64,000 nucleotides of DNA from Macrostomum lignano (taxonomy: Eukaryota). Position numbers and translations under genes: made by a program. The notes under the pieces were generated by a model. That model did no database searches and was not told where the DNA came from. It saw only the letters and a program-made list of their open reading frames with translations. The DNA lies in the NCBI GenBank assembly GCA_002269645.1, contig NIVC01003288.1, positions 42,325-106,324 of the forward strand. The letters run 5' to 3'. This document shows positions 1 to 64,000 of the stretch, in pieces (positions within the stretch are counted from its first letter, which is position 1; each line of letters begins with the position of its first letter).

Positions 1-2982
1 AGGAGACATCCCAGATAAGATACTTTGCCATGGGATAGTTTACCTTGTAGTTGTTTTTTTCCATGTAAGCCAAAATGCCAACAACTGCAATGAGCACAAG
101 AGGCATCACAAAGCGGCAAATGACTTGCACCGACGATCTTACCTGACGGCGCAGATTCGTCGCCATCAGCGATGCAAATGTCCTGCAAACTGAACGCCGC
201 AGCTGACTAACTTCAAGATCGTTCTGCCGTAGTAGTGCCAAATCTCCCATGCGCCTTTTTGGCGGCTCTTCCTTTGTGGATATACTTATCATACTGGCTA
301 GGTTTCGGGACCGAATGCCCGATACAATAAACCCAGTGTCCAGATCCTTGATGCGCATAAAAATATCGTCCAAGTTGGCTTGCGACACACCGAATGCGGC
401 AACTGGGGATCCTTTTCGTCTTCTATGCCACTCGAGCTTCTTCACAACGGCAGCTAGCAGGTGCAACTCAGAGGCTGCTTTTGACTGTGCAAATGAGACG
501 TTTAACTGCAGCTCCGTGCCTGATTGGTTGATCAGAGTAACCCCGCGTGGCAATGTGTGGACGAACGCTTGAGCCTTCCGTTCAGGTCTCAGCGATACGT
601 TGATAGTTGGGCAACAGCCAAATCGATTCTTTAGGAACAGCGACGATCCCGCGCAGATAAGCCGGCCTCCAGAAATCACCACTTTTCTATCTGCTAGCAT
701 ATCCGCCTCGTCCATGAACTGAGTGCACATTATGAGACAGCGACCTTGCTTGCGCTCTTCCATAATCTGCCAGAGATGCCTTCTAGACACGGGGTCGAGA
801 CCCCTAGTGGGATCGTCCAGCAAAATTATTTCCGGGTCACCCAGCAGAGATATGATGCAGCACAGCTTTCGCAACTGTCCACCGCTCAGGTCCACTGCTC
901 GAACATTTTCCTTGCCACTTAGCAGCAGTCGCTCAAGCATTTTATTGACATTTTCAAGCTGGCTCTCCAATGTAAAGCCTTTGCTCAATGCTGCCAGCTT
1001 GAGGCTCTCCATCACAGTGAGCTGCTGGCTCAGCATGTTTGTCTGGCTGCAGACGCTCACGATTCGGCGCAGTGTCATGCATTGGTAGGGGTCGCGGACC
1101 ATCCGATTGCCGATGTAAGCAGCGCCGCTTGACGGAGTCAGGTCGCCAGTGAGAGCCCGGATCAGAGTGGTCTTTCCAGCACCGTTGTGCCCGATCAGGG
1201 CGGTAATCTGGTCGCGGTAGATTGTGCCTGCAATATTTGGCAGTTTGGAGAAACCAGTGCACATTTTCTATGATGCGAAGCTGTCCAATCTTTTAGCGGC
1301 ACATTTGTATTCACTTTTTAAAGCTTAGTTTGCAAGTAAACTATTTTACGGTTTAAACAAAAACAAAAGAAATTACGTAGAAAGAAAATAACTCTATCAG
1401 GTTTTCACTTACAGGTAAATGAATCCAAGGCTTGAACAAAATTTTCCCGGTTTTTGAACGGAGTGCAGCCTCGTTCGTAGCTAACGCTTAAATCATTCAC
1501 GCAAACTGCCGGCGACCCACCGGGCACTGGTTCTATCGTCTCGGGGTCCTCCGGCTCTTGAAATTCCATGGGTAGGTCAGTCTTGGGTGCGTCTTCCTTA
1601 GGCATCCAGAAACTTGGACTAAATATATAAGTAAAAGGTAGCCGAAAGCCGTTGCCGCTGCTTATCATGAAGTCTAAATATATCGCCAGCACTGTCATGA
1701 CGAGAGGAAATGCCATCATTCCTGTTAGCGCTGTCTTCAGATAGTCCTTCTGAAAATTATTCCATTTCATGTACTCATTAGATCGAAAAGTGTATAATGT
1801 GTACAGCGAATATTGAACCACGTGACCAGGTGGGAATATCAACAGAGTGTTAAGAATGTAGTCCATCTCCTCCATTTTTGTCAGATTAATCACGCCCAAC
1901 ACAGTGATTGAAACCATCGCCATGATGATGGCCACCGTAGCCACCACAATGAGGTAGAAGGTGCGCAGAAGCACAGTCAGCAGGAGGCTCAGCGACGCCA
2001 TCGAGTAGATGTAGGCGAAGAAGACGAGTCCGAACTGTAGCGCACGCTTTGCAGGAAAATAGTCTGAGCACTGCAGCGTGTAGCAGGGCCCGATGACTGC
2101 GGAAAACACTGCGCACTCCACCACTACTGAAGTGATGATAACAGTCCAGTAGGCTCCCACCGACAGTCCATTGCTGAACATGAGCTGCAGGAAGCCGCAC
2201 TCTTTCAGACCAGAGATGAATGCGATGGTGGAGGCAGTGAAATACACCATGCAGCCGGCTGTGGCGATGAGTAAGTGGTAGAGCAAAGTGACAGTGAATG
2301 TATAGAACATTTGTCCAGTGGACTCAACTCGTTCGCATATTGTATTGGCCCTTTTCTTGCTTGGCAGCACGCCGACACCCTGGTTTTTAGGGAGCTCTCG
2401 ATCCAAGGTGTCGGTGTAGCTCACGAACTGGACGTCACGGAAGAGGCGGCCGTCCTTGCTCAGGGAGCGCAACATCAGCTGGTGGAGGAACGGGCAGGCC
2501 AGGTCGGCCTCTGGCATGTGGAAGCACTCAACGAAGTGTCCGACTTTGGAGCTGTAGCTGACGTGAGCAGTTTTGCTAACTTTGACTTCATCGAGCGCTT
2601 TTTTGTAAAAATCTAAGCTGCAAGATTTCCTGCTGCGACATTCTTTCATCCAATCTGGTTTCCATCCATTCACTGTTGCAAGCTTTTCCAGCCTGTCCAT
2701 TTTGTTTAAAATGTTCCCTTCGTGACTAACCGAGATGTTCCAGGTAAATCGCTCTGAATCAACTATCTTCTGCGCACTGACTTGGCCATCGGAGCTGCCG
2801 GCCAGTGACTGTACCTCGAGTAGCCAGAAGTTCGAAGGTAGCAGCACGATAGCAGCAATGAAGAGCGGAACACGGAGAATCTTGAACTTGAGCAGCAAGA
2901 ACAGGAGAAACACGGCTTGCTTTATCCGGATCGAAAAAGTAATCTTTGGGGCCGACGATTGCAAATGCTGCATAGCCGCCAT
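1..2982 (-). CDS. ABCA: ABCA-subfamily ABC transporter, N-terminal half (TMD1 + NBD1 + start of TMD2); 3' end runs off the window start
   Basis: Exon 2982-1413 is a hydrophobic multi-TM ORF. A GTAAGT donor at 1412 and a TTGCAG acceptor at 1228 give exon 1227 to <=44, in frame. It encodes Walker A GHNGAGKTT, Q-loop VCSQ, signature LSGGQ, Walker B/D-loop IILLDDPTRGLDP and the ABCA-typical GSSLFLKNRFG. Symbol is family-level only. Confidence 0.9.
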
Positions 2983-4356
2983 GATTCAAAGTAGAAAAGT
3001 TTATAGCAGTCGGTAAAACTCTATTGTGCCATCGCTAAGCGACTATCGCGCAAGCTGAATTTCAATATCACCATAGACGATTACGAAATTCACTTTGGCT
3101 CGCAACGGCGGGCCAATAATACCAGTAAAGTTGCTTGTAACTTCTAGTTTTTTCTGCTGTTCGTAAGTCTATGGGTCTAATTAAAAGTTCGAAAAAATTA
3201 AAGATAATAAACGGCTCTCAGTCGTTAGATTTCTATTGTGTTTTGGTGGGAACGACCACCGCGCATAGCACTGTAGTTGTACTACACCGATTCTTGGGAA
3301 TGTTAAGACTGAGTTTTGCTTGTATCGATTTGCTTGCAATCTCACTATATAGCAAAATGTGTCCATGTGTCTGGCGACTCAGGCTGGCTGGCAACGTCAT
3401 ACGGTCGGACAGTCGCCGCCTCGAGCCGTTACACGACCTTCTGTTGTAGACGCGCAGGGTTTGTGGAGACGAGGTCATGGGCAAACGAGTCCTAACCCGA
3501 GCTGCTTCCGAGGGATGCGAGAGCCCCTATTCTGAATTTGACTGAAGGAGTTGACTTTTTTAGAAGTGCGACGTAAAGGCGTGTATTCTGCCGCCTCCCA
3601 CCCTCTGTGGCCACTTGTGGCCGACGAGAGGTGTATTTTGTTGTTGTTGCTGGTTTTGTTGTTGTGTCCACGCAATTGAATACACAATAACTAAGTTCCA
3701 TGTTTTATACGCTTATAACATTTCGAGACTTTGCAGGCTTTTTAAAATTTAGCCATTTGACAGATTTGTCATCTATTTAAGAACCAAATCTTCAGACTGT
3801 ACTTAATCAACTATTTGAGTCTTTAATAATCAAGAAAAAATCACACCTCTGATCGAGTCAGTCACCTGAGCATCGGGAAAGCCCCAGCTTGGAGTTGTAC
3901 AGCGAGTGCCCTCGGGTGCTGCACTGCACTTGAAGCCCAAAACTCCCTGTGCAGGTATTGTGGCCTCCTCTTATTGCTGCTTGATGAGTTTCTTTCACCT
4001 TTATTGAAGCTTGTCGATTGCGCTGAGTTGAGTCATCATTTGTTTTTGAGAACTTGCAGACAAAGCCGAATGCGCGACTGCAATTTTGTGAATCAACAGG
4101 CAGACTTCTTCAAGATCAGGGTCGCACATACGCCAGTCAATGTCAAAAGTTCTCGAAGTCCCTTGTGATTGATAATGTGACACCCGGTCTTCTGTATATT
4201 CAGCTCATGAACTAGATCGGAGAACTCTATTGAATTTACTGAGCGGATGTATTGGCGCTTATCTCCAAACCCAGCCGGGCGTTTTAATCACTATATTTGG
4301 AAATAGCTCGTAGTTGCTGAACAAAGTTGGTTAGTACGTGGAGCAATTGCAAATCC

Positions 4357-4358
<2 letters not shown>

Positions 4359-4408
<50 letters not shown>
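4359..4408. repeat. (GA)n microsatellite, ~25 units
   Basis: Direct reading of the sequence. Confidence 0.97.
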
Positions 4409-4411
<3 letters not shown>

Positions 4412-4962
4412 GGTGAGAGACACTGGGCATCGCACACAATTACCGGGCTGGAAGTAAAACTTTAAACAACACTAAAAAGAAAACAAGGCATATATAAGCC
4501 ACCTGGCTGAAACATACAAGATGATTCAAGGTGATTCAAGAAAACAACAAAACAAGGGGGAGGCGAAACGCATGGTGGTGACTCATTTGAGGACGGGGTG
4601 CACTTGCACTGCAAGAGTGGGCGATGTAACACCACAACACGTCGAAAACCTTTTAACAGAAGTAGCTATTAGCTTTTCTGGAAAACCATTAAAACGCATT
4701 AGGATGTATGGTATGCAAGTGTTTTGAAACAAATTTAGCAAAAAGACGTTTTATCAAAGGCCTTGAATACCTTCGTGTTGTAGATCACACCATAAACGTT
4801 GTTACATGCATAGCGTAACTAGGCCGTAAATGTTTTTTTTCGCAAAGCAAAAAGGAAAATGAATTTCCACATTTTTATTTCCGATACGCTTGATTACTAA
4901 ATCGGTCGAACATTGAAAGTAGCAATCGCTGGCGAAGAATTGAACAGGTGAATCAAAGCTAA

Positions 4963-5660
4963 TCAATGCAGACTGAACTTTTTCCAGTCCTCGCCAGTCT
5001 CTATATGCATTTCCACCTGCGAGTCGGTGAACAGCAGCAGTCGGCACTGTTTCAGCTTCCCATTGTACAGCGCGTGTCTGCAGCTGCGGCCGGCCCTCAG
5101 TGCGGCCGCCACGCACTGGATGGCGCTTGAAGCGGCAACGTCATTGAAGCAGCAGTTTGAGTTCAAGTTGAAGTCGACCCGCTTGAACTGAACTCTTCGC
5201 CAGTCGAGGCAACTCCGGTTGGCTGGACTGGTCCGACTTGCTGCTCACATACGTATCCGAATTTTTGTGAGCACATTGCATTCGCCAGTTGGTTGCTGGC
5301 TAAAAGCAGCAGGCAGTCCTGGTCTCCTCCGTCTGGCTCTGAGCTCACCCACAACGAGTGATCGGTGGGCAGAACGCCCCTGCCGTTCACGAGCTGCCAT
5401 CCGGATCTGCTCAATCCGCATTCGTCGGCAAGGTCAGCCGCTCCAATCCACGCTTTGATGCCGAATGACCTCAACTTGATGACGTCATAGGACCACAGCA
5501 GCTCGCCTCCGATGAGTTGGCACTGTTGATTGGCGGCGCACCAAGTAAACCTGGTCCGCGACTCATTGAACAAGCAGGTTCCGTGCGCTGGGAAGAAAGG
5601 CGGGGGACATGCCGAGAGTCCGAGGCCTGGCAGCAGGAGCAGCAGCATCAGCATCATCAT
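4963..5660 (-). CDS. Secreted C-type lectin domain protein with a C-terminal PAN/apple-like domain, split by a frameshift near 5200-5245
   Basis: Signal peptide MMMLMLLLLLPGLGLSA. CTLD motifs: C-x6-C, W..A...C...GG.L, WIG, EPDGGDQDC, C...F.YVCE. A second frame encodes RRVQFKRVDF..CC..SAIQCVAA..SCRHALYNGKLKQCRLLLFTD, a PAN-like Cys pattern. Confidence 0.75.
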
Positions 5661-7428
5661 TCGGTGCAGAATTGTCATTAGCTCGCTAGCAAACACAGAA
5701 TAGTTGAGCATCTTTCTTTTGCCTCTGTCAAAAATGCTTCTTACAGCTTCGAAATGTAAAGCTGTATACCTTTTGACAGATCCAATGCGACCCATCTGTC
5801 AATCGGGTTAATGATTAAATTGATGCAGTGCTCTGTCAAAATTATTTGACAGACGATCCAGTCAATCAATATACTCGCAATTAGGAACTTTTAGCCATCC
5901 AATCCATCAACCAATTGGTGTCGCTGAAGCTGAAGTGGATTTTCAGTCCATTTTCAGTTCAGAAGAATGACGGTTTATGCAATTAGAGAGGATGGGTCTC
6001 CCAACTTGTGACAACGGCTGATACCGAATGACAAGTGAATTATAGCGGATTAATAATTTCCATCGTTTTTTATAGACGCAGAAGGGAGCACTTTAAGCGA
6101 CATTGTCACACAACCGGCGAGAGGCATTACTGCCATTCCGCCGACTCCCCAGAGCAGGCACCACAAGCGCGCTGATTCGCACGCGCAGTCTAAACAGTTT
6201 AAACCAGTTACTGTTACATTGCAGCAGCTCGATAAATTAGACTAGATTAAATATCCTAAGAAAGATGTTCGGACAGGGCAGAAATCTAAATTTTTGTTTT
6301 AATTCGAGTTCACGAGTTCGTATTTCATTTTTCAAGCAGAATGGTTTTCCTACGAGAGTACGTATATGGGTTCTCGACTACACCTAGAAGTAAGTTTAGC
6401 GGCAGAGCAGTTCAGCAGTAAACGCAGTCACTTGGGGCTTGTGCAAGAAAACTGGCCGGGAGGTTGTCACTAATGTCACTAAGTTGTAGACTAATGCAGA
6501 GAGATACGACTGAGAGTTGACGAAGCCTCTTGGCGTTTACTAGATCGATACGCAGGTTAAATACGATAGGGTGAGTGGAAAGCACCTACATGCTGTACAA
6601 TAGCAACCCCCAACCCCGCTCTAGCGACTAGCGCATACAAGTACACTTGCAACTCACTACAGAGTTGCATCAGCGCTGGTTGCCGGACTATGTCGCGAAA
6701 GCGTTGCGCTTCCAGGGTGCTTACAGCCCTCGATCCTGCAATTAGTAGTAGTTGTTGTTGCAGTATACATACAAAATTCTGTCAAATCGTCTTTTCCTGA
6801 AGTGACTGAATTATTATTCACCTACTCCCGCTGAGCTTCAGACTCAGAGACCTGACATAGGGAGAAGTGGCTGAGAGTCTGCTTTAGTCTGCTTTTTTGA
6901 CTTTCCAGACTGTGGATAACTTGAGCCGTTGTTATATCAATATGCAAAATAGCGATTGCGAGAAAGCAGTTGAAATCCTTAATACTCATAAGTAGTACGT
7001 ACACACAGTTTATCAATAAAACATAGTGCTTAGAGTGTTCCACCTCTGTCACTAAAAACATTGGAATTCTTGATCTGTCACTCTGATTGATGATCTCAGT
7101 CCCGACACAGTCAGTGATTTGCACTTTTAGCTTCCTCTTACTGGCGATATTGGCTCGCTATAGTAACTCTGTACTCTTTGGTTGCCATTGTGGGACAGCA
7201 GAAAGGACTGTGTACTCGTATTGAGTAAAGCCAAAAGCCTGATGAATTTTAATATGAGACTCATTTTTTAATTAGTCTCATAAAGAGAAATGATGTCATT
7301 TAAAACGGAAATGGATAATTTCAGCCTAGTTTAGAAAGCTTCACCCGAACTAGTAGAAAAATTTTATCAATCTGCTCCGCTCAGACTGCGGTTATCGGAC
7401 TTTATTTTTAGTTTGAAAATCTAAATTA

Positions 7429-8616
7429 TGATGTAACAACGCTCTGGTCGCGGGATAGGGCAGGGGAACTTTTTTCGAAAGTGCCTCCTTATCGCCGTGC
7501 ACCCCCTGCACAGAGCTGTTGAGACTCGGCCAGGTGTTCGACCAGGCCTGGAGACTCCCGCTCTGCTGCACCCCCTGCTGCCTTGGCTCCGTCTCCCCTG
7601 CCGCCACACTTGCCTTTCCGGAGCTCCCCCTCCCTCTTTGTACCTCCCCCTCTACCTTATCTCCCCTGCGCGCCTCCCTATTCTTTTTGTACTTTTCCTG
7701 TCCCCTCTTTTTGTCTCTTTCTGCACTATTTTCCTGCGCTGTCCCCCCTTTCTCTGCGTCTACTTACAGTATTTTGTGCGCTCACCGTCACCCCATCCCT
7801 TCTCAAACTCCCAAACGGTGACGCAAGTCGTGTGACCCCTTCTTCCCCTCGATGACTCATCGATGACTCATCCCCCTCTTTTGCGCAACCTTTTCTCACG
7901 CTATTGTTCTCCTCCCCAAATTTCTCATGCGACACCCACCCCACCTCCGCTTCTATTGTTCTCGTTTTTGATTCTTTTGTTCTCTTTACCCCCACCAATT
8001 ATCACATTTTCTCCGATTTTCTCTTTCTATTGTTCTCGTTTTCGCACCTATTTATCACCTTTTCTCCAATGTTTGCTTTTCTATTGTTCTTGATTCTCCC
8101 CAGTTATCCCCGATTTCCAATTCCTTTGTTCTCGACCCAAGCCCCATTGTTCTCAATGTTTGCTTGCGCAACACTTTTGCGACCTCCCGCTGCGCCAATT
8201 ATCCCCCACCCACCTCTCCGGATTGCGCAATTCTCCCATTTCTCATGTTGCTATGCCGGTCTCATGCTTCTCATCATGACTCATTCTGACGTCATTCTGC
8301 CGGCAGCCAATCAGAGAGAGGGAGTCATGGAAACGACCTTGGAGCGGCGGCTGGGAAGGCTATATAAGGAAGCGGTTTTCGGCATGAGAATCCTTAGCCG
8401 GTTCACGTTTCCCGTCTTCTGCGTCGTCTTCTCAAGCGTCCTATTGTGGACTTGCTGTCAGACCTTGATCTGACCTATTCGTCTACAAGGCGAACCCCTG
8501 CCGGTCCGCGGTCTGTTACCGCCAAGTTATCTTCAGCTCCCCAAGCGAGCTCGCCTATCGGCCAGCGGTCTGATACCGCCCAGCATCATCGGGCGGCGAC
8601 AAGGGCGGTTACATCA
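7429..8616 (+). mobile_element. Solo LTR (1188 bp), probably Ty3/gypsy-type
   Basis: Ends TGATGTAAC (7429-7437) and GTTACATCA (8608-8616) are exact inverted termini. A 4-bp direct repeat ATTA flanks them (7425-7428 and 8617-8620). An internal TATA/CCAAT promoter is present and no gag/pol ORF is seen. Confidence 0.8.
8277..8367 (+). promoter_or_regulatory. LTR internal Pol II promoter: AP-1, CRE, CCAAT, TATA
   Basis: TGACTCA 8277-8283, TGACGTCA 8287-8294, CCAAT 8307-8311 and TATATAA 8361-8367 in canonical order and spacing. Confidence 0.6.
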
Positions 8617-8781
8617 ATTATATAAACTTTTTAGAAAGTAGTGCGATAGCCGTCACAGCGGAATAAGCTGTAATTTTCTATTAAAACAATTGTAGGGTTT
8701 ACTGAATAAATCCATAACCTAAAAATGTAAAACTTAATCGCAACTGCAGAATTCTGTCATGTATTAGACATAGGCATGTAG

Positions 8782-10379
8782 TCATCCAGAAGCGGTCTGC
8801 TGGATCCAGCTGGTGTACATCTGCACTCGAGTGTACACTCCTGGTCGCTGGGGCTTGGCGCAGCCCTCGCCCCAGCTCGTGATGCCCTGCAGGTACCAGA
8901 CTCCGCCGGACTTGCACACGAGCGGCCCGCCGGAGTCGCCCTGGCACGCGTCCTTGCCGCCCTGCTCGTAGCCGGCGCACACCATGTAGCTGGTGATGGC
9001 GCCTCCGTAATGCGACGCGTCGCCGCAGATCGAGTTGGGTACGATCGGCACCATCACCTGCAGCAGCCTGGTGTTGTCCCCAGTGCCCTGCGTGCTGCCC
9101 CAGCCTGTGGCGAAACAGCTGGCCATGTTCGACACCGGCGAGCTCGGCAGGCACACCGGAGACACCTGCGAGTTGAACTGGAACGGCCGGTCCACCCGCA
9201 TCATGGCCAGGTCCTGGTTAGTCCGGCTCGAGTCGTAGTTCGGATATCGAACTACCTGCGTCACCTTGCGTCTCTGCAGCGTCGCCTCAGTGCAGTCCCG
9301 GCAGTGTCGTCCCGCGTCAACGCCCCACATCGACGGCGACATGTAGTTCTCGACGCAGTGCGCGGCCGTGATGATCCAGTTAGCGTTGTAGATGCTGCCG
9401 CCGCAGAAGTGGCCGCCGAAGAGACGCAGCGACACCATCCAGGGCCAGCTGTTCTTGACAGCCTCCTTGCCGCCCACGATGCGAGTTTCGTCTGGCGGGA
9501 TGGCGGGCCTGCCACAGCCTGACGGTGCTGGAAAGAAATTTTAATCTAATAATTAAAGAATAGAAGCTCTAAATAAACTTTTTGATGCATTTCATTCTTA
9601 CATGGCGGCTTCGTTGTGGTGATGGGCGACACTGTGGTTGTAGTCACCGGTGGCCTGGCAGTTGTTGTCGTCTGGCCTCCACAAACCTCATCACTGCCAT
9701 CTGAGCAGTCTCTGAAGCCATCGCACCACCACTGGTTGAAGATGCATTTGGAGTTGTCCTTGCAGGGTCGCTGGTTTATCGGGCAGTTCAGCGTAATCGA
9801 GCAATACTTCTCATCGGAGCCGTCTGGACAGTCTTTGATGCCGTCGCACTTCCACTTTGAAGGGTAGCAGAATCCTCCAAATCGGCAGGAAATATAGCCA
9901 CTTGGGCAGGGCACTCTGGTGCGGTACTCGTCGTTTGACACGAATCGATAGCGCAGCTGGAAGCCGGACTTCTGCAGGTAGGAATCGCTTTTGAATACCA
10001 GCAGTATCGACGAGGACTGCGACAGAACCGACCAGGAGCCGCCGCCGCAGAAGCGGTCAAGGACGGAGCTGGAGTCATTCCAGCCGTCGTACACAATCAG
10101 AGAGTCGCTCGAACACTCCGATGTGTACTCGAGGTCGAATGAGACTGAAATCACCTCGATGCGGTAGCTCGGGCCGTCGGCGCGGATGAAGTAGCGGCAA
10201 GTCGAGTCCGCGTCGTATGGAGTGCGGCCGAACAGGCGGTGGGAGGCGATGACTCCTTGGTTCGTCTGGTACAGAATATCGACGCCACAGTTCTTTTCGC
10301 TGGCAGTAGCCGCCACTTCTTGGGCAGCGGCTGCAGACAGCAGGGCTGGACACAGTGCCAGCACGAATACTAAACTCAT
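8782..10379 (-). CDS. Secreted CUB-LDLa-LDLa-trypsin-like serine protease, copy A; exons 10379-9602 and 9527-8782
   Basis: Signal peptide, CUB domain (C.Y.I..., FDLE..C..D.L.VYDG, FCG, F.SD..GF), two LDLa repeats (C..W.CDG..DC.DGSDE) and a Thr/Pro linker. A 74-bp GT-AG intron joins in frame to the activation site R|IVGG. Catalytic triad TAAHC / DLAM / GDSGGP; S1 Asp in DACQGDSGG indicates trypsin-like specificity. Confidence 0.95.
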
Positions 10380-10720
10380 TGTGCTTAACTTGTGTTTGGA
10401 AATTCAAAATACTTATTAAAATTCACCCGTGCAGAACCGCATTTAAATATTCTTAGCGGAGAGGGTAATTATCAGCTAATTGCTTGCAGGTCAGGTAGAA
10501 TTTTCTCTCACAATTAAAAATTGCAGGTGCTAATTTTCCGCAGTGATGCAATAATGGTGAAAAGGTTTTCCTCACGTAAGCATTTCCTTAACCTCCAAAT
10601 GTTCCCGGCCGAAACACACAGCTCCACTCCATTGTCGAGATCAATTCGATTCCGAAATTTACGTCTTCCGGCTTCGACTTCCAAAGTCAATGCCGGAATG
10701 ATTGCTGCAGGCAAGGATTT

Positions 10721-11190
<470 letters not shown>

Positions 11191-12629
11191 ATGGAAAGAG
11201 AAATACAATGATGTCGCGTAGATTGAATTCTTAGAACAACTCAGAGGCTCTGTCCTGAATCGACCTGGATTGCTTTCAACAGCAGAAACACAGAAAACGG
11301 CCTCACTGCAGTGCCGGGAGATTTTGCTGAGGCTGCAATAATCCGGATGAGAAGCAAGCGATGCAGAAAATCAAGGTACGAGCTCAGCTTCATTATCCGT
11401 CACTCGTGCAGAGCAATCGGTTATCAGTGATGGAAATTCTGCAAAAAGAATGCTTTGCGGAACTCACTGAGTCTGAAATATTTGTCTTGATAGCTGGAAT
11501 CCTTTCGGAGTGTTTATGGCCCTGCCATCTGTTTCCTCGGATTCAAAGGTTTCGGTGTATTTCTTGTTTAAACTGTGCAGTTGCTGCGTGCTAATAATAA
11601 TGGAAAATTAAAATCAATCCTAAACAGATGTTTCTAAAAATGGTTACTATCTACCTCGGGTCAAAGGGTCACGCCAGGGCTACCATCTGCAATAGAGTTC
11701 TCATATGACACTTGCATATCCATGCCATGTGATTTTTGCTTACTCAAAATGGTGATCTGCGGCTTTATAACTATAGAACTATAGAACTCCTTTACAATGA
11801 CGTTAATCTTTTTCACAGATTTCCCCAAGATAGTATCATTCCTATTCATTTATCCGTTTTGTTTTTCTTGAAGTGACCCCTTTGGAATTTAGAATAGCGG
11901 CAGAATTACATGTATTTCAAAACCTGCTTACCCATGCAAATGAGAGTTCTCAGGGAGTTGGGGATTAGCTATTCAGCTCAATGTCACGCCAAACCTCTGT
12001 CCGAGAATCTTTCTAGCCCTGAATTAAAAAATTATCTGATGCAAAGATTGCGCATAAATTAGCAGCCGATCGCAGTATAAGACAGCTCTGAGGTAGGTAG
12101 GTACGATTGTTAATCAGGATATTGTTACTCAGGACACCAAGCCTGGCCTGAGGAAGATCTTTTATAAGTTTCCTTTCCATATTAGCCCGTAATTTTAAAA
12201 CAGTTTTTTTTTCAAAATGAGCGTATTGTAAAAGTTTTCCCCTGCGACACGTAAAAGCATAGTTTTCCAATTTTCTGAACCAAGGTTCAGAGAGGGTTTA
12301 CCCTCATAACCATAGCTTGAGACGTGCAAATACTTGTTGACAGAATTTGCAAGGCGTGTAATAAAAATGGTCTTGAATTGACGGTCAATACAGTAATTAT
12401 AATGTTGGTTGAGTCACCGCTCAGTTGCAGTCGGTGACTGGATAGGCACGTTAAATAAATTTAATTGCAGGCAGCTTGTACACCTGTGAGCAATTTATTA
12501 ATTGTACATCAATTAAACTGTGCAGTATAAGTATGCGACAATCGGCTGCTTGCAAACTAAGGCTACAATTTCAAGTTGTCAAGCCTTCTTACCTTGCTAT
12601 AGGTACTAATAGGTACTATCAAAGTAGCC

Positions 12630-14305
12630 ATGCGACTGCCTAAACTGTTGCCATTGCTTCTAATTGGAGGACTGGCGACATTGAATGTCGCAATTGCCGA
12701 CGAAATTAACTGCGGCGTCAACCTGCTGTACGAGACGGACCAGACCGTGATAGCGTCGCACCGGCTCTACGGCCGGAAGTCCTACCAGCCGAATTCTGTC
12801 TGCCGGTACATCATCCGCGCCTGGAGCCCCGACTACCGCATCGAGATCACATCGGTGAGTTTTGACCTCGAGTACACTTCCGAGTGTACGGGCGATTCCC
12901 TGACTGTCTATTCGGGCGGAAACGATTCGAGTCCTGTGCTGGGCCGATTCTGCGGATCCCTAGACTGGTCGGTGCTCACGCAGAGCTCGTTTGTGGCTCT
13001 TGTGTTCTCTAGCGATGCTTACCTGGAGAAAGGCGGCTTCCAGCTGCGGTACCGGTTCGTTTCCAAAGACGAGTACCAGAAGCGAATCGCTTGTCCCAAT
13101 GGCTACTTGGCCTGCAACAGTGGCAACGGCTGCTACCCATCCAAGTGGAAGTGCGACGGAATCAAAGACTGCAAGGACGGATCGGACGAACAATTCTGCA
13201 CGAGCACGCTTACCTGTCCAAGTGGCCAGGTTGCCTGCAAGGATAACTCCAAATGCATTTTTTCTGGCTGGTGGTGCGATGGCTTTCGCGACTGTGGTGA
13301 TGGCAGCGATGAGACAAGCTGCAGCGGCGGTGGCAATACCGGTGGCAATACTGGTGGAGGCACTGGAGGCAGCACCGGTGGAAGTACGGGGGGAAGCACT
13401 GGAGGCGGCACAGGTGGCGGAACACGTAAGTTAACGTCTTTTAAGGTCTTTTCAACTCACTCAACGCAATCATGAATTTTCCGGTACTTGAATAGCAGCT
13501 TTCTTGCACTTGAATTACGCCAGACCAGTAACTCAATGCAATTTACTTTGCTCTTGCAGCACCTTCGGGCTGTGGCACGCCAGCCATCCCGCCAGACGAA
13601 ACTCGCATCGTGGGCGGCAAGGAGGCTGTCAAGAACAGCTGGCCCTGGATGGTGTCGCTGCGTCTCTTCGGCGGCCACTTCTGCGGCGGCAGCATCTACA
13701 ACGCTAACTGGATCATCACGGCCGCGCACTGCGTCGAGAACTACATGTCGCCGTCGATGTGGGGCGTTGACGCGGGACGACACTGCCGGGACTGCACTGA
13801 GGCGACGCTGCAGAGACGCAAGGTGACGCAGGTAGTTCGATATCCGAACTACGACTCGAGCCGGACTAACCAGGACCTGGCCATGATGCGGGTGGACCGG
13901 CCGTTCCAGTTCAACTCGCAGGTGTCTCCGGTGTGCCTGCCGAGCTCGCCGGTGTCGAACATGGCCAGCTGTTTCGCCACAGGCTGGGGCAGCACGCAGG
14001 GCACTGGGGACAACACCAGGCTGCTGCAGGTGATGGTGCCGATCGTACCCAACTCGATCTGCGGCGACGCGTCGCATTACGGAGGCGCCATCACCAGCTA
14101 CATGGTGTGCGCCGGCTACGAGCAGGGCGGCAAGGACGCGTGCCAGGGCGACTCCGGCGGGCCGCTCGTGTGCAAGTCCGGCGGAGTCTGGTACCTGCAG
14201 GGCATCACGAGCTGGGGCGAGGGCTGCGCCAAGCCCCAGCGACCGGGAGTGTACACTCGAGTGCAGATGTACACCAGCTGGATCCAGCAGACCGCTTCTG
14301 GATGA
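12630..14305 (+). CDS. Secreted CUB-LDLa-LDLa-trypsin-like serine protease, copy B; exons 12630-13425 and 13560-14305
   Basis: Same architecture as copy A but with a Gly/Thr linker. GTAAG donor at 13426 and TTGCAG acceptor at 13559 join in frame (..GT-P-PSGCGTPAIPPDETR|IVGG). Intact catalytic triad. Confidence 0.95.
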
Positions 14306-15630
14306 GCTGCGAACAACTTGATACTTTTGTTGATTGCTTTCGGCTCTGCAGATTTCTGATTGGATGCAAATCAATATAGTGATATGTTTAATGAGTTGTC
14401 AAGGTATTTGTTTGTTCATTTTATCATAATGGAATTTTTCTCAATAATATAGTATCTTTCATAGTCCTTTTAATCGTTGTTGCTTACGCCTCCTTGGTGC
14501 TTGCTGCAGCCTCCCCCTACTCTCCTATAAAGTCTGCTCTAATGGGTTTTGGAAATATATCCTTAAAAGTAATAGAACTCACTGTGATCTTATTTTTCGT
14601 GCCACACCCTATACTTAAATTTTTTGCTTGAGTGACCATGATAATTAAATTTTAAGCCGAGGCTAATCAGTAAGAGATTTCACATGGTCACTTTGTATGC
14701 TAGCTCGCATTAAGCAATGTTTTAATGTGTGACGCATTACCTACTGCCAACTGTATTATTAATCCTTTAGCACTTGAAATCGTGTTCCCATAATCGCCAT
14801 CGCCTCTTGAGCGGCCTGTTTCCGGGATTTTTTAATAGCGGTGCTCGTTAATTTTCCTGATCGGTTTGCATTCTACGAGGAACAAATGAAATTTATCGGT
14901 CTGGCTTTTGGATTTGCGTCTTAACACACCGAATTTCTAGCCCTTTCGAAGTGTTACTTCCGACGGTAGCTCCAGACATGTTTTACTGAGAAGCACATTA
15001 AAAGTTCTTCTGTACCCATGTGGAGCAGTTGTTGGGATTCGCAAGCCTTTGCAGGCAAAAGTGGACTGGATAGAATTTTAACCCCACCCCACCCCCCCCC
15101 CACGCATTAGGGTGACGGTCTGACGCTCCACCTGTCAGCAGGGAAGCTTCCATTGTCTTTCACCTGGGCGGCTGGCCCAGTACAGGCCTCTGGAAGGCTA
15201 AGGATTCAAGACTGCGCGAGAACAAAACCTCACGCGGGCAAGTGAAGAGGGATCGATGCATACTGAGACACAATTCATAAGACGCAACGCATCTGCATGC
15301 TGTGACAGAAAGCAGCATGAAGGGTAGCAGTTCTCGTGGCCTTACCCGCCTCCTCTACCTGGAAATGAAATCGTAGATGCGTGATGGAGAACTTTCTTTC
15401 TAGGGAGTTTCCCCACGCCTCTCCCTACTTTGTGGTGTTTTGTTCACACAACCATCTACTATGCTCCCCCTTCGTACTTCACGGGCATAAAATACTGGAT
15501 ATCGCCGTGTCTGGCTGCTTTTTTCAGTCCAGATATTCCAATATTAAAACTCATTGAAAGTTTTTTTCATTTCTAAGAAAAACTTCTAATTTCAGTAAAC
15601 TCAAAAAAGCATATTAATTTTGTTTAACTA

Positions 15631-16164
15631 TTCAAACATCCACTCCGAGCGTGCACTGCTGTGACAGCAAATTCAAGCATCCACTCCGAGCGTGCAATGC
15701 TGTGACAGCAAATTCAAGCATCCACTCCGAGCGTGCAATGCTGTGACAGCAAATTCAAGCATCCACTCCGAGCGTGCAATGCTGTGACAGCAAATTCAAG
15801 CATCCACTCCGAGCGTGCAATGCTGTGACAGCAAATTCAAGCATCCACTCCGAGCGTGCAATGCTGTGACAGCAAATTCAAGCATCCACTCCGAGCGTGC
15901 AATGCTGTGACAGCAAATTCAAGCATCCATTCCGAGCGTGCAATGCTGTGACAGCAAATTCAAGCATCCACTCCGAGCGTGCAATGCTGTGACAGCAAAT
16001 TCAAGCATCCACTCCGAGCGTGCAATGCTGTGACAGCAAATTCAAGCATCCACTCCGAGCGTGCAATGCTGTGACAGCAAATTCAAGCATCCACTCCGAG
16101 CGTGCAATGCTGTGACAGCAAATTCAAGCATCCACTCCGAGCGTGCAATGTTGTGACAGCAAAT
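15631..16164. repeat. 41-bp minisatellite, ~13 near-identical copies (AAGCATCCACTCCGAGCGTGCAATGCTGTGACAGCAAATTC)
   Basis: Head-to-tail copies with no spacers; 534 bp / 41 = 13. Confidence 0.95.
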
Positions 16165-18685
16165 ACTGGCAAAAAATCCAATCAAATAAGGGTAAGCGTG
16201 CCTGCACTCTCAGATTCTTCCCAAGTAAAATAATATCTAAAATACCGCTCCGTAGGTCTGTAAGCCTGTACTTTCCGCTCTGGTATTAAATTTCAGCTGA
16301 TGCATCCACAAACATACGGGCCTAAGGCCTTCGCTTATCTCTGCTTCTCCACTTCTCTCTCCTATTTTGTTTTTCCTCTTTCTGGCTTCGCTCTCGACTT
16401 CTCTCGGGCAGTGAGTAGGCGTTGGGCTCGACATCCTTCCGCTGACTCACCGGAGAGCTCTCGAATGGTGCCAAAGCTGGGATCGCAAGACTGAGGGCTC
16501 CAGTCTCTTCAAGGGTCAGGAAAGTAGCAGTCCTTGAAATCAGCTTCCGGATAATTGCTTTTGGATAGTACTTGGACTTTTCCCTTGATTTTTACGTCAA
16601 GTATACCACGATTGGACTCTTAACACCCCGACTCTCGTGTTTCTCAAGTCTCCGGGTTCTCAATGACAGGCCAACGCTAAGGCACAGTGAGTGTTTGCAT
16701 GTACATTCTACTGTGCATAAACCCTTTGCTTATTATCACACACACATTCACGAGTTACGATAGCTAAAATTGGTTTCTCAAACAGTTCTCATGACGCCGA
16801 TTCGAACCTGTTTTACAACTCATAGAGGAGCTCAGTCAGAATCAAAATTCGCTTTCATGAGGATAATAGTGCATCTTCTTGGGTTGAAGTCCTGAGCTGT
16901 TCCAGGCACCCTATCCTACGAGATAATTGATCCTTTGTATCCATTTTTGCCTCACCTGGGAACTTCCATATCTGCTTCAGTTTCTCCTGCCTCTGTCGCA
17001 AGCCATCGCCAGTTCCTCATTTGCTCCCTCTCTTCATCACAGGTGACAACGTGGCGAATACGAAATTATGACGCACAAATTATTCTTTCCCCGCCCCATC
17101 ATTTCCACTTCATCTTTTAAAAGCACCTGGGACGCTCCAAACCGGACAGAAATGCTCACATATGCGGCACAGAACCTGTAATTCGAGCGCCACTCGTGCA
17201 TCACTAAAGTGCAACAGCACCTGTTTTCATTAAAACAGGTTAGACATTGAGACACTTGCGCCGAAACGAAAGTAAATCAAGATATTGACTAATCGTCAAA
17301 TTTTGTATGCATAGACGGATCGATAACAGCTCTGCCATATTGCTGTTGCCTTTGTTCATCCAGATATTTTTGCCTCGCCTGAGCAAGTCGCAGCCAAATC
17401 GATGGGCAGATTTCTCTTCCTCTCGCCAGGCTTCGGGGGATCGGAAAATTTAATTTGAGATCCCGATTGAGAATCTTGTTTCCTGTTTGTTCGAATCATG
17501 GCTGGAGGAAAGTGCAACATACAGATATGTGAGGAACCCAGTGCTCGGCCCTTCCAACTAACTCTTGAATTCAATAAACCTGAGCCAATCCAGGCGACTT
17601 TATCACGCCAGTCTGTAGCATGCGAGTTCCAGTGCCTTCTTTCCATTCAGTTTTGATCAGGTCTGTCAAACTAATCGGTTCTGTTATTGATTTCTAATTT
17701 GCTTGGCTTGCACCTGTGTAGCCGGTAGTCACAAAAAGCTAAGGCCGTTTTATTCGCGAGTACGTCGACTCCGCCATTGTCTGCTTCCGTGGCACTCCCA
17801 GCTTACAAAAGTTCCGCCCTATCTCACTCCTCATCCTACTCGCTTCACCTCACTGACTCCTCATCCTTCTCAAGCGCACTCTTCTCCGCCTCAAGACCTG
17901 TACTGCCTTTCATCTCCACCCCTTGCTGGCCTGATCGTCAGCTGCAACTGAAGTGACTGGCTGCGAGAAAGAAGTGAAGGGAAACTGTAAACACGCTCGT
18001 GCTTGCACCGGGCTGCCTTCCGCCAACCCGCAGCGGCCGAACAACTCTTTACAGAACCGGCCGGTAACAGACAGGGTTCCGTCAGAAGTCTCAGGCATTG
18101 ACGCGCAAAAGTGAGTGGATTCCCCCAAAAAAGTTAAGAAGCGGTAGAAGACCTACTTGAGACGCAGTTGCAGCCCTCCTGGCCTCTTTTGCCCTTTCTC
18201 ATCTCTCTTATGCAGCCGCTTTCATAGAATTTAAATGAACAAAATAATTCACCCGAGAGAGTTTACTGAGGAAAAAAGTACACGTCTCGGAGGGGTGGCA
18301 GTTTCACTTAATGAGGCTCCGTTTCGCAGCGGGGATCCTGGTTGCTGAGTGTACCCTCTTCAGTGCCAAAAAGGTAGCTGCTTCTCAAGCATTAGCGGTA
18401 AATTTCCGATGCTAATAATGCCACCTCTTCCTGTCAATTTTTAAACTCCAATTTAATACTTTTCAACACAATAGCAGCTTTCTCATTCTGCCTGGCATTG
18501 GAACTCAAGTTTGCCACAGAGGTTCCGGTAAGGCACTTATAGTAACTGCCATTATAGCTGCTGGGGACATGAATTGCAGTCCCAACTTTCAGCCACGAGT
18601 GGAAGCAATAAATTACCATTACTTTATTATATATTATGTTCTTTTTTGGCAGCTCGTGCTTAGCGTGTGCTGCCCAGTCCAAAAG

Positions 18686-19074
<389 letters not shown>

Positions 19075-20270
19075 CCTTCTTCATTCCTCACCCTGCCTAT
19101 GTCTGTGCAGCGTGGCGCAAGTTGTTTCCCTGATTCTAAGTCGATGCGTTTAACATATCCGCTCGCAGAACAAACGATTCTTGAAACAAACGTTTTGTTG
19201 AAACGAACCTAAACAAGAACACTAGACGAGAAGCTTTGACGTCAATGATTATTGCTTCTATTTTTTGCTTTCAAACATTCACAAAAAACTAAAAGTAGCT
19301 GAAATTGTTGCGACTCCTTGAAAGTTGAGAGTTGAGTGAAAACAGTCAGTTAGAAAGTTAGCAAAGAAGGTCAGAAGCGCAAGCAAATGCGGGTTGCCTC
19401 TCGATGGCGAAGAAGGTCCAGTGCCTCTACCGCATGAGCACGGCTAGACGCAAGCCTCGGTATAATAACATTTGCCGACCAATCTCTACTTTAAAGTGCA
19501 CTGAGCAATAGAAAGAACTTCTATGCGCCACTGGCAGCCAATTTCCATGGCTGGCTGAGCCCAATCAGAAGGCCGAATGCACTTACTGGGCCAGCCCCCT
19601 GTGACAGCTTACCCGCCAGACTGTATTTCCTGATGCCTGTTTTCTGCCTTTTTTTCCAACGAAAAATCCACTCTGTTTCATTTTGTAATCAAAGAAATGG
19701 CCGATCCGACCCTGTCTGGGCCACTTGAATATGACTCTGCTGGGGGGCATCATTTGATTGAGCCGACACACTGAGACTTGCGATATTCACGCGCTTATAC
19801 GGCTGGACTTGGTTGAAAATTTAATTACAGCGCCCGGTTTCGGCTCTAAATTCCAGCATACTTTACAATTTCTCATTGAAATGAACCGCGCCAAATGCCC
19901 CGCTCTGTTTTAGCCAAGTTTTCACGGTTTTCAGCTTTGACGATGGAAAACTTATTTACGTCAATAATTATTCAGCTCAGTTTCTAACTAATCAATCCAG
20001 ATGAATCGAGATTTCATCCAACTCATTTTTTTGTTTTTCCCCACTGTCTAAGCCGCGGCAGTGTGACTGGCCAGCGGGGCCCAGCGAATCGCCGCTGGTC
20101 GGATGTGGAAAGGAGCCGAGACAGCCCACACGGACTGAAATAGCAGGCCAGATAGTGCATAAAAACAAGGACTGCCGCGGCCCAACTGCTAAAGACGCGC
20201 CGAGGAAGCTCAGGCGGAAAGTGAACTACGCTAAAGTTGGCTTCAAAGTCTGCGGCAGCCAGCTCCAGAT

Positions 20271-21576
20271 ATGCTCACGGGCGAGTGCTCAGTCGGAATC
20301 GGGAATTTGAGTGAGCCAATCAATGAGACGCTATATTTAAGTAAAAAAGCTCAAGCTGATGAGCTGATATTCCACACCATCTGCATCGTGGTGGGCTTGG
20401 TTGGCCTCGTGCTGAACAGCCTGTCACTTATCGTGTTCGCCAAAGTGTTCTTCAAGTCCAGCAAGCGCAATAACTTTCACCTGTTCTTTCTGCTGCTGAG
20501 CTTCTGCGAAATCACGTTCTGCATCGGCAGCGTGATGACCTACTCAATCCAAATGGTCAGCAATACGGAGCCGTACAGTTGGACCGGGTTCGACCCTAGC
20601 CTCGGCGAGAAGGTGGACATTAGTTTTTACTCCTCCGTCAACCTGCCAGGCGGCAGCAGCAACGCTGCGGTGGTGCTCTTCGCCGGGGTGGCCAACCTGT
20701 CCAACTACCTGGCCGTGCTGTCGCAGTTCTCGCGCAACTGCTGGGTCGGCATCACCGCCCTGCTGCGCTGCTACATCGCTACTCGACGAACCAACGTTCA
20801 GGTAAGTCGGGCAATGCAGGATGCCTGCCGGATAGCCACCAGCGTATCATTTGTTAATGACTGAATAAATAAACATTTCACAGGTGAATAAGATTTACGC
20901 CACCAGACGCATACTACTAATGTTCTTCGTGAAGCTCTTCATCATAATCGGGCTGGCCATCGTTCGTACTTACCTAAAGGACCCAGGTAGTTTTATGCGC
21001 ATGGAAGTATACATGTGCAATACCAGCGACTGGGTGACCAGCTCTCGGCTGTTGCTGCATATGCCCAATAAGCAGCCAAAGTACTGGAGCCACGTGGACA
21101 TGGGCTGGAACATCCTGGCGCAGTTTATTCCCCTGGTGGTCATCATCGCCAGCTCCGTGATCCTTGTGTTCTCGCTGCGCAACGGGGCCGGCGTCGGCAG
21201 CAGCAGCGCCGAGAGGAACAAGCGGGTCACTCGCATGGTGATCATCTTTGCCATCACCTTCGCGGTGCTGGAGGGCCCGAGGGCCATCGTCTACGCTATT
21301 CCACGGCATTTGCGCTTGCGCAGACTGCCTCAGGTTACATTTTTTCTGTCGCAAGCGGACTCAATCGTGAACGTGTTCATTTATTTCTTCAATGATCAGC
21401 ACTTTCGGAAGGCTCTGTGCGGAGAGCAACAAGCGAACGGCTCTCGTCAGCCGCGGCCGCCGCAGACGCAGCAGCAACGGGGCTCTTGCGACGCCTGCGA
21501 GGAGGTTGGCATGCTACCAACCAGAGACAGACGGAAAAGCTCTGGCCTGGAGGGACAGGACCCAGCCGAGGAATAA
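20271..21576 (+). CDS. Orphan class A (rhodopsin-like) GPCR, peptide-receptor-like; exons 20271-20801 and 20884-21576 (~407 aa)
   Basis: Seven hydrophobic segments: TM1 GLVGLVLNSLSLIVF, TM3 end ALLRCYIA (DRY-equivalent), TM6 RVTRMVIIFAITFAVLEGP, TM7 DSIVNVFIYFF followed by helix-8 FRKAL. An 82-bp phase-0 intron CAG|GTAAGT...CAG|GTG joins the two ORFs. Confidence 0.88.
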
Positions 21577-23465
21577 CTCATTTTAGCATCGCACGCTAAG
21601 CATCGGCTTGCGCAAACAGCGGTACCCGAAAAGCCTGGGAACTTGGTTGGCTGTCCCAGCCTCGCAGGTCCTGGGAGGGCGGTGTGGTGCATAATGCATG
21701 AAAATTAAACAAAAATGCTTTGCTGTCAATTTTAACTGCCTGGCTTGGACAAACTTTCTCCCCATCCCTACTCTTTCCGCCGCTGTCGTATTTTCTTTTT
21801 TTGCCTCCCCCCACCGCTGCTAGTTTCCAGTTTCCTATAAATTCCCTCCTGAGCATCGGCAAGCGAGCAGCAAAAGAAAATAAGAAGGTAGAAATTTCTG
21901 GACTTGGAATAGAACTCACCCTCAGAAGGTGCGTCCTCACGTGCATACCCGGCGTTCGATTCTCGCTAATTGCACACAACTTTTTTGACACCTGTGTTTG
22001 CTTGTTCGTTCTGTCGGTTAGAATGTCTTTTAGAATGAAATTCGCCAGTTCGGTGTTGACCTACCCGAGTGAAATGTCAATTTGGACAGCCGGCTGAGGG
22101 CTGCCAGGCTAATTTGTTCTTCGATAAGAGTCGGTGACTTTGGCAAAGAAGCAAGACTAACACAGTTTAGCGTAGCTGAGCCACAGCACAGATACCTGTG
22201 CAAGCTGTCAGCGCATTGAGCCAGTCCGATCTGCACCTTTGTTTTTTAGTCAGTAATTAATTAGCCTGTTCTGTATCACGTCCGACTTTATACTTTCTCA
22301 TCACCAATGGCGCCATCACGCTCTGTTCAATATGCTATACGAGCTTTATTTTGTTTATTTCGAAAACTAGACTGTTGTAGAAATAAAGCCGCTGCAGATA
22401 AGACGCTTACCTGTCGCTGACCAGGTCCTGGCTGGGTCCTGCATGGCCAGCCCGAAAAAGTTGGCATTCGACTTGGCGATTTGTTGAAAAAGCAGGAGAG
22501 GGTGGGGAGGGGAGCAGAAATCCAACTTCAGATGGGCTCCGGCTCTCGATCAAGATTGTGCCTCAGTTGTTCTTTTTCCAATTGCCTTCGTCAATGTTTG
22601 TCCAGTCATTGCCATTCAGAAGTCGCGTGTGTCCGCTGGCCTTCCCTCCCTCTGAGTTGGAATGCTAAATAAAAGACAGAAAAATGGGGAGATTTGTGAC
22701 CGCCTCCGAGCGCTCGGGGACGCTTGCTGGACAGAAATTTCCGCTAACAAACCTGGAAATATTAGAACCCACCTGCTGCCTCGTCTTTACCTCTCGCTTC
22801 ACAATTTCTTGGCTTGCCCAGAAATTTCTAGCTCTCAGCCGTGCCCCTCTCTGCTTGCTGCCCGTCAGTTCCCAGATGCCGTTCCTCACCGATCTCGGAG
22901 CAGCCCCCGTCTGCTGCCTGTCACAAAGAAGCATTCTCAGCTTACTCGGACGAAGAACGAAGTCTCGCTCAGCCTGTCTATTCCTATGCCGCCGCTATTT
23001 CCCCTGCATCATGCGGCGCCTTCGTGTCCAACTGTGCGCCTGGCGTTCCGTCTGGCTAAGGCCGAAGTGTGCGTACGAAGTTCGTAGATAGTAAATTTCT
23101 CTGCGAAGATTTGACAGCTATTAATTCTGATAATCACGCTTCTGTGCCAGGTTCGCAACTCTAAATTTAGTTTAGATAATCTTACAGCCGCTCAATCAGC
23201 GGCTTTGTGTGATAATAGCACCATCCCTACCCATAAAAGACAATGCAAAAGTCAAGCTAAAAACACCGAAGTCCAAATTAAGCTTGACTTTTCATCCAAA
23301 AAGTATCCAAAATTTTGACAGGCGAAAATTTGCGGTGCCACATTACGATTACCATACGACGATTACCATACGATACGATAATATGTTACGAAAACTTCTA
23401 AATATTCTTGTACCAACCTCTGTGTCCCTACCCGGACTCCCCTACTCCCCTTCAGAAACCATAAC

Positions 23466-24393
23466 CTCAGACTCCCGACCCCAAAATCCCCACCCCAGAC
23501 TCCCTACCCCAGACTCCCTACCCCAGACTCCCCACCCCAGACTCCCTACCCCAGACTCCCTACCCCAGACTCCCTACCCCAGACTCCCTACCCCAGACTC
23601 CCTACCCCAGACTACCCACCCAGACTCCCCACCCCAGACTCCCTACCCCAGACTCCCTACCCCAGACTCCCTAACCCAGACTCCCTACCCCAGACTACCC
23701 ACCCCAGACTCCCCACCCCAGACTCCCCACCCCAGACTCCCTACCCCAGACTCCCCACCCCAGACTCCCCACCCCAGACTCCCTACCCCAGACTCCCTAC
23801 CCCAGACTCCCTACCCCAGACTCCATACCCTAGACTCCCTACCCCAGACTCCCTACCCCAGACTCCCTACCCCAGACTCCCTACCCCAGACTCCCTACCC
23901 CAGACTCCCTACCCCAGACTCCCCACCCCAGACTCCCCACCCCAGACTCCCTACCCCAGACTCCCTACCCCAGACTCCCTACCCCAGACTCCATACCCTA
24001 GACTCCCTACCCCAGACTCCCTACCCCAGACTCCCCACCCCAGACTCCCTACCCCAGACTCCCTACCCCAGACTCCCTACCCCAGACTCCATACCCTAGA
24101 CTCCCTACCCCAGACTCCCTACCCCAGACTCCCCACCCCAGACTCCCTACCCCAGACTCCCTACCCCAGACTCCCTACCCCAGACTCCCTACCCCAGACT
24201 CCCTACCCCAGACTCCCTACCCCAGACTCCCTACCCCAGACTCCCTACCCCAGACTCCCTACCCCAGACTCCCCACCCCAGACTCCCCACCCCAGACTCC
24301 CTACCCCAGACTCCCCACCCCAGACTCCCCACCCCAGACTCCCTACCCCAGACTCCCCACCCCAGACTCCCTACCCCAGACTCCCCACCCCAG
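23466..24393. repeat. 15-bp C-rich minisatellite (CCCCAGACTCCCTAC / CCCCAGACTCCCCAC), ~60 units
   Basis: Direct reading; accounts for the spurious Pro-rich ORF 23209-24099. Confidence 0.95.
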
Positions 24394-25202
24394 AGCCAGA
24401 ATCCCGCAAGCCCATCACTCAGACCCTTATAGCTGGTTTCCACACACCATTGGAAATATGCGTGACCGTCTCTAACCCATTGAAAGCGGCAATGAATGAA
24501 ATCTTGCTGTCTTGCCAATACAAAGCTAATGGTGTGGGACTCAAAATTAATCAATCGCACGGAAAAGTGTTCGAAAGTCAGCTAATTCCCAATGGTTCGC
24601 CAATCCGGACTATATTTCTGTATTAAGGTAAAACACACGGAGAGGAGAGAAGGGAGGAAGGCTGCTTAGTCGCAGTCGAGCCGCGAGAGTCCCAGTCAAA
24701 CAGCCACGGCCTGGCGCATGACAATATAAATCAGCGCCTGGGTGGGCAGAATGAATCAAAGCAAAGATTTTAGAGCCTCTCTGCCCAGCCACCTCTTGCC
24801 GACAGCAGATTCTGATAACTAGTGCGTGACAGCTCTGCGGAATCGCAGGCGTGCCGTGAATGCCTGCTTCACAGCTTAAACAGCTTAAGCTTTGCTGTTC
24901 TGTTGGCTTTTAATGGATCAGACTCTGCTAACTGATATTAAAAAATATGCATGCATATACATATACTCGTATTTACGGACTTATCGAACTTGATCTGCAA
25001 CTCAACTTAGGAAATTGCCATTGATGCTGCAATGCTGACTCAGTTTTTTAAATAGAACCTCACCATATCGCTAAGGGAGTTCAGGGAGGATGGTTTTTTG
25101 TTAGTTTTTGTTTTTACCGGGCATATATTATCGAATGGCCAATGCAGTGCAATGGGCCGCAGTGCAATGCAATGACTTGTTACAGAAGAGCATGGAAGAA
25201 GG

Positions 25203-25363
25203 GGGTGTAGTTAGTGTGTCCGACTCACGACTGAAAGGTCGGGGGATCGATTCTCGACCCACTCGGAACAGTTTGTGTCATTGAGCAAGACGATTAACTC
25301 TGCATTGCTTTCAGTTCACCCAGCTGTAAAATGGTTGCCAGCATTAGCTGGGGTAATTGAGGG
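25203..25363 (+). mobile_element. tRNA-derived CORE-SINE, copy 1
   Basis: tRNA-like head (GGTGTAGTTAG box A-like, GGATCGATTC degenerate box B). It is followed by TGTGTCATTGAGCAAGACGATTAACTCTGC...CCCAGCTGTAAAATGG and a tail GCCAGCATTAGCTGGGGTAATTGAGGG shared with copy 2 at 45081. Confidence 0.75.
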
Positions 25364-28300
25364 TGAGGGTGGCGACCCCCTGGTCCTTGGACTGAACAGC
25401 CCAGGACCAGGAATTCAGCACGACAATGCGGACTATGCTATGGAAAACTCTTGGAAAATTTTTTACAAGATCAAAAAATGTCCAGCTGTCTAAAATCTTT
25501 TTTCAGTATTTCGAAAAAATTAAGTTTCACGGCTCGTCTAACAACTGAGGCCCGGTTTCCGGGAGCCTGTCGCCTCGGCGTTGTTGGGGATTTAGGCTGG
25601 ATAAAATCGCAATTTTTCGCATGCATGACTGAAGAGCCTCGGTGGGTTGTTGATGGGAGTGGCCGAACTGGCCGACCTCAGCCTGGCTTCTCGGCTACTT
25701 GCGCAAATCGGCTACTTTAAAAAATCAATGGTGTCGGCAGGAAAGGGAGAAAATATGGCTGAGACAAAAATCCCCACGCAGATGATTTCATTCCTGCCGC
25801 GGCCGCTCGGATTGTCAAACGGATTTAGGATTAATGGTTTCTCTACTCTGGCCTCATCCAGAGGGGGAGGATAAACGACAGCAATTATTGGCGCAGTTGT
25901 CTCTGATTTCAGCGGCTCTCCAACTCTTTGTCCCGCTTTCAATTAGCGAGGCTCCCTTCAAGCGGGGAAAGAAGACACCGGGGAAATTCTCGAAAGCACT
26001 CGAATCCCTGGTGTCTACTCTTTCGCTTCGCTTCGCTCTTAAGAAATCGTTCGGTCAATACTAGCTTTGTGGATTCTCAGAATCTCGCATAACTCCCCGC
26101 TATTTCGCTTTTCCCCGTTTTCACTTTCGTCCCGCAATCGGGCGCCAATTGCGAGTAATTCGACTACTAAAGCAGCTTAGGCAGGGTGGGCGGGTCTGGG
26201 CTGGTCTTGAGAGGCCTGAAAGGCAAATTCGCAAAACGGAGAAAGCGCAGGCTTTCAGAGCAGCGCAGATCGTGGGGGGGGGGGCAAAGGCGGGGAGGAG
26301 GACAAAAATGTGCGCCATGCAAAATGCTAACGAGATTACAGCTGTCTGTCAGCTGGGAGTGAGGGGCGAAGAGGTCGGCTGATCTCTGCGCCAGAGGGGA
26401 TTCCAGGGTGCGAGACAGCGAGGGGGGAGGTCGCGCGCTTCCATGAGCAAACTGAGAAACTCAATCGATGCAATTGCTCTACTGCTGCTCCAATGCGGCT
26501 CTCCCAGCTAGCTTTTTTGAGGCATTTAGTCTGAAACAAATTGGAGTCTCCCAAGAAGAATCGGCCAATCTATTCAGCGCCGACTGGGCAGCCGGCCTCA
26601 TCTCGAGGCGTATCGGTGTCGCACAGAAGCTGGGCTCTGCTGCTCAATCAATCAGATGGCACTGGCTCGATATGAAGTGCAGGACCAGGCCCTACGAGCC
26701 AAGGATTAAGTGTGTTTTGTGCGACACACCATCCAGATAAACACTCATTGTTTCACTGAGAAACTCAGCCGGGTTAGCTTCAACGATTGCAGAGTAGCAA
26801 AGGCGTAAGTAAAGACGAGCGCTGTGTCAATGGCTCAACACGCTGTTTGCTTTCCAGACACAATCAATATAACCTTTATCACACGATCGGTTACCTCTCC
26901 CGCTCCCGTTTCAGTAAGACAACGAAAATTAGAGGTTAAAGATAATATTGTGCGGGTTTGGGCATTGGAGGATTAACGGGAATTAGGAGGTGTGGGTTCT
27001 CCATTGAGCAGTTTCTGACCCGTGCGAGAGCACTGCTAGCAACAGTGAGGCATGAGGTGCGGTCGATCTGCAGGTGCATTGATCGAGTCCAAGAATCCTC
27101 GACCACTCGATTCACAGCGCCCGTCCTTGCATTAGCCCAGACACTCCTAATCGTTACAGACAAGAATATTTCTGGCCATGGCATTGTCTCGGGGGTAAAC
27201 GCAGTGTTGGCATCCTTGGGCAAGGAGACATAATTTCGGTGCAGAATCCATGCAGTTCACAAGGCACAAAAAAGTAAAACAAACGAGATTCTGGCTAGCT
27301 AACTAATGCGTTTTGTGGAAAATTAGGGGCTCAAATGATCCATGTCACCCCAAGCGGTCTTATGAACCTGAGCTCTGCTTGCCTAATTAAAATACCCTCG
27401 GAAAAAATGTCAGCAAAAATATGAGGAAATTAAAAGCAAGTTCAAGGCAAACTCAAGCTTTTCGTGTTAGCAAAGAAAAGTACATTGTTGAAATTTTGCT
27501 TACTTCGAAAAATTTAATCATCTAAAAACTTTTGCTGTTTGGAATATTTATCTGATAATAGCCTGGTTTTATTACCAAGCTCTGGTTTGCTTATTAATTA
27601 AGGGTTCCTTCCCCAAAGCGAAGCTTGAGCAATGCACAAAAGGGTACGAGCGTATATTTAATTTGTCTCTCAGTAGTGAGCGTTAATAACCACTTCGATT
27701 TTCAAAGATCTGCTTTGAAAAAAAATTTGTCACGTGCTCACATTCCTACATGTACTGACTTTCATCTTTGGTGAAAAAAGGATATGCAAAAGCTGTGTAA
27801 GTTGCAAATTATTTGGAGTCTCGCTTGTTTGCAGTGCAGCTGAACTTTAAATGCTCATAACTTTGAATCGGTTGCACTTGCGAGTCGTAAAACGATAATT
27901 TGTCAACTTTCTAGAAGAATGTTGCAGAAAAAAATGCATCATATTTTTTTAAAATTGTAAAATAATAACATTAATACTTGAAGTATTGCACTGTATGCAG
28001 ATTTAACAGTTCAAGCCTTAATAAATTATGCTTTTCTGAAAGGAAACATAGTTAAGTACGCGTAAACTTTAGTCTTAAAAAACTGATACAACGGTAACTA
28101 TGTACTATTGGTCCTTGGTGTTACACCTAGGTGCCTGCAAACCTATGCTTATTGTTGTTATTCCTTTCCCATCTCCAAATATGGCTGCTCTCCTTTACTT
28201 CAAGCGCTGACTGACGTGCGAAAAATCGCATTCAATTTGATCGATGAATGATGAGGCAGAGAACTGGCTGGGTCAGCTGCACTGCCAGCGAGATGCCTAT

Positions 28301-31300
28301 CAGACAGCATTATGGCCACTGGGCCGCTAAATACCAGCCTAGGATCCGCCTCCTTAGCCTTTTCTTTTGACAGAATAATAAAACAAGTAAAAGTACACGG
28401 TTGGGCGAGAGAGAGGGACCGGCGGCCACTCAGACAAGGAGCGAAATGGAAGCCAGGGCTGAGAGAGAGAGAGCAAGCCCAGTGCCAAATGCACCGGCCC
28501 AAGAGAGCCCCACTAATGCGGTGGTTAGCGGCTGGGCGCCTGCGAACTTTGCAGACAGGAGAAAGTGTGCGCCGCGCGCTTTCAAGACGAAACGAGAGCC
28601 TGGAATGAGCTTGAAGTAAAGCGAATAAGTACGACCCCGGGATCCCTGCCGTCTCTTGCTCACTCTCACCTCGGCGGACCTCCTCTTCATCTTGATGAGC
28701 CGCCTCTCTCGCTGTCTTTCCCGCGGCGGCGGCGACAGCGGAGGCGACGGCGACTGAATAATTGAAAAGATAAGCGAAAAAGAAAGAGGCGATCCTATCG
28801 AAGCAACCGGGGAAGATATATTTTTTTCTCAACGACTGCGAAGCGAGAGAAAGTGGGTCTGAAGTGTTTTTTTCCTTTTCAACTTTTTCGATAGTGTGTC
28901 CGCTTAGACCCTCAAGTTCGCGCAGGTGATGGAGCGCCCAGCAGCAGCTCAAGCGAGAGAGCCCGAGTGTATCTTTAAGAAAACTTTTCCTGCTTCTATT
29001 TTTTTTTCTAGAGCAGACACGGATCGACGAGGCTTGATGGGTCTTAAAGTGACTGCCCCGCCTCGGTCGAGGTTGAAAAACTGGCCTTGAGTTTGCTGGG
29101 CAGCCCTTTTGGCCCCGTTTCTCTCTCCTGCCTGCCTATTTTCTGACCCGCATTGCCTTACTGATGGTTTCAACCCTAGTTTTGACTTTTAAATAGGGGA
29201 TTTTGCATCCCATCTTGGCATCAGAAGGCCGAGTCCTCTGTCATCAAGTTGAGAACTTGCAGTTTCCTTCCGCAGACATGCGGTAATTACATTCATTAAC
29301 GGTGAAAAAATAATTAATATCTGAATAATCAATGCCCCCCCCACCCGATGTGAGCAAGACAGTCGGTCGATAACTCGCACTGAGCCAATGCTGCTCAGAA
29401 AGTCCAACTGGCCGTCTGTCTGGCTGCCAGCTGCTCTGGGGAGCCTTGATGCAGCTTTTTATGGCCCGAAAAGCCGGCTGCATTCAAGACTTGGGTAAGA
29501 CACTGGTAGGGGCTTACCGCCAGCTCATAAAGGAGATGAAGGAAGAGAATCAGCGCGGACGGAATATCGCTCAGCGGCTAATCAAGTCTTCGCCATTTAG
29601 TGCCGCCTCGCTTGCCCCCCCCCCCCTGGCTTGCCGCACTTCTGCAGGCTAAGCTCTCGCGTTTCAACTCAGCAAACACATTCGGAAGTTCGCGAAAGTG
29701 AGTGCCAGCTAGCAGTGACAGCTCGGGTCGGGGCTCAGATTTCCGAACAAATGCAGCCCTGCCTCGGTTGGAAGCTCTCAGGGTTGGAGGGCAGCTCCAC
29801 GTGGAACTGCAGGATGCGAACTTCTCGCAGTTTCTCCCAGAGGCGCCTCTCCTCGCCTCATCTGCCACTCGCTGCTCCATTTGCAGCTGAAGCTGGATAG
29901 CGCCGAGACATTCTAGAATCGAATCAAGGCCCGAACTGCCCTCAATCAGCCGGCCGCAGCATCCTTCGCCTACCTCTCCATCGCCAGAACTGACCAGCAA
30001 AGGGAGGTGCCCTGTTGGCTGCTGCACAACTTCATTTCCTCGCCTCTCCCGCCCGAGCTGAAAGAAGGCTTGCCTTGTCTTGCTTTGCCTTGCCGTAATT
30101 GGTTAATTAGCATGACAGGGGTCATTGGCACGCCCGCAGGACAAAATGCGATTTCCACACGCCTGCAATTAAGCAAGTCCAGTGGAAAGAAAACTATAGG
30201 GGATAAATTCTTACAATTAAGAATTAACTCGCTCAAGCGATCCTTCTTGATGCTAAGGTATCGACTGGGCAGATGACGCCACTATTGTCGGCTTCAGTCT
30301 GTAGCTGCGCTGTTCTTAACTGCGCATCGATGCTATTGGAATGAAATGAATGGATTAAAGTCAATTTATTTGGACTTTTGCAGATAGTAAGTCAGTTCTT
30401 AGACTGCGCAGGCTGTTCTGCACTTATTCTCAAACTTGTTGAACTTCTGTCCAAATTCATTTAAAATGATTCTATGCTACTAATAGTAGCTCTGAAGCCC
30501 ATTAAGTGTAGGAGTAGGTTTATCTTAGCCATTTAACCATTTAAAAATTCTAATAATGTATGAAACAGAAGCACGACTTCTACAAGTAAAATTATGGTAC
30601 AGCTCGTATTTCTTATTTCAGTAAAAAATTTGTTTTTGATTCAGCAGCTGCATAAAGCTTTGAAAAAAATTGCTACGTAGGGAGACAATTCGGTGAAAGT
30701 GCTTCTGACTTTCTGTTTTGCTAGTTAGAGAAGCGCCAGTCAGTGTTTGCGCACCCAGTAGAAGCGCAGCATTGGTGGGTACAGCGCTGCGACCGCGACC
30801 GGATCCTCCTAATGAGCTCGGCGCATCCGTGTTTAAGTCTGAGGTTCCTCCCCTTCCCCTGCTTCTGCAGTTGCAGGCCATTGACAGTAGCGTCTTCGGC
30901 TGCTGCTTATCTTCCTGTGTGCCCCAGCGCTAATTGAGCCACTACCATGCGACCTTATCTGGACAGCTGTGAACTGAGCGGCTTCACTGCTTGGTTGCAT
31001 GGGGGAGACTTTGTTTTTTGGGAGGAATTTTAGCACACAGAGATAGTGCTTGCGAGCTTCTGTGTGTGTCCAGAAGTGAGATTCGAACTCGCCAGGACCA
31101 GATTCTACTTTGAAGTAAGCGTTCACTATTCGTCAGGTCAGGCCAACTTCATCCTACTGGCGAGCCAACTCGGCCAAAGCATACTCAATTCTATTTCAAA
31201 AACGTCCTGATTGAGCACAAACGGGGCCTGCGAAATGACTGCCAGAAAGTTGACTGCCTGTCCTAGAATTTGTAACGCTAAGCCTAGCATGATACAAACG

Positions 31301-31884
31301 CATTATGAATCCCACGATACAAACCCATGTAACGTTATAGAACGCATTTACGAGCCGTATCAGTTGTCTTTTAAGCTGTTGACCAGTTGCCATTGGATGG
31401 ACTAAAGTCTCACGGATCCAAAAACATGTCTATGTGGCCATAGACATCTTTGGCGAGCAAAATTCATACAAAGATCGGCGCTAATGGCTATAGCACTCAT
31501 TGTCCTGAAGTTGGACCTTCGATTAGCTCTCAGTATTATAGCTTGGGCGGCTTCAACTGCAGTTTGAAACGGTTGTACTTCAAAACAGACTTAGGAAACA
31601 GAATTAATCATCTGGGATCCCCTGTTCGCTAGTCTGGGGGCAGCGTTTTGGCTCCGAACTTTCGTAGAATTTATGATCGGTTAAAGCTGGCTTAGCGAAC
31701 TGCTTCGTTAGCTGCTTTTCGGTTTGGCGCAACCTTTTCCAGTCTTTGCCTTCCTGTCTCTGACATTTATAGTCAGCAACATTGAAAGCCGCCATCCCAG
31801 CGAGATTTGAAGAACGTCATTTGCAGTGCGTCATTTGCAATGCAGTGAGCCGATGCTTTATGGTAGAAGTTTCAATGGATAAAT

Positions 31885-31978
31885 AATCAGCGGTCCCAGT
31901 GCGTGACAACGATTGTCTGGCGAGCGCCGGTAGGCGCGAGCCATAGACAATCGTTGTCACGCACTGCGACCGCTGATT
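31885..31978. other. 94-nt near-perfect hairpin (palindromic mini-element or pre-miRNA-like)
   Basis: A 34-bp left arm AATCAGCGGTCCCAGTGCGTGACAACGATTGTCT pairs with the right arm with one mismatch; inner stem GCGCC-GGTA-GGCGC. Confidence 0.85.
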
Positions 31979-32120
31979 CTTTGCATTGTTTTTCTGTTTG
32001 ACGATCCTACAGACACTGCATTGTTTGTAGTAATGGATTGTTCTGCATTAAAAATGTGAATAATGATTGTCAAATTGCTAAACAATGTTGCTCAGTATAT
32101 AGCCACCCCTCCAAGTGCAG

Positions 32121-32646
32121 GGGGGTCTTTCTCGAAAGCAACTTACGATCGACCATAGACGTAAGTTGGGTAAGCTACACTTACGGGTTGCTCGAAGGGC
32201 TCGCAAGTTAGCTATGCGTAAGATTGATCGCAACTTTACGAGTTCGTAACTTTGCGCAAAATACTGTTTCTCGAAACGTTCGTATGTCTATGGTCTTTCG
32301 TAAGGTTGATCTTAACCCTACGACTGCTCGGTATCAGTCGTAAGACGCACTTAAGCACTAATTGCATAGTACGTGAAGCTTTAGTCAAGCCAGGTCAAGT
32401 TAAACTTTATCGAAGGTGGGTCTTTATCGAAAGCAACTTACGATAGACTAAGTAAAGATATTTGCAGATTTATTACCATAGACATGCAACTTTTCGTTTC
32501 AGATACGACTTCCGAACAGCGTAAGCCACCCAAAGTCTAAGTGAGTTTTGAGAAAGCGTCTTACGAGCAAACTTACGCTACACGTAAATTTCTTTCTTAC
32601 GATCTAACTTACCATAGAACTTACGTGAGTTTCGAGAAACACCCCC
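32121..32646. mobile_element. Non-autonomous DNA transposon (MITE), PIF/Harbinger-like, 526 bp
   Basis: TIRs GGGGGTCTTTCTCGAAA and TTTCGAGAAACACCCCC (one mismatch in 17). 3-bp TSD CAG at 32118-32120 and 32647-32649. Many internal CTTACG/CGTAAG motifs; no transposase ORF. Confidence 0.75.
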
Positions 32647-34094
32647 CAGAACTGTCGAGCTCGAGTCACTATCGTTAACTGGTTGGTTGTACCAAACAAC
32701 CAAGCTTTGTGGTTGGACATAGTACACGATCTCTAATTTGAGGATCTCGGCGTTACGCCAAAGGAGAGGTTCCGAGAGGACTTGGTGCATGGGTCCTTCG
32801 CCGAACTTTTGACCACAAGTTTCGTCCTCCGCAGAGTAGGCGTGAGGCAATTGACCAGCTAGGGGAAATCGAGTAACGAATATTCATTGGGGCATAAACA
32901 CAAATACGAGCATGGATACGAGTTTAAGCATTAGTTACGATAAAATGAGCATTGCTTATGAAAATAAACACGACGTCTGTTATGTGTGAAAATATTTACA
33001 CTCCCATTTTTGCCCTGACTGGGACCTGGAAAGCTGCAGCTTCCCAAGGCCTTTAGGCGCGGTGCTCACCGCTCTATACAGGTAAATAGAGGCGAGACCA
33101 CAAAATTTGTCTTGATAGATACCCTTTACTAGCTACTCACATGCCGGTTATCAGTAGTATCCTAGGTTCATTTTAAGTAACTGTCTCTCTTTCATTCGCT
33201 GTGTGAACGCATTGTTACCTGAACAAATGATTAGAAAAATTTTCGAAGGTTAAATGGATCAGAAAGAAATTTAGTTCTGCGAATTTAAGCACAACTCTAG
33301 TTGTGAATGTGCCTTTCATCAACTGCATAATTTTGATACAAGAACGCAAGACGGAAAAGTTAGGGCCTGGTCACTAAAAAACCATCGCAGATCCCAAAGA
33401 GCATTTTAGCTCTTTATATTGAATCATAAATCATAAATCATAATGCTCAAATTCTCGTGACGCGGCATCCGGAGACGCAGTTGCAACCTCGCTGACTTTT
33501 GCCTGGCTATTAATAGACTTCTGGTGATGCTTTCCTCCTGTAAGCCTTGCCAAGCGCTAAGTGAATGATTTACAGCTAAACGCAACCGAAGCCGTTTTAT
33601 TTATAGGGATTTTATCCAGTCGCAGACCGGAATCCCCATTCTAAATCTCTTAATCTGGAAGAAAAGCCGTTGGCCCCAGCCCGGCAGGAAATGGGCGTGT
33701 TAAACCGATTCCATTCTCAGGGCTGATGGGCAGCCCGTCTGGCCGGGTTAAATTTAGCATGGACTGCCACCAGTTCACTGCTTTCCAGGCCATTGTTCGG
33801 CCTGGTTTTGCGTGCCGCTCAGCCCAGCGACCCGCGGGTTCAGCTGCCTGGACTGCCGGCTGACTGGCAGACCTGACCGGTGACTGCTGCAGGTCGCGTG
33901 ACCTCTGACGACCATGATGCGGAGGAAGTTTGAGAGCAGACTTGTCAGCGCAGTGTCGCGGGAGTGGATTCTTTTTCTAAAGTATCTCAGTGCTTTTGCA
34001 GCTTCAAGAAATAACTGCGGCCAGCCTCTGGGCACCTTGCGGATGCAATCTTCAGCTCGACCCTTGGAACGCTAGCTTTCAATGGTGGCTATTT

Positions 34095-35243
34095 CTCCTC
34101 TCATCTTCTCATCTCTCATCTCTCATCTCTTCGAGTCTCATCTCTTCCAGTCGCATCTCTTCCAGTCGCTTCTCTTCCAGTCTCATCTCTTCCAGTCTCA
34201 TCTCTTCCAGTCTAATCTCTTCGAGTCTCATCTCTTCCAGTCTCATCTCTACCAGCCTCATCTCTACCAGCCTCATCTCTACCAGCCTCATCTCTACCAG
34301 CCTCATCTCATCCAGTCTCATCTCATCCAGTCGCTTCTCTTCCAGTCTCATCTCTTCCAGTCTCATCTCTTCCAGTCTCCTCTCTTCCATTCTCATCTCT
34401 TCTAGTCTCCTCTCTTCCATTCTCATCTCTTCCAGTCCCATCTCTTCGAGTCTTATCTCTTCTAGTCTCATCTCTTCGAGCCTCATCTCTACTGCAGTCT
34501 CATCTCTTCCAGTCTCATCTCTTCGAGTCTTATCTCTACTGCAGTCTCATCTCTTCCAGTCTCATCTATTCCTGTCTCATCTCTTCCAGTCTCCTCTCTT
34601 CCATTCTCATCTCTTCCAGTCCCATATTTTTGAGTCTCATCTCTTCCAGTCTCATCTCTTCGAGTCTCATCTCTACTGCAGTCTCATCTCTTCCAGCTTC
34701 ATCTCTTCCAATCTCAAATCTTCCAGCCTCATCTCTTCCAGTCTCATCTCTACCGGCCTCATTTCTTTGAGTCTCATAATCTCTTCGAGTCTCATCTCTT
34801 TTAGTCTTATCTCTTCGATTCTCATCTCTACCGGTCTAATATCTACCAGCCTCATCTTTTCCAATCTCATCTCTTCCAGTCTCATCTCTTCTAGTCTCAT
34901 TTCTACCAGTCTCATCTCTACCAACCTCATCTCTCCCAACCTCATCTCTACCAACCTCATCTCTCCCAACCTCATCTCTTCCAACCTTATCTCTCCCAAC
35001 CTCATCTCTACCAACCTCATCTCTTCCAATAACCTCATCTCTTCCAACCTCATCTCTTCCAACCTCATCCCTCCCAACCTCATCTCTCCCAACCTCATCT
35101 CTTCCAGTCTCATCTCTTCCAACCTCATCTCTCCCAACCTCATCTCTTCCAGTCTCATCTCTTCCAACCTCATCTCTCCCAACCTCATCTCTCCCAATCT
35201 CATCTCTTTCAACCTCATCTCTTCCAATCTCATCTCTTTCAGT
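34095..35243. repeat. Degenerate 15-bp CT-rich minisatellite (CTCATCTCTTCCAGT grading to CTCATCTCTCCCAAC)
   Basis: Direct reading; yields the spurious SSLIS / MRLEE ORFs. Confidence 0.9.
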
Positions 35244-35787
35244 CATCTCTCCGCTAGTCTCCTATCCTCTGTCTCATATCCTTCAGTCTCAAAAAGAATC
35301 CACTCTCATTTGCTGTCTCCTTTTGTCTTTTCTTCACTCTTCTTGGACCCGTCTCCCGCAGTTCCTCATCTTTACTGCCATCGTATCTCCTCTTGTCCCC
35401 CTGTCGTTTTGTCCGGACTCTAATCTCTAATCTCGTTTCTTTTCATTTCTCTTCTCATGTGGATGCCTCTTCTCTTCTTGCTTACTGTAGAACAACATAT
35501 TAAAATAAATTTGGAATTCCAAAACTATATTAAGAATTTGAGTAGACAGAATTATCATATATTTAAATTGATACACAATAAAACCAAATACAAAAATTAA
35601 GGTGGGATATGAAGCCTGAAGATGTTTTTCAAACCATTTTTTGATCGAAATTCTTTCCTAGCAGAGTGTAGGGTTCCTCATCCGTTCTCTCATTACGCTA
35701 CTCCCCCTCTAGCGCACGAACCCAGCCAGTCAGTCTTGTTGACCTTGGCAACCCGCTCGTGTTGTGGTTGGTTACAAACTCCAAGCC

Positions 35788-35794
35788 TATAAAA
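35788..35794 (+). promoter_or_regulatory. TATA box of the neuropeptide-like gene
   Basis: GCC-TATAAAA-GG about 120 bp upstream of the ATG at 35910. Confidence 0.55.
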
Positions 35795-35909
35795 GGCGAC
35801 ACTGTAGGCCCAGGCCGAGGCCTCTCTTCACTGTGGCCGCAGACTCTATAAAGTGCTCAAGTGTTCAATCTTGCCGTTAAGCTTAAACTAAAGCGACACA
35901 CGCCGCACC

Positions 35910-36212
35910 ATGCCGACCGTCGCCAAGCTGCAGCCGCTGCTGCCAGCGGCCGCCCTGCTAATGACGCTGCTGCTGGCGCTGGACGGCAGCTGCGAGGCTT
36001 CTCCACTGGCGCGCCACTCGACCGTCGCCCAGCCAGCCGTCGCTGAGAGCGGTCGGCACAGGCCGATTCAAGCCACTGACAATGAGCTGCAACTGCTGCT
36101 TGAGTACCTGAGCGAGGCGGCCAGGGGGCGGCAGCACCAGGTGCAGCGCCGGAACGGGGAGGACCTGTCCCCGCCCAGGGAGCCACCTGGCATTTGGAGG
36201 CGGCGGCGGTGA
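35910..36212 (+). CDS. Single-exon secreted neuropeptide-like prohormone (100 aa)
   Basis: ACC-ATG start, signal peptide (LLPAAALLMTLLLALDGSCEA), helical spacer, dibasic RR, then NGEDLSPPREPPGIW flanked by C-terminal RRRR and stop; GC-rich coding composition and upstream TATA. Confidence 0.7.
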   Translation: MPTVAKLQPLLPAAALLMTLLLALDGSCEASPLARHSTVAQPAVAESGRHRPIQATDNELQLLLEYLSEAARGRQHQVQRRNGEDLSPPREPPGIWRRRR

Positions 36213-37460
36213 ACCGATTCAGATGGAAAACATGGAGACACCTGGTCTACACCTAGGCAGTGAAATTCGAGCTCTGCTCCCAATGCAACCTGATCCAGTA
36301 CCCCCTATACCGTTGACTGCTTGTATGTTTTAAGATTTGGTATAATCCACCAAATACACTTCTCTTTAACAGAGTTACATACAACTGCTTGCGCGCAATA
36401 ACTTTGATCGTTCGATCGCAAAAAATCACGAAAACGAGTCAGCTTCGTGCACATTGGCGTTGACAGCTGTTTAAATCTCTACCAAGCCTGGGTTTTGATC
36501 TGGTCTCGGCTTAGAGTGGCATTTCAATTCGACACATTTGAGTCCATCGCAGCACTTGGAGTTGTAGTTTATGCCGCCGTACGAGCTGTAGCCGTAGAAC
36601 AGGTAGCAGGCCTCGCCTTCCAAGCCGCACCTGTTGGCTATTTGTGATTTTGAATACGCGCTCTAGAAGGTGGCGGAGTGCGTTAAAAGCCAGTCCCCAA
36701 GCACAGAGACTGTACATGCCTGACGATCAAAATGCCAGAGCTGCGGTACACCCTGTGTGAGCTGTGTATGAGTACGTGCCTGCGTACAGTATTGGCGCGC
36801 TTGTACATGTGCCCAGGAGCCTCAGCTTGGGTTGATGGACGGATGTCGCCGAAGGCGTTGCGCCAGACTGTCCATAACCTTGCAAATAATAATTATTTAC
36901 TTTGTACGATTTTGAAAATGTTTAATCACTGTGATGATGCGACGTTGTAAAGGGAATAGGATGTGAAATTGCGATGGGATGAGTAACGGCTGAGATACAA
37001 TGAGCAAGATGTAATCAAAAGCAATTCTGTACCCGAGATGCGCAAAGCCTGGATGGCTGGCAAACTCACTGGCTCCGCATGCAGCCGCGTCACCGCACAG
37101 CAGGCACATGACCGTCACTGCAACAATTGGAGTCACGCAAGTGGATCCGCTTCCTCCTCGGCGCAGCATCAACAGGCAGTAATATGAATTGAATATCATA
37201 AGTTGCTACGCGAATCCAACTTGAAAATGAAATTATGACTTAATTCTCAATTTAAGCTAGAAACTTTTTTTGCCAAACTTCAACCATAGAGTTTTGTGAC
37301 AGTTTGTAGATAATCCAGTTATTTACATTTGTATGCATTCAAATTACAAGTTGCTGCCTGAAACTTTAGAGTACAAGCGTAGCTTTTATATTTTAAATCT
37401 CGCACAACATCAATGAAGTGCTCAAAACGATGCGCGGAGACCCCCGGCGGTGCGTCAAAC

Positions 37461-40400
37461 ATGGCGGACCTGCTGTCCTCGGTTAACACCCTCATTGACA
37501 ACCTCAGCGACAGTCGTCAGCAGCCGCGCTCAGCAGCAAAGGTAGGTCTCTGGACTGTAGACCGTAGGACTTCATTCGGTTCTGGTCTAGTTGGGTTAAT
37601 GGATAATGCATCTGCATCCACAGTGTAGCGATGCATCAAATGCGACCAGGCCTAGAGTAGTGGAGGGGATATCAAGAGAAGTTTCCAGCTGGTCAGACTT
37701 GTTGAACTTGCTTGGCTGTCAAACGCTCAGCAGCCTGTCGAGCCGACCGGAACCGCAACTTCCGCTGCTTCATCGGCGGCCGCAGCAGCCGCAGCGGAGA
37801 TCGACAAGCAGCTGGAACGGCTGGACCGCCTGTTCGCCAAGTCGAAAGAACGCCGGCGAAGAAGGCAGCGAAACCGGAAACAGCCTGAGCAGAAGCAGCA
37901 GCAGAAGGAATCGCAGAAACGCGATGCTTGCGGTGGCGGCGGTGGCGGCGGTGGAGGCTGCAGTCGGAGTCCCTGCAGCAACTGCACTACCAGCAACTGC
38001 AACGCTCTGAACGTCCTTTCAATCAGCGACAGCTCGGAGGAGAGCCCCAAAATTGGACGATGTTGTGAGTCCGGCTTATCGTACTGGAGTTGTTTCCACT
38101 TTTGCAAGCAATAATCCGAGCTATTTACCTAGGAGTTCAATGTAACAATGTACTGTGTAGGTGCAGTTAACGCCGCAACCAAGTGCGCGCCTGCAACGAA
38201 ACAAGTAAAAGTCGAGGCTCGACAAACCCAGATTGAGCAGCAGCAACAAGAGCAGCCGCAGAAAAGGCAGCAAGTGCAGCAACCGGCTGCAACCAGCAGA
38301 AGCAATCGCCAAGCCGGAATGGCGGGCATCAGCGACACCCTGTCGCTTGTGTCGCAGAACGCGTCCAACCGAAGGCAGTACATTGTACGCCGCGGTCGAA
38401 AGCCACCGCCGGAGCACACAAAGAAGAAGCATCGACTGCAGCAGGGTGGCGGCAGCTGGCGAGCCGCCAGCCCGGACGGCCCGAACACTGGCGGCAACGT
38501 GGACTTCAACTACCTCAAGGACGGCTTAGGTGGCGGCCATGGAGGCAGCGGGATTAGTGGAAACGAGCCGCCCGAGGGCCGCGAGAATTGCGCGTGAGTT
38601 TGGAGCGGCTCGGGGGACAGCGAGATAGCTTTCAGTTAGGAAGGGAGTGAATCTGACATTAGGATGGAGTGACTCTGGGATTATGTGAGATATATTCTCA
38701 GAAGTATATGAGTACTCAACTACTCGTAAATTAAAATTAAAATAAGTATCGCAAAGCAAAGACAAAGGGACATTAAGATGAAGTGACATAAGGATGGAGT
38801 GACGTGATAATGGAGTGACATTAGAATCGAATGACATTAGGATGGAGTGACATTAGGATGGAGTGACATTAGGATGGAGTGACATTAGGATGGAGTGACA
38901 TTAGGATGGAGTGACATTAGGATGGAGTGACATTAGGATGGAGTGACATTAGGATTGAATTACATTAGGATGGAGTGACATTAGGGTGGAGTGACATTAG
39001 GATGGAGTGACATTAGGGTGGAGTGACATTAGGTGGAGTGACATCAGGATTGAGTGACATTAGGATTGAATTACATTAGGATGGAGTGACATTAGGGTGG
39101 AGTGGCATTAGGATGGAGTGACATTCGGATGGAGTGACATTAGGATTGAATTACATTAGGATGGAGTGACATTAGGGTGGAGTGACATTAGGTGGAGTGA
39201 CATTAGGATGAAGTGACATTAGGATGGAGTGACATTAGGGTGGAGTGACATTAGGGTGGAGTGACATTAGGGTGGAGTGACATTAGGGTGGAGTGACATT
39301 AGGATGGAGTGACATTAGGATGGAGTGACATTAGGATTGAATTACATTAGGATGGAGTGACATTAGGATGGAGTGACATTAGGATGAAGTGACATTAGGA
39401 TGGAGTGACATTAGGGTGGAGTGGCATTAGGATGGAGTGAAATTCGGATGGAGTGACATTAGGATTGAATTACATTAGGATGGAGTGACATTAGGGTGGA
39501 GTGACATTAGGATGGAGTGACATTAGGATGGAGTGACATTAGGATGGAGTGACATTAGGATGGAGTGACATTAGGATGGAGTGACATTAGGATTGAATTA
39601 CATTAGGATGGAGTGACATTAGGGTGGAGTGACATTAGGATGGAGTGACATTAGGGTGGAGTGACATTAGGTGGAGTGACATCAGGATTGAGTGACATTA
39701 GGATTGAATTACATTAGGATGGAGTGACATTAGGGTGGAGTGGCATTAGGATGGAGTGACATTCGGATGGAGTGACATTAGGATTGAATCACATTAGGAT
39801 GGAGTGACATTAGGGTGGAGTGACATTAGGTGGAGTGACATTAGGATGAAGTGACATTAGGATGGAGTGACATTAGGGTGGAGTGACATTAGGGTGGAGT
39901 GACATTAGGGTGGAGTGACATTAGGGTGGAGTGACATTAGGATGGAGTGACATTAGGATGGAGTGACATTAGGATTGAATTACATTAGGATGGAGTGACA
40001 TTAGGATGGAGTGACATTAGGATGAAGTGACATTAGGATGGAGTGACATTAGGGTGGAGTGGCATTAGGATGGAGTGACATTCGGATGGAGTGACATTAG
40101 GATTGAATTACATTAGGATGGAGTGACATTAGGGTGGAGTGACATTAGGATTGAATTACATTAGGATGGAGTGACATTAGGGTGGAGTGACATTAAGGTG
40201 GAGTGACATTAGGGTGGAGTGACATTAGGATGGAGTGACATTAGGATGGAGTGACATTAGGATTGAATTACATTAGGATGGAGTGACATTAGGGTGGAGT
40301 GACATTAGGTGGAGTGACATCAGGATTGAGTTATATCAGGATGGTGTGACAATGCTGCTTATTTTTATCAATCCAGTAACACGGTGGTCCAAGTGGAGAG

Positions 40401-40788
40401 GATGGTGAAGAGTCTGCAGCTGCTCACCGACCGTTTAAAGCGCCAGTACGAGCAGCGCCAGCGCCGGAAGCGGGTCGATCAGCAGCGGCGCGGCTTCGGC
40501 GGCTGCAGCTGGGAAAACTCGATGCCGGCCGCCCGCATGAAGGCGGAGATTCGCCAGGCGCAGGCGCGGGCCACGTGTCTGCGCAACTGCCTGCGAGCCG
40601 CGCTCGGCAGCGGCGGCGCCTGCGGTCCTCGCGGCCCCGCTGGCTGCGCAAGTGGCGACGGACCGGCAACCGCCGCTGTCGGCTGCAGACATCGGGGAGT
40701 CGCTACAGAGCAGGCCAGAGATCCCATCACCGACATCAAGTGCAAATACGAGCGCTGCCTGCTGTACAGCCGCTACGATGTCAAGTAG
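37461..40788 (+). CDS. Uncharacterised 4-exon protein (~419 aa, low-complexity/coiled-coil); exons 37461-37541, 37731-38064, 38161-38593, 40377-40788
   Basis: All three GT-AG junctions are phase-compatible (0, 1, 2) and total 1260 nt with no internal stop. AAAC-ATG-G start. Basic tracts ERRRRRQR and TKKKHR; C-terminal DPITDIKCKYERCLLYSRYDVK. Confidence 0.7.
38760..40345. repeat. 16-bp satellite (GTGACATTAGGATGGA) with higher-order structure, filling intron 3 of the uncharacterised gene
   Basis: About 100 units. Variant ACATCAGG recurs at 39041, 39679, 40317 (638-bp period); variant GGCATT at 39104, 39423, 39742, 40061. Confidence 0.95.
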
Positions 40789-41068
40789 GAATGGGATGGG
40801 ATGGGATGGAATGGGATGGAATGGGATGGGATGGGATGGGATGGAATGGGATGGGATGGGATGGGATGGAATGGGATGGGATGGGATGGGATGGGATGGG
40901 ATGGGATGGGATGGGATGGAATGGGATGGGATGGGATGGGATGGGATGGGATGGGATGGGATGGGATGGGTTGGGATGGGATTGGATGGGATGGGATGGG
41001 ATGGGATGGGATGGGATGGGATGGGATGGGATGGGATGGGATGGGATGGGATGGGTTGGGATGGGATG
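40789..41068. repeat. (GATGG)n pentanucleotide microsatellite starting directly after the stop codon
   Basis: Direct reading. Confidence 0.95.
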
Positions 41069-43081
41069 AAGATGATAAAAAGTGAGATCAGATCGGACAA
41101 GCATTTATGCGATGAGATTAAGCGGTATAAGTTTTGATTCTGATTGAATGCAAGCATGGGATAAGCCTGCATGGGATCATGGGAAGCATCGATGTCATCT
41201 TGCCCCGCCACTGCTCCGTCGCACTCCAGCTGGCCCTTTCTGCACATCATCGCCCCCACGCCGCCAATATTCGTTGACCCAATCTGCTGCGAGAATGACT
41301 GACCCCAGCAATTTCCAGTCAGAGCAAGCGGCCAAGATCTATTGACATTTTTCTCAGGTTTGAATTCTCGTGCGAACATTTTTTTGCTTTCGTATCTCTG
41401 CCCGAGTTCCTGTGTTATTTTTCCCGGAGACGGCTGCTTTTATTTGATGCCCTGTCCGCCTTTCCCGATCGCAGTACTTTAAATCATAAATTGTACATCG
41501 CTCAGTACAGCACAGACCGGTTCTGTCCATTGCGTCTCCGGCAGAAGATAACTAACTGACTTTCGTATCCGTGTACAGAAGTGCGGTTCCGCTGTAATGT
41601 AAGACATTTTTTGCTTGAAAATTACCTTTCAGTGAAGACCCCCTTCTCTGCTCAAGGCGACCAAGTCAGTGCTATATTATTCAGATTCAATGCAACTTTG
41701 GACTTTGGGACTTTCTTACTTCAGTTTAAAACGAATTTATTGAATTGAGTAGTATGTACAGCTTTTAACGGATCAATAATTCAGAGCTGATAGAAAACAG
41801 GTAACTTTTACAGGCAGCAAGCAGAATGGACGGAAGCAAAGTAGCTAGCATTAAATTAGTGTAACCATACTTTTGAACTGCAGACTAAAGAGAAACTTCT
41901 ACCGGATGAGGCTGGCAAGCAAAGTGCTGGCAAAATTTCAGTTTTCCCTGCCTTCTCAATGTTTCTTTTGCCGAATCGATTTTTTTTCATGGCCAATAAT
42001 AAATCTTTCTTTAAACTTTATCTAGACAGACCTGTACATCAGCCCTAAAGACACAATGCTGGCTCCATTTGCAAATTGAAGTTCAGAAACTGAGATACTC
42101 ACGTACATTTGGTGCATTCAGTGCTCAAACACTGACAATTTCCTACTCGCTAATGCAGTTTGCGGTGATATTATAGTATCTGTCTGCTTGAGCTTTTCAG
42201 GAGTGCGTCGAGTGCTTTTGCCGTAGACCCACAAGTTTGAGTTCTTGAATCACATTCTCGTTTCATTGTCGGCTGATTTTCCATGCAGGAATGGCATTCT
42301 TGCACTCTTTTGCGTGCAGGAATGGATGTCTATGGTAAAATCTCACTGAAAAAGCATTAGGCGCAGAAATGCATTCCTGCACGGTTTTGTGCATTCCTGC
42401 ACGATGAATCATCCGACAATGGAATTCCTTCACGTTCACTCGTGCGTGAAGGACATCGTGCACTCGTGCGCTAGCGCGCACTCGTGCATATGTCATTCCC
42501 GCACTCGTGACCGTGCAGGAATATATCATTCTGCGTGTGTTAATGATGTTTTGCCATAGAAATAAGCAATTCTGCACGATTGAGCCAGGGACTTACGAGC
42601 TACTCAAATCGAAGGACGTAAACCTAGGTATCTGGGAAAATTTTAGAAGGCAGGTTTTTACAGAAAAATACATTATGGAGATAGGAGGTTTTCATTTTTT
42701 CAGCACAAAAATTGCTATTGCTTTTGCTAGAAGGGAGACCCAGTGTAGGCAGACGAGAATGTGTGATCAAATGTGACACTCCGCGGACATGCACGGCTCG
42801 TTTAGAAGCTGCACTCGCTGCCAATGAAGAAACGAATGGATTTGCCGCTGCAGCTGCTCCGCGCGTCTTCGAGCTCCAACTCAACGAAGTCCTGCTTTGA
42901 AGTGTCGTCGGACATTGGACCGCCGTCCGTGCAGCCCACCGGGATGAACACAAAACTGCTGACGGCGTCCACTGGAAGCTGCAGGGAGCCGTCCGAGATC
43001 ACCGCAACTGAAATTCCAGATGGGGATTCTGCTGGCGTAGACATTTTCCTGAGGCAAAGACTCTGCGAAAATAGAACTTAC

Positions 43082-43341
43082 TAGAATGGCCTGAAGTGCC
43101 GACCTCCATGCTTGAGCTGGAGCGTCTTAGTTCCGGTTTTTCGAGTCCACAACAGCGGGTGCACAAGGAGCATCGGTGAGACTGGCTAACCGCTCTGATC
43201 CTTGCATGGGGCAGACCCAGCACCCGTTCATGGAGGTGACGCTGCCGAGCTCTCCTCCTCCAGCGGTGCACAATAGCGATGGTGAGTGTGACAGCCAGTA
43301 GGGCAGAGGTCAAGGCCACTGTGACTACAAACACAAGCGAT
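43082..43341 (-). CDS. Possible exon encoding a single transmembrane helix plus basic stop-transfer tail
   Basis: TTGCAG acceptor at 43342 and GTAAGT donor at 43081; encodes SLVFVVTVALTSALLAVTLTIAIV-HRWRRRAR. Neighbouring exons were not resolved. Confidence 0.35.
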
Positions 43342-44952
43342 CTGCAAGTTAGGAATTGAATAATAGGAACACAGAAAACTCTTTAAAAAATTGAAATCAA
43401 CTATGAGTGAGAATAATATTGTAACTTACGCGCTAAAGTCATAGTTCTCCATGAAAAGGGAATTTTTATTGAAAAGAATGCATTGCAGGCTAGACAGTGG
43501 CGGAGCATTTAAAGATTTTTTTACAACCGAGTCTCAATAAATAGTTGATTCAGCCAATTAGTTGTGAAATTATAGGCTGTAAACAGCACAGGAGGCGTGT
43601 GCAACCATCGTTTGAACACAGCGAATGCTCCTGGGTGCTATTTTTAGATATGCTAGGCACACAGCTGAGTCACACTCACTCTTGTTGACGGCGAAGCACG
43701 CAGGTGAAAGAATGCCAACTCCATTTCCTGAGATTCTCAGGATTCGCTTCTACTGATAAACTATCTTTATTATTGTGCCAGCAGCTCTGTAAGCATGTTT
43801 ATTTCTCACTATTAGCTGACTTCAGCAGTATATGCCGCAAAAACCTGCTGAGACAGAATCTGGCTTCAAGAAAGTTTAGAGCGAGTTAAATTGGAAACAA
43901 CTGGGCATTTTGATCGTTGCCGATGGAAAACAACACGGGGGAAATTATTGACACAAAGAAATCGACACGAGGTGGTGTCAGTTTTCAGCTAGAAATTGAT
44001 AGTTTCTGACAGCAAAAATCGCGATGTCAGAGTTAAACAGCTGTCGGATGGCTGCTTTTCGCCTATTTCTACATGTACACTGCATTGGAAGCATGGCCTA
44101 AAGCAGATTCAGAAATCGCACAGTATTTAGACTTGGAGTTATTCAAGACTTTACACTTATCCAACAGATGTATAGCCAAAGTAAAAGCCGTACAGGAAAA
44201 GCGAGATTGTACTTCTATCCCGCTCAGCCTGCACCAAAGTCAACAGTGAATTCACTCGCTGTTGGAGTCTCTAACTCTTTCTCGAAGGCACTCGTGGCAA
44301 AATTGAGCTGTACCACGTAGCCGTAGCCTTCCAAAATCTCGCGCAACGACAAGAATAGAGTTCAGCTTTGTAGCCACTGAAACCTGATCTCCAGCTGAAA
44401 GCTTCCGTTTTTTTAACTGAGCAATCAGTTTCTGCAACTGTCGGAAAATTCTTTGGGGAAAAACCGACCTTGATTTTTTGAGAAACTTTTTGTCTATTCT
44501 TTCAAATGAAGCCGGGCATTGAATGGCCGGCGAAAATATCCGAGTTTAGCGTTTTGTTTTTTACAACTCTTCGGATCAAATGCCCTGCGAGTGTGCAAAA
44601 CCTGGGCAACAAGCATATCGATTTGATCTTGGCTGACTCTGCAGAAGAGAAAGGCGCTGTGGGGGTGGGGCTCGAGTGACGCAGGACTTCGCAGCTGACA
44701 CGGATCTGATTCCACAGCTCAGCAGATTTTGCTCCAAATAAATTCCCGGCCCCGCAGAGCGACTGCGATTTCTGTGGTCCCCTTCAGAACTTCTGCTTTC
44801 AAAACTGTTGTCTTCAAAACTTTCGTTCTCAAACTGCAGGGCTGGACGCATTGGTGAGTGGTGATTGTCTTTTCTAGCGATTCCACGACTAGCACACCTA
44901 GTTTACAGAATCTTAAGCGGAACTCAACCTCGGATTGCTTTCAGATTACAAG

Positions 44953-47900
44953 ATGCGTCTCGCACTGCTACTCCTCAGTGCTCTTCTATTTGTGACTGTC
45001 TTCTGCGAGCTTGCCGATGCTCGTCAAGGCAAAAGGTGAGCTAAAAGCTAAGGTTGATTTTGTAGATATAACCTTTTCAAGGGATTTTAGCCTAGTGGTT
45101 TACAGCGTCGGACTCACGACTTATAGGTCGGGGGTTCGAGTCCTGAACTTTGTGTCCTTGAGCAAGAAACTTAACTCTGCATCGCTTCAGTTTACCCAGC
45201 TGTAAAATGGGTGCCAGCATTAGCTGGGGTAATTGAGGGTCTTTGGATTAAACAGCCATTACACAGCCTTCAGATGCGCCGCGCAATAGCTGAGGCTGTG
45301 CTGTCGGTTGCGAATCTGGCCCAATTTGGGCAGGTGTAATTAATCGTTATTATTATTACTACTATTAGTATTATTTTTATTTTATTATCGTAGAGAAAAC
45401 AGCTATCATTGCAAAAATTGTCGCCTCGGTCGTCGCGTATCAGGCAGTCACAATTTCTCGAGTTCACATTTATAAGGGGTCACCTTTTTATTTTTTTGTA
45501 AAAAGGTGAAATCGAGGAAAATCGGGAAATCGCTGCCTAAGTAGCCGTTAAAACCTCGGAGAGTGAACAAGCGAACCAAATGCGCATCGTCCCATCTTGC
45601 AGCAGAAGCATGCGCAGCTACTACAAGCGCATGCGCAGCAGCATGGTTAAGCTGAAAGGCCTGTCCTACAGTCGGACTCGCAGGGCCGCAGCCATGCGCG
45701 GCCGCAAAGCCCGGGTCAGATGGGCCCGCCGCTTGAAGGCCCGGCGAGTGCGACGAGCGGCGATTCGATATCGCGTCACTCGCGTCAGCCGGCGGATACG
45801 CAGGACCAGCTCGGTGGTGCGGCGGTCTCGAGTGACCAGCAGAGCGCGGGTCAGACGGGTCGCTAGGCGATCCAGCTACTCGCGCTGCAAGCTGGCTGCC
45901 ACTCGCTTCGTCTCCTGCACCAGGCGGCTGTACACTCGCTGCCCTGCTGGCTACAAGCGCAGAGGCAACATGTGCTTCCGGGTCTACTGTCCGAAGCCGT
46001 ACGTCCGTCGGGGAGCAAAGTGCGTCCGTTACAGACGCGTTGTTGCTCGCCGGATGGCCTGCCCTCGCGGCTTCACCCGCTACGGCAGCCGATGCGTCCA
46101 GCGGCTTGGACTGGCCTGCAGCGCCGGCTACCGTGTCTACAAGGGCCGCTGCCACCTGGTCCGCTGTCCTGCCGGGTTCACCAAAATTGGCAACAGCTGC
46201 CGCAAGAGCTGCCGGAAAGGCTTCACTCTGAAAGGCTTCACTTGCGTCCGAATCCGGACCAGATGCCCCAAGAACTACTACCGCGTTGGTGCTCGGTGTG
46301 TGCGCTATCGCAGCGGTCGGGCAAGGTAAGAATTTAACTGAATCCATCTGGTTGCCTCTAAAAGTAAAATATCAGTTGCTTTTAACTCTCAATACCATTG
46401 TTGCAACATTTCAGATGTCGATCTGGTTATAAGAGAAAAGGCAGCAAGTGTATTCGCATATTAAAATCTTGCCCGCGCAACTACAAGCGGCGGGGTAAGC
46501 GCTGTGTCCTTACCTGTCCTAGTGAACGGATTCCAAGGCGAACAAGAGACGGTCGCGTTCGTTGTGTCGTTGTGGTATCCAGGTGCCCTGTTGGCTACAA
46601 GATGAAACGGATCCGAACGCGTCGTGGCTATAGGTAAGTGACATTGTTGGGACTTTGTCGCCTCAGAAAATCTGGAACAGAAATACATCACATCTGTAAT
46701 TAATCTATCTACACCTAATCTAGAATCCAGTGCACAATGAACAGCGGCAGCTGCGCTAAAGGTTTCCGCAAGATCAGACGCTATAAACGCGGCTACTCCT
46801 GCGTGAGGATCGCTTGTCCAAAGAACTACGTGAAGCGCGGTAGCGCATGCGTTTATCGCTATAAAAAGCGTCGTCGATGCCCCAGCGGCTACACTCGGAT
46901 GGGATCCACGTGTCGGAGGATCCGCTGCCCCGGAGGCTATGTAAGGCGCGGCAGTCGATGCGTTTTCGTTCGGTGTCCAAGTGGCTACAGGCGAGCTGGT
47001 CGCATGTGCGTCAGGACAAGATTCGTTAAAACCTGCCCATCTGGCTGGGTGCGACACGGCAAGCTTTGCAGGCGGTTGATTTGCCCCTCTGGCTACAAAA
47101 AGGTCGGCCAGTACTGCATTAGTAAGTAGCAAACTCGACAAGACATATCTAAGCGTTACTTCTAAACCAAAACAAAGGAACTAAAGTGACTTATCTCTTA
47201 CTCCTCCAGACAACTCATGTCCCTCCGGTTTCGTGAGAAGGCGACGCATGTGCGTGCGAAGTAAGTTCCATTTAACAATTGTACAACTGCAAAACTTTAG
47301 GCAGCGGGAACTGCTGCAATAACAATTAGTCATTCAATTATTCACTTTCAGCTCACTGTACAGCTGGATACAAGAAGAAAGGAAAGCTATGCGTTCGTAA
47401 GTAAAAAAAGCTAAACTTCGAATCTCAGAACTATGAGATATAAATTATTCAATGCAATTTGCTTTCTACGAGTATATTCCAAAATTTTCAGGGAATTGTC
47501 CGAAAGGCACAAAAAAATCTGGACGATTCTGTGTCAGAATGAGATGCCCAAAACGTTTTCGACGAGTAGGAAAAAGTTGCGTCCGAAGTAAGCACTCATT
47601 AAATAAATGTTCGAAAGTGCTGTGAAATGCAGAGAGCATCTTAAGATACCAGCTTATGCAAAATCTGACCTTCCAGCAAAATGTCCCAGTGGTTACGCTA
47701 AGCGATATGTCCGACAGAAAGTCTACACAGGGCGCAAAGTCTCCGGATCAGTGAGAAAGTGCAGCTGCATCGGAGCCAAGACTGGCAAGAAACCGTCCAA
47801 AAAGAACGCCATCGACATGGCATTCGTGGTCGACGTGACCGGCAGCATGGGATCGGTGATCCGCGCGATCAAGGCCAAGATCCGCGAGGTTATCAATGCG

Positions 47901-50900
47901 AACGCTAAGTCGCGCATCGTAAGTGGTTTTCAATCTAAATTTCAGAGCCCTAAATAAAGAAGACCAATTTTCTAACATGACAAACGAAACGCTACCTGGC
48001 CATTTCAGGTAAACAAATTCGTGCTTGTGCCGTACGGCGATCCGAAAGTTGGTCCAGTGACGGCGACTCGTGCGAGATCTCGCAGCTCCGTGAACTCCCT
48101 CATCAGAGCAGTGAACGCAATGCGCGCATCTGGCGGAGGCGACTGCGCCGAGTTCGGCTTCTCGGGAATATACGAAGCGCTGACCAGAGTAAAGAAGAAC
48201 TCAATTGTGTACGTGTTCACCGATGCGAGTCCGTCAGCTCGAGACAGACGGTGAGCAGACATGGCATGTGTAGCATGCAGTCTTTTGCTGCAATACCAAG
48301 ATATCAGCGGAGAAATATTACGAATCTATGATATGGTCCTTATTAATTTTCAATCAGTACCTAAAGAATAGTCACTTCCGAATATAGTTGAGCACGAAAA
48401 AGCAATTAATAATCAGTTCATGAGTGGAAATACCTCAGATTTCATCTGACGGGGCCCATAGATTCCCACGCAGTAGAAATTAGCCAAGAGTGCGGCAATT
48501 CTTTAATGCTTCTAAGCAATTTAGTTGGCCTTTGAACAGTAAGGAACCGGCAACTCCTTCTCTTTTGTACTGCCGTGGTTGAAAGCATGTTCTTTAATTG
48601 ACGCCTCTGATGTCTGAGGGGCTTTCGTTTCCTGGAACCGGGGACCCTGAAGACCCTGAAGCCCAATCGAGAGGATCAACTGCAGATCAAGGACTAGGAG
48701 AAGGCAACACTTGCAAATCGAGGAAAAATAGTTGAAGGCCGAACATTAAAACTGTCTGTATCTCTGAATCGGTTGCATGTAGTAGTTACTTTTTTAGCCA
48801 GATTGTTCAGATTTTTGTCGCTTACCCAGTAAGACATTAACTTTAGTTTCCAATTAGATGTAGGTGCAAGAAACATCCTGTACAACGGAGACATCCTATA
48901 TTTTGGTGCGATTGGTATTTAAGTATAAGTTTAGGAAGCAAAATAAAGTAGCCAAAAATCTTAGGCGCAACATTGGTTAGTTCACTACTGGACATTACAG
49001 AATATACTTAGCCTTGGCATATACCCAATATGACAAAGCAATGTTGGGTTTCTCTCCTATAGTTCAAGAGTAGGCCTGGTTATAAAAATACTTATACTTT
49101 GCAGACGCAAATCGCAATCAGTAAAAAATCTACGAGTAAGTTGAGCAATAAAATAGGCCTAGGCCCATTACAATAATCTCCTATAGTCGATAAAAATAAT
49201 TACAAGTAATTTAAAAATTGTAAAGGTGTATTACGCTCGTAATGTATCTGCTGATAACGAGGGAGTGTCGCAATAAAAACTGAGCCGCGAGGGCGAGGAA
49301 CACAAAAACGCGTAAAAAAATTAATTTGCGGTAAAACCATCTTAATTAAACCTAAGATGCCTATCAGAAATTATATTTTATATGAGAATTCTTCTAGCTT
49401 AAAGCCCAACTCTCGCTTCTAAAAACAGTCCATTTATCTAGTTCGTATCTTGTGAAAGTGAGATCCAGTGAGCTCCAAGCACTGCAAGTTGCATCAACCT
49501 TTTTTAGCAACTTGAGCCAAAAAGTCGTTTCTAACCCACAGTCCGTCCCATTCGCTGAATGTAGAGATGTTCTTAATTTTGAAGCTCTTCATGGACAGCA
49601 GGGAGAAGTTTCTCGAGGTCATGAAGCGCGTCACAAACTCGTAATTTTTGGACAATTGCGGTCTGTTACTGAGTTTTTTCCGCCAGAACTCCATCTGCAG
49701 CGCCATGATGTTGAGCTCTCTAAACAGCTTCTCGCCATTCTTCATGAACAGGTGCTCGCCGGACTCGATGTCCATCTTGATGACCACATTCTTGGTGCCG
49801 ATGTGCGCTCGAAGCTCGTCCGCTTTGACAGTGGTCACAGGAACCGTGTCCTCGATTAACTTCGTGACCTGCCGTTTCCAGTCAGCCAATCCGCCTGAGC
49901 CGCTTCCAGCGTTGCAATCCATGCCGTCAGCGTCCCAACTGATCCGCTTGAGCGCCACATCGTCACTGATGAAGCCCCAGAAAAGCTTCAGCTTGTCGTC
50001 AAGCAAGTTCAGCCGCTTCGCTGACATTTGCAGCCTGACCAGTACGCGAATGTTAGCATCGATGGCCACCACGGGATACCCGAGCTCTCTGGCTTGCAGG
50101 CTGTAGATGCTAAGGTTGCTGCCGATATCGAGGAACGTCGCAGAGTTTGTCGGAAACTTCTTTAACAGGTCGAGCATCGTATGAATTGCGCTACTTTCCC
50201 ATTTATTGTATCTTAGAATTAGTCCGGAAATCATGTCCTCCTTGCCGAAGGTGACTATCGGCATTAAAGGGCCGCCCATCGCTCGGGTCACATTGGCCAG
50301 AGGAGACCCTTGTCTGACAATGGTGTACAACTGCTGCGGTAAGTTCCTGTTCAGCTCGCACAGGGGAAACTTGCCCCTGACTAACTGGTAGGCCGGCGTC
50401 TCCTGACATAGTCGGTGCTTCAGGCTGGGGTTCGTGAAGTCGACATTGCGGAGCTCGTTGAATGGAGGACAGTTCTTTTATCATTTTGACATCGCTCAGC
50501 GTTGGCAGCGACTCTTCGGCGGTCAGGCTTTTGCTTCCAATGAGATTTAGTTTTGAAGCGGTCAATATTTTGGACCGATAGGTATAGGACTCCGAAGCGG
50601 TGCATTTTTGTTTCCGGGAGACGAAATACGTGACAGTGATTAGCGTAATCGATGGGCATGCCACAAGAAATAAGTGTATATTTTTTGCATTCTGTCACTT
50701 CAACATTTTTTGCTTTAAATTTGTTTCAAATTTCTCTATCTGCTTACGGTGATGTAGAATTTTATACAGAATTGTATTATTCATTGTATACAATAGTGTT
50801 GTCTGTCTATCCGAATGTAAAAGCTTTGCTCCGTGCAGATTCTTTGAGCTACTGCGGAACAATGCAGCGCATAACTTACCAAAGTTGTTTCGAAGGTAGA

Positions 50901-53900
50901 AAATTGGTAGCGCTGGAAATGTGCACTGTGAAGAGGGACAGACCGATGGAGCCTCTGCTGTAAACGCGTCTGACTGTCCCACCCCACCCCCCTTTCGGTT
51001 CGATTTTGTGCGCCGCGGCATTATTAATTTGGGGTATGTGCTCAAAAATTTGGCAGGGGGGGGGGGGTTGTCGTGCCACTCACACCTACTGGGGGCCAAC
51101 CCTAAGGCACAGAGCTCGTCTGGGCTACTAGAAAGTTAGGGCACTTTGTGAGAGCGTGCCTGCATACAATAACCGCGCGCTTGAATCAGACTCAGCGCTA
51201 GGTTGCCCGAAACTCTCCTGCAACTATTACTTATTGTCATAGGAATAGGCCGGGTCCAAGCGCAGGGAAGCTCGCGCGTGACAGTGGGTAGATCATTCAG
51301 TATCGGGATAATTTAGAAAAAATCAGAAATGCATAGTTCGAACTTTGGCAGCTTCGAGAAAAGAACAAACATTTTCTGTTTCGCGAAACTAAACAGGTAT
51401 ACATTTAGATGTATTTAGACAAGGACTACAAGAACAGCGACAGAAAATTAAACAAAAAATTAAACGTGAAAACATACTCTCGACAACATGTTAAAATTTC
51501 CACCCCAAAACCAGTAATTAACAAGTGGCAGGTTTAATCCAACTCTAGCCGTAACTCTCTACTCTCTCATCACCAGCCTAAGCTAGGGCCTTATGACGCA
51601 GGCTGCCTTTTTACTCCCGAACAGAGATTAGTTACACAGAACATAGTAGCATACTGTGATAGAGGGCACATTTACAGTCTAAAAGAAGTTCGCATGTCTT
51701 TACGATGCTACACTTATCGCATTGAATAAGTAGTATGCACTGTATGTGCGACTGCGCGTGTATGATTCGATTAAATTTATAGTACTACTAGCCTCACAAT
51801 CAAATCTGGATAAGGCAAACTGGCCTCCAAATCAGGCGTTGAGCAAAAATAACGACTCCCGAACACAGGCGAAGGGGTTGGGGTAGCCAAAAGAGGGCGG
51901 AAGTGTGCGCAAACGCCGGATACGCAAACCACCCAGTAAAATTTCTTGTCTGCAGAAAGGAGAGCAATGTCCGATCGCTGGCTCGACGCAAGAACGCTCA
52001 GCTGAACTTCCTCATAACCGGAAATCTGTGCGGAAGACGCAACTCGTACCGCAGTTTGTCTCGATCGACTCGAGGCGCTTGGATCAAGATGAGCAGAACT
52101 CGGGCTAGCCGAGTGATGAGCTTCGTGAGTCGCGCTCTGAAACACGGCGCCACTGCGTTGAGAGGCTTGAACCGCGATGGTCTGTCGACGTTCGTATCGA
52201 GGCGCGAGAAGTGCAGGTGTCGTAGAGTTCCTCGAATCACGCCCAAGTACGCATATGTGAACGCGGTGAGATGCATCAGAAAATCGTCAAAGAAATGCCG
52301 CCGAGGCTATCGACTGCTGAAAGGACGGTGTGTTCGTCGTGCAGTGTCTCGAAGGTGTCCTAAAGGCTATCGTATGCAGACAACTCGACAGAAGAAGCGC
52401 GCTGGTAAGAGAGCAGTCGGCGGCTTCGTGAAGAAGTGCCGCTGTCTCCACGGCAAGCCGCCAGCCAAGGTCACGAAGCGAGCTCTTGACATGGCGTTTG
52501 TTGTCGACGTGACTGGCAGCATGAGCCGCGTCATCAGCGGAATCAAGGCCAAGATCAGAGAGGTTATCGATGCGAACTCACGCTTCGGAGTGGTAAGCAT
52601 GCAGCTTCGATTGCATTTCTTATTTTTATCGATAGTAAAGACAATTACTGATATTTGTGTCCATTGATATTTTAGGTGGACAAATTTGTGTTGGTCCCAT
52701 TCGCTGATCCAGTGGTCGGTCCTCGAGTCGTGAGTCGAGCAAACAATGCGAGATCGAGACGGCGACTACTGAGTGCAGTGAACCGATTGAGAGCATCTGG
52801 CGGTGGCGACTGTCCCGAGCTGAGTCGCTCAGGCATGTACCAGGCAGCGTCGGTGCTGAAGCCGGGCTCTATCATGTACGTGTTCACCGACGCCAGCTCA
52901 TCGAGAAAGGACAAGGTGTAAGTATTTCGCTAGAGTAGTAAGATGTAGTAAGATGTGCAGCTTGTTAGCTTGCTGTACAAAAAGACACCGAGGCATTGGG
53001 GCGTCAGTGGAATTGCAGCTATGGAGGGGAAAATTAGTTACATACATTCTGCTGACCCGTGGGCACTGACCCGTACACAAATACGTACACGGGCACGAAC
53101 TCACGTGATGTGTCCAGCGTTACTCGTCTACTTACTCGTTAGGAATGTACACGTTCGGTTGGTTGTGGATCGGCCCTCTTGAAAACCAGCTAAAACAAGC
53201 ATGTGTACTAATTTTGTAAAGGAGTTTTGAATTAATGTGAAATCACACTGAACTACAGTCGCGTTTACCACTGAACTACTCTGACCCCGCTTAGCTATTG
53301 CATGTAGGAGCGTAGTAATGTTAATTATCGTTTTAAATTCATTGTTTCTCCGTAAATTCATATTAAATGTAAGTTTTTCCTTTGGTTTGTTACTCAGGAG
53401 CCAAGCAGCTTTGCAGAAACTGATCAGCAGCAGAAAAATCCAGGTGAACTTCCTCATCTCTGGAAACCTCTGCGGACGTCGCAGTTCGTACAAAAACCTC
53501 GCAAAGAAAAGCAGCGGCTCGTGGACCGCAATGAACAAACGAATGTCCAACCGAGTTCTGTCGTTCATCAGCAGCGCTTTGGCTTTCGGAGCCAGACGCA
53601 TGCGACAGCTGAACCGCAGCGGTCTGGCCAGATTCGTGAGACACCGCAAACGCTGCCGCTGTACCCGAACTCGGCGCACGGTGAACACCTACAAGTACGT
53701 GACGGTGCGCAGGTGCGTGAGGCGCAGTGCTGCCCGGACTGGCGGCAGCAGTTCGAGCGGCAGTCGAGGACGTCGAAGGTGCCCGCCAGGATTCCGGACA
53801 GTTCGGTCTGGTCGGCGCCGTCGTGTCAGATGCGTGCGCAGGAGCTCCAGTGAGTATCTATAGACGATTGTACTGAGTTTACATGTACATGGTTTTGTAA

Positions 53901-56900
53901 ATTCTTGAGTTTAGAACCCAGACAAATTATCTGCGAAATCCTTTCTCAAGTAAGGCTCAAGCTTTTCTGTCTATGACTCCTATTAATCGAAACGCTGTAT
54001 AAATGCAGGCACCAAGTTTATTTTGTTGCAAAATTGTGGTAGTAAACTGATAAAAATTAATATTGATTTCGTTGAAATTTGGACTTAATTTTTAATAATT
54101 TTTATGATATTGAAAAGTTTTTCTGCTTCAAATACAGTATACGAAATTCAGAATTTATCCATGCACTGCCGGCACAAGACGTCTCATAGCCATCAAGGGC
54201 ACGTGGTAGCGTCTCAGGATGCCTCACAATGTACAAAACTTAAAATTTAAACCTATGTATTTTGTGAAACTTTTTAACATTGTCCTACTATATAGTAACA
54301 CATCTTAGTAACACATTCAACTAAGATTCCATTGCTTAAAACAAGAGAGAAATTCTATTGCATAAACAAGCCGCGCAGAAACCCACCCCAACGCGCAACA
54401 ACCACAACACGTTTCACCACCCCTAACGCCTAACCCTCACTAACCCCGGTTACAACTAGCGATGTTTGTTTTGATGTGCAAATGCCTAAAACCATAGACA
54501 TCTCGTCTCATTATCTACTCCTTTTGTTTTGTTAAGGACGCTCTATCCACTGACGTATTTTGTTGTTGTTGCTATCTGAGGAAGAGTGAATGAGTTACAG
54601 TTGGTAAAACCATCTGAAAAATCTAGTTCGAGCAATCCTCACAGGTGCAGCAAATAGTTGCACCCAATTTTCTACTTCAACTTATATTCTTTTTATAAAT
54701 TAACTTCAGGCTCAATCATTCCTTACTTGGCTACATTTGTCTTTAAATTGGATTGTAATTGAAACTGCTGGATTATAAAAACTGATTCATGAATCATGTA
54801 GCATAATTTTGTAACTATTGGAACTTTTACTATTTCAGAACGTTGTGGAAAATACTTCCGACGATACGGCAGAAAGTGCATCAGAGGTGAGAAATGATTG
54901 ACTGCTAGATGGCTCGAATTAAATTTATTTAAATATGTGCGTATGCACCGAGTAAAATTGAAACTGCTTACTGCAATCGGTTGCAGTTCGCTGCCCGCGC
55001 AGCATGAAGTCAAGGCGCATTCGCTCGAGAGTCCGAGTCGGCAAGCGTGTGGCTGGCTACACTAAGAAGTGCAGCTGCATCGGAGCCAAGACTGGCAAGA
55101 AACCGTCCAAAAAGAACGCCATCGACATGGCATTCGTGGTCGACGTGACCGGCAGCATGGGATCGGTGATCCGCGCGATCAAGGCCAAGATCCGCGAGGT
55201 CATCAATGCGAACGCTAAGTCGCGCATCGTAAGTGGTTTTCAATCTAAATTTCAGAGCCCTAAATAAAGAAGACCAATTTTCTAACGTGGCAAACGAAAC
55301 GCTACCTGGCCATTTCAGGTAAACAAATTCGTGCTTGTGCCGTACGGCGATCCGAAAGTTGGTCCAGTGACGGCGACTCGTGCGAGATCTCGCAGCTCCG
55401 TGAACTCCCTCATCAGAGCAGTGAACGCAATGCGCGCATCTGGCGGAGGTGACTGCGCCGAGTTCGGCTTCTCAGGAATATACGAAGCGCTGACCAGAGT
55501 AAAGAAGAACTCAATTGTGTACGTGTTCACCGATGCGAGTCCGTCAGCTCGAGACAGACGGTGAGCAGACATGGCATGTGTTGATTAAGTTAATTTTGCT
55601 TTTTTGCTACCAATACCAAGATATCAGCTGAAAAAATATTATAACTCAATTTTCATGACTGCAGAAAGGAGAGCAACGTCCGATCGCTGGCTCGAAGAAA
55701 GAACGCTCAGCTGAACTTCCTCATAACCGGAAATCTGTGCGGAAGACGCAACTCGTACCGCAGTTTGTCTCGATCGACTCGAGGCGCTTGGATCAAGATG
55801 AGCAGAACTCGGCTAGCCGAGTGATGAGCTTCGTGAGTCGCGCTCTGAAACACGGCGCCAGTACGCTGAGAGGCTTGAACCGTGACGGTCTGTCGACGTT
55901 CGTATCGAGACGCGAGAAGTGCAGGTGTCGCAGAGTTCCTCGATTTACAGCAAAGTACTCGTATGTAAATTCCGTAAAGTGCGTTAAGCGTTCTACATCC
56001 AAATGTCGTCGAGGATACAGACGCGTGAAGGGCAGGTGCGTGAGATACTCGAGAAGGTGCCGTCGAGGATACAGACGCGTGAAGGGCAAGTGCGTGAGGT
56101 ACTCGAGAAGGTGCCGTCGAGGATACAGACGCGTGAAGGGCAAGTGCGTGAGGTACTCGAGAAGGTGCCGTCGAGGATACAGACGCGTGAAGGGCAAGTG
56201 TGTGAGGTACTCGAGAAGTTGCCGTCGAGGATACAGACGCGTGAAGGGCAGGTGTGTGAGGTACTCGAGAAGTTGCCGTCGAGGATACAGACGCGTGAAG
56301 GGCAGGTGTGTAAGGTACTCGAGAAGATGCCGTCGAGGATACAGACGCGTGAAGGGCAGGTGTGTGAGGTACTCGAGAAGGTGCCGTCGAGGATACAGAC
56401 GCGTGAAGGGCAAGTGCGTGAGGTACTCGAGAAGGTGCCGTCGAGGATACAGACGCGTGAAGGGCAAGTGTGTGAGGTACTCGAGAAGGTGCCGTCGAGG
56501 ATATAGACGCGTGAAGGGCAGGTGCGTGAGGTACTCGAGAAGGTGCCGTCGAGGATACAGACGCGTGAAGGGCAAGTGCGTGAGGTACTCGAGAAGTTGC
56601 CGTCGAGGATACAGACGCGTGAAGGGCAAGTGTGTGAGGTACTCGAGAAGGTGCCGTCGAGGATATAGACGCGTGAAGGGCAGGTGCGTGAGGCGCGGGG
56701 CTGCCCGGACTGGCGGCAGCAGTTCGAGCGGCAGTCGAGGACGTCGAAGGTGCCCGCCAGGATTCCAGACAGTTCGGTCTGGTCGGCGCCGTCGTGTCAG
56801 ATGCGTGCGCAGGAGCTCCAGTGAGTATCTTTAGACATTTGTACCGTGTTTACATGTTCATCGTTTTGTATAGTATTGAGTTTTTAATGGAATCAAATAA

Positions 56901-59900
56901 TCTGCAAAAAGTGTTTCCTAGTAAGACTTCAACCTTTCCTGTGACTCTCATAAATAGAAACTCCGTATCAATGTGGACCTCACTTAATGCTCCGTAAAAT
57001 TGGATTCTATAGAAAGTACGATTGATTAATTCCGTGAAAAGTTCGACTACTTCGTGTACACAGATTTTTTGTAATTTCAATGACAGACAATTTTTTCTAG
57101 CTGGTAGTTTAGAAACAGTAAACGAAACTCATAATTTACTAATCTACGAGCGTACTGACGGCAACTTTATTAGTTACTTTATGGTTCGTTTGGTCGAACC
57201 ATAGGGTCTCTGAAAAACTCCGCCAATCAAAGCGACAGTCATCTCACAACAATTGAAGGCAGATGGTAGGGCTTCAGTATGCCTCACAATACACAAAACT
57301 TAAACTGTAAACTTTTGTACGCTCGTATTTCGTGAGAGTTGTTGAAATTGTCCTGCATTTTTGGTAAACGATGTCTCAAGGTGTAAAAATTTGGGTTGGG
57401 ACTTTCCTTGGCTCCACTACTCGAAAGTCGGCTTTGGGACTCTCTGTTGTGCGCTCGCAGTTGCTGATTTTTGTAAAGCCAGCTGTTTTGACTAGTGAAA
57501 TACTTAGTGAGCCTAAAATCAGTTCTCAATCTTGCAATGAATGATCTGCAAGTCTGTAATAGTGATTAACATAAATAGCTGATACAATTTATTGCCAAAC
57601 ATCTGAAAATGAGACGCAAGCCAGCACGAAGCCCATCGAAATATAATTTGTAAAGTTAATACGCTCGAAAGATGTGGCATAAAATAACACATTTAAATAA
57701 GATTCGCAAGCAAGTTGACACAGCTGAGAGGAAGAAAAAATCTATTGCGCCAACCACTCGCACAGGGCCAGGCCCGTACCTACACACAACCACACATGCA
57801 ACAAGTACCATAGCGCGCAACACCACCCCAAATATCTACTCATACAAACTCCGGTTAGCCACTAGCGATGCTCGTCAAGCCGGTAGATTACTGCGCCAAC
57901 GCCTAAAACCAGAGGCATCCCTGAGCATTATCTTCTTTTCCTTTGAGAAGGGGAAGAATAAAGGTGTTTGCTCGTAAGTCTGGATAACAGCCAATTTTTT
58001 ACTTCAAATTAAATTCTTTCAAGACATCAACTTCAGGGTCAATAATTAATTATTATGGCCATATTTGCCGTTTCATTGGATTGTAATCGTTGCTTTACGA
58101 GTGTATAACCACTGAATTATGGAGCACGTTTTTTAAAACTAGATTGTATTACAACTTTTACTATTTCAGAACGTTGTGGAAAATACTTCCGACGATATGG
58201 CAGAAAGTGCATCAGAGGTGAGAAATGATTGACTGCTAAATGGCTCGAATTAAATTTATTTAAATATGTGCGTACGCAACCGAGTAAAATTGAAACTGCT
58301 TCGTGCAATCGGTTGCAGTTCGCTGCCCGCGCAGCATGAAGTCAAGGCGCATTCGTTCGAGAGTCCGAGTCGGCAAGCGTGTGGCTGGCTACACTAAGAA
58401 GTGCAGCTGCATCGGAGCCAAGACCGGCAAGAAACCGTCCAAAAAGAACGCCATCGACATGGCATTCGTGGTCGACGTGACCGGCAGCATGGGATCGGTG
58501 ATCCGCGCGATCAAGGCCAAGATCCGCGAGGTTATCAATGCGAACGCTAAGTCGCGCATCGTAAGTGGTTTTCAATCTAAATTTCAGAGCCCTAAATAAA
58601 GAAGACCAATTTTCTAACATGGCAAACGAAACGCTACCTGGCCATTTCAGGTAAACAAATTCGTGCTTGTACCGTACGGCGATCCGAAAGTTGGTCCAGT
58701 GACGGCGACTCGTGCGCGATCTCGCAGCTCCGTGAACTCTCTCATCAGAGCAGTGAACGCAATGCGCGCATCTGGCGGAGGCGACTGTGCGGAGTTCGGC
58801 TTCTCAGGAATATACGAAGCGCTGACCAGAGTAAAGAAGAACTCAATTGTGTACGTGTTCACCGATGCGAGTCCGTCAGCTCGAGACAGACGGTGAGCAG
58901 ACATGGCATGTGTTGATTAAGTTAATTTTGCTTTTTTGCTACCAATACCAAGATATCAGCTGAAAAAATATTATAACTCAATTTTCATGACTGCAGAAAG
59001 GAGAGCAACGTCCGATCGCTGGCTCGAAGAAAGAACGCTCAGCTGAACTTCCTCATAACCGGAAATCTGTGCGGAAGACGCAAGTCGTACCGCAGTTTGT
59101 CTCGATCGACTCGAGGCGCTTGGATCAAGATGAGCAGAACTCGGGCTAGCCGAGTAATGAGCTTCGTGAGTCGCGCTCTGAAACACGGCGCCAGTACGCT
59201 GAGAGGCTTGAACCGTGACGGTCTGTCGACGTTCGTATCCAGACGCGAGAAGTGCAGATGTCGCAGAGTTCCTCGATTTACAGCAAAGTACTCGTATGTA
59301 AATTCCGTAAAGTGCGTTAAGCGTTCTACATCCAAATGTCGTCGAGGATACAGACGTGTGAAGGGCAGGTGTGTGAAGTACTCGAAAAGGTGCCGTCGAG
59401 GATATAAACGTATAGGCGGCAAATGCAAGAAAGCAGTTAGCGTTGGAGGTGGGTTTAATGGATGCTGTTTTGAGTCACTTGAGTCCCTTTTATAGCGCAA
59501 AGCAAGGTTTAAAAGCTACACCACCTTGATTATAGTATCCTGTGGAACTTTCCGGTGCACTCGAGGCATGAGTTGTCTGAAGAAATACCGATACGATGCC
59601 CGCGTTAGATCATCCGCACGAGCAGCTTACAGCGCTCGATTGGTTCGCGCCACCCGCTGGTTCAACGCTAGACGAGCAGCCGAAGCTCGACGTCACAAAC
59701 TATTTTTAAGAAACATGAAACCTCGCCTATCAGGTGAGCTAAACAGGATTTATGATTTTTGTAAAAATGCGATAAAAAGTCATCAGAAAAATTGCTTTCA
59801 GCCAAACGAGTGAGCCGCTTCTGCGAGCATAAAACTGGCACCGTCAGCTGCCCGCGAGGTACCACGATCGACATTGTTTCCGGATTCTACGGCCGCGTAT

Positions 59901-62900
59901 CCAATAAGTACTGCACTCGGGGACCCAGACGCACCACCTCTTGTTCAGCTCGCACAGCCAGTTCGCGTATAAGAAGCTCTTGTCAGAACAGGCAGTCGTG
60001 CCGACTTTCAGCTAGCAATAGCGTCTTTGGCGACCCTTGCGTTGGTACGCTGAAGTACGTGGAGATTCGCTACAGATGCAAGGCGACGCGAGCCACGACC
60101 GGTGCACGAAAGGCCGAGAAAGCAAGATACACCGCCGCTTTGAAGAAACTTTCAAGAAGTTACAACATGATGAAGGCGAAACTAAACGCCTCCTTAAAAC
60201 GCTTGCAATCCAGGGTCAGCCGGTGTGCATTTGTAGCCCCGAAAAAAAGTAAGTAACTTTTTATCCATCACTTCTTTCATTCTTCTTTCATCACATGTTC
60301 AGGAGAGTCTTTTCGTTTATTACGCAATTCAGCTGGCTGCAAGGCGGTCAGGTGCGGCAGAGGCAAGAAGTGCGTGATGAGAAGACGGCGCTTTGCTGGT
60401 CGAATGGCCTACAAACCGGCCTGCGTTAGAGTGCCGCCGAGTGGTGAGATTTGCACGTTTCTGTAAAATAAGCTGCCGTTGTTGAAGCCAAATAGAAAGT
60501 GCACACTTCAACCAAAATTGCAGCTCTGTGTGCCAGAATCAGATGCGGTCGCGGGCGTCGCTGCGTGATTCGGACGAAAAGGCGTCGAATTGGGCGTCGA
60601 GTGCGAGTTTTCAAGTCGGCTAAATGTCAGCCCAGGAAAAGTAAGCTTCGAGGCGAATTTGGACAACAAAATCTATTTTTTATAGAGTGAAACAATTACT
60701 TTTGAGCAAAAATTTCACGAATGACCGAGGTGCTAATCCCTGTATTGGTTACTGAGTCTTAGTCTACTCTAAACTTAGTCTACTCTACTTAGTCTACTCT
60801 AAATTGTCCTTTTCGGCAGGTCTCTACACGGTGGAATTAATGAAAGGACTCAACTTTAGGATTTAACATCCACAAATCAGATCTTTTCATGTATATATAT
60901 ATATACGCCCTCCAAATCAAGACTACTTGGCGCTTTGAATGCGATATAAATACTTCTAAAATATTTCTAAAACCTTCCTAATCACAACACGTTCAACAAT
61001 TTACCTTTCCAAAGCAGGAATAACAGTAATATTTAAATACTCTTTGAATTTCATCTTCTGAAATATTTCTTAAAAAGTTGAAATTGCTGAGACAGATATG
61101 TGCCTTTAAATCAAGGTCTGTTACGTTAAGTATCCATTATAAATAGGTTCTTGAAATCGCTTGAAATGTTAGTTAGTAAGCATCGTATTGTAAAACCGTT
61201 CTTTTTTATCCTACTGTGAGAATGAGTCGCCGTCATGGCGATATTTCGGATTTTCAAGTCAGATCGTCCAGAATTTTCAGTAAGAAATAGACTCACCGTA
61301 AAAACATTCGACACCCTTTCTTGTGACTTTTCCAACAGACCTGTGCAGCACCATGAAGTGCCGCTCGGGCTCGCGGTGCCGAGTTGTCTATCAAACAAAG
61401 ACTGTGCGTCGCCGGGTGCGCAGGCGTCAGAAGCGATGCTCCTGCAATCGGGCAGTCAAATCGAAGGCGGCGAAATCCGCAGCAAGAGGCTCCGCTGTTG
61501 ACATGGCGTTCGTGATTGATACAACCGGAAGCATGGGCCGAGTGATTCGCAGCATTCAGAGCAACATAATTAAGATTGTGAAGGCTAACAGAGGCACAGT
61601 CAGTCGGTTTGTTGTCGCTCCATTTAATGATCCTAAGGTAAGACGCTGGAGTTTTGAAAGTAATTCAGTGACAAAATATCTGAAAAGACTTAGCTCTCTC
61701 AAAATCTATTTAAAGTTTACTAAGTTTGAGCTTTGATGGCAAATTTAATGCCGGTTTTAAGGAGCCTCGAGTCCATTCCACTGACCCTTGACTACGCACA
61801 CGGATACGCAGCCAAGTACACTCTCACAGGGTGGCCAGTGGCCCTTACTTTCACATCGTCAGGTAGTGTAAAGAATCTGTGAATTGCAGAGCTTGGTCCT
61901 CATGGGGGAAAATTCCCAGACAAAGGGCCTGTCAACTTAAGCTCATAAAGTGGAGCCCGAGTAACCTATGTACACAAATTATGCGTCGTTCTGCTCTCAG
62001 TGACACTAGGAAGCATATTTGGCAAAAATGCGACAAAAATTGGACTTGGGATAGGGAAGAACAACCAAGGGGATGATTAGTGACTTATATTAACTTAAGC
62101 TTATAAAGTCCCTAATTATGTCCTTGCTTGTTCTCCCCGAACCCAAGTCAAATTTTTGTCGCATTTTTGCCAAACCCAGCTTCCTGGTGTCACTGTGAGC
62201 AGAACAACGCATCATTTTTGTGGTTACCCGGGCTCCACTTTATGAGCTTAAGTTGACAGGCTGTTTTTGTGCTCAAATCCTAAACTAATTTGGCTGCGCC
62301 TGGACGGCTTCTCTGCCCCTTCTAAGTCGCTAGGGAATGTGGTGAAAAATGATTGTTAAGTGATTCTCGGTTTTAGAGTTCTGCTTCTTTAAAATTGACG
62401 ACCTCCTTTCTTACGAGATATGTTTTCCAAGCAGCGCCACACAAGTTAAAGCCTGGATATAATGTTTTAAGCCCATCTTAGATGTGCTTTCATGATTCAC
62501 TATTTTTGCTTATCATTTAGGTCGGGCCGCTGACAGTCAGCACGAAGGCGGGATCAATAGTATCAGCAGTGAGACGCCTGAGGGCTCGAGGCGGCGGCGA
62601 CTGTCCAGAGTTAGCGATGCGCGGCATTCTGGCCGCAGCCAGAAAGGTTAAGCGCGGCTCCGTGATCTACGTGTTTACCGACGCCAGCGCTAAAGATTAC
62701 AGGTTGCAGAAAAAGGTAAAATGATTTTGCAATGGTGCATGTCTTTTGGAAAATTATATACGCAAATCTGAAAATATATAATTTTTGTTCAACTATTCAT
62801 GTAGGTACGCAGAGTCATCGACAACAAGAACCTGCAGATGGTGTTTATTGTCACGGGAAGACTTTGCGGAAGAAATTACCACAAAGAGTACCAGGCTCTT

Positions 62901-63916
62901 TCCAGAGGCAATGGCCGTGTCATCACTTTGAACAGCCGAAAAGTCAACAAGGTGCTGAGCTTCATCCGTCGAGCCGTCGCCCTGGGCAGCTCCCGTCTTA
63001 GACGCTTGAATCTGTCTGATCTTGGAAGCTACATCCGGAAGTGTAAGTGCAGAAGTGTGACACGTGTTATCACGAGGACTACAAGAAATACCGACGGGTG
63101 GCCAGGTGCACAAAGAGGGCTCCTGGTGACTGCAAATCTCGCAAGTGCAGCAAGGGCTTCAAGTGTGTTGCAATCAAGACTCGATCGATACCGAGCAGAA
63201 CAGTGACGCGCTGCGTCCGGTCCAGCAGTAAGTTTATTTCTGTCATTATGAAGGCAGATTTTTTGTTTAGTAAAGTAAATAGTGTATAAAAAGTAGCACA
63301 TTTGTTTTTTTTACATAATTACCCGATTAATTAATTTTGTAATAATTTTGAGAGATGAGCAATTTTAAGTAACTGTACTGAAGGACTATTCTACTTCTAT
63401 GCTGCCACTATGATATCTTATTGACTTCTTTCACGAGTAAAAGGTTACTTTAATCAATTAATAAATGAGCTACTTTTTAATTTACAGACCTTTGCAACAA
63501 CATCAAATGCCGCAAGGGCTACGCGTGCAAGGTGCGCAAGTTTGGTCGCATGTACACCAGACGAGGACGCCGATACAGACTTGTCCGATTCAAGGCCCGT
63601 TGCGTTCGTGTCAAAACTGGTGAAAATTCGGTTTTTGTCCTGTTAATTGAAGCGTTTATCCTTTTCCGGAACATTTATTAGAAACAAACGAATTCATTAA
63701 AAACCACCAGATCTGTGTTCCCGCGTACGCTGCGGAAGATTCAGGCGCTGCGTTGTTTCCAATCGGTACAGCCGGGCCTACATAATCAGCAGCACTAAGC
63801 GTTACAAGCGGCTGGTCGCTCGCAGAGCCGTCGAGTACGGAGACGCAAGGCCATCGCTGCTAGGCGATATGCCGCAAGACTGAAGGCACTCTCTAAGAGG
63901 CCCCGACGAAGATCAG
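44953..63916 (+). CDS. Giant secreted polycationic Arg/Cys-rich protein with 5 hemicentin-type vWA domains, SUEL lectin and FOLN-like modules (>=27 exons, ~2700 aa in window, continues past 64000)
   Basis: Exons 44953-45035 (signal peptide MRLALLLLSALLFVTVFCELADA), 45603-46325, 46415-46633, 46724-47121, 47210-47260, 47352-47396, 47492-47587, 47677-47918, 48009-48250, 51956-52592, 52676-52917, 53398-53849, 54987-55228, 55319-55560, 55665-56820, 58319-58560, 58651-58892, 58997-59448, 59536-59733, 59802-60248, 60333-60443, 60524-60640, 61339-61637, 62521-62715, 62805-63227, 63488-63619, 63711-63916. All junctions are GT-AG and phase-consistent once three 1-bp deletions (~55811, ~63080, ~63828) are corrected. 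Confidence 0.85.
45081..45240 (+). mobile_element. tRNA-derived CORE-SINE, copy 2, in intron 1 of the giant gene
   Basis: Box A-like TAGCCTAGTGG and box B GGTTCGAGTCC, then CORE TGTGTCCTTGAGCAAGAAACTTAACTCTGC..TCAGTTTACCCAGCTGTAAAATGGG (45151-45211) and the same tail as copy 1. Confidence 0.8.
45603..47587 (+). CDS. Giant gene: protamine-like Arg-rich segment followed by ~20 short C-x2-G-[YF]-x(4-5)-C-V repeats (exons 2-7)
   Basis: Examples: ARRLKARRVRRAAIRYRVTRVSRRIRR; CPAGYKRRGNMCF, CPRGFTRYGSRCV, CPKNYVKRGSACV, CPSGYRRAGRMCV. Confidence 0.85.
47814..52145 (+). CDS. Giant gene: hemicentin-type vWA domain 1 (split by the 90-bp and 3.7-kb introns)
   Basis: DMAFVVDVTGSM (MIDAS-type DxTGS), FVLVPYGDPKVGP, GGGDCAE, IVYVFTDAS, LNFLITGNLC. 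These match the motif order of the hemicentin N-terminal vWA (AFVFDVTGSM..LVPFHDPEIGP..GGGDCPE..IYVFTDA..VFVLTGDC). Confidence 0.9.
49494..50690 (-). CDS. FkbM-family (Methyltransf_21-like) SAM-dependent methyltransferase with N-terminal membrane anchor, nested antisense in a giant-gene intron; two 1-bp frameshifts
   Basis: Motifs FLDIGSNLSIYSL, YPVVAIDAN and VVIKMDIES. The MTase frame stays open upstream of the listed ORF to ~50475 (KNCPPFNELRNVDF..). The anchor HLFLVACPSITLITVTYFV lies in an adjacent frame. One A fewer in the run at 50476-50479 and one more in the run at 50681-50686 gives one intronless ORF from ATG 50690. Confidence 0.78.
52488..53585 (+). CDS. Giant gene: hemicentin-type vWA domain 2
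   Basis: DMAFVVDVTGSMS, FVLVPFADPVVGP, GGGDCPE, IMYVFTDAS, VNFLISGNLC across exons 51956-52592, 52676-52917, 53398-53849. Confidence 0.9.
55124..55850 (+). CDS. Giant gene: hemicentin-type vWA domain 3 (near-identical to vWA1; 1-bp deletion at ~55811)
   Basis: Exons and the 90-bp intron are nearly identical to 47760-48250; ACTCGGCTAGC here versus ACTCGGGCTAGC in the other two copies. Confidence 0.88.
56004..56693 (+). repeat. Coding 54-bp tandem repeat: 13 x CRRGYRRVKG[KR]CVRYSR[RS]
   Basis: Read from ORF 55737-56834; unit TGCCGTCGAGGATACAGACGCGTGAAGGGCAAGTGCGTGAGGTACTCGAGAAGG. Confidence 0.95.
58456..59190 (+). CDS. Giant gene: hemicentin-type vWA domain 4 (near-identical to vWA1/3)
   Basis: Same motifs and exon sizes (242/242 bp) as vWA3; intact frame. 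Confidence 0.9.
59822..60079 (+). CDS. Giant gene: SUEL / rhamnose-galactose-binding lectin domain
   Basis: CE....ISC..G..IDIVSGFYGR....C....C......SSC.NRQSC...ASNSVFGDPCVGTLKYVEIRYRC, with the diagnostic FGDPC.GT.KY and 8 Cys. Confidence 0.93.
60333..61460 (+). CDS. Giant gene: follistatin-N-like (FOLN-like) single-exon modules; more occur at 63488-63916
   Basis: CKAVRCGRGKKCV..KPACV, LCARIRCGRGRRCV..KCQP, LCSTMKCRSGSRCRV; later LCNNIKCRKGYACKV and LCSRVRCGRFRRCVV. Each sits in a phase-1 exon. Confidence 0.6.
61500..62990 (+). CDS. Giant gene: hemicentin-type vWA domain 5
   Basis: DMAFVIDTTGSM, FVVAPFNDPK|VGP, GGGDCPELAM, IYVFTDASAKDYRL, MVFIVTG, LNSRKVNKVLSFI; closest of the five to hemicentin (FTDARSKDYRL..LDKKQVNEVL). 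Confidence 0.92.
61927..62261. mobile_element. Foldback / palindromic MITE (~335 bp) in a giant-gene intron
   Basis: GCCTGTCAACTTAAGCTCATAAAGTGGAGCCCG..GTAACC is mirrored at the right end by GGTTAC..CGGGCTCCACTTTATGAGCTTAAGTTGACAGGC. The arms stay complementary for ~140 bp with mismatches; no clear TSD. Confidence 0.7.
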
Positions 63917-64000
63917 GTAATATGAATGTGGCGGCTGAAAGCTGCAATACAGTCACACTTGCTAAACTACAAAGTTTAATGTAATCTACTTCTGCAATAT

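Follow-up and report, generated by a model that had tools for sequence, protein, structure and literature searches.

One gene or several

The question raised by the plus strand of this 64,000-nt stretch of Macrostomum lignano DNA (the window) is whether its final part encodes one giant secreted protein or a series of smaller ones, and what such a product might do. We found that positions 44953–63916 make up most of one real giant gene, running from an ATG at 44953 to the donor site that closes the last exon at 63916; its 29 exons within the window join into one reading frame of 2,744 residues, and all 28 introns are of the GT..AG type, the majority being 68–104 nt long, with longer ones that include three of 3.7, 1.35 and 0.99 kb. 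An earlier note on this DNA had proposed one gene of at least 27 exons, with a single signal peptide and continuing past the window, and these points held: the sole leader-like segment is N-terminal (MRLALLLLSALLFVTVFCELADA followed by RQ), other hydrophobic stretches being absent, and the gene leaves the window at its end with a donor site, a sister copy on a Mlig_3_7 scaffold (L001) adding four further exons.

Exon 1 (44953–45035; this and all following exons are on the plus strand) carries the start codon and the signal peptide (MRLALLLLSALLFVTVFCELADA/RQGK), with an A-x-A cleavage motif judged by eye, and is the same in the public model P0001. Exon 2 (45603–46325), whose acceptor site is likewise that of P0001, encodes a Cys-free Arg tract of ~95 residues (K+R 41%, zero D or E) and then the first eight or so of the two-Cys CxxGY hairpins, which continue through exons 3–7 (46415–46633, 46724–47121, 47210–47260, 47352–47396 and 47492–47587); the small exons among these are symmetric, of phase 1, and the 45-nt exon at 47352–47396 is contained in P0001. 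Exons 8–10 (47677–47918, 48009–48250 and 51956–52592) encode vWA1 and, after a KCRC linker and hairpins, the N-terminal portion of vWA2. A 3,705-nt intron splits vWA1, which matches the VWA_4 profile (PF25106; E = 4.9e-37, profile positions 2–157 of 169) only after splicing across this intron, and the junction is identical in P0001. The same intron holds an opposite-strand ORF of 278 residues (49494–50330, minus strand), which lies outside the giant protein; it has a weak match to FkbM methyltransferases (E = 0.0017, under the Pfam cutoff) and 99.3% protein identity in L001.

Exons 11 and 12 (52676–52917 and 53398–53849) complete vWA2 and add a Gly/Ser patch and a single hairpin, and exon 13 (54839–54886) is a 48-nt micro-exon of phase 1-1 that encodes one hairpin (RCGKYFRRYGRKCIR) and is found in P0001 too. 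Exons 14–16 (54987–55228, 55319–55560 and 55665–56820) encode vWA3, 14 tandem 18-residue hairpins and a linker; a 54-nt tandem array lies at 56007–56693 (12.7 copies, 96% matches by TRF), which encodes CRRGYRRVKG[KR]CVRYSR[RS] and has ~20 units in L001. A second micro-exon hairpin, vWA4 and two hairpins follow in exons 17–20 (58170–58217, 58319–58560, 58651–58892 and 58997–59448), a block that duplicates 54661–56071 with 94.5% identity and is spanned by the second NCBI model on L001. Exon 21 (59536–59733), the junctions of which agree with the public model P0037, encodes the first Cx4Cx5C module (CGTFRCTRGMSC) and a basic segment, and exon 22 (59802–60248) the SUEL, or L-rhamnose-binding, lectin domain, recognized by Pfam and by motifs, and another basic segment. 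Exons 23–25 (60333–60443, 60524–60640 and 61339–61637) contribute three Cx4Cx5C modules and open vWA5 with its N-terminal portion (DTTGSM), exons 26 and 27 (62521–62715 and 62805–63227) the remainder of vWA5 and one module, and exons 28 and 29 (63488–63619 and 63711–63916) two modules and a basic segment, ahead of the donor site at 63917.

Our model aligned without gaps with both P0001 (1,543 of 1,560 columns identical) and P0037 (810 of 816). The public entries BOX15_Mlig001212g3 and a UniProt SUEL-lectin protein are fragments of this one gene, which NCBI and UniProt carry as unnamed fragments split within a single exon. The two NCBI models are 3′- and 5′-partial, respectively, and adjoin inside one exon exactly at a frameshift of L001, and our exon chain on L001 gives exactly both annotated product lengths, 1,596 and 1,542 residues.

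There being at least two models in the public annotation, together with an internal 1.4-kb duplication and introns of 3.7, 1.35 and 0.99 kb that could conceal promoters or terminators, might suggest several separate tandem genes encoding vWA paralogues, with no giant transcript. We give this arrangement a very small chance, however, as there is only one signal peptide and internal starts lack a leader, every vWA domain is split over three exons bridging the supposed units, P0037 takes as its start a Met that lies inside a vWA domain, both NCBI models are partial and meet at the frameshift, and for a paralogue there is a complete transcript of 11,590 nt with a 3,863-residue product. The single giant gene remains our reading. 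The public annotation cuts it at assembly errors in a tandem array, into unnamed fragments, and expression and RNAi screens based on such fragments may therefore have overlooked it.

Frame breaks and the sister copy

The earlier note had called the spliced gene phase-consistent, and here it needs correction, because the frame requires three single-base insertions relative to the sister copy. The first is at ~55811 (GGG to GG), as judged by alignment with internal copies 1 and 4 and with L001, and read literally leads to a TAG stop at 55819–55821, inside vWA3; the second is at 63079 (CC to C), where P0037 and L001 stay in one frame through ...RVITRTYKKYRRVARC..., and the third at 63838 (CC to C), where both give ...RAVEYRRRKAIAARRY.... 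The copy on L001 is 96–98% identical, is intact at all three sites and has 33 exons encoding ~3,328 residues. Between the two copies, substitutions amount to 0.98% in exons and 2.73% in introns, and indel columns to 0.3 per kb in exons and 37 per kb in introns, with a dN/dS ratio of 0.16 overall.

Three exonic single-base deletions and a literal stop codon are what a recently disabled pseudogene, truncated in vWA3, would show, in which case the full protein would come from the sister locus only. We consider this rather improbable: each of the three sites lies in a short homopolymer run, 7 kb of exon are free of further indels, and dN/dS is as low downstream of the first break (0.14) as upstream of it (0.18). 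L001, moreover, has a single-base gap of its own elsewhere, within the tandem array, a sign of assembly error. The three gaps in the window copy are most likely sequencing errors.

Composition and domains of the predicted protein

The full product of ~3,328 residues has a calculated pI of 11.9, with 22.8% R and 9.4% K (R+K 32%), 2.4% D+E and 5.7% Cys, corresponding to roughly 380 kDa, a net charge near +980 and ~190 cysteines. Its signal peptide is followed by the Cys-free Arg tract, CxxGY hairpins, vWA1–4 interleaved with hairpins, one SUEL lectin among Cx4Cx5C modules, vWA5, more modules, long predicted polycationic helices and an Arg-rich tail. Much of the earlier description survives this analysis, including the scarcity of acidic residues (2.5%, against 30% for K+R), the domain order, to which we add a Cys module that precedes the lectin, and the giant secreted polycationic character of the protein. 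A protamine or other sperm nuclear basic protein is ruled out by the signal peptide, the extracellular disulfide-rich domains and the length of ~3,300 residues. A mucin-like reading is also unlikely, because there are only four N-glycosylation sequons in the 3,328 residues and visual inspection of the sequence revealed no Pro/Thr/Ser-rich mucin-type tract. In single-sequence AF2 models, which are of low to moderate confidence, the basic linkers appear as long helices with pLDDT values of up to ~90; Foldseek comparison of the C-terminal model with the PDB returned generic helical matches only, all at E > 1.

All five vWA domains are of the hemicentin/VWA7 type and match the VWA_4 profile, with three stretches in P0001 (Pfam, E = 1.6e-109) and vWA5 in P0037 (E = 3.2e-38). 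The DxTGSM start of the MIDAS is present in five of five (DVTGSM in four, DTTGSM in one), as is GGGDC, and FTDAS, with the downstream Asp of TDA, occurs in every copy, making the domains putative metal binders.

The SUEL domain covers profile positions 2–80 of 80 in SUEL_Lectin (PF02140; E = 8.5e-21, 74.6 bits against a cutoff of 31.4). It has eight cysteines and the YGR, DPC and GT.KY motifs (...GFYGR...FGDPCVGTLKYVEIRYRC...); eight cysteines with YGR, DPC and KY(L) are the motif list of rhamnose-binding lectin domains.

The dozens of two-Cys CxxGY β-hairpins resemble the C-terminal half of an EGF domain, and those of exon 4 form a string of β-hairpins in a single-sequence AF2 model (pLDDT 65). 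Profile scores for the hairpins stayed under the cutoffs of the EGF families (cEGF 15.5 bits against 26.6; EGF_MSP1_1 20–26 bits against 27), the EB profile reached 27.5 bits over the whole sequence with no individual stretch passing, and a phmmer comparison of this region with PDB sequences produced chance antibody matches only. The Cx4Cx5C modules, of which there are ~10, each small and with two predicted disulfides, show this spacing in 10 of 10; C3 and C4 are separated by 13–24 residues, or by 59–127 where helical inserts occur. The label ‘FOLN-like’ originally given to them has no Pfam support, as the three module-containing segments gave no FOLN match at E ≤ 10.

Relatives and footprint data

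The earlier note had recognized this architecture from no named protein, and protein and literature searches yielded no named or characterized match to it, although the gene itself was already in NCBI and UniProt as fragments. The best match from outside Macrostomum, P0004, a Lys-rich CPKGYKK-repeat protein of 1,846 residues, is encoded without introns on a gene-dense metagenome contig and provided no functional lead. Searches of the literature for the locus tag, and for vWA, hemicentin, SUEL or rhabdites in Macrostomum, turned up no account of the gene, and its expression or localization was not reported in the literature and supplementary screen tables searched. The candidate sequences and homology table of the 2015 positional RNA-seq study contained no match to it, and the 2024 toolkit paper had no bearing on it.

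Mass spectrometry of M. lignano footprint samples by Wunderer et al. (2019; PMC6410801, supplementary Dataset S2) detected a full-length 3,863-residue paralogue of pI 12.13, annotated as ‘galactose-binding lectin / hemicentin-like’ and left undiscussed in that paper, and also a 1,639-residue SUEL-lectin protein of pI 12.48. The larger protein belongs to the same family as BOX15_Mlig000911g8 (P0039) and resembles the giant protein in the vWA motifs of its peptides, in its Gal/SUEL lectin annotation and in its extreme pI and size class; P0039 has the same order of hairpins then vWA as our gene, at 41% identity over 26% of the query. The 3,863-residue protein derives from another locus and has a different sequence: its peptides include NSIVYVFTDASPSR, NIVNVINVNAK and VGPVTISR, those of the giant gene NSIVYVFTDASPSAR and VGPVTATR. 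Tryptic peptides of the giant gene were not found among the entries listed for the footprint proteome. The footprint sample also includes actin, tubulin and ribosomal proteins, so that presence there is not specific.

Proposed role

From the composition and domains we infer, with the earlier note, a matrix protein of a glue, mucus, rhabdite or ejaculate that may condense with polyanions and be locked by disulfides, and we somewhat favour a role as polycationic cross-linker; most likely the protein builds a sticky or structural secretion. Such a protein might be packed in secretory granules, neutralized by a polyanion, and on release become a multivalent cationic cross-linker. Its Arg/Lys-rich hairpin rods and helices would bind polyanionic glycans or surfaces, the MIDAS sites of the vWA domains could form metal-dependent protein–protein links in seawater, the lectin would grip galactose- or rhamnose-terminated glycans, and disulfides would stiffen the network and possibly polymerize it. 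Candidate sources of the secretion are the epidermal or rhabdite glands, the adhesive or cement glands and the reproductive glands; rhabdites may consist of basic protein.

SUEL lectins are classic egg lectins, and the Cx4Cx5C spacing is common to the CREMP modules of avian eggshell membranes, so that a reproductive secretion (egg cement, the matrix of an eggshell or of the antrum, or a component of seminal fluid or of a plug), rather than a product of the body surface or adhesive organ, has to be weighed. We think this unlikely, although less so than the readings rejected above. The similarity to CREMP is not statistically significant (phmmer of the modules against PDB 9pgb, E = 1.6), and in the supplementary files searched from the prostate in situ screen, the table of top BLAST hits among them, the words hemicentin, von Willebrand, lectin, rhamnose, zonadhesin and VWA do not occur. 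In the 2015 positional study such words are confined to candidates with collagen VII-like, galectin-3-binding-like or zonadhesin hits, which seem unrelated, and the paralogues were detected in footprints sampled from worms that glide and attach.

A mainly defensive function, in which a surface polycation and lectin agglutinates or kills microbes instead of acting as a structural glue, would fit the extreme positive charge and the rhamnose-binding lectin domain, and lectins of the rhamnose-binding class have a part in innate immunity in the eggs and mucus of fish. A size of ~380 kDa, five assembly-type vWA domains and ~190 cysteines in repeats, however, are typical of matrix proteins and not of antimicrobial effectors, and we regard defence as highly improbable.

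Current accounts of temporary bioadhesion in M. lignano rely on two proteins and give charge a central place: in that model a secreted polyanion switches off the cationic Mlig-ap1. The giant protein belongs to a separate family of even larger, more Arg-rich secreted lectin/vWA proteins, one member of which is in the footprint data. Such a family could supply a part so far missing from flatworm glue, mucus, rhabdites or egg cement, and might offer ideas for coacervate-type biomimetic adhesives. More speculatively, the gene and its paralogues of 3,863 (pI 12.1) and 1,639 (pI 12.5) residues might make up a third, hitherto undescribed class of proteins in flatworm surface secretions: Arg-rich vWA/SUEL polycations, built from split EGF halves and CREMP-like modules, that would link galactose-bearing glycoproteins (such as PNA-positive Mlig-ap2 or mucus glycans) into a cohesive network that polyanions could loosen. 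We advance this proposal as a tentative one, with the odds against it.

Comparison with known systems

The database neighbours of the vWA domains are hemicentin-1 and VWA7-like proteins, and the domains have the VWA_4 profile and the GGGDCPE-like and DxTGSM motifs. Membership in the hemicentin family is nevertheless rejected, as Pfam shows nothing but VWA families and SUEL in P0001 and P0037; hemicentin has one vWA domain, whereas there are five here, set in polycationic Cys repeats, and the Ig, G2F, Ca-EGF and fibulin modules are missing.

Mlig-ap1, from the same species, is also a very large, secreted and extremely Lys/Arg-rich protein with a Cys-rich part and a lectin domain. It is a polycationic, cohesive component of the glue, neutralized by polyanions such as heparin, and the cohesive role proposed for it centres on its cationic regions (PMC6410801). 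The earlier view that our gene is distinct from Mlig-ap1 nonetheless proved right, and extends to Mlig-ap2: the published architecture and antibody peptides are absent, SRKPRRKNRKSRKP, KNNKRRVRKARKNN, KSRKVN, TSRKSTGRTTRQKK and VNRETPKEPKKALS are all missing, and the domain sets differ. Mlig-ap1 has KR regions A–C, a C-type lectin, vWD/C8/TIL and 17 Ca-binding EGF modules, whereas the giant protein has five vWA domains, a SUEL lectin, CxxGY hairpins and Cx4Cx5C modules, and favours Arg over Lys.

CREMP modules, often annotated as FOLN-like, occur in insoluble structural proteins, and the paper describing them also draws comparisons with octopus egg tethers and midge silk (PMC12723725). In common with the CREMP of the avian eggshell membrane (PDB 9pgb), the giant protein has the Cx4Cx5C spacing and a Gly before C3, and three of its consecutive modules align cysteine for cysteine, at the non-significant score given above, although C3 and C4 are eight residues apart in CREMP and 13–127 apart here. 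Finally, the sea star footprint protein Sfp1, a temporary-adhesive protein summarized in PMC6410801, is, like our protein, large, secreted and Cys-rich, and carries galactose-binding (SUEL-type) lectin domains; Sfp1 has vWD, C8 and EGF domains, and the giant protein has vWA (type A) domains in place of vWD/C8.

Gene structure and the sister copy

Stop-to-stop translation of the forward strand gave a run of open segments rich in Lys/Arg and Cys, extending from 44.9 kb to the end of the window. Splice junctions were chosen by listing frame-keeping GT/AG pairs, nearly every pair giving a single obvious junction, and the final model comprises 29 exons (44953–63916), in agreement with the earlier note's claim of one gene of at least 27 exons; each of the 28 introns begins with GT and ends with AG, the donors resemble GTRAGY, and 20 introns measure 68–104 nt. 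In protein database searches, residues 1–1,193 of the spliced model matched P0001 (‘hypothetical protein BOX15_Mlig001212g3, partial’, 1,596 aa) over their full length with 98% identity, as well as two UniProt ‘VWFA domain-containing’ fragments, and the C-terminal 756 residues were 99% identical to P0037 (UniProt ‘SUEL-type lectin domain-containing protein’, 1,223 aa). Alignments of the model with P0001 (1,560 columns) and P0037 (816 columns) contain no gaps, and P0001 shares both the 45-nt hairpin exon (47352–47396) and the junction across the 3,705-nt intron between exons 9 and 10. A full Pfam VWA_4 match for vWA1 (4.9e-37) requires the splicing of exon 9, which ends at 48250, to exon 10, which starts at 51956. 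The public record of this gene consists of unnamed fragments only, and its family, although detected, is unstudied.

P0001 maps to Mlig_3_7 scaffold NIVC01000061.1 (locus L001). Since this scaffold is collinear with the window at 96–98% nucleotide identity, it represents a sister copy (a recent paralogue or an allele) rather than the window sequence itself. The 3.7-kb intron (48251–51955) holds a 278-aa ORF on the reverse strand (49494–50330; 327 aa from stop to stop), which may be a nested gene; its match to an FkbM-type methyltransferase is weak (E=0.0017) and falls short of the Pfam cutoff, and its protein is 99.3% identical in L001, where it is not annotated, the surrounding intron being about 96.7% identical. 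Upstream of the gene lie long short-period tandem arrays (38766–40351, also 33990–35420 and 40650–41140), with BLAST matches shifted in steps of about 16 nt and strong GC-skew swings at 34–36 kb and 38–42 kb; in L001, the corresponding region carries an annotated gene of 458 aa.

The NCBI annotation divides L001 into two genes, 10001–21590 (1,596 aa) and 22136–31092 (1,542 aa). The exon chain carried over to L001 yields both lengths exactly (36 + 1,560 residues; 4,626 nt, or 1,542 residues, with no stop), and both gene boundaries fall inside exon 16 (L001 20873–22406), within a 54-nt tandem array in which L001 has a single-base gap of its own, exactly at the split into two partial models. P0037 begins at an internal Met within a vWA domain, and the protein has, as previously claimed, a lone signal peptide, with no other hydrophobic segment. 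Moreover, the supplementary footprint table of PMC6410801 includes a paralogue with a complete 11,590-nt transcript (5′UTR-CDS-3′UTR) encoding 3,863 aa, which makes one giant transcript the usual arrangement in the family. Against this evidence, it is very improbable that the region holds several separate genes rather than one.

Frame breaks and selection

The frame is not phase-consistent throughout, as the earlier note had supposed. Relative to L001, the window is one base short at 55811 (GGG to GG), 63079 (CC to C) and 63838 (CC to C), the first of these gaps being evident also against internal copies of the window, and the ORF as written ends at a stop at 55819–55821. Such breaks might mark the window copy as a very recent pseudogene, but all three lie within short homopolymer runs, the gap in L001 is at a different site, the 7,074 aligned exon bases hold no further indel, against 37 gap columns per kb in introns, and dN/dS is as low downstream of the first break (0.14) as upstream (0.18). 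From these comparisons, assembly error appears the likelier cause and a pseudogene the less likely. Substitutions between the two copies amount to 0.98% in exons and 2.73% in introns; over 2,511 codons, dS is 0.026, dN 0.0042 and dN/dS 0.16. The gene is protein-coding and under purifying selection.

Anatomy of the protein

The full L001 protein (33 exons) has 3,328 aa, with a mature chain of ~384 kDa and a pI of 11.9. It contains 22.8% Arg, 9.4% Lys, 1.5% Asp, 0.9% Glu and 5.7% Cys (189 residues), with Lys + Arg exceeding Asp + Glu by 984. Acidic residues are thus as scarce as had been noted, and are almost confined to the vWA and SUEL domains, where they make up about 5%, against 0–2% in the rest of the chain. 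After the N-terminal signal peptide come a Cys-free tract of ~95 aa (41% Lys + Arg), two-Cys CxxGY units (31 strict matches in the window model, 37 in L001) and vWA1–vWA4, with a KCRC linker and further hairpins after each. The 54-nt array, whose copy number differs between the window (12.7, within 55665–56820) and L001 (about 20 units, within 20873–22406), precedes a single Cx4Cx5C module, one SUEL lectin, three further Cx4Cx5C modules, vWA5, additional modules spaced by long basic segments, and an Arg-rich tail that runs past the window end. Every vWA has DxTGSM, GGGDC and FTDA motifs, and the SUEL domain has eight Cys with YGR, DPC and GT.KY motifs. A mucin-like protein is unlikely, since the 3,328-aa sequence has only four N-x-S/T sequons and no Pro/Thr/Ser tract was seen in it by eye.

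Within the gene, 54661–56071 and 57988–59404 form a 1.4-kb duplication (94.5% identity) that takes in the micro-exon, vWA exons A and B, and the first part of exon C. With 98–99% identity to each of the two copies, the exons of vWA1 (47757–48271) suggest that vWA units were recently duplicated or underwent gene conversion.

The small modules had been called FOLN-like, a label that does not hold, as they gave no Pfam FOLN match at E≤10. The only match in a PDB sequence search was the four-module cysteine-rich eggshell membrane protein (CREMP) 9pgb, in which three consecutive modules align Cys for Cys at a non-significant E=1.6. CREMP modules, frequently annotated as FOLN-like, have Cx4Cx5Cx8C spacing with 1–3 and 2–4 disulfides, resemble EGF minus its last disulfide, and have been compared with octopus egg tethers, midge silk and other disulfide-rich structural proteins (PMC12723725). 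The present protein keeps Cx4Cx5C for the first three Cys, whereas its C3–C4 loop has 13–24 residues, or 59–127 with a basic helical segment inserted. The CxxGY units resemble by motif the C-terminal EGF hairpin (C-P-x-G-Y-x-x-x-G-x-x-C), the half remaining beside the CREMP-like part; with Pfam cEGF, EB and MSP1-EGF at or below threshold, this is resemblance rather than membership. In single-sequence AF2 predictions, exon 4 folds into strings of two-stranded hairpins (pLDDT 65) and the basic linkers into long helices (pLDDT as high as about 90), with poorly defined hairpin modules between them, and a Foldseek search with the predicted structure returned nothing informative.

Paralogues in the footprint proteome

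Dataset S2 of PMC6410801, a mass spectrometric analysis of adhesive footprints, includes the 3,863-aa protein (457 kDa, pI 12.13), annotated ‘Galactose binding lectin / hemicentin 1’; its peptides NSIVYVFTDASPSR, NIVNVINVNAK, VGPVTISR and FILVPFADPK match P0039 (BOX15_Mlig000911g8), a diverged paralogue. The dataset also has a 1,639-aa protein (pI 12.48) annotated with a galactose-binding (SUEL-type) lectin domain (Pfam score 143.8), its peptides suggesting two such domains, and the pull-down and tail sets contain a 609-aa vWA protein (pI 11.3; PMC6410801). The main-text passages of that paper that were examined take up vWA and lectin domains for Mlig-ap1, Mlig-ap2 and Sfp1 alone, and the proteins just listed thus appear undiscussed there. 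Actin, tubulin and ribosomal proteins occur in the same footprint sample, so presence is no proof of secretion. None of 12 tryptic peptides of the present gene was found in the portion of the PMC6410801 proteome tables that was covered. At its locus (L002; Mlig_3_7 NIVC01003734.1, 66174–79670), P0039 runs off the scaffold end. In front of it, the annotation places a distinct 537-aa gene, which may be the N-terminal part of P0039; L002 may thus be another family member with fragmented annotation.

Proposed mechanism and comparison with known proteins

Both the exon structure and the domains are established, and the signal peptide and domain types predict that the protein is secreted. It would act as a disulfide-stapled, multivalent polycation, stored together with a polyanion, and after release might cross-link anionic glycans, surfaces or partner proteins through rods and helices rich in Arg and Lys, through MIDAS sites and through its single galactose/rhamnose lectin; any partner, tissue or phenotype assigned to it is putative. 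Except for the three breaks in frame and the term FOLN-like, what the earlier note described is real and well described, and its interpretation as a cationic matrix protein is a reasonable candidate reading.

Mlig-ap1 and Mlig-ap2 consist of KR regions and C-type lectin, vWD/C8/TIL, EGF, TSP-1 and LDL modules (PMC6410801). Identity with either is ruled out by the different domain set and the absence of their repeated peptides, upholding the claim that the protein is distinct from Mlig-ap1. No clear orthologue outside Macrostomum was seen in protein database searches, the next best matches being 26–29% identical Cys-repeat proteins or isolated vWA or SUEL domains. The best non-Macrostomum match to the hairpin region is an intronless, Lys-rich ORF of 1,846 aa with CPKGYKK repeats (891–6431) on a 7,875-nt ENA metagenome contig (ERZ24794637 NODE_34325), whose genes are on the same strand and tightly abutting, so that it looks viral or prokaryotic rather than animal. 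Its vWA domains are of the hemicentin and VWA7 type, but Pfam found no other hemicentin feature. A SUEL-type lectin is common to the protein and sea-star Sfp1, and with Mlig-ap1 it would share the logic of a huge secreted polycation. We class it, as a variant, with large secreted proteins of matrix or adhesive type that are polycationic and rich in Cys.
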